Part shown: positions 1 through 47,412 of the stretch, one piece after another
Layout: each line of letters starts with the position of its first letter
Numbering within the stretch: position 1 is the stretch's first letter
From: Pseudomonadota bacterium
GTDB taxonomy: Bacteria; Bdellovibrionota_B; Oligoflexia; Oligoflexales; CAIYRB01
DNA length: 47,412 nucleotides
NCBI GenBank assembly: GCA_031416315.1
Contig: JANOTL010000016.1
Span: 1-47,412, forward strand
Direction of reading: 5' to 3'
Notes under the pieces: model-generated
Seen by the model: only the letters and a program-made list of their open reading frames with translations
What the model was told of the DNA's origin: nothing
Databases searched by the model: none
Program-made: the position numbers and the translations under genes

Positions 1-138
1 GAGCTTGTCGAGCTCGGCGCGCGGCGCGGCCTTCACGAGCTTGCCGTGATCCTTAAAGCTGAGGTCACCGTCCGCTGCAAGGGCGGAAGTCGAACTCAAG
101 AGGCAGACGAGCGCGAGCCGCTGAAATCGTGCGAGCAT
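1..138 (-). CDS. Exported protein, N-terminal part only (runs off the window start)
   Basis: Read by hand, not in the ORF track. ATG at 138 preceded by GGAGG; MLARFQRLALVCLLSSTSALAADGDLSFKDHGKLVK has a Sec signal peptide ending ALA; frame open to position 1. Confidence 0.7.
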   Translation of the reverse strand, partial: MLARFQRLALVCLLSSTSALAADGDLSFKDHGKLVKAAPRAELDKL

Positions 139-234
139 GGAGCCTCCGAAGCGTGAAAATCTCCAATAACGCAGCCACCTTGCGAAGTCGAGCCCAGGTT
201 CAAGCCCAGAGCCCTTCCGACCGAAAAGCTCAGC

Positions 235-1242
235 ATGGGCGCACCCAAACGACACATTGCCTCATTGTCCGGCGCCGAAAAGGCCGCCGTCCTCCTCCTC
301 GCGATCGGCGAGGAGCACGCTCCTGCCATCCTCGCCGCCATGCCGCGCGCCGAGGCACAACGCGTCGTCGTCGCGCTCGGGCGCCTCGGGCGCGTCGAGC
401 AAGACGTGGTCGACCAGGTTTTGCTCGAGCATTCCTCGCGCATCGGCCGCGCGCCGGATCGCGGCGTCACTGGCGACGCGCACGCCGCCAAAAGCCTCCT
501 CGGCAAAGCGCTCGGCGCCGGCGGTCTCGAGATCAAGCTCGACCTCGGCTCGCCCGCGCTGGAGGAGACGCTCGCCGGCGTGCTCCCGGTCGACCTGGCG
601 CGCCACCTCGCGCACGAGCATCCGCAGACCACGGCGCTCGTCCTCGCGCACCTGGATCCGAAGCGCTGCGGCGCGACCCTGAAGCTTCTGCCGCAAGCCC
701 TGCACACGGAGATCCTGACCCGGCTCGCGCGCCTCGAGGCCGTCGGCCCCGAGATCCTCCTCGAGCTCGCCGACACGCTGAAAACGGCGCTCGCGAAGAC
801 CCGGAGCGCCGGCGCCCGCAAAGGTGGCGCCGCTCCCGTCGCCGCCGCGCTCGCGAGCCTTCCGGACGCCGAGCGCAAGCGTGAGCTCGAGTCCCTGGAA
901 GAGCGCGACCCCGACCTCGCCGCCGAAGTCCGGGCGCTCATGTTCTCTTTCGAGGATTTGGCGCGCCTTACGGCCAAGGCCTTGATCGAGATCGTGGCGA
1001 AGACGCCGGAGGCTTCGCTCAAGCTCGCGCTTCGCGGCGTCGACGAGACGATGCTCGCGGCATTTTGCGGCGCGATGTCGAGCCGGCGCGCCGAGGCCTT
1101 GCGGGACGAGCTCGCGGGCGCCGCGAAGGCGAAGCTCGCGGACGTCGAGGTGGCGCGGCGGCAAATGGCCCAGCTCGCCCGCCAGCTCATCGACGAAGGC
1201 AAGATCCAAGGTCCTGAAGCGACGGACGATCCTTACGTTTGA
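235..1242 (+). CDS. fliG: Flagellar motor switch protein FliG (orphan paralog)
   Basis: LSGAEKAAVLLL N-terminus, EHPQT motif, MFSFEDL hinge, MSSRRAEALRDE torque helix; 335 aa. Confidence 0.9.
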   Translation: MGAPKRHIASLSGAEKAAVLLLAIGEEHAPAILAAMPRAEAQRVVVALGRLGRVEQDVVDQVLLEHSSRIGRAPDRGVTGDAHAAKSLLGKALGAGGLEIKLDLGSPALEETLAGVLPVDLARHLAHEHPQTTALVLAHLDPKRCGATLKLLPQALHTEILTRLARLEAVGPEILLELADTLKTALAKTRSAGARKGGAAPVAAALASLPDAERKRELESLEERDPDLAAEVRALMFSFEDLARLTAKALIEIVAKTPEASLKLALRGVDETMLAAFCGAMSSRRAEALRDELAGAAKAKLADVEVARRQMAQLARQLIDEGKIQGPEATDDPYV

Positions 1243-1267
1243 CAAAGGCGGGCGCCCCGGCGATTCT
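1239..1267 (+). promoter_or_regulatory. Candidate sigma70 promoter for the zrg-like operon
   Basis: Perfect TTGACA (1239-1244), 17-bp spacer, weak -10 GATTCT (1262-1267); about 90 bp upstream of ATG 1355. Confidence 0.4.
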
Positions 1268-1354
1268 GCCGGCATGGCGCGGACCCCACGGGGTCCAGTC
1301 CTTCGCCCACGCAGCTCTAGCCATTCCAAGCTTCTCAACGACGAGGGATTCTCG

Positions 1355-1888
1355 ATGATCCGGACGCAGTGGTTTCTCGCCGCAGCGGCCTTCGCCCTAT
1401 TGGCGGCGCCCGCAGCCTACGGCAAAGAGAAAAAGAAGAAGCAGCACGTCCACGACCACGGTCGCGGCGCGCTTTCGGTCGCCGCCGAGGACAAGACCTT
1501 GGCGTTCGACCTCGACACCCCGGCCGAATCGATCTTCGGCTTCGAGCACGCGGCGCGGACCGAGGCCGAGAAGAAGGCACTGGCCGAAGGGCTCGCGACT
1601 CTGCGCACGAAGGCGCTCGAGCTCTTTCAGATTCCGGCCGAGCTCGGCTGCAAGGTGACCGAGGCGACGGTCGAGACGGCCTTGGAGAAGGGGGGCGCCA
1701 CCGGCGGGCACGCGGACGTGCGCGGCGAATGGGACTTCACCTGCGACAAGCCGGTCTTTGGCACGAGCCTGAAGCTCGGCCTCTTGAAGGCATTTCCGCG
1801 GCTCAAAAAGCTCGACGTCCAAATCTTGAGCGGCGCCAAGCAGCTCAAGAAAGAGGTGAAGTCCGCAGACGAGGCGCTGGCGCTTTGA
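1355..1888 (+). CDS. DUF2796 / ZrgA-like periplasmic metal (zinc)-binding protein
   Basis: Signal peptide, HVHDHG, PAESIFGFEHAART, GHADV, two Cys. Start moved to ATG 1355, which follows GAGGG. Confidence 0.85.
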   Translation: MIRTQWFLAAAAFALLAAPAAYGKEKKKKQHVHDHGRGALSVAAEDKTLAFDLDTPAESIFGFEHAARTEAEKKALAEGLATLRTKALELFQIPAELGCKVTEATVETALEKGGATGGHADVRGEWDFTCDKPVFGTSLKLGLLKAFPRLKKLDVQILSGAKQLKKEVKSADEALAL

Positions 1889-2586
1889 GCACCGCGGCCG
1901 TCGAGGTCAAAGACCTCAAGTTCGCCTACGGCAAAGGCCCGACGGTGCTCGACGTGCCCGCGCTCGAGATCGCGCGCGGCGAGCGCGTGTTTCTGCACGG
2001 TCCGAGCGGCAGCGGCAAGACCACCTTGCTCGGCATTCTCGCCGGCATCGTGGCGCCGCGGTCGGGGAGCGTGAAGATCCTGGGACGCGACTTCGGCTCG
2101 ATGACCGGCACGGCACGCGACCGCTTTCGGGGCGCGCATGTCGGCTACGTCTTCCAGATGTTCAACTTGATTCCTTACCTCGACGTGCGCGCCAACATCC
2201 AGCTGCCGCTCGGCATCAGCAAGGAGCGCGCCGCGCGCGTGAAGGGCTCGCCCGACGAGGAAGCGCGGCTTCTGGCCGCCCACCTCGGCATCGAGGCCTT
2301 TCTCGACCGCCCGGTGACCGAGCTCAGCGTTGGCCAGCAGCAGCGGGTCGCCGCGGCTCGCGCGCTGATCGGCTCGCCCGAGCTGATCATCGCCGACGAG
2401 CCGACCTCGGCGCTCGACACCGATCGGCGCGAGGCGTTCCTGAAGGTCCTGTTCGCCGAGGCGGAGCGTACTGGCTCGAGCATCTTATTCGTGAGCCACG
2501 ACCACACCCTGAAGCCTTTGTTCCCGCGCGTGATCTCGCTCGGGGACGTGAATCGCGCGGCGCAGCCGGCGGGGAGCGCCAACTGA
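1885..2586 (+). CDS. ABC transporter ATP-binding protein (LolD/ZrgB-like)
   Basis: Walker A GPSGSGKT, signature LSVGQQQRV, Walker B IIADEPT, H-loop VSHD. TTG start overlaps the upstream TGA. Confidence 0.9.
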   Translation: MSTAAVEVKDLKFAYGKGPTVLDVPALEIARGERVFLHGPSGSGKTTLLGILAGIVAPRSGSVKILGRDFGSMTGTARDRFRGAHVGYVFQMFNLIPYLDVRANIQLPLGISKERAARVKGSPDEEARLLAAHLGIEAFLDRPVTELSVGQQQRVAAARALIGSPELIIADEPTSALDTDRREAFLKVLFAEAERTGSSILFVSHDHTLKPLFPRVISLGDVNRAAQPAGSAN

Positions 2587-3851
2587 TGCTGACCTTGCGC
2601 CTCGCCTTTCTCTCGCTGTTCAATCGCCGGCTCACCAGCTTTCTGACCTTGCTCTCGGTCGCGCTCAGCGTCGCGCTCCTGATCGGCGTCGAGCGCGTGC
2701 GGCAAGGCGCGCGCGAAAGCTTCGCCAATACGATCTCGCAGACCGACCTGATCGTCGGCGCGAAAGGCGGCACGATTCAGCTCTTACTCTACGCCGTCTT
2801 CCGCATGGGCAGCGCCACCGCGAACATCTCCTACGACACGTACCAGAAGCTTGCGGCGGATCCCGACGTGGCGTGGACGATCCCCTACTCCCTCGGCGAC
2901 AGCCACCGCGGTTTTCGCGTCGTCGGCACGACCAAGGACTTCTACGAGCGCTATCGCTACCGCAGAGACAAAAAGCCGGAGTTCGCGCCCGGCGGCAAGG
3001 CTCCCGCCGGCTACTTCGACGTCGCCTTGGGCGCGGACGTCGCCGACCGGCTCGGCTACAAGCTCGGCGACCGCATCATCCTCGCGCACGGGGTCGCCGA
3101 CTACACCATCCAGAAGCACGACGATAAACCGTTCACGGTCGTCGGCATCCTGGAGAAGACCGCGACGCCCATCGACCGCTCGGTCTACATCACGCTCGAG
3201 GGCATGGAGGCGATCCATGTCGACTGGGGCGACGGCGCGCCACCGATGCCTGGGCAAGAAGTCTCGGCCGAGACGCTCTTGCAGCGCGAGCTGAAGATCG
3301 GCGCGATCACCGCCTTTCTCCTCGGCGCCAAGACGCGGATGGACACGCTCAAGCTCCAACGCATGATCAATGAGTATGAGGACGAGCCGCTCATGGCGGT
3401 GATTCCCGGCGTGGCGCTGAGTGAGCTCTGGGACGGACTTTCTTATGCCGAGGACGGGCTTCGCGTCGTGTCACTTTTCGTCGTGGTCGTCGGGCTCTTG
3501 GGCATGCTCGTGTCGATCTACAACTCCCTGAACGAAAGACGACGCGAGATGGCGATCTTGCGCTCCGTGGGCGCGGGTCCGCGCCTCATCTTCACCTTGA
3601 TGATCGCGGAGTCCCTCCTTCTCACCGTCGCCGGCGCGGCCCTCGGCGTCGTCGCGATGTATGCTCTGCTGGCGGTCGCCCAGCCGATCGTGGAAAAGCA
3701 ATTCGGGCTCTTCATCCCGATCAGCGGCTTGAGCGTCGAGGAGTACGTTTATCTAGCCGTGATCTTCGTGCTAGGCTTGGCCCTCGGGGCGGTTCCCGCT
3801 GGTCGCGCGTATCGCAATACGCTGCATGACGGCCTAACCATCCGACTTTAG
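2586..3851 (+). CDS. ABC transporter permease, MacB/FtsX family (ZrgC-like)
   Basis: N-terminal TM helix, large periplasmic domain with SLGDSHRGFRVVGT, ERRREMAILRSVGA motif, three C-terminal TMs; coupled by TGATG. Confidence 0.9.
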   Translation: MLTLRLAFLSLFNRRLTSFLTLLSVALSVALLIGVERVRQGARESFANTISQTDLIVGAKGGTIQLLLYAVFRMGSATANISYDTYQKLAADPDVAWTIPYSLGDSHRGFRVVGTTKDFYERYRYRRDKKPEFAPGGKAPAGYFDVALGADVADRLGYKLGDRIILAHGVADYTIQKHDDKPFTVVGILEKTATPIDRSVYITLEGMEAIHVDWGDGAPPMPGQEVSAETLLQRELKIGAITAFLLGAKTRMDTLKLQRMINEYEDEPLMAVIPGVALSELWDGLSYAEDGLRVVSLFVVVVGLLGMLVSIYNSLNERRREMAILRSVGAGPRLIFTLMIAESLLLTVAGAALGVVAMYALLAVAQPIVEKQFGLFIPISGLSVEEYVYLAVIFVLGLALGAVPAGRAYRNTLHDGLTIRL

Positions 3852-3866
3852 TGCAATGAGGACCTC

Positions 3867-4376
3867 GTGAAGACCATCGGCAAAATCGCGCTGATCGGCG
3901 GCCTGACCCTGTTGCCGGTCGTCGCGGTGGTGGTTTACGGCCTCAGCAAGGGCACTGAGGGCGGTGGCACGACCACGACCGCCCCGGGCGACTACAAGGA
4001 GATCGACTGGCGGCTCTTGCGCAACCTGGATTTGCAGACCGGGGAGAAGCCGCCCGAGCTCGCGGCGCTCGACGGGAAGCCGGTGAAGATTCCGGGCTTC
4101 GTCGTGCCGCTCGACGACGACCAAGCAAGCTTCTCCGAGTTCCTCCTCGTACCGACCCCACAAGCCTGCATCCACGTGCCGCCGCCCCCCGCCAACCAGA
4201 TGATCATGGTGCGCATGAAGAGCGGCCAGGCGCCGCAGCGCTCCTGGGGACCAGTGTGGATCAAGGGCACGATCAACATCGCGACCATGGACAGCCAGTA
4301 CGGCAAGATCTCCTACATGATGCGCGGCGAGGTCGCCGAGGCCTATAAGCTCGACGATCCGGGACCCGAGCGCTAA
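3867..4376 (+). CDS. DUF3299 domain protein (ZrgD-like)
   Basis: VKIPGFVVPL and EFLLVP...ACIHVPPPPANQ motifs; N-terminal membrane anchor. Confidence 0.85.
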   Translation: MKTIGKIALIGGLTLLPVVAVVVYGLSKGTEGGGTTTTAPGDYKEIDWRLLRNLDLQTGEKPPELAALDGKPVKIPGFVVPLDDDQASFSEFLLVPTPQACIHVPPPPANQMIMVRMKSGQAPQRSWGPVWIKGTINIATMDSQYGKISYMMRGEVAEAYKLDDPGPER

Positions 4377-5011
4377 TGCTTCATTTGAAAGAGCATCTCG
4401 CCGGCAAGAGCCACGTCGTCTGGGATTGGAACGGGACTTTGCTCGACGACCTGGACGTCTGCGTCGAGATCGTCTCGGCCGTGGCCGAGCGGCACGTGGG
4501 GAAGAAGCTGACGCGCGAAGCCTATCTCGCGGGTTTCCGGTTTCCGGTGCGCGAATGGTATCGCGACATGGGCTTCGACTTCGACCGCGTGAGCTTCGAG
4601 GAGCTGTCGGTCGACTTCGTGGCGAGCTACGTCGCCAAGGCTCCGGGGCTCGCCCTGTTCGCGGGCGTGCGTGAGCTGCTGCAGGAGCTGCAAGAAAGCG
4701 GCATTCGCTGCTCGATTCTGACGGCGGCGCATCAGTCCGTCGTCGACCAGATGCTGGCTCACTTCGGCATCCGCGATTTTTTCCACGAGGTCTACGGCCT
4801 CGGCGACCACCATGCGACGAGCAAGGTGGAGCGCGGCCGCCAGCTGCTCGCGCAGCTCGGCGTTCCGCGCGAGGAGCTGGTCCTAGTCGGTGACACCGAC
4901 CACGATCTGGAAGTGGCGCGCGATCTCGGAATCGACGCGGTCCTGCTCGAGGGCGGGCATCAATGTGGAACGCGGCTTCGGCAGCTGCACCATGCGGTGA
5001 TCGCGCGGTGA
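4376..5011 (+). CDS. HAD-family hydrolase (phosphatase)
   Basis: Motif I WDWNGTLLDD, motif IV VGDTDHD; coupled by TAATG. Confidence 0.85.
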   Translation: MLHLKEHLAGKSHVVWDWNGTLLDDLDVCVEIVSAVAERHVGKKLTREAYLAGFRFPVREWYRDMGFDFDRVSFEELSVDFVASYVAKAPGLALFAGVRELLQELQESGIRCSILTAAHQSVVDQMLAHFGIRDFFHEVYGLGDHHATSKVERGRQLLAQLGVPREELVLVGDTDHDLEVARDLGIDAVLLEGGHQCGTRLRQLHHAVIAR

Positions 5012-5180
5012 GGCGCGACGTCCGGCCCGCGAGATCGAGACCAACCGCTTGACGACCAAAAGGCGGCCATCCTCTGGGTGGGCCTGCTTTCTGCAATCAC
5101 GAAGAGGCCGCTGCCGTCTCCGACATTGGCCTCATTGCCCTACATTTCGTGCTTGAATGCCGCGCGGTCGAGGCGCAATC

Positions 5181-6326
5181 TCAGTCTTCGCCCCACCAAT
5201 CGCCGAACGAGCGACTGCTTTGCAACGCCGGGAGGACGGCTTCCCCGACCGTTCCGAGAAAATCCTGCGTTTCTGCAGTATACATCTCGGCGCCGAGCAT
5301 ATCGCCATGCAAGTAGAATGGCTTGCTCCAGCCTTCCACGCTCGAGAAGAGGTACGGCGCCTCGTTAGTTGAATGCCCCACTAGGTTGGTGGCGAGCGTC
5401 TGGTCCGGCGGGAATACTGTCTGCCGAGGATTCAAGAAGATACGTACGAGATTGAAGGATCCTGAAGAGCGCAATCCCGCGCGCGGTGCCAGCGTGCCGA
5501 GCACGACGGGCGCCGAGTTACCTAGCAGCTGTTTCCCCAGAACTCGATAAGTCCGTTCGAGACCTTCAACGGGCTGGAAGATCAGGCAGGCGAAGTCGGC
5601 GTCGGAACTGATACTGCTCTGGCCTGCAAAAACTCGGCTACGTGCAGCCATCGAGCAGTTGCGGGGGAACAGCGGGGAACGCACGAAATCGGGGATTTCG
5701 GGATGCCGCACCCACCCACCGCCTTTCAACCAAGCCTCCGGGCCGCCTTCGTCCATCAAAGTTTTCGCGATGTGCGGCAAACCGAAGACATGGCCCATCT
5801 CGTGCGCGAAGACTCGCTCTAGTTTTCCGTCATCAGACCAAGCCGGGCGCGAACGGTCGTCTCGGTCGCCCGCGACGTAGATGAACCCCTTGCCGCGCAG
5901 ATTCACCTCGTCATACTCAGTGCGCACTGCGACGGCCGCGAAGAACGGCAAGCGATCTCCGAAGTAGCCCCGCTCCGCCGCGTCCAGGCTCCCGGCGCCG
6001 ACCTTCAACTTCAGATCAACCGCGGCACCGCCGTCGCAGGCAACCTTTGCGAAACGTTGCGTCACGAGAGGCGCCGTCACCCACTGGCTCTCAGTAAGCT
6101 GCGACCGCCAAAACACCAATGCGCTTTGGAACGCTCGATCGATCCGCTCTTCCGGGACGGAAACCGACGCCGCATCGACGACGACGCAATAGTTGACGTC
6201 GCTGGTGTTGTGCACCCACCACGGGTTCTCGGCGTCGCTTAGGATGCGACCGCCGGAACTAGTCCATCCGGCGAACGCCGTGCCGGCGGCGAGGGTCGCC
6301 GTCGCTAGACAAAATATGGTTTTCAT
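5181..6326 (-). CDS. Secreted zinc metalloprotease, metzincin/matrixin-like
   Basis: Signal peptide ending AFA; HEMGHVFGLPH matches HExxHxxGxxH, followed by a Met-turn candidate (TLM). Confidence 0.75.
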   Translation of the reverse strand: MKTIFCLATATLAAGTAFAGWTSSGGRILSDAENPWWVHNTSDVNYCVVVDAASVSVPEERIDRAFQSALVFWRSQLTESQWVTAPLVTQRFAKVACDGGAAVDLKLKVGAGSLDAAERGYFGDRLPFFAAVAVRTEYDEVNLRGKGFIYVAGDRDDRSRPAWSDDGKLERVFAHEMGHVFGLPHIAKTLMDEGGPEAWLKGGGWVRHPEIPDFVRSPLFPRNCSMAARSRVFAGQSSISSDADFACLIFQPVEGLERTYRVLGKQLLGNSAPVVLGTLAPRAGLRSSGSFNLVRIFLNPRQTVFPPDQTLATNLVGHSTNEAPYLFSSVEGWSKPFYLHGDMLGAEMYTAETQDFLGTVGEAVLPALQSSRSFGDWWGED

Positions 6327-6453
6327 TGATTCACCTTTTAGTCGTTAGTTTTCACTACGCCACCGGGCCCGTGGGTGAACTTCAGACTAGCCACCCTCAG
6401 TCAATTGTTCTATTTATTGTTTCCACAACCTTCTCGATTTAGTTTCTAACTTT

Positions 6454-7314
6454 ATGAACAGTCAAGTGTCCAAAGTTGACGAGCTTTTCGACCATTCCGA
6501 TTACCGCGCTGCCTTGCGCGCGGAGCTTCTCGCCAAGAAAGCGGCGCTCCCGAACCGGTACTCGTTCCAGCGCCTCGCGGACGCCTGCAAGGTCCAAAAG
6601 ACCTATCTTTCGACGGCGCTCGCCGGGAAAGGCCACCTGAGCCGCGATCAGCTCTTCCTCGCGGCCGAATTTCTCGGTCTCGCCGGGGCGGCGCTCGACT
6701 ACCTCGAGCTCCTTTACGAATTTCAACGCTCGTCCTCTACGGCGCGTCGTCGCCGTCTCGAAACCCAACTTGACCGCCTACGTCGCGCCGCGCGCCGCAC
6801 CGAGCATCATGTCGACGCGGACATCATCAACGCCGACACCGCCGACCTCAGCGCCTATTACCTCGATCCGATCGTGCCCATCGTCCATATGTTCGTCACC
6901 ATCCCGCGCTTCGCCGCCGATTCACGCTCGATCGCCGCCGCGCTGCGCATGGGCGAAGAGCGAATAAACCGCGCCCTTGAGATCTTGCTGCGCCTAAAGA
7001 TCGCAGCCTTCGAGAACGGCGCCTTCCGTTCGCGGCGGGACAGCTTGCACTTGCCAGAATCCTCGCCTGTCTATGCGTCGCATCGCACGCTCCTGCGCAT
7101 GGCCGCGCTCGACCGCCAGCAACAGCTCGGACCCGACGACAGCTACGGCTTCTCGGCCATTTTTTCGTCCAACGAGGCCGTGCGAAACAACCTGAGGAAA
7201 AAGATTCTCGCGCTGATAAACCACGCGCAGACCGCAGTCGCCAAAGGCGATGAAGAAGAAATTTATCAACTTAACATCGACCTTTTCGCGTGGAGCCGCG
7301 GCCTCGTGCAGTGA
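6454..7314 (+). CDS. TIGR02147 family protein (N-terminal HTH + DUF4423), putative regulator
   Basis: DYRAAL...YSFQRLA...TYLS..L.GK.HLS HTH-like N-terminus and C-terminal IYQLNIDLF motif; 286 aa. Confidence 0.8.
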   Translation: MNSQVSKVDELFDHSDYRAALRAELLAKKAALPNRYSFQRLADACKVQKTYLSTALAGKGHLSRDQLFLAAEFLGLAGAALDYLELLYEFQRSSSTARRRRLETQLDRLRRAARRTEHHVDADIINADTADLSAYYLDPIVPIVHMFVTIPRFAADSRSIAAALRMGEERINRALEILLRLKIAAFENGAFRSRRDSLHLPESSPVYASHRTLLRMAALDRQQQLGPDDSYGFSAIFSSNEAVRNNLRKKILALINHAQTAVAKGDEEEIYQLNIDLFAWSRGLVQ

Positions 7315-7397
7315 TTTCCACTGGAATCTTGCGCCTTTCGAGAGTCGCGCAGCGCCGGCAGCGAATCATGCCGACGGGTCGACGCATTCCGGATAGG

Positions 7398-8792
7398 TTA
7401 CGGCGCGCTCGCGCTCAAAGTCGCCTTGGCCCTAGCGAGCGCGTCGCGCACGCTCGCGGGGGCGGTCCCGCCCAGGACCCGGCGCGCCGCGAGGACGGCC
7501 TCGAGCGTCGTCGCCTCGGCCGCGCCGGAGAGCGAGGGGTGGAAGGCGGCGTAGTCCTCTTCACTCAATGTTTCAAGGTCTTTGCCGACCCGTAGGGCCA
7601 TCAGGACGAGCTCACCGGTGAGCGTATGCGCTTCCCGGAAAGGCATGCCGGTGCGCACGAGGCGGTCGGCGATGTCGGTCGCGGCGAGGAAGCCTCTGCG
7701 CGCTTCGCGCTCGGCGCGATCGTAGTGGATCGTCAACGTGTCGATGACGCCCGCCATGATCGCAAGGCTAGCGCGCGTCGTCTCGACGGCGTCTAGGACG
7801 GTGGCTTTGTCTTCCTGGAGGTCCTTGTTGTAGCCGGAAGGGAGCCCCTTCATCAAACACAGCAGCGCCGTTTGATGGCCGACGAGGCGGGAAGCTTTGC
7901 CGCGGATCAGCTCGAGCGCGTCCGGGTTCTTCTTCTGCGGCATCAGCGACGATCCGGTCGAGTACGCGTCGGCCAAGCTGACGAAGCCAAACTCCTCGCT
8001 CGAGAAGAGGATCAAGTCCTCCGCGAGCCGCGACAGGTGCATCATGACGACCGCCAGCGTCTGCACGAGCTCGATGGCGAAGTCGCGATCGCTCGTCGCG
8101 TCCAGCGCGTTGCGCGTCGGCGCGGCGAAGCCCAGCGCGGTCGCAAGGCGCTCGCGGTCGATCGGATAGGCGGTGCCGGCGATCGCACCACTTCCGAGCG
8201 GGCAACGGTCCAAGCGCTCGAGACAGCCCGCGAGGCGCTCCGCGTCGCGTCCCAACATCTCGAAAAACGACAGAAATTGCTGAGCCCATAGCTGCGGCTG
8301 GGCGCGCTGCAAGTGCGTGTATCCGGGGAGCGCGTGGCTTTTGCTCGCCTCGGCTTTGGCGACGAGCGCGCGGCGCAGCGTCTGAAGACCGGTCGTGATC
8401 GCGGACGCCGCCGCCTTCAGGTGCAGGCGGAAATCCGTCGCGACCTGATCGTTGCGGCTACGGCCCGTGTGCAGTTTACCCGCGAGCGCCCCCACGTGGT
8501 GGCGCAGCTGCGATTCGACGTAGTCGTGCACGTCCTCGACGCCCTCGGCGATCGCCTTCGCCAGCCAATCGGGCGTCGCGCGCACGTGGGCGAGCACCGC
8601 GTCGAGACCGGCGGTCAACGCCGCGCCCTCGTCCGCGCTCAAGACGCCTGCGAACGTCAGCTCTTGGGCCCAAGCCTTGCTGCCAAAGACGTCGGCTTCG
8701 ATCAACGCCGCATCGACCGGAAGCGAGTTGTTGAAGCGCGCGAACTCGGCGTCGGGTCCACCCTCGAAACGGCCGCCCCAGAGACTGCTCAT
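7398..8792 (-). CDS. argH: Argininosuccinate lyase
   Basis: LWGGRF start, LHTGRSRNDQ, GYTHLQRAQP, GSSLMPQKKNPD. True start ATG 8792 overlaps the argB stop. Confidence 0.97.
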   Translation of the reverse strand: MSSLWGGRFEGGPDAEFARFNNSLPVDAALIEADVFGSKAWAQELTFAGVLSADEGAALTAGLDAVLAHVRATPDWLAKAIAEGVEDVHDYVESQLRHHVGALAGKLHTGRSRNDQVATDFRLHLKAAASAITTGLQTLRRALVAKAEASKSHALPGYTHLQRAQPQLWAQQFLSFFEMLGRDAERLAGCLERLDRCPLGSGAIAGTAYPIDRERLATALGFAAPTRNALDATSDRDFAIELVQTLAVVMMHLSRLAEDLILFSSEEFGFVSLADAYSTGSSLMPQKKNPDALELIRGKASRLVGHQTALLCLMKGLPSGYNKDLQEDKATVLDAVETTRASLAIMAGVIDTLTIHYDRAEREARRGFLAATDIADRLVRTGMPFREAHTLTGELVLMALRVGKDLETLSEEDYAAFHPSLSGAAEATTLEAVLAARRVLGGTAPASVRDALARAKATLSASAP

Positions 8793-9619
8793 GCGTGCAC
8801 CTCGAATGCTTTGCGGGTGATGGTCGTGCCGGCACCGGCCTTGGAGAAAGCCGCCGCGAGCGCCTGCGGCTTGCGGCCGTCGATGAGCTGCACCTTGTCC
8901 ACGCCGCGCTCCAGTGCCGCGAGGACGCCAGCCAGCTTCGGCAGCATGCCGGCGGTGGCGGCGCCGCTCGCAAGGAGGCGCCGGCAGCCGGCCAAATCGA
9001 GCTGCGGCACGAGCGTCGCCTCGTCTTTGGGGTCGAGGTAGACGCCCGTGGTGTCGGAAAGGCTTACGATGCGCTCCGCATGCAGTAGAATGGCGAGCTC
9101 GCTCGCGATCGTGTCGGCGTTGACGTTGAGCACGACGCCGTCGTCGTCGGCGCAAAGCGAGCTGAGCACCGGCACGGAGCCCCGCGCCACGAGCATCTCG
9201 ATCAAGCTCGGATCATCGCCGCGGACGTCGCCGACGAAGCCCCAGTCGATGGTCTCGCCTTCCGGCGTCACCGTCTCCGGCCGCCGCTTGGCGCGAAACG
9301 TGCGGCCGTCGACGCCGGACAGGCCGACCGCGCTGAGGCCGCGCGCGCGGAGCGCCGCGGTGAGGCGCATGTTGACGGCGCCGCCGAGGGTCATCATCGC
9401 CAGCTCGAGCGTACGCGCGCAGGTGATCCTTCGGCCGAAAGCCGTATGCTGCGGCACGTCGAGACGCGCCGCGAGCTCGTCGAGCTGGCGACCGCCGCCG
9501 TGGACCACGACCATGCGTCGACCTTGCGCGTGGAGTTGCGCGAGGTCTTCGGCGACGGAGGCCAAGGCCGCGCCCGAATCGCAGATCTTGCCGCTCAGCT
9601 TGACGACGACGAGGCTCAT
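8789..9619 (-). CDS. argB: N-acylglutamate kinase
   Basis: VVHGGG, GRRIT, LNVNADT, GMLPKL amino-acid kinase motifs; ATG 9619 overlaps the argF' stop. Confidence 0.93.
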   Translation of the reverse strand: MSLVVVKLSGKICDSGAALASVAEDLAQLHAQGRRMVVVHGGGRQLDELAARLDVPQHTAFGRRITCARTLELAMMTLGGAVNMRLTAALRARGLSAVGLSGVDGRTFRAKRRPETVTPEGETIDWGFVGDVRGDDPSLIEMLVARGSVPVLSSLCADDDGVVLNVNADTIASELAILLHAERIVSLSDTTGVYLDPKDEATLVPQLDLAGCRRLLASGAATAGMLPKLAGVLAALERGVDKVQLIDGRKPQALAAAFSKAGAGTTITRKAFEVHA

Positions 9620-10686
9620 TTGGCGGCGCCTTTGGCGAAAATGAGGGAAAGAAGCGCTTTCTGCGCGTGCAGGCGGTTCGCCGCTTGCTGCACCACGCGG
9701 GAGCGCGGACCGTCGAGGACGCCGTCGGCGACGACGACGTTGCGACGGGTCGGGAGACAATGCATGAAGACGCCGCTTTGCGCGGTGCGCTCCATGCTGG
9801 CCTCGCTCACCATCCAGTCCTTCAAGAACGAGCGCAACGCAAGGTCGGCACCGGCGTTGCCGTACAGCTTCGGCGAGGACCAGCTCTTCGCGTAAACGAC
9901 GTGCGCGCCGTCGTGCGCTTCCGCGTGGCGATCGCGGAGCCGCACTTTGCCGCCCGATTTGGCGGCGGCGGCCTCGATTCCCGAGAGCATCTCGGGGGGC
10001 AGCATGTACTCCTCCGGTGCCGCGATCGTGAGATCGGCGCCGCACTGCGCCGCCGCGAGCGCGAACGAATGCGGCACGGCCAATGGCAAGGCCTTCGGAT
10101 GATTCGCCCACACGAGGCTCAGCTTCTTGCCGCGCACATCGCCGAAGAGCTCCTGTACGGTGAGCATGTCGGCCAGAGCCTGGCAGGGATGCTCGGTTGC
10201 CGACTCGAGATTCACCAGCGGTTTTCCGGCGAATTTGTCCCAGGCACCGAGCACGGGCTCTTCCAGGTCCTCGGCGAGCGAGCGGAAGCCGGCGAAGCAG
10301 CGGACGCCGATCGCGGCGCCGTAAGCGCCCAGGACTGGCGCGGCCTCGCGCACGTGCTCGGCGGCGACGCCGTCCATGACGACGCCGTCGCGCAGCTCGA
10401 TGCCCCAAACGCCGCCGCCGGCGCCGATGTCCATGGGCAGGGGCAGGCCGCCTAGCTGATGCACGGCGACCGCCATCGAGGCGCGCGTGCGCAGCGAAGG
10501 ATTGAAGAAGACGAGCGGCATCGCGAGCCCTTGCATCACCGGCTGCGACGGGATGGCCCCCGATTTCAGCGCAGCGGCGTAGCGCAGGAACGCGGCGAAG
10601 GCCTCGGTGCCGAGCGCCTTCGTCGAAAGGAACGAGCGCCCGGCGATCGTCGCGGTCAAAAGCGCGAGATCTTGCGTCTGGGTCAT
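9616..10686 (-). CDS. argF: N-acyl-L-ornithine carbamoyltransferase (ArgF'), residues favour the N-succinyl type
   Basis: FFNPSLRTR, MDGVAAEH, HPCQ, HPKALP, HCLPTRRN: the AOTCase/SOTCase subfamily, not canonical OTCase (STRT / SMG). Confidence 0.92.
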   Translation of the reverse strand: MTQTQDLALLTATIAGRSFLSTKALGTEAFAAFLRYAAALKSGAIPSQPVMQGLAMPLVFFNPSLRTRASMAVAVHQLGGLPLPMDIGAGGGVWGIELRDGVVMDGVAAEHVREAAPVLGAYGAAIGVRCFAGFRSLAEDLEEPVLGAWDKFAGKPLVNLESATEHPCQALADMLTVQELFGDVRGKKLSLVWANHPKALPLAVPHSFALAAAQCGADLTIAAPEEYMLPPEMLSGIEAAAAKSGGKVRLRDRHAEAHDGAHVVYAKSWSSPKLYGNAGADLALRSFLKDWMVSEASMERTAQSGVFMHCLPTRRNVVVADGVLDGPRSRVVQQAANRLHAQKALLSLIFAKGAAK

Positions 10687-10688
10687 GG

Positions 10689-11867
10689 TCAAAGCTCCGA
10701 GCTCAAGGCGACCGCGGCCGCGAGGAAATGCTCGACGTCCCCCGGGGCGAGGGCGAGCGGCGGCAAGAGCCGCATGACGTGGGGATCCGAGGAGGTGCCG
10801 GTCAAGATGCCGCGGGCAAGGAATGCTTTTTGCGCCCGTTTCGCCGGGATGGTCGTGCGCAGGCCGAGCAGAAGGCCGGTGCCGCGCACCGCTTCTACCC
10901 AGGGCAACTCGCAAAGGACGGCGCGCAGGCGAGCGCCGCAGACTTGCGCCAATTCCGGCAGCTTCTCGTCGCGCATGACCTGAACGGTCGCGAGTAGGGC
11001 GGCGCACGCGAGCGGGCCCCCGCCGAAGGTCGAACCGAGGTCGCCGACCGCCAGATGAGCCGAGGTCTTGCGGCTCATCAGCACCGCGGCGATCGGGACG
11101 CCGGAGCCGAGCGCCTTGCCGAGGGTGACGAGATCCGGGACGACGCCGTGGTTGCCCGAGTAGAACCATGTGCCCGTGCGCCCGAGGCCGGTTTGCACCT
11201 CGTCGTAAATCAGGAAGCTGGCATGGGTCTGCGTCAAGGCGCGGAGCCCGACATAGAACTCGGGCGCGGCCTCGACGATGCCCGCCATGCTCTGGATCGG
11301 CTCGAGCAGGACCGCCGCGACGTCGCCCGCGGCGAACGCGGCGCGGACCGCCTCGAGGTCGCCGAACGGCAGGATGTCGTGGAAAGGGACGGCGGGGGCC
11401 GCCATGGCACGGTAGCGCTCGATGCCGCATGCGGAAAGCGCCGCGGCCGTCCGGCCGTGGAAGCCGCCTTCGAACGAAAGGATGCGGCGCTTGCCGCTGA
11501 TCTTGCGGGCGATGCGCATCGCCGCCTCGTTCGCCTCGCTGCCGGAGTTGACGAAGAAGACCTGCTCCATGCCTTCGGGCGCGATGCCGATCAACGCCTC
11601 GGCGGCGCGGGCGCGCGTCTCGTTGTAAACGAGGTTCGAGTAGAAGAGGAGCTCCCCGGCCTGCTTTCTGATCGCTTCGACGACGCGCGGATGGCAATGA
11701 CCGGTGGCCGTGACCGCGTGGCCACCGTAGAAATCGAGGAACTCGCCGCCACCGACGGTCTCGAGCCACGCGCCGCTGCCGCGGGCGGCCGCGAGCGGGA
11801 AACGTTCGTACGTCGGCGCTTGAAAGCGATCCTCGAGCGCGGCGAGTTGAGCAAATGCGTCGTTCAA
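10689..11867 (-). CDS. argD: N-acylornithine aminotransferase (class III PLP)
   Basis: NSGSEANEAA, FHGRT, DEVQTGLGRTG, PDLVTLGKALG. TTG start at 11867 overlaps the argC stop. Confidence 0.92.
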   Translation of the reverse strand: MNDAFAQLAALEDRFQAPTYERFPLAAARGSGAWLETVGGGEFLDFYGGHAVTATGHCHPRVVEAIRKQAGELLFYSNLVYNETRARAAEALIGIAPEGMEQVFFVNSGSEANEAAMRIARKISGKRRILSFEGGFHGRTAAALSACGIERYRAMAAPAVPFHDILPFGDLEAVRAAFAAGDVAAVLLEPIQSMAGIVEAAPEFYVGLRALTQTHASFLIYDEVQTGLGRTGTWFYSGNHGVVPDLVTLGKALGSGVPIAAVLMSRKTSAHLAVGDLGSTFGGGPLACAALLATVQVMRDEKLPELAQVCGARLRAVLCELPWVEAVRGTGLLLGLRTTIPAKRAQKAFLARGILTGTSSDPHVMRLLPPLALAPGDVEHFLAAAVALSSEL

Positions 11868-12847
11868 GCTGGGAAGCCTCCCCAATGCGCGAGGCCTTCG
11901 GTCTCCGGCAGACCGAAGCTCAGGTTCAGGCACTGCACCGCTTGGCCGGCGGCGCCTTTCATCAGGTTGTCCAGGGCGACGAACACCGCGAGGCGACGCC
12001 CCCGGCGCGCCCAGCCGACGTCGGCGAAATTCGACTGGGCCACCCAGGCGACGTCGGGAGAGCCGTCGACCAGGCGCACGAAAGGCTTGCCGCGAAAGCT
12101 TCCCGCGAAAGCCGTGGCGATCTCCTCGTCGGAAGTCGCCGCCGGGATCTGAACGTAGATCGAGGCGAAGATGCCGCGCACGAGCGGGGTCGCGTGCGTC
12201 TGCAGCGACAGCTCGCCGTCCCACGCCGGCGCCACGCGACGGAGCGTCGCGAGGATCTCCGCCTCGTGCTGATGCTGAAGCAGCTTGTACGCGAAGAATC
12301 CGTGCGCACGCTCCGGATGATGCGTCGATTTCCCCGGCGAGGCGCCGGCGCCCGAAGAGCCCGTTTTCGCGTCGACGATCACGTCGCCTAGGAGGAGCCC
12401 CGCGCGCGCCAAAGGATAGAGTCCAAGCTGAATCGCGGTCGCGAAGCAGCCGGGGGCGGCGATTCGCGTTGCGCCGGCCAGCCATTCGCTGTTCACCTCG
12501 GGGAGACCGTAGATCCAGCCGGCGTCGGCGCGGTGGTCGGCGCCGAGGTCGACGACGGTGACGCGCGCCGGCACGCGGCCGACGAGCCTTTGGCTCTCCC
12601 CGTGGGGCAAGGCGAAAAAGACGGCGTCGAGCGCCTCCCACGCGGGAGCGCCGGCCTCGGGAATCTTCTCGATCGTGAGCGCCGACGCCGCCCGCAGGTG
12701 CGGGTGGGCGGCGGCCAATGGCCGGCCGTCGCCCGAGCGCGTGGCGGTCAGCGTCAGCTCGATTTTTGGGTGCGCGAGGAGAAGCCTCGTCAGCTCAGCG
12801 CCACCGTAGCCGGTGACGCCGACGATGCCGGCGCGATGCCTTTGCAT
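11864..12847 (-). CDS. argC: N-acyl-gamma-glutamyl-phosphate reductase
   Basis: GVTGYGG, IYGLPE, APGCFATA, SGAG, LDNLMKGAAGQAVQ. Start 12847 fits the GAGG spacing (alternative 12853). Confidence 0.95.
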   Translation of the reverse strand: MQRHRAGIVGVTGYGGAELTRLLLAHPKIELTLTATRSGDGRPLAAAHPHLRAASALTIEKIPEAGAPAWEALDAVFFALPHGESQRLVGRVPARVTVVDLGADHRADAGWIYGLPEVNSEWLAGATRIAAPGCFATAIQLGLYPLARAGLLLGDVIVDAKTGSSGAGASPGKSTHHPERAHGFFAYKLLQHQHEAEILATLRRVAPAWDGELSLQTHATPLVRGIFASIYVQIPAATSDEEIATAFAGSFRGKPFVRLVDGSPDVAWVAQSNFADVGWARRGRRLAVFVALDNLMKGAAGQAVQCLNLSFGLPETEGLAHWGGFPA

Positions 12848-13905
12848 TGCCATACCTCGATTTTTTCGGTGATCAGGTCGAAAAGTTTCTGGCCCGCGAG
12901 CGCGGCGTTGGCCGCGGGGATGCCGATGCGCGCCTCGACGAAGCGCATCGCCTCGAGGCTGTCAGTCGTCGGACCGGAGATGACGTCGATGGTGACGCCC
13001 CGGGTCTCGAGGTAGGCGGCCGCGCCCCAAGCCCCGACGAAGTCGTTGGCGCAGACGACGATCGCCGCGGTCGCCGCCATCAGGGCCGGGTCGTCGAAAA
13101 GCGGCTCGACGTTGTATTCGCCGAGAAGCCCGTCGCCGAGCTCGACGACGATGACGTCGGGAGCCTCCTCCTGAAGGGTGGAGATGATGGTGCGCGCAAC
13201 GGCCGCCATGTCGGGGACGTCGACCGTCGACGGCAGCCCGCAGTCGTGGAAGCTCATGGTCGCGATCGCGCCATGATCCTCCATGAGCAGAAGGTCGCGC
13301 TTGCAGGCGACGCCGGTGAGCTTCGCCGCGGCGACCCGCTTCCCGCCCGCCGCGAAGCGCCGGATGATCTCGGCGGCGGCGCTGGTCTTCCCTGCGTGCA
13401 TGCAGGTGCCGCCGATCAGGACGAGCGGCACGTGCGGCGAGAACATCGCGGGCGTTGCGGGTGCGTTTTGCGACAGGTTCGCGATCTGGCCGTTCATGAG
13501 CACGCTGCCGACGTAGGTGCCGCCGAGCGGCATCGGCAACCCGCGCTGGCGCCCGCGCAGCTCGCCCATGACGCCGCCGAGGTTCAGAATCGCCAGCTCG
13601 TCGCCGACGGCGAGGTGCGCCGGCACGTCGCCGACGAAGCCTTTGAGCGCGCGCCTTTGGCCGAGGACGCCGACGACGAGGTCGCCGACGCGTACGGCCG
13701 CCATGCGGCCGTTGGGCAGCTCGACGACGCTTTGGCCGCTGGCATCGGTCACGCGCAAAAGGACGAGGTCGCCCGATCGCGGCACGCGCGGCTCCGCGGA
13801 AAGGGACAGGAATGGCGCGGTGAGCACCGTTCCCGCCACGGAGGCGATTTTGTCGGCCCTGAGGAGCAGGGACTGCGCGTCAGTGATGGTCAGGGGGGAC
13901 GCCAT
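12790..13905 (-). CDS. DUF1611-like / BioD-superfamily P-loop protein of unknown function inside the arg operon
   Basis: GGTCMHAGKT P-loop, AAKLTG, DCGLPST, VVELGDG. AGGAGG RBS; overlaps both argG and argC. Confidence 0.8.
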   Translation of the reverse strand: MASPLTITDAQSLLLRADKIASVAGTVLTAPFLSLSAEPRVPRSGDLVLLRVTDASGQSVVELPNGRMAAVRVGDLVVGVLGQRRALKGFVGDVPAHLAVGDELAILNLGGVMGELRGRQRGLPMPLGGTYVGSVLMNGQIANLSQNAPATPAMFSPHVPLVLIGGTCMHAGKTSAAAEIIRRFAAGGKRVAAAKLTGVACKRDLLLMEDHGAIATMSFHDCGLPSTVDVPDMAAVARTIISTLQEEAPDVIVVELGDGLLGEYNVEPLFDDPALMAATAAIVVCANDFVGAWGAAAYLETRGVTIDVISGPTTDSLEAMRFVEARIGIPAANAALAGQKLFDLITEKIEVWQCKGIAPASSASPATVALS

Positions 13906-15115
13906 GGAAGGTGCCTCCTTGGAGCTGCGCGCCGGATTTCAGGCGCAAGGCGGTGAGCTCGATGAACCCGGTCGCTTTCGACTGGTCGTAGACCTCGTCC
14001 TTCTCGAAGGTGGCGAGGGCCGGCGAGAAGAGGCTGAGCGGCGATTTGCGCCCGAGTACCTGGACGCCGCCTTTGTAGAGCTCGAGGCGGACGGTGCCGG
14101 TGACGTTTTTCTGCGTCGCCTGCACGAGGGCCATGACCGCCGCAAACTCCGGCGAGAACCAAAAGCCGTTGTAGATGAGGCCGGCGATGCGGGTCTGCAG
14201 CGAGTCCTTCAACTGCATCGCCTCGCGGTCCATGGTGATCGTCTCCAACGCGCGATGCGCCGCGTGCAGTACGGTTCCCGCAGGCGTCTCGTAAACGCCG
14301 CGCGACTTGATGCCGACGTACCGGTTCTCCACTAGGTCGATGCGGCCGACGCCATGTTTTCCGGCCCGGGCGTTGAGCGTCTCGAAGAGGGCGACGCCTT
14401 GGAGCCGCAGCCCGTCGACGGCGACGGGAAGGCCGGCCGCGAACTCGATCGTCAGCACTTCGCCGGTTTCGGGCGCGGTCTTCGGATCAGCGGTGAGGAG
14501 GCGCATGTCGGGCGGCGGCGCCGCCCACGGATCCTCGAGCACGCCGCCTTCGAAGCTGCAGTGCATTAGGTTGCGGTCGATCGAGTACGGCTTCTCCAGC
14601 GTGGCGCTGACGGGGATCGCGTATTCCTTCGCGTAGGCGATCAGCTCGCTTCTGCCGCGAAAGGGCCAGGTGCGCCAGGGGGCGAGCACCGTGAGCTCCG
14701 GCGCGAGCGCGGCGAACGCGAGCTCGAAGCGGACTTGGTCGTTGCCTTTGCCGGTGGCGCCGTGCGCGACGGCGTCGGCCCCCGTGCGGCGGGCGATCTC
14801 GACCTGACGGCGCGCGATCACGGGCCGCGCCAGCGCGGTGCCGAGCAGGTATTGGCGCTCGTAGACGGCGCCTGCCTGGATCGCCGGCAGAAGGAACTCG
14901 CCCACGAGCTCTTCGCGCAGATCCTCGATGAAGACCTCGCTGGCGCCGGTGGCGAGCGCTTTCTCCCGCAAGCCGTGGAGCTCCTCGGCCTGGCCGACGT
15001 CGGCACAGTAGGCGACGATCTCCGAGCCGTACTCGCGCTTCAGCCAATGCACCATCACGGAGGTGTCGAGACCACCCGAGTACGCGACGACGATTTTTTT
15101 CGGAGCTTTCTGCAT
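13880..15115 (-). CDS. argG: Argininosuccinate synthase
   Basis: AYSGGLDTS, HGATGKGNDQVRF, SIDRNLMH, KSRGVYETP. ATG 15115 follows GGAGG. Confidence 0.97.
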   Translation of the reverse strand: MQKAPKKIVVAYSGGLDTSVMVHWLKREYGSEIVAYCADVGQAEELHGLREKALATGASEVFIEDLREELVGEFLLPAIQAGAVYERQYLLGTALARPVIARRQVEIARRTGADAVAHGATGKGNDQVRFELAFAALAPELTVLAPWRTWPFRGRSELIAYAKEYAIPVSATLEKPYSIDRNLMHCSFEGGVLEDPWAAPPPDMRLLTADPKTAPETGEVLTIEFAAGLPVAVDGLRLQGVALFETLNARAGKHGVGRIDLVENRYVGIKSRGVYETPAGTVLHAAHRALETITMDREAMQLKDSLQTRIAGLIYNGFWFSPEFAAVMALVQATQKNVTGTVRLELYKGGVQVLGRKSPLSLFSPALATFEKDEVYDQSKATGFIELTALRLKSGAQLQGGTFHGVPPDHH

Positions 15116-15144
15116 GTTCGAGGCACCTCCCGTGCCCAAGCGAC

Positions 15145-15564
15145 TCAAAGGAGCTTGAAGATCCGTTTCACGACCGAGGCCTGGTCTTTCTTCGAGGCGA
15201 TGGCGACGAAGATGGTGTCGATGCCGGCGATGGTCCCGAGCAGCCCAGGGATGGCGGCGTTGTCGATCGCGAAGGCCAAGGAGTCGGCGACGCCGGGGCC
15301 GGTGCGCAGCACGATCAGGTTGTCGCCAGCGAGCAGGGCGTCGACGCGCACCCGATCCTCCCCGGCGACGCTGAGCTCAGGCAGCCGGTACTCGCCGTCG
15401 ACCTTCACCACCGCGAGGCGCTTGAGGTCGCGGGAGACGCTCGACTGCGTCGTCTCGTAGCCGGCGGCGGCCAGGGCCGCCTGGATCTCGTCCTGAGACT
15501 TGAGGCCGCCCTTTTTCAGGAGAGCAGTCAAAGCGTCGAGCCGATCTTGGTCGACGGAGCTCAT
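15145..15564 (-). CDS. argR: Arginine repressor
   Basis: SQDEI...[10 protein letters not shown] winged helix and GTIAGIDT arginine-binding motif. Confidence 0.93.
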
Positions 15565-15578
15565 AATTTCGGCCTCAC

Positions 15579-15628
15579 TTGCATTTTATGCGTATGACCC
15601 GCATAATTGCAAGGTCTATGCGCATAGA
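15579..15628 (-). promoter_or_regulatory. arg operon promoter with ARG-box-like palindromes
   Basis: Minus strand TTGCAA-18 bp-TAAAAT upstream of argR. Overlapping inverted repeat TTGCATTTTATGCG/CGCATAATTGCAA and perfect palindrome TCTATGCGCATAGA (15615-15628) in an AT-rich patch. Confidence 0.6.
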
Positions 15629-16056
15629 TATCACATTGCGGTTGGGACGCAAGGGCTAACTGGAGCGCCGTCGTCGGTTTATAGACAAATTCTGTTTACA
15701 CCGGCCGCGCCAACGCATGCGGCCACGCGGCGTCGCGGCCAAGGACTTGCCCTCCTCCAAGGCGCGGCCGGGCGCGCCGGATTCGTCGCGACCCGGCAAC
15801 TATCCTGGATGACGGCGAAATCCAGGCAGAAGCGCGGCGCCGCCCCGCGAGGTGAAATCGCGCTGGCGGAACGGGCCAAAATTCATGCGGTGCGGGCAGC
15901 GCGCTTTTTCCTGAGCACGCAAGACGCCGATCTCGAAGTCGATTCGGTCGACTTTCACTTTTCGCTCAACTCCTCGCGAAACCGGACCGAGTCCCCCTTT
16001 GTGAATTTCGTGGCTCACCCGCCACAAAAGGCCGCCAACAAACTCTAGAGGACCCC

Positions 16057-17205
16057 ATGATGAAGACCGCACTCAGCACGAAGGTAGCGATCACGCTCGC
16101 AACCTACGCCCTGGCGGCTTCGAGCACTGCGTACGCTGGTTCCCGTGACCAAGCCTTCCGCATGCACAGCCGCTTGGCTGGCGTGCCGCCGACGGCCGCA
16201 GTGCTCGACCAGATGGAAACCCTGATCAACGACGGCAAACTCGAGGACGCCGCGAAGATCGCCATGACCAGCCCCTACTTCTACAACCTGACGCTGAAGA
16301 ACTGGGTCGCTCCCTGGACGAACGAGGACGAATCGGTCCGCGTCGGCCTCAACGACTACTCGGCTACGATCATCGGCATGATCCGGGACGACGTGCCGTT
16401 CAACGAGGTGCTCTCGGGCGACTTCATTTACACCGGCAAAGCCGGCCTCGCCAACGTTCCCGTTTACGCCGCGAACAACAACCTGCACTACGCGGCGCTC
16501 GAGGCCCAGAACATCGACCTGATGGCGAACCTAGAGAAGAAGAGCCAGGTCGGCGTCACCGGCGTCGAGGAGATCGCGGGCGTCATGACCACGCGGGGTT
16601 GGGGCTCCTCCTTCTTCTTCGACGGCACCAACCGCGCCTCGGTCCGCTTCTCCCTGATGACCTACATCTGCAACGACCTCGAGCAACTCGCCGACACCAC
16701 GATCCCCGACTTCCGCGTGCGCCGCGACGTCGACCGCGCTCCGGGCGGCGACTCCTCGGTCTTCCGCAACAAGTGCGCCGGCTGCCACGCCGGTCAGGAC
16801 GGGTTCGGCGGCGCCTTCGCCCACTACGACTTCGTCAACGACGCCGTCGTCTACGACAAGACCAAGGTCCAAGAGAAGATGAACAAGAACAACACGACCT
16901 TTCCGGACGGCTACGTCGTCACCGACGACGGCTGGGTCAACATGTGGCTCACCGGGCAGAACGCCCGCATCGGCTGGAACGGCGAGGCCGCCGGCAACGG
17001 CGCGAACTCCTACGGCAAGATGCTGACCGCGACCGAGGAGTTCCCGGTGTGCATGGCGAAGCGCGTCAAGAGCGTCGTCTGCATGCAGCCGCTGAAGGAC
17101 ATCCGCAACGAAGACGTGTCGATGGCCGCCGACGATTTCAAGGGCGACAACTACAACATGAAAAACCTCTTCGCTCGCACGGCCGCTTCGTGCGCCGGCG
17201 AATGA
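16057..17205 (+). CDS. Exported monoheme c-type protein of unknown function (reminiscent of PSD/DUF1585-type modules)
   Basis: GAGGA RBS, signal peptide ending AYA, RMHSRLAGVPP, CAGCH heme motif, GTNR..R...ICND, strong GC3 codon bias. Confidence 0.8.
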   Translation: MMKTALSTKVAITLATYALAASSTAYAGSRDQAFRMHSRLAGVPPTAAVLDQMETLINDGKLEDAAKIAMTSPYFYNLTLKNWVAPWTNEDESVRVGLNDYSATIIGMIRDDVPFNEVLSGDFIYTGKAGLANVPVYAANNNLHYAALEAQNIDLMANLEKKSQVGVTGVEEIAGVMTTRGWGSSFFFDGTNRASVRFSLMTYICNDLEQLADTTIPDFRVRRDVDRAPGGDSSVFRNKCAGCHAGQDGFGGAFAHYDFVNDAVVYDKTKVQEKMNKNNTTFPDGYVVTDDGWVNMWLTGQNARIGWNGEAAGNGANSYGKMLTATEEFPVCMAKRVKSVVCMQPLKDIRNEDVSMAADDFKGDNYNMKNLFARTAASCAGE

Positions 17206-17228
17206 ACAAGAGAGCGAGGAACCACCCG

Positions 17229-18029
17229 ATGAGCACTACGACCAAATTATTCGCTCTCGCCGCCGCTGCCGCCCTTTACGGCTGCTCGAACGACGACTCC
17301 ACCAACCTGCGCTCGGCCCGCGTCTCGCCCAAGGCTCGCCACGCCGACGCGGTTGTCGCCGAAGGCCAGACCAAAGACCTCGACGTGGGCGCGAAGGACG
17401 AAAAGCAGCAGATCCCGCAGGACACGGCGCACCAAGTCGACCCGACGCCGACGGTCACGGGCACCGGCGATTCCCCGGGCACCGCTTCGCCGGCCGCCCC
17501 CGTGATTCCGGCAGAGAAGCCCGAGGAAGTCTGGAACCCGGCCGTCGGCATGCGCAACTTCCGCCAGATCAACGACGTCATGTCGGTCCTGACCGGCGTC
17601 CCGCGCACCAACGCGAACGTCACGGCGGCCTTCGCGCTCCTCGAGACCGCGCTTCCCGACTCGAACGACATCCGCACCTTCAACGGCTCGCACCAAGTCG
17701 CGATCTCCAAGCTCGCGGTCGAGTACTGTGACGCGATGGTCGAAGATCCGGCGCTCTCCGCCCTCGCCATCCCGGGCTTCAACTTCGCCGCTCTGCCGAA
17801 CGTGGCCTTCGACGCCGCCGGCAAGGCGACCGTCGGCAAGGCGCTCGTCGCGAAGTTCTGGGGCTCCGGTCTGGACTCGCTGCCGCCCGAGGCCGAGCTC
17901 GTCGAGACCTTGTCCGACCTGATCGACGCGGTCGTGGCCGGCAAGGCGAACACGGCAGTGATCACGAAGAACGTCGTCAAGGGTGTTTGCGTGTCGCTCT
18001 TGGCGTCGAGCCAGGTCCTGCTCTACTGA
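17229..18029 (+). CDS. Lipoprotein of unknown function
   Basis: Lipobox LYGC, Pro/Thr linker, helical domain RNFRQIN...KLAVEYC...VCVSLLAS. Start moved from 16599 to ATG 17229. Confidence 0.75.
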   Translation: MSTTTKLFALAAAAALYGCSNDDSTNLRSARVSPKARHADAVVAEGQTKDLDVGAKDEKQQIPQDTAHQVDPTPTVTGTGDSPGTASPAAPVIPAEKPEEVWNPAVGMRNFRQINDVMSVLTGVPRTNANVTAAFALLETALPDSNDIRTFNGSHQVAISKLAVEYCDAMVEDPALSALAIPGFNFAALPNVAFDAAGKATVGKALVAKFWGSGLDSLPPEAELVETLSDLIDAVVAGKANTAVITKNVVKGVCVSLLASSQVLLY

Positions 18030-18091
18030 ACCGGATTCGAACCCACTGAACTAATCTCATCTTGTTTATACGTCTTAGAGGAGCTTCGCAC

Positions 18092-19603
18092 ATGGGTATC
18101 TTCAAGCGCAAGGGCGAGCAGAACACGCCCGAAAACACGCCCTTCCTGCACACCAACCACCGCCGCCCGATGACGCGTCGCGAGCTGATCGGCCAGGGCT
18201 TTCTCGCCAGCACCGGCGCGGTCTTGATGCCGAGCCTCCTCTCTAGCCTCTGGTCGCAGCAAGCCTTGGCGCGCGATCTGGTCTGCGCGGCGGCCGGCGG
18301 CGGCGGCAGCAAGTTCGTCCCATTCATCGTCTTCGACCTGGCCGGCGGCGGCAACATCCCCGGCTCCAACGTCATGGTCGGCAAGCGCGGCGGCCAGGAA
18401 GATTTCCTGACCAGCTACAGCTCGCTGGGCCTCCCCGAGACGATGAATCCCGGCAAGGTCGCGGGCCAGACCAACAGCGAGTACGGCCTCCTCTTCCACA
18501 CCGACAGCGCCATCCTCCGCGGCATGAACACGGCGACGGTCGCCGGCACCCGCGCCCAGGTGGACGGCATGGTGTTCGCCACCTCGTCCAACGACGACAC
18601 CGGCAACAACCCGCACAACCCGGCCTACTGGATCGTCAAAGCCGGCGCAGGCGGCGAGCTCGTTCAACTCGCGGGCACGCGCTCCACGCCTTCGGGCGGC
18701 AACGCGCTCTCGCCGGCCGACTCGATCAATCCTGGCGCGCGTCCGGTCGTCATCAATAAGCCCTCCGACGTCCTCGGCTTGGTCAACCCGGGCAAGCTCG
18801 CACAGCTCCTCTCCGGCGCCGACGTCGAGAAGATCCTGAAGGCGGCCTCCGGCATGAGCGGCTCGAAGCTCGCCAAGTTCAACGAGAAGGACCTGCGCCA
18901 GCAACTGAAAGACTTGGTCGAGTGCGGCTACCTCAACGGCGGCGACCTCGTCGCGAAGTCGGCGAACGCCGGCCTCCTCGACCCATCGCAGGACGCCGAC
19001 ATCACCAGCGTGTTTACAGCGCTCGCGACGAACGCCGACGAGCAGCGCACGGCCTCGATCGCGAAGCTGGTCCTCGAAGGCAAGGCCGGCGCCGGCACGA
19101 TCACGATGGCGGGTTTCGACTACCATGACGGCTCCCGCGCCACCGGCGAGGTGCTCGACCAGAGGCTCGGCCGCCTCATCGGCCAGGTCCTCGAGGTCGC
19201 GGCGAAGAAGCAGACCGACGTCATGATCTACGTCTTCACGGACGGCGGCGTGACCAGCAACGGCCAAGCCGACAACAGCGCCAACGGCCGCGGCAAAGGC
19301 GGCTGGCAAGCGGACTCCGGCCAACGCTCCGCCGCCTTCTCGCTCGTTTACAATAAGGACGCCGGCAAGCGCCCGCCGCTGATGAAAGAGGGTCGCCGTC
19401 AGATCGGCGCGTTCAAGGACACCGGCGGCGTCGACGAGGACGTGAACAAGGCCTCGGGCTCGGTCGACGTGCTGTCGCGCGCCGTCGTCGCCAACTACCT
19501 CGCCCTGCACGGCATGGAGACGAAGCTGGCGGAAGTGACCGGCAGCGACCCTTTCGGCAAAGATCTCTCGACCGAGTACCTCGCCCTGACCAAGCTGCGC
19601 TAA
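18092..19603 (+). CDS. Tat-exported DUF1501/DUF1552-like protein
   Basis: GAGGAG RBS, MTRRELIG twin-arginine motif, FDLAGGGN, GFDYHDG, YVFTDGG, which resemble alkaline-phosphatase-superfamily-like DUF1501 motifs. Confidence 0.7.
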   Translation: MGIFKRKGEQNTPENTPFLHTNHRRPMTRRELIGQGFLASTGAVLMPSLLSSLWSQQALARDLVCAAAGGGGSKFVPFIVFDLAGGGNIPGSNVMVGKRGGQEDFLTSYSSLGLPETMNPGKVAGQTNSEYGLLFHTDSAILRGMNTATVAGTRAQVDGMVFATSSNDDTGNNPHNPAYWIVKAGAGGELVQLAGTRSTPSGGNALSPADSINPGARPVVINKPSDVLGLVNPGKLAQLLSGADVEKILKAASGMSGSKLAKFNEKDLRQQLKDLVECGYLNGGDLVAKSANAGLLDPSQDADITSVFTALATNADEQRTASIAKLVLEGKAGAGTITMAGFDYHDGSRATGEVLDQRLGRLIGQVLEVAAKKQTDVMIYVFTDGGVTSNGQADNSANGRGKGGWQADSGQRSAAFSLVYNKDAGKRPPLMKEGRRQIGAFKDTGGVDEDVNKASGSVDVLSRAVVANYLALHGMETKLAEVTGSDPFGKDLSTEYLALTKLR

Positions 19604-19619
19604 TCTACTAGAGGCTTTC

Positions 19620-21074
19620 GTGATGATGCGCGAACTTTTCCTGATTTTCTCCGTCACCGGTGCGCTCGCCGCGACTGCTTGCGGCGGCGTCGACCCGAAA
19701 GACGGCGGCGGCGCCTTCAAGAAGCCGTTCGCCGCCGACGCGGTGGCGAAGCCGAACGGCTTCGACGAGGATGATCCTGCAGCGACCGGCGGCGTGCCGG
19801 GCGGTGATGGCGCAGCCGACGCGAACGGCGGCGCGGCCGGGCCGAATGGCGGCGGCGCAGACGGCGGCGGCGGGACCGGGGCGGCCCCGGTCACGCCTTC
19901 GGAGCCGGTGCCTCCGACCCTCGTCGAGGCGTTCCGGACGACGGTCTTCCCCGTCCTCCGCGCGAACTGCAAGGGTTGCCACGAGCGGGTCCAGACGCCT
20001 TTCTTCGCGTCCCTGACGCCGGAAGCTGCGCTCCAGGCGATCCAGGACACCGGCAAGGTCAACTTCGAAGAGATCGAGAACTCGCGCATCGTGAAGCGCC
20101 TCGTCGGCGACAACCACAACTGTTGGTCGGAGTGCCCGACCGACGCCGAGACCATGCGCCTCGCCATCCAAACGTGGAAGGACCTGGTCAAGAAGGAAGA
20201 CGAAAAGCCGAAGATCGAGACGAGCGTGCTCCTCATGGAGCAATCGGTGGAGCGCGACAAAGCGACTGACCCCGCGACCATGGCGGCTGAAGCCGAGCTC
20301 GGCACGCTCACCGCGCCGATGGTGATGTCGACCAACACCAACGCGTCGGCCTCCGGAGTGATCTCGGTGCCGGCCGTCGGCGGCGCGGCGGCGATCAACA
20401 ACCCGAACACCGCGAACATCGGCAGCGTCGTCTACACCTTCGACGTGAAGACGGCGGGAACGTACTCGGTCTTCGGCCTGGTGAACGCGCCGACGGCAGC
20501 CGCGAACCGCTTTTTCGTCCGCATCGACGCCGGGGCCTTCACGACCTGGACGATCACGATGAACGCCGACAAGTTCGTCTGGACGCGCGTCCAGAGCGGC
20601 GCGGCGGCGCCGGTTCCCTTGACGGCGGTGCTCACGGCCGGCACCCATACGGTGGAGGTGCGGCGCTCGCGCCCCGGCACGAATTTGGACATGATCGCGC
20701 TCACCTCGAACGCGAACTTCGACGGCTCGCAGGCGGTGCTCGGGAAGATCAAGGTTCTGCGCTACGACCTTTCGACGCTCCTCAACTCGCCGGGCGTCTT
20801 CTTCGAGATCGAGATGGAGGACTTCAGCGAAGGCGCCTACAAATTCCGGAATCCGCGGATCGTCTCGCCCACCGTAAAGGTGCGCGCCAAGGGCATCCGA
20901 GTGCAGGTGAATGGCACGTACGACCCGCAGCACAACACGTACAATTTCGTGGACAAGACGGTCGCGGCGCCAGGTGATCTGCTGTCGCCTGCCGCGATGG
21001 TGGTGATCAAGGACCAGGGCGCCGAGACGGACCAGATCACCTTCACGTTCGACGCGCTCGAGGTGGTGCCGTGA
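19620..21074 (+). CDS. Lipoprotein: cytochrome c domain plus carbohydrate-binding-like beta-sandwich
   Basis: Lipobox ATAC, Gly-rich linker, CKGCH, HNCWSEC, then AAEAE...AGTYSVFG...LTAGTHTVEV...LDMIAL (CBM6/35-like). Confidence 0.75.
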   Translation: MMMRELFLIFSVTGALAATACGGVDPKDGGGAFKKPFAADAVAKPNGFDEDDPAATGGVPGGDGAADANGGAAGPNGGGADGGGGTGAAPVTPSEPVPPTLVEAFRTTVFPVLRANCKGCHERVQTPFFASLTPEAALQAIQDTGKVNFEEIENSRIVKRLVGDNHNCWSECPTDAETMRLAIQTWKDLVKKEDEKPKIETSVLLMEQSVERDKATDPATMAAEAELGTLTAPMVMSTNTNASASGVISVPAVGGAAAINNPNTANIGSVVYTFDVKTAGTYSVFGLVNAPTAAANRFFVRIDAGAFTTWTITMNADKFVWTRVQSGAAAPVPLTAVLTAGTHTVEVRRSRPGTNLDMIALTSNANFDGSQAVLGKIKVLRYDLSTLLNSPGVFFEIEMEDFSEGAYKFRNPRIVSPTVKVRAKGIRVQVNGTYDPQHNTYNFVDKTVAAPGDLLSPAAMVVIKDQGAETDQITFTFDALEVVP

Positions 21075-22234
21075 GATTCTTAGCGCTCGTCCTCGCCGGA
21101 GCTTTCGCGGCCGCTTGCGGCGCGGAAGAGCCGAAGACGGCGCACACCAGCCGCAAGTCGAGCGACGCCTCTGGCGCGGCTCCCGCAGCGCCAGCGCCGG
21201 GTCCGACGCCGGTTCTGGCCGGGAAGAACCCGGGAACGGGCGCCGTCGCGCCGACTCCGGCACCGGGCGAAGCCCCGGCGCCTGCGCCTGCCCCCGCGCC
21301 GGCGACGCCGGCACCCGCGCCGACGCCGACCGGTCCCGCGGCGGAGACCGGCAAAGATTTCTTCACGCGCGTGATCTCGCCCTTGTTCGACGCGCAGTGC
21401 ACGACTTGCCACGCGGATCCGCGGGAGATGCCCGACATTCGCGGGCCGCTGACGATCTTCTCCTACGGCACGATGAAGAAATATCTCGTAGACGGCACCT
21501 CCGCGGCCGACAACGGCATGATCCGCAAGATGCGCGCGCTCGTGGCGCATGCGGGAAGCGACCGCTGCCGCGAGAAGGGGCCGGCGGCGACGCCTTGCAA
21601 GGAAGTCATGGAGTGGTGGCGGCTCGAGCTCGGCGCGGATTCGGGCCTGGTCGGGAAGCTAGTACAGGTAACGGCGCTAGGCGACGTCTCGGGGTACGCG
21701 GTCGCGAGCGACGACGTGGCCGAGGTCTTGAGCGTCGAGCTGCACGTGGATGTTGGCGTCGACGGGCCCGCGGCGATGACGCCGGTGTTGACGCTCACGG
21801 CGGATCAGGCCGGGGAGGACGCGGGATATGAGGGGCAGCATGCGTTTCGCGGGTCTTTGCCGGCGGAGTTACGGGACGGTAAAGAGCGCGATCTCACGGC
21901 GTGGGTGGAGAAGGACGGGAAGCTCTTGCAGCTGGGGGCTAAAGTGCGTTTTGCGGCGTACGCGCCGAAGGATGCCGGGAAGACTTACTATCAGAATACG
22001 GTGATGCCCGCATTGCAGGGTCGCTGTGGGTCGTGCCACTTGGTGTCGTACGAGCAGCATTACGGCTCGTTGATCAACAAGGCGCCGTTTCAGGGCGGAA
22101 CCGCGATGGACAACGAGTTGATCAATCGGGCGGCGGGCGGGGATGCGCACCCGGGTGGGAACATTTGTGGCGGTAAAGCGGGAACGCCCTGTAATTTGCT
22201 GCAGCAGTGGTGGGGACTGGAGTTTGGGCCGTAA
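21071..22234 (+). CDS. Diheme c-type lipoprotein with a duplicated heme domain
   Basis: Lipobox AAAC, Pro-Ala linker, CTTCH and CGSCH in two similar domains; GTGA overlap with the previous gene. Confidence 0.8.
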   Translation: MRFLALVLAGAFAAACGAEEPKTAHTSRKSSDASGAAPAAPAPGPTPVLAGKNPGTGAVAPTPAPGEAPAPAPAPAPATPAPAPTPTGPAAETGKDFFTRVISPLFDAQCTTCHADPREMPDIRGPLTIFSYGTMKKYLVDGTSAADNGMIRKMRALVAHAGSDRCREKGPAATPCKEVMEWWRLELGADSGLVGKLVQVTALGDVSGYAVASDDVAEVLSVELHVDVGVDGPAAMTPVLTLTADQAGEDAGYEGQHAFRGSLPAELRDGKERDLTAWVEKDGKLLQLGAKVRFAAYAPKDAGKTYYQNTVMPALQGRCGSCHLVSYEQHYGSLINKAPFQGGTAMDNELINRAAGGDAHPGGNICGGKAGTPCNLLQQWWGLEFGP

Positions 22235-22276
22235 GGGCTGAGCTGGATGAGCATGCACTCCACCTAAGCCGCAAGC

Positions 22277-22960
22277 TCAGCTGCCGGAGCAGCCAGCCTT
22301 GAGGCGATAGACCGGCGATTCCGCGGACGGAAAACGGATTCTCCCGATGCCGACCCAAGCCTCGCTGCCGGGATCTCCCAGGAAGAGCCCGTCGAGCGGG
22401 AAGAAGCCGCGCTGATCGCGGATCCACAGGCGCTCGATGCGGCCGTTGGCGCGCTGGACGTCGAGGAAGAAGGCCAGGCCCTTGGCCTCCTTGAACCAGA
22501 GCTGCGGCTCGCGGCGCTCCTCGAAGTGATATCGCAGCTGCCACGATCCCGGCGCGACGCGCGAGGCATAGATCCGCTCGACGAACTCGAGCACGTCGAG
22601 AGCGCCCTTCGTCGTGAGTCCGACGCGCTCGGTCTCCGCCGTGAACGACCGCGCGTTGACGACCGCGCCGACCGCGAGCAAGGTCTCGCCGCGTAAGTCG
22701 ACGAGCTCATGCTCGTTGACGCGGAAGTAAAGATCGATGAAGCGACCTTGGCGAGCGCCGCTGGTGAGCTCGCCGATTCCCAGGGAATCGACGTAGTACT
22801 CGCAGTGCTCGGCTTCAAGCTCGGCGTCGATCTCGTACGTGGAGCTCGCGGCGAAGGCGGCGGTGGCGACGAAGAAAAGAGGAGCGGCGAACGCGAGCAA
22901 GGTGGGCGGGCCTCCGAAGAGGGCGCAGGGAAAAGCGCTCTCGTGATCATTAAGCCACAT
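22277..22960 (-). CDS. Hypothetical exported protein (start uncertain)
   Basis: Hydrophobic segment ending AFAA followed by a globular-looking domain; fills the gap between the heme cluster and tldD. Confidence 0.55.
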   Translation of the reverse strand: MWLNDHESAFPCALFGGPPTLLAFAAPLFFVATAAFAASSTYEIDAELEAEHCEYYVDSLGIGELTSGARQGRFIDLYFRVNEHELVDLRGETLLAVGAVVNARSFTAETERVGLTTKGALDVLEFVERIYASRVAPGSWQLRYHFEERREPQLWFKEAKGLAFFLDVQRANGRIERLWIRDQRGFFPLDGLFLGDPGSEAWVGIGRIRFPSAESPVYRLKAGCSGS

Positions 22961-23065
22961 TCGCGCAAGTTTTCAACTCGACCGAATTCATGAGCTTTTC
23001 CAGAGGCTTGCGAAACCATCCGAGACGCGCTAGGCTCAGCTTTCGTTAAGATTCAGGGAGGCACG

Positions 23066-24649
23066 ATGCTGCAGTTCGAAGACGCGCCGGGCTATGCTGC
23101 CTTTCGTTTCCGCGACCTGCCGGCCGAGGCGGGCGCAAGGCTCGAGCGCGGCGCGGCGAGCCCAGAGCTCGAGCGCCCGGTGGGCGGCAGCGCGGCGCAT
23201 GAGGCGATGCTGGTCGAGGCGGCGCTCGCCGAGCTGAAAAGGCAAGGCGTGAGCTTCGGCGACTTGCGCCTCGGCCGCGATCATTCGCGCCAGGTCCTGA
23301 TGCAGGACGAGAACCTCGCGACGCACAACGTCTTCGTCTCCGCCGGCATCGGCATCCGCGCCCTAGTGCACGGCTTCTGGGGGTTTTCGGCGAGCTCGGA
23401 GCTGACGCCCGAGGGCGTCCGCCGCGCCGCGGCGGAGGCCGCGGCCATGGCGCGCGCCGTCGCCGCGGTGACGCCACGCGAGCTCGGGATCGAAGCTCAC
23501 GGCTTGGCGGCGGAGCCGGCGCACGTCGCGCGCTTCGACACGCCCGTCGGCATCTGTCCGTTTGAAGCGCCGGTGAACGCGATCGCGGAGCCGTTCCGCG
23601 CGGCCGCGGCCTTGGGGCTCGCGGTTCCCGGCATCAAGAAGGTCCAGGCATTCGCGATGATCTTCGGCCGCCGCCGCGTCTTCGCCAGCACGGAAGGCGC
23701 GCACATCACGACCACGCACTGCGTGATGGACACACTGCAGCGGTACGTCGCGGTCGCCAAAGGCACGAGTGCCTATCGCACCATCCTCGGTACGGCGATG
23801 GCCGGCGGGCTCGAGCACCTCGCGGAAGCCGATTTTCCAGGACAGGCGGCGGACGCCTGCCGCGACGCGCTGGCCAAATGCGCCGCGCCGAAGCCAGAGC
23901 CGGGTCGTTACGATCTGATCCTCGACGGCCACAACCTGGCTCTGACCATGCACGAGACGGTCGGTCACCCGACCGAGCTCGACCGTGTCGCGGGCTACGA
24001 GCTCGGCTTCGCCGGCGGCAGCTTCGCGAGCTTGGACAAGCTCGGCACGTTCCGCTACGGCAGTCCGCTCGTCAACTTCACGGCCAACAACCGCCTGCGC
24101 TATGGCGCCGCCTCGCAGGGCTATGACGACGAAGGGGTCGAGTGTCAGGCCTTTCCCGTGATCCGCGAGGGAATCTTGGTCGGCTACGGCTCGAACCGCG
24201 AGACCGCGCGCCTCATCGGCCAACAGCGCGCCAACGGCACGTGTCGGGCGACGGGCTGGGCGGATCCGCCGATCGTCCGCATTCCCAACCTCTTTCTCGA
24301 GCCGGGGCCGGAGCGCCTCTCGCTCGACGATCTGGTGCGTGACACGGAGAGCGGCATTTTGATGCTCGGCCGCGACAGCTTTTCGATCGACCAGATGCGC
24401 TACAACTTCCAGTTCGGCGCCGACATGAGCTACCGGATCCGCGACGGCAAGGTGGCCGAGCCCTTGCGCGACGTCATCTACCAGTCGATCTCGCCGGAGT
24501 TCTGGGGCGCCTGCGACGCGATCTGCGACGCCAGCGAATGGCGCATGCACGGCGTCTTCAACTGCGGCAAGGGCCAGCCGACGCAGCTGTCGAAAATGAT
24601 GCACGGGGCGGCGCCGGCGCGGTTCCGCCAGATTCGCGTCGGATATTGA
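23066..24649 (+). CDS. tldD: TldD/PmbA family metalloprotease, catalytic TldD subunit
   Basis: GGAGG RBS, HETVGH zinc motif, YDDEG, C-terminal CGKGQP cysteine ligand. Confidence 0.88.
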   Translation: MLQFEDAPGYAAFRFRDLPAEAGARLERGAASPELERPVGGSAAHEAMLVEAALAELKRQGVSFGDLRLGRDHSRQVLMQDENLATHNVFVSAGIGIRALVHGFWGFSASSELTPEGVRRAAAEAAAMARAVAAVTPRELGIEAHGLAAEPAHVARFDTPVGICPFEAPVNAIAEPFRAAAALGLAVPGIKKVQAFAMIFGRRRVFASTEGAHITTTHCVMDTLQRYVAVAKGTSAYRTILGTAMAGGLEHLAEADFPGQAADACRDALAKCAAPKPEPGRYDLILDGHNLALTMHETVGHPTELDRVAGYELGFAGGSFASLDKLGTFRYGSPLVNFTANNRLRYGAASQGYDDEGVECQAFPVIREGILVGYGSNRETARLIGQQRANGTCRATGWADPPIVRIPNLFLEPGPERLSLDDLVRDTESGILMLGRDSFSIDQMRYNFQFGADMSYRIRDGKVAEPLRDVIYQSISPEFWGACDAICDASEWRMHGVFNCGKGQPTQLSKMMHGAAPARFRQIRVGY

Positions 24650-24658
24650 GGAGAGGAC

Positions 24659-26059
24659 ATGAGTTTCGCAAGCAAACGTGACATCGCGCGCGAATCGGTG
24701 CGGCGCGCCGCGGACCTGGGATTCGACTACTTGCGCGTGAAAGCGCTCCGAACGCGCACCCTCGGCGTGCGGGTCGCGAACTCGGCGATCTGCCGCGAGA
24801 ACGTCGCGAGGGTCGAGGACGTTTTCCAGATCTCCGCAGCCTGGAACAACCGGGACGCGCAGCTCCTCTGCCAAGCCGACGACGTTTTCGGCGTGCTCGA
24901 GCGCCTGGCGGCCGTGCGGCGCGACATCGAGTTGCAGGCGCCCGACGCCGAGACCGTCCTGCCGGACGCGCCTTCGGGGAGCTTCGCCTGGAAGCCGGCG
25001 CGCGCGCCGTTCGAGGAGCTCTACTCGTGCGAGACACTTTACCCGGCGATCGCGAGAGAGGCGCTCGCGACGCGCGCCCGCGGGCTCAGGCTCACGGGCT
25101 ACGTCGAGGCGATGGAGACGCTCGCTCACGCCTTCACGACGACGGGGCACGACCACGAGACGCACGACCACGGCATCACCATCGGCGTCACGGTCGACGA
25201 TGCGAAGACCGGGGCCGCGGGGCAGGCGCAGCGCGCTAGCACGCATGCGACGCGCGCCGAGTTCGAGCGACTCCTCGCGGCGGCGACGGCGGAGGCGACC
25301 GAGACGGCCGAGAGCTCGCTCGGGCCGGCGGCGCTTCTGCCCGGGGACTACACGGTGGTCCTGCATCCTTCGGCCACCTTCGACATCGTGCAGACGATGC
25401 TGATGTACGGGCTCTTCGACAAGCGGAAGATCGACGAGGGCCGAACGTACCTCGCGGGGAAGATGCACGAGCTGCAGTTCCCGCCGGCGCTTCGACTAGC
25501 GCAGAGCGCGAGCCTGGCTTTGCCGGATGGCGGCGTTTACGCCGACTCGCCGCTCAATCACCGCGGCGTCCTTTGCGAGTCGCTCGACCTGGTGCGGGAC
25601 GGGCGCCTGCGGGATCTGCACACGTCGCCGTTCTGGGCGAAGACGCACGGCGGGCGCGAGACGTTCTCGCCGGCTTCGGCGCCGCCGCTCAGCCTGTCGA
25701 TGGGGAACGACGCGGGCGCGCCGCGCGACCTTTCGGAGTTGATCGGTCGGACGGAGCGGGGCGTCTACGTCGCAAATATGTGGTATTTGCGCATGGTCGC
25801 CGAGATGGACGGCACCATCACCGGCATGACGCGCGACGGCGTCTACGAGATCAAGGACGGGAAGCTCGCGCGGCCCTTGCTCAACATGCGGTGGCACGAG
25901 AATCCGGTGCGGGTGCTGCAGGCGATCGATCTGGCGACTCGAGAAGAGCTCCTGCTCGGGCGGTCGCGGCTATCGGGGAAGAGTCGGACGGCGGGGCTCG
26001 CGGCATTGCCGGCGGTGCGAGTCGGGGGGTTTCATTTTAGTAGCGTGACGAAGTTTTAG
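24659..26059 (+). CDS. TldD/PmbA family partner subunit (TldE-like)
   Basis: PGDYTVVLHP, WYLRMV...TGMTRDG...I.DG, F.FSS C-terminus; no HExxxH; directly after tldD. Confidence 0.8.
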   Translation: MSFASKRDIARESVRRAADLGFDYLRVKALRTRTLGVRVANSAICRENVARVEDVFQISAAWNNRDAQLLCQADDVFGVLERLAAVRRDIELQAPDAETVLPDAPSGSFAWKPARAPFEELYSCETLYPAIAREALATRARGLRLTGYVEAMETLAHAFTTTGHDHETHDHGITIGVTVDDAKTGAAGQAQRASTHATRAEFERLLAAATAEATETAESSLGPAALLPGDYTVVLHPSATFDIVQTMLMYGLFDKRKIDEGRTYLAGKMHELQFPPALRLAQSASLALPDGGVYADSPLNHRGVLCESLDLVRDGRLRDLHTSPFWAKTHGGRETFSPASAPPLSLSMGNDAGAPRDLSELIGRTERGVYVANMWYLRMVAEMDGTITGMTRDGVYEIKDGKLARPLLNMRWHENPVRVLQAIDLATREELLLGRSRLSGKSRTAGLAALPAVRVGGFHFSSVTKF

Positions 26060-26118
26060 CGGGCCGTGCGGACGGCGGGGGGGGTGACGCGATGGAGCGG
26101 AGGGCGCGGAGGGAGGCA

Positions 26119-26134
26119 TGGCACGAGGCTTGCT
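26119..26134 (+). promoter_or_regulatory. Sigma54 (-24/-12) promoter
   Basis: TGGCACGAGGCTTGCT is an exact match to TGGCACG-N4-TTGCW; intergenic, oriented toward the next gene. Confidence 0.75.
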
Positions 26135-26300
26135 TTACTAGGTTCGTCCGGTGGCTCTCGCTCCCGGGCAAGCCCCTGAATCTCCCCGTTTCGCCCGCAT
26201 TCTGCCCTTGATTCCCCTGTCCAAAGCTTAGTCGACCGTTAGCCTCCTCCTCCTCCCCGCTGAGTTCCCTGCTGAGTTCCCCGCTGCCGTGGATGTCGTC

Positions 26301-27380
26301 ATGATCTTTTCCCCTCGCCATCGTCTTTCCGTCTTCGTCCTCCTGCTAGGCTCGTTCCTCGGCTCCCAAGCCCTGGCCGCCGGGATTCCGGCGCGTCCGC
26401 GCGGGGCGCCGACGGGCACGCAGTTTGCGCAGCGCTTGGCCCAAATGTCGTGGAGCCAGCGCGAGGCCGCGATCTTGGCCGAGCTCGCGAGCGGCAACGT
26501 GCCGAGCTTTCTGCGCCACCCGGTGCCGGTGAAGCTCGCCGGCGGCAGCTCGCTGGTCATCGTCAACGTCATGCCGGATTATCTCGCGATCGGCAGCGAC
26601 CAGGATTTTCTCCGCGTGCCGATGACGCCGATGACGGCGCAGCGCATCGCCGACGCCTACGGCTACATGCTACCGACGCAGAAGATCGTCGACGAGACCT
26701 ACAAGCAAGCCAGCGTGAAGCTGACGCCGAAACCGCTCCCTTCCGGTCCGCAGCAGACCGGGGCCGAGTACTTCGTTAAGCACAACGGCATCATCGGTCG
26801 TCAGTACGCGATGCACGGCGGCGCGCTCGTCGCGGGCCACAAAAAAGACATCGTCCTCACCAACCGCCTGGTGAAGCGGCCGGGCCAGGTCGCGATCTAC
26901 GGCTGGCACCGTCCGAACGGCAAGGCCATCCAACCGTTGAGTCTGGTCCACGGTTCGACCTATGCCGACTACAGCCACGGCGTCCGCCTCGTCAGCTCGA
27001 TCGCGATCGTCGACGGCAAGCCGATGCCGCTCGCCGACGTGCTGAGCAGCCGCCGCCTCGCGGGCTGTGCCAGCTACGAGGGTCGCCTGTTCGCGATGCG
27101 GCAGCCGCGCACACCGGGCGGCGCGCCGGCGAAGGTGATGATGGCGTCGCATGATGTGAAGTCGAAGTCGAAGTCGAAGTCGGTGGCGAAGGGCAAGGCG
27201 AAGATCCTGCCGTCCGCGAAGCATGTGAAGAACGTGCGGCTGGCGAAGTATGATGATGGCGCGAAGTCGAAGGCGAAGGCGAAGGCGAAGGCGACGGAAG
27301 CGAAGACGAAGACGAAGCCGAAGGTCGCCGCGAAGGCGGCTGCGGCGAATCGCGGATCGAGGAAGATCAAGAGGATTTGA
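26301..27380 (+). CDS. Conserved exported hypothetical protein with Lys/Ala-rich tail
   Basis: Signal peptide ending ALA; motifs PDYLAIGSD, GHKKD, AIYGWH, YADYSHG; KS/KA repeat tail. Start ATG 26301 or GTG 26289. Confidence 0.8.
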   Translation: MIFSPRHRLSVFVLLLGSFLGSQALAAGIPARPRGAPTGTQFAQRLAQMSWSQREAAILAELASGNVPSFLRHPVPVKLAGGSSLVIVNVMPDYLAIGSDQDFLRVPMTPMTAQRIADAYGYMLPTQKIVDETYKQASVKLTPKPLPSGPQQTGAEYFVKHNGIIGRQYAMHGGALVAGHKKDIVLTNRLVKRPGQVAIYGWHRPNGKAIQPLSLVHGSTYADYSHGVRLVSSIAIVDGKPMPLADVLSSRRLAGCASYEGRLFAMRQPRTPGGAPAKVMMASHDVKSKSKSKSVAKGKAKILPSAKHVKNVRLAKYDDGAKSKAKAKAKATEAKTKTKPKVAAKAAAANRGSRKIKRI

Positions 27381-27747
27381 ATCACGGGACGCGCACTTGG
27401 ACGTCCACGTTGACCTTTTCGTGTGCGTATCGCCTGTACGTGCGCGTGATCTCTTACGTGGGGCCGCCTCCATCTTGCGGCCGATCTTGCTATAGAGCGA
27501 AATGGCGACGCAGCTCCTGCCTCCCGCCGCCAAGCGCTCGGCCGCCTCGCCGTCTTTTCGGTAAGGTTCCAGCTCGCGTGCGGCCATGATCCACCTCCTT
27601 CGGACGCGAGATGTCGTTCGCATCCGTCGGTCGGCTGCGGCAAAAACCTGGACGAGTGCCTAAACAGCAGCGCGCGAATACCTCTATACGCAAAGCAAAC
27701 GCATGAGAATCACTTAAGAAATCACTGATCGGCTGGCCAGATCTACC

Positions 27748-27763
27748 GGGCGCACGCCTTGCA
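27748..27763 (+). promoter_or_regulatory. Candidate sigma54 promoter
   Basis: GGGCGCACGCCTTGCA has GG-N10-GC spacing and TTGCA, 70 bp upstream of ATG 27833; imperfect -24 element. Confidence 0.4.
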
Positions 27764-27832
27764 GCGTATACGCAGCTCCACTCTGAGACCTTCCAAGCAA
27801 ACTGGTTTTGCAATTCATACGGAGTCCTTTCG

Positions 27833-29578
27833 ATGCGTAAGATTCTCCTCTTCTCCACCCTGGCCCTCTCGGCCTGCAGCAACGGCAGCCCCGTCGCCAA
27901 GCTGCTCGATCAAACCGGCGAAGGCGACGCCGCCGCCGCCCCGGCAAAGCCCGACCTGACGGTGAGCTTCGTCGACGCCGCGACCGTCGCGGACGGCAAG
28001 ATCGCCTTCACGCTCGAGTTCAAGAACAACGGCGCGGCCTTCCCGGCCGAGTACGCCGTGAAGAGCAAGGCGCTCCTCTTTCCGAAGGCCGACTACGCCA
28101 AGCGCCTCGTCGGCACCGGCATCGTCCTCGAGACGATCGAGACGACCCTCAACCTCGGCGCCGGCGAGTCGAAGACCGTCGTCGTGGAGAAGGCGCTCCC
28201 CAACACGCCGAAGAGCGGCTACTTCCTGGGCGTCACGACCAACACCGACTCCTCGGCGTTCCCGTCGGAAGAAGACGGCTCGAACGGCGACGACGACGAT
28301 GATGACGACGTTCTTCCGGTCCCGCCGGACGCGCCGGCCGTGGCCGCGCACCTCGTCGAGTCCTACGAAGGCCAGCTGAACAACGTCACGGCGAAGCTCC
28401 TCGACCTCGGCGAGATCGAGCTCCTGATCCCCGAGACCGGCGTCCGCGGCAAATACGACCTCTACCACGAGGTCCAGAACGCCGCGATCTCGATGGACTC
28501 CGGCACCGCCTCGCACTCCTCGCGCAACATCCTCCGCGTCATGGAAGGCGAGGACGCGGTTCCGCCGAAAGCCGATTGGGACGAGACGATCTCGGCCCGC
28601 TTCCTGTTCGCCGACCTCGATGCGGGCACGCTGTCGATGGGCGCCTACACCCGCTCTGAGGTCGACAAAGTCTGGACGGCGATCTCGTGGAACAAAGAAG
28701 GCGACGCCGCCGGCCACAACATCCACGTCGATTACTACAGCAACTCCCCCGGCATCGCCCACCTGGACACCGGCAAGTACGTCTTGGGCGTCCTCATGAA
28801 CGCCAACGACAGGTTCAAGATCGACGCCTATCCGGAGAACAACCTCGACCTGACGTTCATGGACCTCCAAGAGCAAAAAGTCATCCGCATGGAAGACGAA
28901 GTCTGGATGTCGATCAACGACGGCGAGCAGCAATCGGTCAGCGGCAGCATCAACGGCCGCGGCGACATGCACGACTGGTCCTACTCCATCGAGAACGCGC
29001 CGGCGTGGCTGAAGATCACGGCGAAGGCGACCAAATGGTCCTATAACCTGACGATCAAGGCATCGGCCAGCGACGTCACGATCGGCATGCATGAGATCCC
29101 GGTCAAGGTCTTGGCGACGAAGGACGGCAAGACCTTCGAGTCGATCACGAACCTCATGATCTACAAGAACGGCGGACCGGTCCTCGAGGTCATCGGCCTC
29201 CCCGAGAACGAGAAGATCCGTCTCGACTCGCCAGGCGTCACAGTCGCCGACGAAGACGGCGTCAAGACCCTCTACTACGACTTCCAAGTGAAGAACGCCG
29301 GCAACGAGGATCTCTTCTACAGCACGAAGAACGAGAGCGCCGCGCTCAAGCTCATCACGACCGGGTCGAAAAAGCTCGCCCCGGGCGAAGGGCAGTCGAT
29401 CAGGATCAAGATGACTCTCGTCGGGACTCCGATCCCACGCGCCGACGGCACGACCCGTACCTACTTTGGCTTCCAGATGAACTCGAACGGCGGCGTCCGC
29501 TACGTCTCGCTCTACCTCGAGCAAGGCGTCGCGATCCCTGACAACGACGAAGACGACGACGACGACGACGACGAGTGA
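27833..29578 (+). CDS. Acidic lipoprotein with Ig-like/CARDB-type beta-sandwich domains and poly-Asp tracts
   Basis: Lipobox LSAC; KPDLTV...KNNG; NAPAWLKI; VKNAGNEDL...LAPGE; Asp runs internally and at the C-terminus. Confidence 0.75.
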   Translation: MRKILLFSTLALSACSNGSPVAKLLDQTGEGDAAAAPAKPDLTVSFVDAATVADGKIAFTLEFKNNGAAFPAEYAVKSKALLFPKADYAKRLVGTGIVLETIETTLNLGAGESKTVVVEKALPNTPKSGYFLGVTTNTDSSAFPSEEDGSNGDDDDDDDVLPVPPDAPAVAAHLVESYEGQLNNVTAKLLDLGEIELLIPETGVRGKYDLYHEVQNAAISMDSGTASHSSRNILRVMEGEDAVPPKADWDETISARFLFADLDAGTLSMGAYTRSEVDKVWTAISWNKEGDAAGHNIHVDYYSNSPGIAHLDTGKYVLGVLMNANDRFKIDAYPENNLDLTFMDLQEQKVIRMEDEVWMSINDGEQQSVSGSINGRGDMHDWSYSIENAPAWLKITAKATKWSYNLTIKASASDVTIGMHEIPVKVLATKDGKTFESITNLMIYKNGGPVLEVIGLPENEKIRLDSPGVTVADEDGVKTLYYDFQVKNAGNEDLFYSTKNESAALKLITTGSKKLAPGEGQSIRIKMTLVGTPIPRADGTTRTYFGFQMNSNGGVRYVSLYLEQGVAIPDNDEDDDDDDDE

Positions 29579-29640
29579 GCTCCGCTTCTGACCTTCCGTC
29601 AAAGCTACCGTAGCGTTCACCACGTAGAGGATTTCCTCCG

Positions 29641-30771
29641 ATGCTCACCAAACTGAAGGCTGCTGCCGTCGCGCTCCTCGCCCTCACGGGATTGAGCGCC
29701 GGCATGGCCAAGGCCGAGACCCTGCCTTGCGACACGCAAGGATGGCTCGCGGCCGAGAAGTCCCTAGTGATCACCGACCTTTCCGTAGTGAACGATTCCC
29801 GGGCTAAGAAGAATGGCGCGTGGAGCTTCGCGCGGATGATGGCGGCCGCGCATCCCGCCATCGCCGCAACGAAGCTCGGCGACGCCGCGCACTCCTGGCT
29901 CGACCAGTTCGGGACCATCGCTTCGCTCAACGGCTTCAAGGTCGACGAGCGCACCCCCGGTGCGATGCTCGGCAACTGGCCCCGCGTCGGCGTCCCGCAA
30001 GGCAACATCGGCAGCGGCACCAACCTCGACGTCACGCGTGCCCCGCTCCGCCTCTTGGCCATCGTCTACCGCCTCGACCTGAACGAGGGGCGCTTCGTCT
30101 TCGGCGCGACCGATCCGCAGACGGGGATCAAAGACTTCGCCGTGATCTTCGAGTTCCAGCTGCCGGCCGGCGCGACGCCCGGCTTTTGGCCCGAGTCCTT
30201 CGCCGCGCTCTCGTCTTCGCCCTTCGGCCCGGCGTACAACAAGCGCCTCGAGACGCTCACCGACCTCTTCACTAAGCCGGACTCCGGCACGACCCTCCTC
30301 AAGACGGTCCGCACGAACGAGCAGTACTTTGGCCAAGGCTGGGATCTGCGCGAGTTCCGCGTCAACGCCGCCGGCACCGCCCTCGTCCTCGGCACCCCCG
30401 AGAAGACCCCTGACGTCTCCCTGAACGGCGCCAACGGCGCAAAGCTCGTCGACTGGGTCAAGGCCCACGGCGAGGCGATCAAGTCCGGCGACTACGCGAT
30501 CCCCGCGGAATTTCAAGGCGGCAGCGCCTTCCTCGAGGACGACCATTTCAAATGGCTGAAGAGCGCTCAAGGCGTGGAGCCAGCCGTGCGTGCAGCGTTC
30601 GCGATGGGCACCTGCAACGGCTGCCACGGCCGCGAGACGGACACGCGTTTTCTTCACATCGCGCCGCGCCTGGCGATCGAGCCGGCGAAGCTGTCGAAGT
30701 TTCTGGTGGACGAGATGAAGATCCGGGCCTCGCAGTTGACCAAAAAGGTGTGTTTGGCGGCGGCGCCTTGA
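29641..30771 (+). CDS. Exported monoheme c-type protein of unknown function
   Basis: Signal peptide ending AKA; RLLAIV, EGRFVFG, VRTNE, WDLREF, C-terminal CNGCH followed by FLHI. Confidence 0.75.
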   Translation: MLTKLKAAAVALLALTGLSAGMAKAETLPCDTQGWLAAEKSLVITDLSVVNDSRAKKNGAWSFARMMAAAHPAIAATKLGDAAHSWLDQFGTIASLNGFKVDERTPGAMLGNWPRVGVPQGNIGSGTNLDVTRAPLRLLAIVYRLDLNEGRFVFGATDPQTGIKDFAVIFEFQLPAGATPGFWPESFAALSSSPFGPAYNKRLETLTDLFTKPDSGTTLLKTVRTNEQYFGQGWDLREFRVNAAGTALVLGTPEKTPDVSLNGANGAKLVDWVKAHGEAIKSGDYAIPAEFQGGSAFLEDDHFKWLKSAQGVEPAVRAAFAMGTCNGCHGRETDTRFLHIAPRLAIEPAKLSKFLVDEMKIRASQLTKKVCLAAAP

Positions 30772-30781
30772 TTTATTTTAC

Positions 30782-30825
30782 CGCAGAGAACGCAGAGGAC
30801 GCAGAGGACGCAGAGGACGCACAGG
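30782..30825 (+). repeat. Intergenic 9-bp tandem repeat (CGCAGAGRA x4 plus one degenerate copy)
   Basis: cgcagagaa cgcagagga cgcagagga cgcagagga cgcacagg, read directly. Confidence 0.9.
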
Positions 30826-30887
30826 CGCGTCGTTGCAGGGCCCTGCGGCACATGAACTTCATGCAACTTTCCTGATATGATCGGCCC

Positions 30888-32048
30888 ATGAAAGACTTTA
30901 CGTCCCTCACCGCCCTCATCTGTTTCGCCGTCGTCGCCACCACGGTCGCCTGCCGCTCGACGTCCCCGTCCGAGCTCACCGACTCCCAGGCGAAGGACGC
31001 GCCGACAAATCCGGACGACGAGCCCGTGACGCCCCCTCCCCCACCGCCGCCCCCGGCGCCGGTCGAGCCCTATGTGCAGGTCGCCGCGTCGACGCTCGAG
31101 AGCACGGGACTTTACTCGGACTTTGCGACGCGCAAGCTGGCCGAAGGCGTCCGCGCCTATGAGCCGCGCTTTCCGCTCTATTCCGACGGCACTGCGAAGG
31201 TACGTTACATAAAGCTGCCCGCGGGCGCCGTCATCGATCCGACGACGAAAGAGCTCTGGCGCTTTCCCGTCGGCACCAAGATCTGGAAAGAGTTCAAGAC
31301 CGGCGAACGGGTGATCGAGACGCGCTACATGGAAAAGCGCGAGGGCCAGTGGGTCTTCGGCACCTACGCGTGGAATGAGGCGCAAACCGAGGCGAGCAGC
31401 TGGAGCGGAGCCGAGATTCCGGCGGCAGCGAGCGTGCCTGTGGCAACCACTAACGGCGCGACGCAGATGGTCGACTACGCCATCCCAGCCTTCGAGGATT
31501 GTCTCACCTGCCATAAGCAGCACGGCGCCGGCACGACGGCAGCGACGCGTCCGGACCCGGTGCTCGGCTTTCAGGCGGTGCAGCTCGAGCGCCCGGTGAT
31601 CGAGGCACTGGTCGCGCAGAACGCGTTGACCGAGCCCGGCATCAACTGGGCCGCGCATGCGATCTTCGCCAACGACGACCGCGAGCGCCAAGTGATCGGC
31701 TACATGCACGGCAACTGCGGCCACTGCCACAACCCTCGGCGCCCTGAGATTGTGCCGCCGATGGGCGGCGAGGCCTACGCCTTGAACTACAACCTCGCGA
31801 CGATCACCCAGCGAGACGAGTCCCTCTTCATCCAGCTGATCGACCGCCCGATCACGAACGCCAACGTTCTGATCCCGGGGATCGCCAGCCCCTCGACCAT
31901 CAAGCCGGGGAAGACGAAGGAGAGCATGCTCTACTTCCGGATGCTCGGCGCCCAGCCGCCGTTCGCGATGCCGAAGATCGGCGTGCGCTCGAAGGACTAC
32001 GGCTTCACCAACGGCGTCCTCAAAGGGTGGATCAAGGACCTTGACTAA
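30888..32048 (+). CDS. SO2930-like diheme c-type cytochrome lipoprotein
   Basis: Lipobox TVAC, YEPRFPLYSDG.AK.R, FPVGT..WKEF, IETR, CLTCH, NCGHCHNP, C-terminal MP. Confidence 0.8.
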   Translation: MKDFTSLTALICFAVVATTVACRSTSPSELTDSQAKDAPTNPDDEPVTPPPPPPPPAPVEPYVQVAASTLESTGLYSDFATRKLAEGVRAYEPRFPLYSDGTAKVRYIKLPAGAVIDPTTKELWRFPVGTKIWKEFKTGERVIETRYMEKREGQWVFGTYAWNEAQTEASSWSGAEIPAAASVPVATTNGATQMVDYAIPAFEDCLTCHKQHGAGTTAATRPDPVLGFQAVQLERPVIEALVAQNALTEPGINWAAHAIFANDDRERQVIGYMHGNCGHCHNPRRPEIVPPMGGEAYALNYNLATITQRDESLFIQLIDRPITNANVLIPGIASPSTIKPGKTKESMLYFRMLGAQPPFAMPKIGVRSKDYGFTNGVLKGWIKDLD

Positions 32049-32136
32049 GCCGCTGTAACGACTGGATATTCAGGAACAACGCTCAAGAACGCCAAGCGCG
32101 CCCCGATAGTTCCTCCAGCACTTTGGAGGAAGCCAC

Positions 32137-33222
32137 ATGACCCTGAAGCAACGTCTCGCCCTCAGCGCCCTACTTGCAACCCTCGCGGCCTGCGGCGCCG
32201 ACACCGACGACGACAAGACTGCAGACCCAGCTAAGACGACCGCGGCGACGGACGACGAGTCCACGCCGACGGACGGCACTGGCAACACGGGCAAGGCGAC
32301 ACTCGGATTCGGGACGTCCGGCGCGCTAGCGCTCGAAGGCGACACCGCGGCCGCGGCCGGCATCGTCTCCGGCGACTGCACGATCACCTCGGGCTTTGCC
32401 TCGATCGGCGCGATCAAGGTGAAAGTCGCGAAGGAATCGACCGCGAAAGACGTCGAGATCCACAAAGCCGACCTCGAGGACGACAAAGCCGCCAACGCCG
32501 AGCTCGACGCTGCCGACACCGAGGCGGAAGCCGCGGCCGCAGCGCTCGCGATCGACGAAGCGACCAAGGGCGACAAAGCGGCGAAGATGAAAGCGGTCAA
32601 GCAGGCCAAAGCGAAGAAGCTCGCCGAAAAGAAGACGGAGCTCCGCGCGAAGCTGAAAGATCGCCACGACAAAGCGAAGTCCAGAGACCGCGCGACCCGC
32701 TTCGATGGACCCTTCGTCCTTGACCTGATGACCGGCAAGCTCGTGGGCGACAAGCCGGCCGTCGACCTGCCGGACGGCAGCTACCGTCGCATCGAGTTCA
32801 AGCTTCGCCCGAACTTCGACGTCGAAGAGGCCAACCCGCTCTTCGCTCGCGCGCTCGTCGTCTCCGCCACCTGCGTCAAAGGGGCGGCTACGGTCCCCGT
32901 CGAGATCGAGATCCACCATGCGCTCAACTTCCGCATGCGCGGCGACGCCGCTCTGGCGGTGAGCAAGGGCGGCGACGCCAAGATCGGCATCGTCTTCGAC
33001 GTCAAGCGCTGGTTCGAGGGGCTCGACCTCACGGGCGGAACCTTGAACGCGGACGGCGTCGTCGTCGTCAACCGCGGGCAAAACCGCGAGCTTTGGCAGC
33101 AGATCCGCAAGAACGTCAAGATGCGCTCGGTCTTCGGCCACGACAAGAACGCGGACGAGAAGATCGCCGCGGACGAGAAGATCGGCGAAGGCGAAGATGT
33201 CGCGGATGCCGACGCGGAGTGA
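32137..33222 (+). CDS. Hypothetical lipoprotein (possibly DUF4382-like) with charged coiled-coil insert
   Basis: Lipobox LAAC; LPDGSYRRIEFKL and FDVKRWF segments; K/A/E/D-rich helical insert. Confidence 0.65.
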   Translation: MTLKQRLALSALLATLAACGADTDDDKTADPAKTTAATDDESTPTDGTGNTGKATLGFGTSGALALEGDTAAAAGIVSGDCTITSGFASIGAIKVKVAKESTAKDVEIHKADLEDDKAANAELDAADTEAEAAAAALAIDEATKGDKAAKMKAVKQAKAKKLAEKKTELRAKLKDRHDKAKSRDRATRFDGPFVLDLMTGKLVGDKPAVDLPDGSYRRIEFKLRPNFDVEEANPLFARALVVSATCVKGAATVPVEIEIHHALNFRMRGDAALAVSKGGDAKIGIVFDVKRWFEGLDLTGGTLNADGVVVVNRGQNRELWQQIRKNVKMRSVFGHDKNADEKIAADEKIGEGEDVADADAE

Positions 33223-35121
33223 TCAGAGGACGGGGATGCAGCCCTCGACGGGCTGCGTCACCACGTCATAGATCCAACTGGGCGCATCGCAGAGGTCACC
33301 CGGTAGCGAGGCGACGCCGGCGCTGGCTCCGATCATCGGACGGATGAGCTGCGAGCCACGATAAACCGAGACGCCGCCGATCGAAGGGTAAGTGGGCTCT
33401 GCCGCGCCCTCGTTCTGGAAGATCTCGAAGACCGATGCGTTGAGCATGACGAGAGATGCGGAGGCGTCTTCGTTCGGTCCGACCCAGGTGCCGTCCGTGG
33501 GTAGCGCCAGAGCGAGCGTGGCGAGGTATCCGAGATAAATTCCGGACTGCTCGTCCTGGTAGGCGATCATCGAGTTCGGACCGGCGGTCTCGAAGCGTAC
33601 GTTCTTGCCGCTGATGTTGAGGTTGCCGCCGCTACTGAAGAGGCAATGGCTGCCGCAGCCCACGACTGAGACGTCTTTCTCCGTTAGCGTCCAGGCGAAC
33701 GTCGCCTGGATGTCGGCCTCGATGCCCGTGCCAAACCCCGCGACCGTCAAGCCGGTCTCATAGAAGTTTTGCAAGCTGCTCGCGCCGGAGACCAAGATGC
33801 CGGTGCCGCTGGCGTCGACCGGTGCCGCGAGGCTCGTGATCTCGAGATCGCTCATGTGCCGCGAGTAGAGGTTCCACGCGGACGCGCCGTTCAGGATGAC
33901 CCCGGTGACGACGTTCGTCATGGTCACTTTATAGGGCGTCTCGCTCGCGTCGTTCAAGGTGTTGATCGAGGAGCTGTCCGTGCCGATGAAGGCCTGGAAA
34001 GCCGTGTCGATCGTGAGCGCGCCGGTAATGGCGAGATTTCCCTGCCGGACGGAGACCCCTTGGGCGAAGCGCGTGACGGTGACGTCGCGGAGAACGACGT
34101 TGCCGCCCGTCTCGACATTGAGGCCGATGCCGCCGCCGTCGAGGACGGCGGAGAACGTCGCGGTGTCTGCGGCGATGGGGTTCGCGTGCAGCTTCTCCTC
34201 GAAGCCGGCGGGACCGGTTAGATCGACGCGATTCAGCGTCAACGCCGCGTTCTCGACCAGCACGGCGGAGTCGAACACGTTGGAGGCGGAGTTGCCTGTC
34301 GGCGTGGGAAGCGCGACGACCACGTCCTCGAGGTGAATCTTCGCGGCGAGGCCGTTGACGTTGAGAAAGGCGATGCTGCGCTTGACGCCTTCGAGCGTCG
34401 CCTTGGCTCCCGAGCCGCGAATGGTGAGAGAGCCGCCGGCGACCGTCTTGTTCTCGACGACGACGTCGCCGACGTGGGTTGCGGTCGGCAGCAGGTCGAC
34501 GGTGACGGCGTGCGCGATCACTTCGGGAATCAGGGACAAGGCGCGAGCGACCGTTTTGCACGGCGCGGCCGCGACGCACAGATCCTCGTCTTTGCCGGCG
34601 ACCGCATCGACGAAGAGCGCGAGATCGCTGGTCGTCTTCGTGAGGTAGGCCGGTGGCACGAGAAAGATGTATTCCTGCTGCTTGCCCTGATACACGGCGG
34701 TAAATGAGAGCGACTGCGCCTGCGAAGGCTTGACGCCCCCGGCCGTGAACGCGAACTGATAGCTCGCGCCTGCGGGCTGCGGCGAGATGATGGCGTCGAT
34801 CGGCGCCGCGGCGCCCTGGGCATTGACCTTCGCGCCGACGGCTTGCACCGGGTCGACGACGACGTTGCCGCGCTCGTCCTTGAGGGAGCAGCCGAAGGTC
34901 GTCTGCGTGGCGGCGGAGTCGCCGGCGTTGACGACGTCACAGTCGAGCGCGGCGAGGAAAGCGCCGCTGACCTCGACCGGCACATCCGCCTTCTCGATCT
35001 CCTCGTCGGAGCCGCTGCCGGAGCCTTTGCCTTCTGCCTTCGGGGCGTCGTCCTTGCTCGAGCAGGACGAGAGCACGGCGACGAGCGCGACGACGAACAC
35101 GGGTCTGCGTGACGTGAGCAT
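33223..35121 (-). CDS. Lipoprotein with right-handed parallel beta-helix (pectin-lyase-like) region
   Basis: Lipobox LSSC; LFVD...G.D...C....PCKTV..AL beta-helix cap; repeated G-I-x-V / L-T-I strands. Confidence 0.7.
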   Translation of the reverse strand: MLTSRRPVFVVALVAVLSSCSSKDDAPKAEGKGSGSGSDEEIEKADVPVEVSGAFLAALDCDVVNAGDSAATQTTFGCSLKDERGNVVVDPVQAVGAKVNAQGAAAPIDAIISPQPAGASYQFAFTAGGVKPSQAQSLSFTAVYQGKQQEYIFLVPPAYLTKTTSDLALFVDAVAGKDEDLCVAAAPCKTVARALSLIPEVIAHAVTVDLLPTATHVGDVVVENKTVAGGSLTIRGSGAKATLEGVKRSIAFLNVNGLAAKIHLEDVVVALPTPTGNSASNVFDSAVLVENAALTLNRVDLTGPAGFEEKLHANPIAADTATFSAVLDGGGIGLNVETGGNVVLRDVTVTRFAQGVSVRQGNLAITGALTIDTAFQAFIGTDSSSINTLNDASETPYKVTMTNVVTGVILNGASAWNLYSRHMSDLEITSLAAPVDASGTGILVSGASSLQNFYETGLTVAGFGTGIEADIQATFAWTLTEKDVSVVGCGSHCLFSSGGNLNISGKNVRFETAGPNSMIAYQDEQSGIYLGYLATLALALPTDGTWVGPNEDASASLVMLNASVFEIFQNEGAAEPTYPSIGGVSVYRGSQLIRPMIGASAGVASLPGDLCDAPSWIYDVVTQPVEGCIPVL

Positions 35122-35217
35122 GGGGCAAAAGCTCCTTTCGCGACTGTTCGGCGAAAGTGCCGAGAGTCCTGAACGGCTCTCTCGCCCCAGACGGAATGGC
35201 TCAAAGATTTAGGGCGA

Positions 35218-35571
35218 TTAGCCCTCGAGCTTCTCGACGATCAGCTCGACGAACTCGCCCTCTTTGCCGAAGAACTCGCGCATCGCGTAGGTGTCGTCGA
35301 ACCACTCCCGCATGGGGTCTTTTTCCGCGGTCTTGGTCTTTTTCACCAGGTCCGAATAGGTCGAGGTGATCTCGACCAGGCGCGTGATCACGCCTTGCGA
35401 GTTGCCGTTCGCGGCCGGGTACTTCTCGCGCAGATAGCGCATGACGAAGTAGACGAGGACGGGATCGCGCTTGTCGGCGATGTTGAAGGCGTCGGCAGCG
35501 CTGAGGTTGCCGTTCTCGATCCCTTGGAGGAGCCTTAGGCCTTCGCGCTTCTCGTTATTGATATCCGACAT
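35218..35571 (-). CDS. Hypothetical protein, 117 aa
   Basis: MSDINNEKREG...EKLEG, with AAGGAG RBS overlapping the M3 peptidase stop. It is the real C-terminal part of track ORF 35218..36366. Confidence 0.8.
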   Translation of the reverse strand: MSDINNEKREGLRLLQGIENGNLSAADAFNIADKRDPVLVYFVMRYLREKYPAANGNSQGVITRLVEITSTYSDLVKKTKTAEKDPMREWFDDTYAMREFFGKEGEFVELIVEKLEG

Positions 35572-35585
35572 CGAAAGGATTCTCC

Positions 35586-37628
35586 TTAGATCAGTTGGGA
35601 GCGTCTGAGCAGCGCATCGGGATCGGGCTCGCGGCCACGGAAACGGCGGTAAAGCTCCATCGGGTGCTCGGTGCCGCCCTTCTCCAACACCTCGGTGCGG
35701 AAACGGTCGGCGACCTCGCGCGAGAAGATGCCACGCTCCTTGAAGTATTCGAAGGCGTCGGCGTCGAGCACCTCGGCCCACTTGTAGCCGTAGTAGCCCG
35801 CGGAGTAGCCGCCGGAGAAGATGTGCTCGAAGCTCACCGACATGTTGGTGCCCGGGACGTTCGGCATCAGGTCGGTGTCTTTCACCGCCTCGAGCTCGAA
35901 GGCCTCGACGTCGACGTCCGCGGGGGTCTTCCCCTGCCAGTGCTTGGAGCCGTACCACGCGAGGTCCAAAAGACCGAAGCGGAGCTGGCGCATCATCTGA
36001 TAGGCGGCGTGGAAGTTCTCCGCTGCGACGATCTTCTGCACGTACTTTTCCGGGATGACCTCGCCGGTTTGCCAGTGCTTGGCGAAGAGGGCGAGGCTCT
36101 CCTTCTCGACGATCCAGTTCTCCATGATCTGCGAGGGCAGCTCGACGAAGTCGCGGTAGACGTTCGTGCAGGAGAGGCTCCGGTGCTCGCAGCGCGAAAG
36201 GAGCGAGTGCAGCGCGTGGCCGAACTCGTGGAAGAGCGTCTTCACTTCCTGGAAGGTGAGCAAAGAGGGCTTGGTCGCGGTCGGCTTGGTGAAGTTGCAG
36301 ACGATCGAGACGTGCGGCCGCACGTCGCTCGCGCCTTCTTGCCATTGCCCGCGGAAACGGGTGCACCAGGCGCCGGCGGCCTTGGTGCCGCGCGGGAAGA
36401 AGTCGGCGTAGAAGAGACCCTTGTGGCCGATCTTGTCGACCACTTCGAAGACCTGCACGTCCTCGGCGTAAACCGGCACGCCCTTCACTTCGCGGAAGTC
36501 GAGGTCGTAGAGACGACGCGCGTGCTCGAAGGCGCCGGCCAGGACGGAGTCGAGCGGGAAGTAAGGCCGAAGCTCCTCGGTATTCAGGTCGAACAGCTTC
36601 TCTTTGAGCTTATTCGACCAGAACGCGTAGTCCCAAGGCATGAGCTCGGCGGGGCCGCCGCTCTCCTGCGTGAACTTGCGCAGCTCGGCCATCTCACGCA
36701 GGGCGGCGGGCTTCGACTTGTCGACGAGGCGTTGCATGAACGCCTCGACCCTGTCCGGGCGCTCCGCCATGCGCTCTTCCATTTGAAAGTGCGCGTGAGA
36801 CTCGTAGCCGAGGAGACGCGCGCGCGCTAAGCGCAATGAGGCGATCTTCTTGACGAGGTCTTTGTTCGAGTTGGCGCCGCTCACGGCCCGAGAGAGGTAC
36901 GCGGTCCAGAGCTGGCGGCGGAGCTCCCGGTCTTCGGCGTAACGCAGGAAGGAGACGAAGCTCGGGCCCTGCAGCGTGAAGACCCAAGCGTCCTTCTTGC
37001 CCTTCTCGACGGCGGTGGCGGCGGCGCCTTCGAGCGCGGACTCCGGCAGGCCTCGGAGCTTGGCCTTATCGGCGATCACGAGCTCGTAGGAGTTGGTGTC
37101 CTTCAGGACGTGCTCGGAGAACTGGGGACCCAGGGTCGAAAGCTCTTCGTCGAGGGCGCGCAGACGCTCTTTTTCCTTCGGACCGAGAAGACCGCCGTTG
37201 CGGCGGAAAGAACGGTAGGTCTTGTCGACCAGGGTCTTCTTTTCCTCGCCGGTGACGCCCGGCTTCTCGCTCACCGCTTTCACGCGCGCGAAAAGCTCGG
37301 GATCGAGATTCACGTCCGACTCGAGCTCGATGAGCCGTGGCATGATCTCCTTCGCCAGGGCATGCATCGCCGGGTCGCCGTTGGCGGCGCGCAGATTGCC
37401 GTACGCGTAGGCGATCTCGTAAACCTTCGCCGAGGCCTTCTCCAGCGCGGCGATGGTGTTGTCGAAATCGGGCGGGCGCGAGTCGGCCTTGATCGCCTTC
37501 ACGTTCGCCTTGGCTTCTGCGATCGCGACTTCGAGCGCCGGCAGGAAGTGCTCGTGGCGAATCCGTTCGAACGGGACCGCGCCGAACGGGACGTCGGACG
37601 TCGCAAGCAGAGGATTCGTTGTGGACAT
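35586..37628 (-). CDS. M3 family metallopeptidase (peptidyl-dipeptidase Dcp / oligopeptidase A type)
   Basis: NPLL start, TLFHEFGHALH, DFVELPSQ, GYSAGYYGYKWAE, FRGREP. Confidence 0.95.
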   Translation of the reverse strand: MSTTNPLLATSDVPFGAVPFERIRHEHFLPALEVAIAEAKANVKAIKADSRPPDFDNTIAALEKASAKVYEIAYAYGNLRAANGDPAMHALAKEIMPRLIELESDVNLDPELFARVKAVSEKPGVTGEEKKTLVDKTYRSFRRNGGLLGPKEKERLRALDEELSTLGPQFSEHVLKDTNSYELVIADKAKLRGLPESALEGAAATAVEKGKKDAWVFTLQGPSFVSFLRYAEDRELRRQLWTAYLSRAVSGANSNKDLVKKIASLRLARARLLGYESHAHFQMEERMAERPDRVEAFMQRLVDKSKPAALREMAELRKFTQESGGPAELMPWDYAFWSNKLKEKLFDLNTEELRPYFPLDSVLAGAFEHARRLYDLDFREVKGVPVYAEDVQVFEVVDKIGHKGLFYADFFPRGTKAAGAWCTRFRGQWQEGASDVRPHVSIVCNFTKPTATKPSLLTFQEVKTLFHEFGHALHSLLSRCEHRSLSCTNVYRDFVELPSQIMENWIVEKESLALFAKHWQTGEVIPEKYVQKIVAAENFHAAYQMMRQLRFGLLDLAWYGSKHWQGKTPADVDVEAFELEAVKDTDLMPNVPGTNMSVSFEHIFSGGYSAGYYGYKWAEVLDADAFEYFKERGIFSREVADRFRTEVLEKGGTEHPMELYRRFRGREPDPDALLRRSQLI

Positions 37629-37818
37629 GGTGTTCGGCTCACGGAAAGCGTTCCTCGGAATTTAGCGCCCCGCACGGGGCGAAGTCAATGCGGAAGCGCT
37701 GAAAAATCGAATGATCGCCGGGAGTTCCGATCCTGGTTAAGGGTGCCCGCCGGCTTGCCGACAAGAAGACACCAAAAAGACGTCAAAAAAGTCTCGTCGC
37801 GATTCGGAGCTTGCCGCA

Positions 37819-38502
37819 ATGGTTCTGCGAAGGTCCATCTATGCCGCGTTGGCCTTCGGGCTCTTCGGGGGCGTCGCGCTCCGCTGCAAGCCTTCGAGCG
37901 CCTTCAGCGGCGAAGGGTCGAAGACGGCCTAAGCGGGCGCCAAAGGACCCGACGGCAAGGGTGAGGGGTCCGGGACGGACGACAAGGACGGGGCAGGCGG
38001 CAAGGGCAAGAAAGACGAAAAAGACGAGAACGACAAGGGCAAGGGTCAGGGTAAGGGCGGCGACAAGAGTGGCAAGGGATCGGGCAAGGGCACGTCCGGC
38101 AAGGGCTCGGGAGTCCCGGGCTCCGACGAGGACTCTGCGGGAGGGCTGGGCTCCGCGGACACCGATTTGTTTCCCAAGGGCACGCTCGACGATGGCGGAC
38201 TCCTCGAAGACGACGGCGGGACGCCATGTATCGATAAGCTTCTGCCGCTGCACGTGGTTTTCGTGCTGGATACGACCGGATCGATGGGCGAGGAGCTGGC
38301 GAACATCGTCATGAACGCGCAGGCGTTCGCGCAGGCCGTCTCGAGCATCAAGCCGCAGGGCTCCGACAAGCCGATCCCGAGCGTCAAGCTCGGGGCCGTC
38401 CTCTACGTCGACGAGCAAGGTGAATACGTTGCCGCAGGAGCTGGCGAGTCGGCTAAAGCTTTGCAAAAAGGGCTGAGCGCCTTCGCCGCGCGGCCATCAT
38501 GA
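37819..38502 (+). pseudogene. Disrupted lipoprotein-like gene with a truncated VWA domain
   Basis: ATG 37819 after GGAG gives MVLRRSIYAALAFGLFGGVALRC. In-frame TAA at 37930-37932; the same frame continues through a G/K/D linker to VVFVLDTTGSM and ends about 70 aa later. Confidence 0.7.
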
Positions 38503-40327
38503 TCGGCAGCGCGAAGATTCCGAGCCCGAGCCAAGCCGCGCTTTTCTTTTCCCGCGGGGGGCCGACGACGCTGCAGCCCGACGTCACGCGCGACGACTTG
38601 ACGCCGGTGATCCCCGACGCCTGCTTGCAGTTCTCGATCGCACATTTTGCGTCGACCACGCCGGAGCCGAGCAAGGGACGCTTCGAGTCCTCGTCGAGCG
38701 GCTTCACGTAGTAGAAGCGATAGTTGAAGCCATCGGCGATCTCCGGGCGATAGAAGGCCGGGTCGGCGCCGAGGATGATGCGGTTGCGAAGGCCGCGGAA
38801 GGTCTCCTTCGGATCGATGGTAAGGACGAGGCCGGCGACGGCGGCGACGACGGGGGTGGCCATCGAGGTGCCGACCTTGCCGATGAACAAGCCGCCGGGC
38901 TGCAGCGACATGATCGCTTGCTCCTTGGAACCGCCGGGCGCCGCGATGTCGACCCAAGGACCATAGTTCGAGTACGGCGCCTTGCGGAGCTCCGCGGTCA
39001 CGGCCGAGACGGCGATCGCTTTTTCGAGCGCGGCAGGATAAGCGCGCGCCATCGAGTCCTCGTTTGAGGCGGCGCCGACGACGAGAACCTCGTTCGGGGA
39101 CCGCGTGAGGACGCTCACGAGCACGGTCATCGAGCGCGAGCGCGAGTACTTGCCGAAGGACGAGTTGACGACACGCACGATCGCCTTCTGGTTGGCGACG
39201 AACTTCGTGACGTATTTCAGGCCGTTCAGGATGGCGGCGTCGGTGGCGCCGCCGCCCCCGCCCTCGACGTCGGCGATGATCTTCACCGGCATGATGAGGC
39301 AATACGGGCAAGCGCCGCCGACGGCGCCGTCATACTTCGCCGCGATGATGCCGGCGACGTGCGTGCCGTGCACGCAGTTGCCGTCAGGCTCCGCGGGCTT
39401 GGAGGGGCTCGGCTTGCAATTGCGGCTGCCGGGCGCCGTGTTGTAGGGCGTGACGTTGCCGTCGCCGAAGACGCCTTTCGAGGCCTTCGTCGTGTCGCAG
39501 CCGTGTTTGTCGTTCGGGCAGCCCGACTGGCCGATCGCCTCTTTAACGTCCCACAGATTGCCGGCGATCGACTCGTGCAGCACGTCGAGGCCGCTGTCCA
39601 GGACGGCGATCACCGGCGCCGCGAGATCCTTGTCGACCGGATGCTTCCCGGGCGACGTGTCGCGCGAGTCCATCGCGCCGAAGGCTTCGTGGAGCTTGAT
39701 CTTTTCGTGCCACCAGATCTTCTGCGGCTTCTCGTAGTTGGCCTTGATCTCGGCGAAGACGCCGCCCGGCTCGCTCAGGCGGCTGATGCCGTTCGGCTCC
39801 GCGTACCAGATCGCGCCGGCCTTCTCCCATTCGACGAGCACGGAGGCTGCGTCCGCGGCGCTGCGGAACTTCACCGTCGCCATCGTGCCCATCGCAGGTG
39901 GCGTGCGCTTGCCGTCGAAGGCGAGATGGAGCGCCGGCGGCGCGTCGAAGTCACCGTCGTAGTCGGCGGAGTCGGGATCGGCGAGGCCGGCGAGGTCGAT
40001 GTGATCGATGTAGTCGAGGTCGGCGACGCGCGGATCGCCCAAGTGCGCATCCGCGAGCAGCGAGAAGTGATGGCCGAACTCGCTCTTGAAAGAGCGAAAG
40101 GTGCGCGGGAGCTCGGCGCTCTTGAACATGACGATATAGCTCCCCGTCACCACGTCGTGGCGGCGAAGCTCCGCCGTCGTCGCGAGGCGCAGGGTCTCGG
40201 TCGCGGCCGAGACGATGGGCGCGGCGGCGTTCAAAAGGTCCTGCTCGTAGCCGCAGGAGGACATAGCGCCGCCGCAGAGCGCGAGGAGTGCCCACCTTGG
40301 CGCGACCAAAGGAAAAATTTTCGCCAT
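38453..40327 (-). CDS. S8 subtilisin-like serine protease with C-terminal sorting signal
   Basis: Catalytic triad IAVLDSG, HGTHVAG, GTSMATP; N-terminal signal with MSSC; C-terminal GCS-TM-RRRR. Start 40327 (alternative 40372). Confidence 0.92.
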   Translation of the reverse strand: MAKIFPLVAPRWALLALCGGAMSSCGYEQDLLNAAAPIVSAATETLRLATTAELRRHDVVTGSYIVMFKSAELPRTFRSFKSEFGHHFSLLADAHLGDPRVADLDYIDHIDLAGLADPDSADYDGDFDAPPALHLAFDGKRTPPAMGTMATVKFRSAADAASVLVEWEKAGAIWYAEPNGISRLSEPGGVFAEIKANYEKPQKIWWHEKIKLHEAFGAMDSRDTSPGKHPVDKDLAAPVIAVLDSGLDVLHESIAGNLWDVKEAIGQSGCPNDKHGCDTTKASKGVFGDGNVTPYNTAPGSRNCKPSPSKPAEPDGNCVHGTHVAGIIAAKYDGAVGGACPYCLIMPVKIIADVEGGGGGATDAAILNGLKYVTKFVANQKAIVRVVNSSFGKYSRSRSMTVLVSVLTRSPNEVLVVGAASNEDSMARAYPAALEKAIAVSAVTAELRKAPYSNYGPWVDIAAPGGSKEQAIMSLQPGGLFIGKVGTSMATPVVAAVAGLVLTIDPKETFRGLRNRIILGADPAFYRPEIADGFNYRFYYVKPLDEDSKRPLLGSGVVDAKCAIENCKQASGITGVKSSRVTSGCSVVGPPREKKSAAWLGLGIFALPIMMAARRRRSALFAKL

Positions 40328-40477
40328 GGGAGCATTGGACCAAATTCGCGGGCCGCCTGCCAGTGAGGTCAAGTTTCCAATGATTTAAATAAGTTACGTC
40401 GATAACGGCGAAATCACCTCAAGACCGCGACCCGAATCGACCGAAACCATGGAAGAACCTGAGCCTCGAGGCCCTGC

Positions 40478-41137
40478 ATGCGGGTAGCGACCAAGATCCT
40501 GATTCTTTCGAGCCTGGGCCTCGCGGCCGCCGCGGGCTGCGGCAAGGACAAAGAGGAAACGGAGTCGCGCGACAAGAAGGCGACGGGCTCCGGTACGGGC
40601 TCGGCCAGCGCCTCCGACACCGGCTCGGCCACGGGCTCGGCTTCCACGGCCGCGGTGGGCGCGCTCGACGGCGACTGGCTGAGCAGTTGCATCGACGGCG
40701 GCGGCGGCGCCTGGTCCGGGATCAGCATTCATTTCGACCTCGCCAAGGGCGAGTACGACATGATCTCCGCCAGATACGCCGACGAGAAATGCAGCGAGGA
40801 GATCAGCGCTCGCACGGAGCTCGGCTTGGTGACGACGACCGGCGACGGCAAAGGCAAGCTCGCAGCGATCGACTTGAAGCCGCTGGACATCGCGCAACGC
40901 TACAGCCGGCAGAGCGAGGTCGACACCGCCATCGCCGGCAAAAACTGCGGCCGCGACGACTGGAAGATCTCGACGCCGATCTCGATCGACGGCACGCCGT
41001 GCTCAACGCTCTCCGCAGACGGCAAGATCCTCGGCGCATTCCTGCTCGGCGTCGAGCTTCAGCTCGCGATCGACCTCGCGAAGCCGGGTGACCGGCCGAA
41101 GGACGTGAAGGACGGGATCACGTACTCGCGGAAGTGA
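40478..41137 (+). CDS. Hypothetical lipoprotein
   Basis: Lipobox AAGC, G/S/T linker, LDGDWLSSC beta domain with four Cys. Confidence 0.7.
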   Translation: MRVATKILILSSLGLAAAAGCGKDKEETESRDKKATGSGTGSASASDTGSATGSASTAAVGALDGDWLSSCIDGGGGAWSGISIHFDLAKGEYDMISARYADEKCSEEISARTELGLVTTTGDGKGKLAAIDLKPLDIAQRYSRQSEVDTAIAGKNCGRDDWKISTPISIDGTPCSTLSADGKILGAFLLGVELQLAIDLAKPGDRPKDVKDGITYSRK

Positions 41138-41663
41138 GGGCGGTGACGCGGAGCGGCGTCCGCTCCGCTTTGACGCCCGAGGTCTCGCGGTATTTCCCGT
41201 CGATCAAGGCCAAGAGCGTGTCGAGAAGCTGCAAGTTCAAGACGTCCTCATCGGCGAGGCTTTTCAGGTCCTCCCCGGCGAAATTCAGCGGACAGACGTC
41301 GCGGCGCGGCGCCTTTTTCGGCTCGCGGACCTCGAGCGGCAAGCCGTGGCTGCGGCAAATGATCGGGCGCGCCTCGTAAACCGCGCAGTCGCCGTTCGCG
41401 CGCAGAAAGCTGCAGCGCGAGCCGGCGTGAGGATCCGCCGCCTCCAGCGCTTCAAGGTCCGCCTGCAAACCGGGCGTCGCCGCGACGTGCGCCGCGAGAT
41501 GCGCGCGCTCGACCGCCGAGACGCCGAGCCCCGGCGCGCAGCAACCGTGACAGCCGCGGCCGCAGAGCATGCGCGCCCCGACCCGGCCGGAGATCTCGGC
41601 GTTTTTCGCGTCGACCTTCGCGAGGAGCGCGCGGTAGTTGGCGAACATTTCCGTCCCGTTCAC
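41118..41663 (-). CDS. YkgJ family cysteine-cluster (CxxCxxCC) protein
   Basis: CGRGCHGCC, CSFL, CAVYEARPIICR, CPLNF. Confidence 0.88.
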   Translation of the reverse strand: MNGTEMFANYRALLAKVDAKNAEISGRVGARMLCGRGCHGCCAPGLGVSAVERAHLAAHVAATPGLQADLEALEAADPHAGSRCSFLRANGDCAVYEARPIICRSHGLPLEVREPKKAPRRDVCPLNFAGEDLKSLADEDVLNLQLLDTLLALIDGKYRETSGVKAERTPLRVTALTSAST

Positions 41664-43168
41664 CGCACGGGATCCCGACGGCCGACGTTCTTGCCGATCG
41701 GTAGCGAGCGGAAGGGCGCCGAGCCGGCACGGCGCGAGCGGCTCGCCTCCACGAGCTCGCCCAGCGGCCGGCGCATGCCGACGGCCGCGGTGGCGGAGAG
41801 CTCGAGCGCGCTCGTCCAGGCGACCATAAGCTCGCGGGCGGCCGACTCGGAGAGCCAGCGCGCGTCGTAATTAAAGCCGAAGAATAGGGCGCCCGCGTAT
41901 TGCACGACGCCGAAGGCGCCGCGCGTCTGTGACCGGATGGGCGGATAGAGCTCGAAGCCGCTCAAGGTCAAGTCGCGCGCCACGAGGCGCCCGGCTCCGT
42001 CTCGCGGCAAGGGCGCGAGGTCGAACGGGCGGCCGAGGTTGCTCAAGACCGCGGTCGAGGAGCAGCTCCACGGCCCCGGCGCGCGCGCGATGAGCCGCAA
42101 GCCGCCGGGAAAACGCGCCAAGGCCCCGACGACGCGGAGGAGCGCGGTGCCCAAGCGGTACCGCTTGATCGAGGTGGTCTCCCGCGCAATGCTCGCCAGA
42201 AGCTCCTGCGGCTGATCCATCGAGGACGGCTCGCGATCGAGGAAGCACATGCTGACGACGTTCGCCGCCGACATCTTCGCGTCGGCGGCGGTGCGCATGT
42301 TGATCGGCATCGCGAGGCGCACGCGCTTGCGCACGCCCTGCTTCGCCGCGTACTCGTCGACGGCGAGGAAGAGGTCTCTGAGGAGGAGGTCGTTCACGGT
42401 CGCGCCGAAACGGTGCGCCGCGATGCGGAGCGCATCTTGGGTCTCCTGCCCGAGGACGCGCGACAGACGGGCCGGGTAGCTTCCGGACGGCGCTTCGCGC
42501 GGGCGCATCTCGCCTCGACGCGGCGGCAGGGGCCGGGCGAAATGCGTGAAATAGATCCAAATGCGGTGCAGATCGCGCCAGAACGCGGCGCGCCCTTCCG
42601 TCGTCGCGGCGCGGAGCTCGTGACGCGTCTCGAGCAGGGTCGGATCGATCGGGCGTGGCTCGACCCCGGCATAGAGCGCGAGCGCGTCCTCGATCAGGCG
42701 CGCGCCGCCGGTCGCGTCGACGGCCGCATGGTGGCATTGCGCCCAAAGGTCGACGCCGTTGCCGCCGACCTTCTCGCGCACGAAGAAGCGGATCGGAAAA
42801 TCGCGGGTCGGATCGAGCCAGCCGTCGCCGTGGCCGCCGCTCACCGGGTAGCGGAACGGCTCGTCGCCCTCGCCGAAATCGACGTAGAGCGAAGGCTCTT
42901 CCGCCGCCGCCGTCCAGGCGATCTCCGCCGAAGGCGTCCAACGCTCGCCGGAGAGCCGCGTCGACAGCATCGGATGGCGCGCGAGCGCGCTGCGCAAGGC
43001 AGCGCTCAAGGCCGTGCGATCCAGGCTCGCCGACGCTAAGGCCAAGCGGGCGCGCAGAAAAAAGCACATGGGATACTCGGGACGGTCATCCGCGAACATG
43101 AAGTGCTCGATCGGCGACGGAGTCCCGATCTCTGCGCGCAAAGGCGTCGGCGTCGAGGGTTCCAACAT
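41660..43168 (-). CDS. Stand-alone condensation-domain / CoA-dependent acyltransferase
   Basis: ARHPML, HHAAVDATG (HHxxxD), ATVNDLL, PINMR, LSNLG. Confidence 0.8.
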   Translation of the reverse strand: MLEPSTPTPLRAEIGTPSPIEHFMFADDRPEYPMCFFLRARLALASASLDRTALSAALRSALARHPMLSTRLSGERWTPSAEIAWTAAAEEPSLYVDFGEGDEPFRYPVSGGHGDGWLDPTRDFPIRFFVREKVGGNGVDLWAQCHHAAVDATGGARLIEDALALYAGVEPRPIDPTLLETRHELRAATTEGRAAFWRDLHRIWIYFTHFARPLPPRRGEMRPREAPSGSYPARLSRVLGQETQDALRIAAHRFGATVNDLLLRDLFLAVDEYAAKQGVRKRVRLAMPINMRTAADAKMSAANVVSMCFLDREPSSMDQPQELLASIARETTSIKRYRLGTALLRVVGALARFPGGLRLIARAPGPWSCSSTAVLSNLGRPFDLAPLPRDGAGRLVARDLTLSGFELYPPIRSQTRGAFGVVQYAGALFFGFNYDARWLSESAARELMVAWTSALELSATAAVGMRRPLGELVEASRSRRAGSAPFRSLPIGKNVGRRDPVR

Positions 43169-43307
43169 CCGTCCAGCAGATCACAAAACGGCGCCGGGCC
43201 AAAGACAAAAATCGCTAAGCGCTTGGAAAGTTTGTATGATTCGGCCTATAGGCAGAGCGGCTCATGCTCACGGCCGCAGACCTCGATCGATGCGAAGGAA
43301 GATGGCG

Positions 43308-44246
43308 ATGCGCGCGCTCACCACGACGCTCCTCAGGCATCTCGACCTGGCCCAGCCGACGGCGAACGCCGGCCGGCGCTTCGTCTCGGCCGCGAGCGGC
43401 CTGGCCCGCTTGGACGGACGGTACTACTTCGTCGCCGACGACGAGCTCGAGATCTTTTGGTGCGAGATTGCGGGCAATGATCCGGTCCTCGCCCTGCCGG
43501 CGCTCGGCGGCATCCTGCCGACGGACGCTGTCGCGCGCAAAGCGGTCAAGCCCGACTTCGAGTCGCTCGCGACTTTGCCGCGCGGGGCGGTCTTCGCCGA
43601 GCGGCCGGCCTTGCTGGCGCTCCCTTCCGGCTCCACGGAGCGGCGCATGACCGCGATCCTGGTCGTGCCGCTAGGCGGTCCGGATCATCACGTGACCCGG
43701 GTCGACTGCGCGCCCTTCTTGTCGCGGCTCCGGCAGCAGGCGTTGCCGCAGCTCAACATCGAGGGCGCGATGGTCGCCGGCGAAGAGATCGTCTTATTGC
43801 ACCGCGGCGTCGGCGCGTCCCCCAACGCGCTGATCAAGCTGGAGGCGGCCGCCGTGTACGCGCAACTGCGAGCGGAAACGCCGGTGCTCCCCGTTGATCT
43901 CCGTTTCGAACTGACGCCCGTCGCGCTCGGATCGCTTTCAGGCGTTCGGCTCGGCTTTACCGACGGCGCGATGCTGACCGACGGCAGGTTCCTCTTCAGC
44001 GCGGCGGCGGAAGCGACGAACAACGCTTACGACGACGGCGAGGTGACGGGCTCGGTTTTGGGCTTCGCCACGCTCGACGGCAAAGTATCGGAAGTGTTTG
44101 CCGTCGAGGCCGGGTTCAAGATCGAGGGCCTTCATGCTGAGCTCCTCGCGCCGTCGGGCGAGGTTCACGTGCGGATGGTGACCGACGCCGACGACGCGGC
44201 GCTCCCGTCGCAGCTTCGCGCTGCGGTGATCCCAGCGCGCCTTTGA
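43308..44246 (+). CDS. DUF6929-like beta-propeller protein
   Basis: SAASGL, ADDE, KPDFES, NIEG, LGFTD, AE.T.NAYDDG, KIEG, DADD. Start after AAGGA (alternatives 43290, 43302). Confidence 0.7.
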   Translation: MRALTTTLLRHLDLAQPTANAGRRFVSAASGLARLDGRYYFVADDELEIFWCEIAGNDPVLALPALGGILPTDAVARKAVKPDFESLATLPRGAVFAERPALLALPSGSTERRMTAILVVPLGGPDHHVTRVDCAPFLSRLRQQALPQLNIEGAMVAGEEIVLLHRGVGASPNALIKLEAAAVYAQLRAETPVLPVDLRFELTPVALGSLSGVRLGFTDGAMLTDGRFLFSAAAEATNNAYDDGEVTGSVLGFATLDGKVSEVFAVEAGFKIEGLHAELLAPSGEVHVRMVTDADDAALPSQLRAAVIPARL

Positions 44247-44259
44247 GACCTGAAACGGA

Positions 44260-45141
44260 TCAGGGCCGCGGCAGGAGACATCCTTCGCGCGCTAGATCGA
44301 TCTGGTTCGCGTCGTTCAAGCAGGAATAGACGGTGTAGACTTCCTGACCGTACGAGGCGCCTTCACGGACGACGACGTTGCCGGCTTCGTCGACCTCGCA
44401 GGGGTTGTTCATCGTGCAGCGCCCGCCGTCTTCGTTGCCGGTGTTGTTGACGCCGATGACCTCCTTCGTGTCGCCGTGGACGATCGGCGAGCCGGAGGTG
44501 CCGCCGATGGTCTCACACCCCGGCGAGGAGTAGCGGATCGAGTCCTTCCAGGTCCACTCGTCCTCGCGCATCTCGTAGACGAAAGCGTCGACGGTGCACG
44601 AGTAGATGCGACGCCAGTAGCCCGAGACGACGTGCATCGGCGCGCCTTCCTCGGTCCGGTGATCCGAAATCGTGAGCGCCTCGACGCCGGTTTGCGCCTG
44701 GATCTCCGCGTAAGTCAGAGACAACGCGTAGAGCGCCATGTCGGTATCGGTCATCGTCGCGTAGAGGACCTTCGTCGCGCGCAGGGTGGCGAGGTTTTCG
44801 CTGCCCGCGGCGTTCAGGAGGCGAAAAGTGCGCGTCGATGCTTCGTTGACGAGAACTTCGCCGGCATCGAGGAGGCCGCCTTCGAAGCAGTGGCCGTTGG
44901 TCAGGACCATCGCCTTGTCCTCCGGGAGGGAGGTCGTGTAGCGGACGAGCGCGCCGGAGCAGTTCGAAAGCGCGACGATCGCGGTGAAGTCGACGGCGCC
45001 CACGGGCGGCGGCGCGAAGTTGGGCGCGAGCGCGGCGTTGAACTCGCCGTCGCCGAGCGGAAGGGCGAAGGCCGAGGTCGCGCCTCCGGTGGTGATCGCG
45101 AAAAGGCCGAAGGCCGCGCGCAAGATTGCTTGGACTCGCAT
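44260..45141 (-). CDS. Secreted trypsin-like (S1) serine protease
   Basis: Signal peptide, CSG, LTNGHC, DMALY, GGTSGSP. ATG 45141 follows GGAG. Confidence 0.88.
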   Translation of the reverse strand: MRVQAILRAAFGLFAITTGGATSAFALPLGDGEFNAALAPNFAPPPVGAVDFTAIVALSNCSGALVRYTTSLPEDKAMVLTNGHCFEGGLLDAGEVLVNEASTRTFRLLNAAGSENLATLRATKVLYATMTDTDMALYALSLTYAEIQAQTGVEALTISDHRTEEGAPMHVVSGYWRRIYSCTVDAFVYEMREDEWTWKDSIRYSSPGCETIGGTSGSPIVHGDTKEVIGVNNTGNEDGGRCTMNNPCEVDEAGNVVVREGASYGQEVYTVYSCLNDANQIDLAREGCLLPRP

Positions 45142-45276
45142 GAGCTCACTCCATGAGCGGGAGGGTTTTGGCGTATTGGGGAGAGACTGCGAGGATTTTC
45201 GTTGATTTTGGGGGGAAATACAAATGAGCGAAATGGCGCGGGATAGCGAGCCGTGTGTACACGGGGTGAGAGGCGT

Positions 45277-45350
45277 GACGCGAAGGCGCGAAGGGCGCGG
45301 AGTCGGCATTCTTTCGATGCCCATCTCCGCGTTCTTCGCGCCTTCGCGTC
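45277..45350. repeat. Long intergenic inverted repeat (REP-like hairpin or terminator)
   Basis: GACGCGAAGGCGCGAAGGGCGCGGAG pairs with CTCCGCGTTCTTCGCGCCTTCGCGTC (two mismatches, G:U on the plus strand), plus inner stem GGCAT/ATGCC. Confidence 0.8.
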
Positions 45351-45370
45351 CTTCGCGTTTCTACCCCGGA

Positions 45371-46351
45371 CTAAGCGAACTCAGGCGCCGACGCCGGGGA
45401 ATCCCGGGGTGAGCGCGCCGCCGCCGGGACCGTCGCCGCCTCGAGGACGAAGCGCAAGAGCACGATCCAGACGGCGTCCGCCATGAGGAGATGGACGATT
45501 TGCAGCCAGGTCGGGGCGAGGAGGACGAGGTTCAGGGTGCCGAGGGCGACCTGGGTGAGGACGACCCAGGCGACCCAGCCCGCGGCGTCGCGTACTTGGG
45601 GCTCGCGGCTGCGGGCGCGGATGCCGAAAACCAAGACCAGGAGGTAGAGCGCCGTGAGGATGGCGAGCATCGGATGCCAGATGCGCAGCTTGATCAGCGC
45701 ATGCGCCGTCGGCGAGAAGTCCTGGCGGAAGCCCTCGGCGAGCGAGCTGACGCGGAAGAGCGTGTCGCCGAGCGCAACGATCGCGCCGGAGGCGCCGACG
45801 GCGAGGAAAAGGGCCAAGCCCAAAAGGAGGCCGCCGGCGAGGGCCGGCTTTGCGGCGAAACGGCGCTCCGGCTCGCCTCGAGCCAGCTTCTGGGCGGCCC
45901 AAGAGGTGTAGCTCAGGGCGCCGAGTAAAAGGAAGGTGTTTACGAGGTGGCCGGCCATGGCGACGGCGCGCATCGTGGAGTCGTCTTTCGCGACCAGCTC
46001 GAGGAGGACGAGGCCGGCGCCGATCCCGGCCTCGATGACGAGGAAGATGGCGGAGAGGACGGCGCCGAGACGCGGGGCGGCGCCTTTCGGGAAGAGGCGG
46101 AAGGCCTGCCAGACGAGCGCGCCGACGAGGAAGAGCGAGAGGCCGCTGGTGACGCGATGCGTGAGCTCGATGACCGTCGCGAGCGAGGGCGCGCGCGGGA
46201 TGACTTCGCCGTTGCACAGGGGCCAGTGGTCGCCGCAGCCAGCGCCGGAGCCGGTGGCGCGGACGAAGGCGCCCCAGAGGATCACGAAGATGATGTAGGC
46301 GAGCGAGATGCGGGCCAGGAGGAGGAAGCGGTGGAGCTTTTGCGTCTGCAT
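45371..46351 (-). CDS. ctaA: Heme A synthase, COX15/CtaA family
   Basis: GAFVRATGSGAGC..WPLC, ELTHR, conserved His in TM helices, about 8 TMs. Confidence 0.88.
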   Translation of the reverse strand: MQTQKLHRFLLLARISLAYIIFVILWGAFVRATGSGAGCGDHWPLCNGEVIPRAPSLATVIELTHRVTSGLSLFLVGALVWQAFRLFPKGAAPRLGAVLSAIFLVIEAGIGAGLVLLELVAKDDSTMRAVAMAGHLVNTFLLLGALSYTSWAAQKLARGEPERRFAAKPALAGGLLLGLALFLAVGASGAIVALGDTLFRVSSLAEGFRQDFSPTAHALIKLRIWHPMLAILTALYLLVLVFGIRARSREPQVRDAAGWVAWVVLTQVALGTLNLVLLAPTWLQIVHLLMADAVWIVLLRFVLEAATVPAAARSPRDSPASAPEFA

Positions 46352-46626
46352 GGCGGGAAATTGGCTTAGCTGGAGAGTGGGGACAAGGTGGATTCGGGTT
46401 ATTTAGGGGATTCGGGGGGTTACCTGGGCGAGTGTCCGCGGTCGCCATGGTCCGGGACCTGCGCTACTCTAGGCGAAATCTGCCACGGCGCCCGCAATGA
46501 GCTGGGGTCTCCTGGCCGGGATGCTGGCCGAGGCCGGCTTTCAAAACGTGGAGCCGATCCTTGCGCGGCACGGCTATACGACGGTGGTCGCTACCAAAGC
46601 CGGGTAGCATCACCGGCCTTCCGGCG

Positions 46627-47412
46627 ATGCTCCTCTCCTGCTTCCTCTTCTCTGGCATGGGCACCCTCGTCTACCGGGCGCAGCTGGCGGAGCCGGAGGC
46701 GTCGACCTTGGTCGGCAGCTTCGTACGCATCGTCTTCAACCTGCTCTTCCTCCTCGTATGGGCGCGGCTCGCCGGGAATTTTCGCGAGCTCTTCGGCGAC
46801 CGCCGGCCCTCGCTCTGGTTGCGCGGAATGTTCGGCACGTTGGCGTTGACGACGTCCTTCCTGTCGATCCGCGCCATCGGGCTCGGCGAAGCCTCGTTCC
46901 TGCACGCCTCCAACGCGGTGTTCGTCGCCCTCCTCGCGCCCTGGTTCCTGCGCCAGCGCTCGTCGCCGCAAGTTTGGCTCGCGATCTTTGGCGCCGCCTT
47001 CGGGCTTTACCTGCTTTTCGAGCCGCGGCTAGGCGATGCGGCGCCTTGGGGTCGGGCGCTGGCGCTCGTCTCCGGGCTGGCTTCCGCCTTAGCGTACATG
47101 ATGATCGCGCGCGCCGGGCGCAGCAATTTGCCGGAAAGCGTCGTGTTCTACTTCTGCATCGTGTGCGTCACGACCCATTTGTTGCTGTTCGCGCTGCTCG
47201 GCGTGACCTGGCCGAAGGCGCCTTTGACCTGGGCGATGCTCGCCGTGGCAGGACTCTTGGGGTCCTTCGGCCAGATCTACCTGACGAAGGCGTATCAGAC
47301 GGCGCCGGCAGCGTTGAACGGCGCGGTCGCCTACCTCCAGCCGGTCCTGAATCTCGGGATCGCCGTCCTGTTCTTCGCCAAGCATCCGGATGCGAAGGCT
47401 TGGCTGGGCGCG
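46627..47412 (+). CDS. DMT/EamA family transporter (partial, runs off the window end)
   Basis: Read by hand: MLLSCFLFSGMG...LWLRGMFG...LGEASFL...GQIYLTKAYQ...YLQPV, multiple TMs. Possible upstream TTG start at 46561. Confidence 0.85.
   Translation, partial: MLLSCFLFSGMGTLVYRAQLAEPEASTLVGSFVRIVFNLLFLLVWARLAGNFRELFGDRRPSLWLRGMFGTLALTTSFLSIRAIGLGEASFLHASNAVFVALLAPWFLRQRSSPQVWLAIFGAAFGLYLLFEPRLGDAAPWGRALALVSGLASALAYMMIARAGRSNLPESVVFYFCIVCVTTHLLLFALLGVTWPKAPLTWAMLAVAGLLGSFGQIYLTKAYQTAPAALNGAVAYLQPVLNLGIAVLFFAKHPDAKAWLGA

Follow-up and report, generated by a model that had tools for sequence, protein, structure and literature searches.

A predicted N-acylglutamate-forming P-loop protein encoded in the arginine operon of an Oligoflexales bacterium

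Results

Gene organization of the arg locus

The window, a stretch of 47,412 nucleotides from an Oligoflexales genome (assembly GCA_031416315.1, contig JANOTL010000016.1), contains an arginine biosynthesis operon with the gene order argR-G-X-C-D-F'-B-H, in which the neighbors of X were identified on basis of Pfam and NCBIfam matches (Table 1). The original prediction, which was made from the DNA alone, described X as a 371-aa open reading frame that has its own AGGAGG ribosome binding site, shares 26 bp with argG (ending at 13880) and 58 bp with argC, and contains the motifs GTCMHAGKT (residues 166-174), AAKLTG (K195), and VVELGDG (E255), all of which were found in the sequence. Upstream of argR no sites with classic ARG-box spacing were detected, although a single sequence with a spacer of 3 nt came near.

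Table 1. Features of gene X and of the surrounding arg operon (positions within the window).
Feature	Position	Strand	Remarks
argR, arginine repressor	15145..15564	-	Pfam/NCBIfam
RBS AGGAGG of X	13914..13919	-	within argG 3' end; 8 nt ahead of ATG
argG, argininosuccinate synthase	13880..15115	-	Pfam/NCBIfam
gene X	12790..13905	-	371 aa, ATG start; predicted N-succinyl-L-glutamate-forming enzyme (ArgA replacement)
N-terminal beta-rich domain of X	13456..13869	-	about residues 13-150
C-terminal P-loop domain of X	12844..13440	-	residues 156-354; BioD / CTP-synthase amidoligase / DUF1611 fold
Walker A loop of X, GTCMHAGKT	13384..13410	-	G166-T174
K195 of X (AAKLTG)	13321..13323	-	aligned with second (signature) lysine of BioD
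D204 of X	13294..13296	-	invariant acid; within one residue of BioD aspartate in alignment
E255 of X (VVELGDG)	13141..13143	-	aligned with glutamate of BioD VEGAGG motif
argC	11864..12847	-	ATG at 12847; Pfam/NCBIfam
argD, N-acylornithine aminotransferase	10689..11867	-	TTG start, taken from sequence
argF', N-acylornithine transcarbamylase	9616..10686	-	Ala109 at 10360-10362; predicted succinyl-specific
argB, N-acylglutamate kinase	8789..9619	-	stand-alone; without fused acyltransferase domain
argH, argininosuccinate lyase	7398..8792	-	464 aa; without fused ArgA domain

Among 8000 scored candidates, 2633 were homologous to X at E ≤ 0.001, the top one being 51% identical over 94%, and judged by these homologues the open reading frame is a real gene. 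In the 50% library the family accounts for 476 clusters at E ≤ 1e-30, the protein-collection search having covered lengths of 204-650 aa, and no fewer than 7471 sequences (at least) lie near a single one of its clades. The named homologues are hypothetical proteins from Oligoflexales, Blastocatellia, Gemmatimonadota, Planctomycetota, and Steroidobacteraceae. Scanning X against Pfam yielded sub-threshold matches only and against NCBIfam none; the family is without a name in both collections.

The reported absence of argA and argJ from the window extends to the whole genome (93.3% complete), in which ArgJ (PF01960) and NAT (PF04768) were without a match and ArgA (TIGR01890) had nothing over its cut-off. 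X itself did not match the HMMs for ArgA (TIGR01890, PF04768) or ArgJ (PF01960). The genome has 25 GNAT matches, and the 4 of these that were scanned scored far under any ArgA cut-off. Moreover, argE is absent from the arg cluster, and no ArgE/DapE-type deacylase was detected in the genome, which encodes an M20D amidohydrolase (C211) as well as other M20/M28 types.

Conservation of the X-argC linkage

The neighborhood survey established the linkage of X homologues to arg genes for which the original prediction had asked: argC directly follows X in 210 of the 228 loci (six sets, with about 13 loci counted twice), while 16 more end at a contig edge within 500 bp and 2 differ. In the best 80 GTDB loci, argG adjoins X in all 80 and argC in 78, the order in Blastocatellia being R-G-X-C-D-F'-B; as almost all of these loci belong to Blastocatellia, the sample was widened. 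The Steroidobacteraceae-type clade has the order R-G-X-C-D-F'-B-H, identical to that of the window, with a further arg gene in 75 of 80 loci and the remaining 5 loci being shorter than 2 kb, and 11 of 40 relatives of the genome under study encode X in the arrangement argR-X-argC-argD-argF'-argB. The adjacency of X and argC persists where argB has moved away (L309-L311, L365). Long open frames that might have suggested fusion of X to arg enzymes (in G178, G244, G046, G188, and others) contain one arg match each only and were rejected as GC-rich read-through.

The arg-linked members form one clade (SH-aLRT 94 in a quick tree of 57 rows). Weak full-length homologues fall outside this clade, and none of the seven that were fetched lies near arg genes (eight were found, the eighth being left out as its genome is unpublished). 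The non-arg sister proteins retain the same nucleotide site as X, and some of them have as neighbors ATP-grasp ligases, M20/M28 peptidases, or CapA together with an ABC exporter. These are contexts of amide-bond metabolism, but they are no more than suggestive.

Mutual exclusion of X and the established first-step enzymes

The distribution of X was compared with that of the established first-step enzymes in 201 genomes drawn evenly from Acidobacteriota, the phylum of the X-bearing genome G042. The X family profile matched in 60 of these genomes, 52 of which had strong matches (E < 1e-100), and ArgJ was present in 51. Strong X and ArgJ occurred together in none of the 201 genomes, where about 13 were expected, a count that overstates the exclusion because related genomes are not independent. 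Omission of the unpublished genomes G068, G093, and G190 left 50 X and 50 ArgJ genomes and again no overlap, and in the two ArgJ genomes that the X profile matched at all, the match is a weak sister homologue only. The single ArgA over cut-off was found in a genome without X, and the anti-correlation of X with ArgJ and ArgA that had been anticipated is thus present in this phylum.

Clusters lacking X were used as controls. Genome G149 combines an ArgF' that has Glu at position 92 with a fused synthase-kinase-type ArgB, and G022 has an argJ cluster. The ArgF' cluster of G025 contains argE and a putative GNAT-like gene, which has no NCBIfam match and was assigned by its position; with this gene as query, no counterpart was found in the genome under study or in the 201 Acidobacteriota, a set without a positive control. 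ArgF' without X was encountered in 4 of 45 cases, comprising G149 with its other synthase type, G219 and G216 with contig breaks where X would be, and G097 with an X fragment only.

Predicted structure and nucleotide site of X

The structure model of X (pLDDT 94.5) places its C-terminal domain among P-loop proteins, with DUF1611, BioD, and the CTP-synthase amidoligase as equal best matches by fold (rmsd about 3, 175-200 residues aligned). Z scores were 16.9-17.1 for 2G0T and 15.9-16.2 for 2OBN, both DUF1611 structures, 15.2 for DgcN (7XRJ; rmsd 3.2, 180 aligned), 15-16.7 for BioD, and 15-16.5 for the amidoligase domain. Foldseek listed BioD first and SRP GTPases next, and HypB, UreG, and SRP GTPases share the fold of X. 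Single-sequence and narrow-profile searches of the PDB with X retrieved nothing; with a wide family profile the best PDB hit was BioD (E 2e-5, a weak profile alignment). A profile-profile comparison matched the X family to DUF1611 with a probability of 94% over 93 columns, and the DUF1611 model PF07755 scored X at 13.3 bits (E = 0.055) with a cut-off of 25. Of the BioD/DUF1611-like arrangement that had been proposed, the fold stands for both families, but the PF07755 score of X remains under its threshold. The BioD family HMM did not match X, and the context is an arg rather than a biotin operon.

No variation at K173, T174, K195, D204, or E255 was seen among 50 arg-linked members, and in a wide alignment K173, K195, and E255 as well as T/S at 174 and D/E at 204 were each conserved in 99 of 99. 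According to the profile alignment, made by profile rather than by superposition, BioD is aligned to X at GKT, at the second lysine, at the aspartate within one residue, and at the glutamate of the VE motif. DgcN has a GKM loop and Arg at the K195 position, and 2OBN (GKM) and 2G0T (GKR) both have Leu there. GK[R/M] and Ile/Val at the K195 position were found in all 28 DUF1611 proteins of the sampled loci (30 loci, 2 unpublished ones left out). Moreover, the GK[R/M]T loop followed by a TGQ motif that typifies these proteins is not present in X, which has GKTS and KLTGV. By Pfam score and by Walker motif, X is not a member of the DUF1611/DgcN family.

The N-terminal domain folded confidently when modeled alone (pLDDT 93.1). 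Fold searches with it gave a top Z of 3.6, no match at E ≤ 0.001, and no DgcN or DUF1611 entry, and there was no PDB sequence hit; an unnamed cluster was matched with an Atlas score of 0.86. A likeness to LexA or signal peptidase appeared in weak rows and was not counted as evidence. In arg-linked members S22, E62, and R84 of this domain are invariant, S22 in 50 of 50.

Acyl group used by the pathway

Substitution of position 92 of ArgF' by A, P, S, or V has been described to switch the specificity to succinyl (PMC13759103, S1B Text). The ArgF' of the window reads MDGVAAEH where the acetyl-specific enzyme has MDGDTEEH; its Ala109 sits at the position of Glu92 of that enzyme, and its best PDB match is an Ala mutant at position 92. 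This residue makes succinyl the likely acyl group of the operon. Glu was found at position 92 in none of the 135 ArgF' sequences beside X (60 T and 4 A, 43 A, 9, 8, and 11, by set). The expected co-occurrence of X with argF' holds for many clusters, but 11 of the 52 strong-X Acidobacteriota genomes are without an ArgF' match. Five such genomes that were tested combine X-argC-argD-argB with PyrB and with ArgF of the ordinary type only, and in two of these five the ArgF lies beside genes read as catabolic. Since X is also present with ordinary ArgF, succinyl may not be universal in the X family.

Discussion

The arg linkage, the exclusion of ArgJ and ArgA, and the fold together support the N-acylglutamate-forming, ArgA-replacing role that the original prediction had assigned to X, and whichever chemistry is used, X probably catalyzes the first N-acylation step of arginine synthesis. 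With gene order, exclusion pattern, model fold, and residue conservation as observations, we infer the chemistry. In the leading mechanism, to which we give an even chance, X would be an ATP-dependent succinate:glutamate ligase. Mg-ATP, or another NTP, would bind the BioD-type site made up of K173, T174, K195, D204, and E255, and the carboxyl group of succinate would be phosphorylated to an acyl phosphate (succinyl phosphate) bound to X, after which attack by the glutamate alpha-amino group would yield N-succinyl-L-glutamate along with ADP and phosphate. This product would then pass through ArgB, ArgC, ArgD, and the succinyl-type ArgF' to N-succinylcitrulline, from which an unlinked amidohydrolase may free citrulline for ArgG and ArgH; the ligase model leaves the argE gap to another enzyme. 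In BioD, the Walker Thr, the Asp, and the Glu bind Mg-NTP and the second Lys binds the phosphorylated intermediate, and both BioD and the CTP-synthase amidoligase drive C-N bond formation with an NTP through such an intermediate. The P-loop of BioD spans Gly8-Thr16, its second lysine is Lys37, and the enzyme is a homodimer (PMC8659263). A broader formulation, with slightly less than an even chance in our estimate, is that X is a CoA-independent, ATP-driven N-acylglutamate ligase of the BioD class with an unmatched beta-domain, the first in arginine biosynthesis, and that in lineages without argE it may also act as an ArgJ analogue by exchange with N-succinylcitrulline. Its users would include many Acidobacteriota, Steroidobacteraceae, and other little-cultured bacteria.

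Between the two mechanisms that were originally put forward, the conserved residues favor the ATP-dependent ligase over the acyl-CoA transferase. The latter, a DgcN-like succinyl-CoA (or acetyl-CoA):L-glutamate N-acyltransferase as implied by GapMind 2026, is possible but rather unlikely in our view. Linkage and exclusion fit it equally well, the similarity of X to 7XRJ and the profile-profile match to DUF1611 speak for it, and a Foldseek argument to this effect is in print (PMC13759103). Against it, the Walker Thr and the second lysine are invariant in X and absent from DgcN/DUF1611, X stays under the Pfam cut-off for DUF1611, and, more tentatively, its N-terminal domain alone retrieved none of these entries in a search with a best Z of 3.6. 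As X retains nucleotide-site residues that the transferase DgcN has lost, an NTP-dependent ligase is placed ahead of a DgcN-like transferase, and X more likely works like BioD. Counting against the ligase, the top fold row is the DUF1611 protein 2G0T, tied with BioD; the P-loop residues could serve in binding the nucleotide part of CoA or in a regulatory NTPase role; and SRP GTPases and HypB also match X. A regulatory role is taken up by the improbable proposal that X assists ArgC as accessory NTPase, partner, or regulator, while N-acylglutamate is made by an unlinked GNAT; X might, for example, guard the labile acyl-glutamyl phosphate. The retention of the X-argC pair where argB moves away, the fold that X has in common with HypB, UreG, and SRP GTPases, and the 25 unassigned GNAT matches agree with this proposal, which leaves unexplained both the exclusion between X and ArgJ/ArgA and why X-less ArgF' clusters hold a synthase instead.

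The missing argE and the lack of an ArgE/DapE-type deacylase in the genome led to consideration of an ArgJ-like dual role, in which X recycles the acyl group of N-acylcitrulline or N-acylornithine to glutamate and so covers the ArgA and ArgE gaps; we consider it unlikely. The route could be an acyl phosphate formed with ADP or an acyl-enzyme on the invariant S22. Full-length ArgE/DapE-type (TIGR01910) matches occur in 0 of 12 X-bearing genomes from the taxonomic order of the genome under study and in 6 of 29 others, argE was hit in none of 160 Blastocatellia and Steroidobacteraceae-type loci with one query, and S. denitrificans is without both ArgA and ArgE (PMC13759103). Besides, X-argC-argD-argB clusters mirror argJ clusters, and the invariance of S22 would suit an acyl-enzyme. 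In contrast, of 28 X clusters from other Acidobacteriota, 11 include an ArgE-type gene and a further one includes an M20D amidohydrolase, and G042, which has X, encodes at another place in its genome an ArgE that exceeds the TIGR01892 cut-off. The M20D enzyme C211 of the genome under study is 41% identical to the cluster-linked M20D, and an M20D-type enzyme has been reported as ArgE replacement (PMC13759103). The same coexistence in 11 of 28 clusters led us to reject the reading that X simply is ArgE and, together with the nearly invariant argC linkage and a fold that is not that of a hydrolase, makes it very improbable that X replaces the ArgE deacylase only or is an unrelated passenger, for which the absence of argE from this and many other clusters could be cited. 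A role as alternative ArgB was set aside because of the intact argB in the cluster.

The role of X, which the original prediction had put forward as a candidate new enzyme, is not new: for the same family, Price et al. (GapMind 2026, PMC13759103) predicted the replacement of ArgA by Steroidobacter ACG33_RS14135, a prediction given there without experimental evidence. X belongs to the family of that protein (A0A127FCT3), to judge from an alignment of X with P0346 of Steroidobacteraceae (38% identical over 309 aa, E 4e-53) and from the published plasmid insert, which on reading by eye shows GTCMEAGKT, KATGV, and ELGDG and fits the P0154/P0346 clade; full-length homology to A0A127FCT3 is deduced from these two comparisons rather than from a direct alignment. 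An arg operon, a genome without canonical ArgA, and Ala at ArgF' position 92 are features of the published family that recur for X. The available part of the article places the family in 109 genera, argues via DgcN with no donor or ATP role named, tests exclusion against ArgA only, and describes the sole characterized DUF1611 enzyme as an acetyltransferase; the available supplement lists plasmids for the Steroidobacter gene as well as for E. coli argA and, a growth-curve file aside, reports no result (PMC13759103).

Searches with the locus tag, the accession, and ligase or synthetase names returned only that article and one unrelated listing, and searches combining DUF1611 with arginine biosynthesis found no paper, in a literature scope that left subscription journals mostly outside. 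A paper by Yu et al. from 2023 is reportedly the one on DgcN. New here are the exclusion of X versus ArgJ, the intact BioD-type site, the occurrence of X with ordinary ArgF, and the non-arg sister groups. On the residue evidence, a negative outcome of an acyl-CoA-only assay, or of complementing E. coli argA alone, would still be compatible with the predicted role. As the family is large and unnamed, automated reconstructions make organisms bearing X seem auxotrophic for arginine. A ligase, if confirmed, would bring new chemistry to the opening reaction of a textbook pathway and would give a wider family with an uncharacterized N-terminal domain a function.

Compared with known systems, X stands apart from GNAT-type ArgA, fused ArgA-B, and ArgJ, which have a product of the kind predicted for X and fill its place in X-less clusters, yet are without sequence or fold relation to it. 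The family of ACG33_RS14135 has the same gene order and lies with X in one arg-linked clade (SH-aLRT 94). DgcN is described as using glutamate as acceptor (PMC13759103), as is predicted for X, and the DUF1611 proteins have in common with X the C-terminal P-loop fold (Z 15.2-17.1), the GT-x4-GK loop start, and the glutamate corresponding to E255. DUF1611/DgcN proteins, however, have GK[R/M] and no lysine at the K195 position where X has GKT and K195, and fold searches with the beta-rich N-terminal domain of X gave no match to their entries. BioD and the CTP-synthase amidoligase share the fold and align with X at the P-loop Lys/Thr, the second Lys, the Asp, and the Glu, whereas X is only 13-18% identical to them and differs by its extra N-terminal domain and its arg-operon context.

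Origin and surroundings of the arg operon

The argG of the window is about 60-63% identical to that of Blastocatellia and only 42-47% identical to the argG genes of the relatives within its own family, and the arg gene order is that of the Blastocatellia and Steroidobacteraceae-type loci and differs from that of the relatives. A separate acquisition of the operon is thus possible. No placement of the window's X was obtained in the quick tree of 57 rows. The stretch directly preceding argR contains two inverted repeats, one a perfect palindrome of 14 bp and the other with 7-bp arms and a 7-bp loop, as well as a 13-mer resembling an ARG-box with a 3-nt spacer (table); it is a possible ArgR operator. 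The gene run on the opposite side of argR presumably encodes DUF1592/DUF1501-like proteins.

Location of features in the window and in other loci
Feature	Location	Strand	Remark
X N-terminal domain (residues 13-150)	window 13456-13869
argG	window 13880-15115
Two inverted repeats and ARG-box-like 13-mer	window 15565-15640	-	directly upstream of argR
Secreted-looking or cytochrome-c-like genes	window 16057-22234	+	CxxCH motifs
125-aa ORF, example	L038 10157-10534		between argC and argD
M20D amidohydrolase (L212)	contig C211 of G000, 35429-36805

Other arg loci

In 29 of the 80 Blastocatellia-type loci, argC and argD are separated by an ORF of a recurring 125-aa family, which we take to look like a tRNA-binding/CsaA-type protein. 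Three records titled 'uncultured Clostridia' (L005, L017, L018) carry Blastocatellia-like arg loci, and the tree places L018 within the Blastocatellia; this is probably a matter of labelling or binning. Four relatives (G035, G020, G026, G036; loci L232-L235) possess argG-argH, accompanied by argR in two of them, but no argB, argC, argD, or argF nearby, which suggests that arginine is made from imported citrulline.

X homologues and candidate deacylase

Two sister groups of X outside arg context (L295-L301) share its P-loop site; one adjoins CapA, ABC exporters, ATP-grasp ligases or an M28 peptidase, and the other flavin-reductase-like genes and an M20 peptidase. For the N-terminal domain, the top fold matches were LexA/signal-peptidase barrels, with non-significant Z-scores of 3.0-3.6. 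S22 is invariant and K19 frequent in this domain, where S22 as serine nucleophile is a thin lead.

One Acidobacteriota group (L304-L308, L377-L379) has X-argC-argD-argB with no argF' nearby, and all five members tested have ordinary ArgF only. The M20D amidohydrolase encoded elsewhere in the window's genome is 41% identical to the M20D located after argB in X cluster L302, and is a candidate N-succinylcitrulline desuccinylase or DapE substitute.
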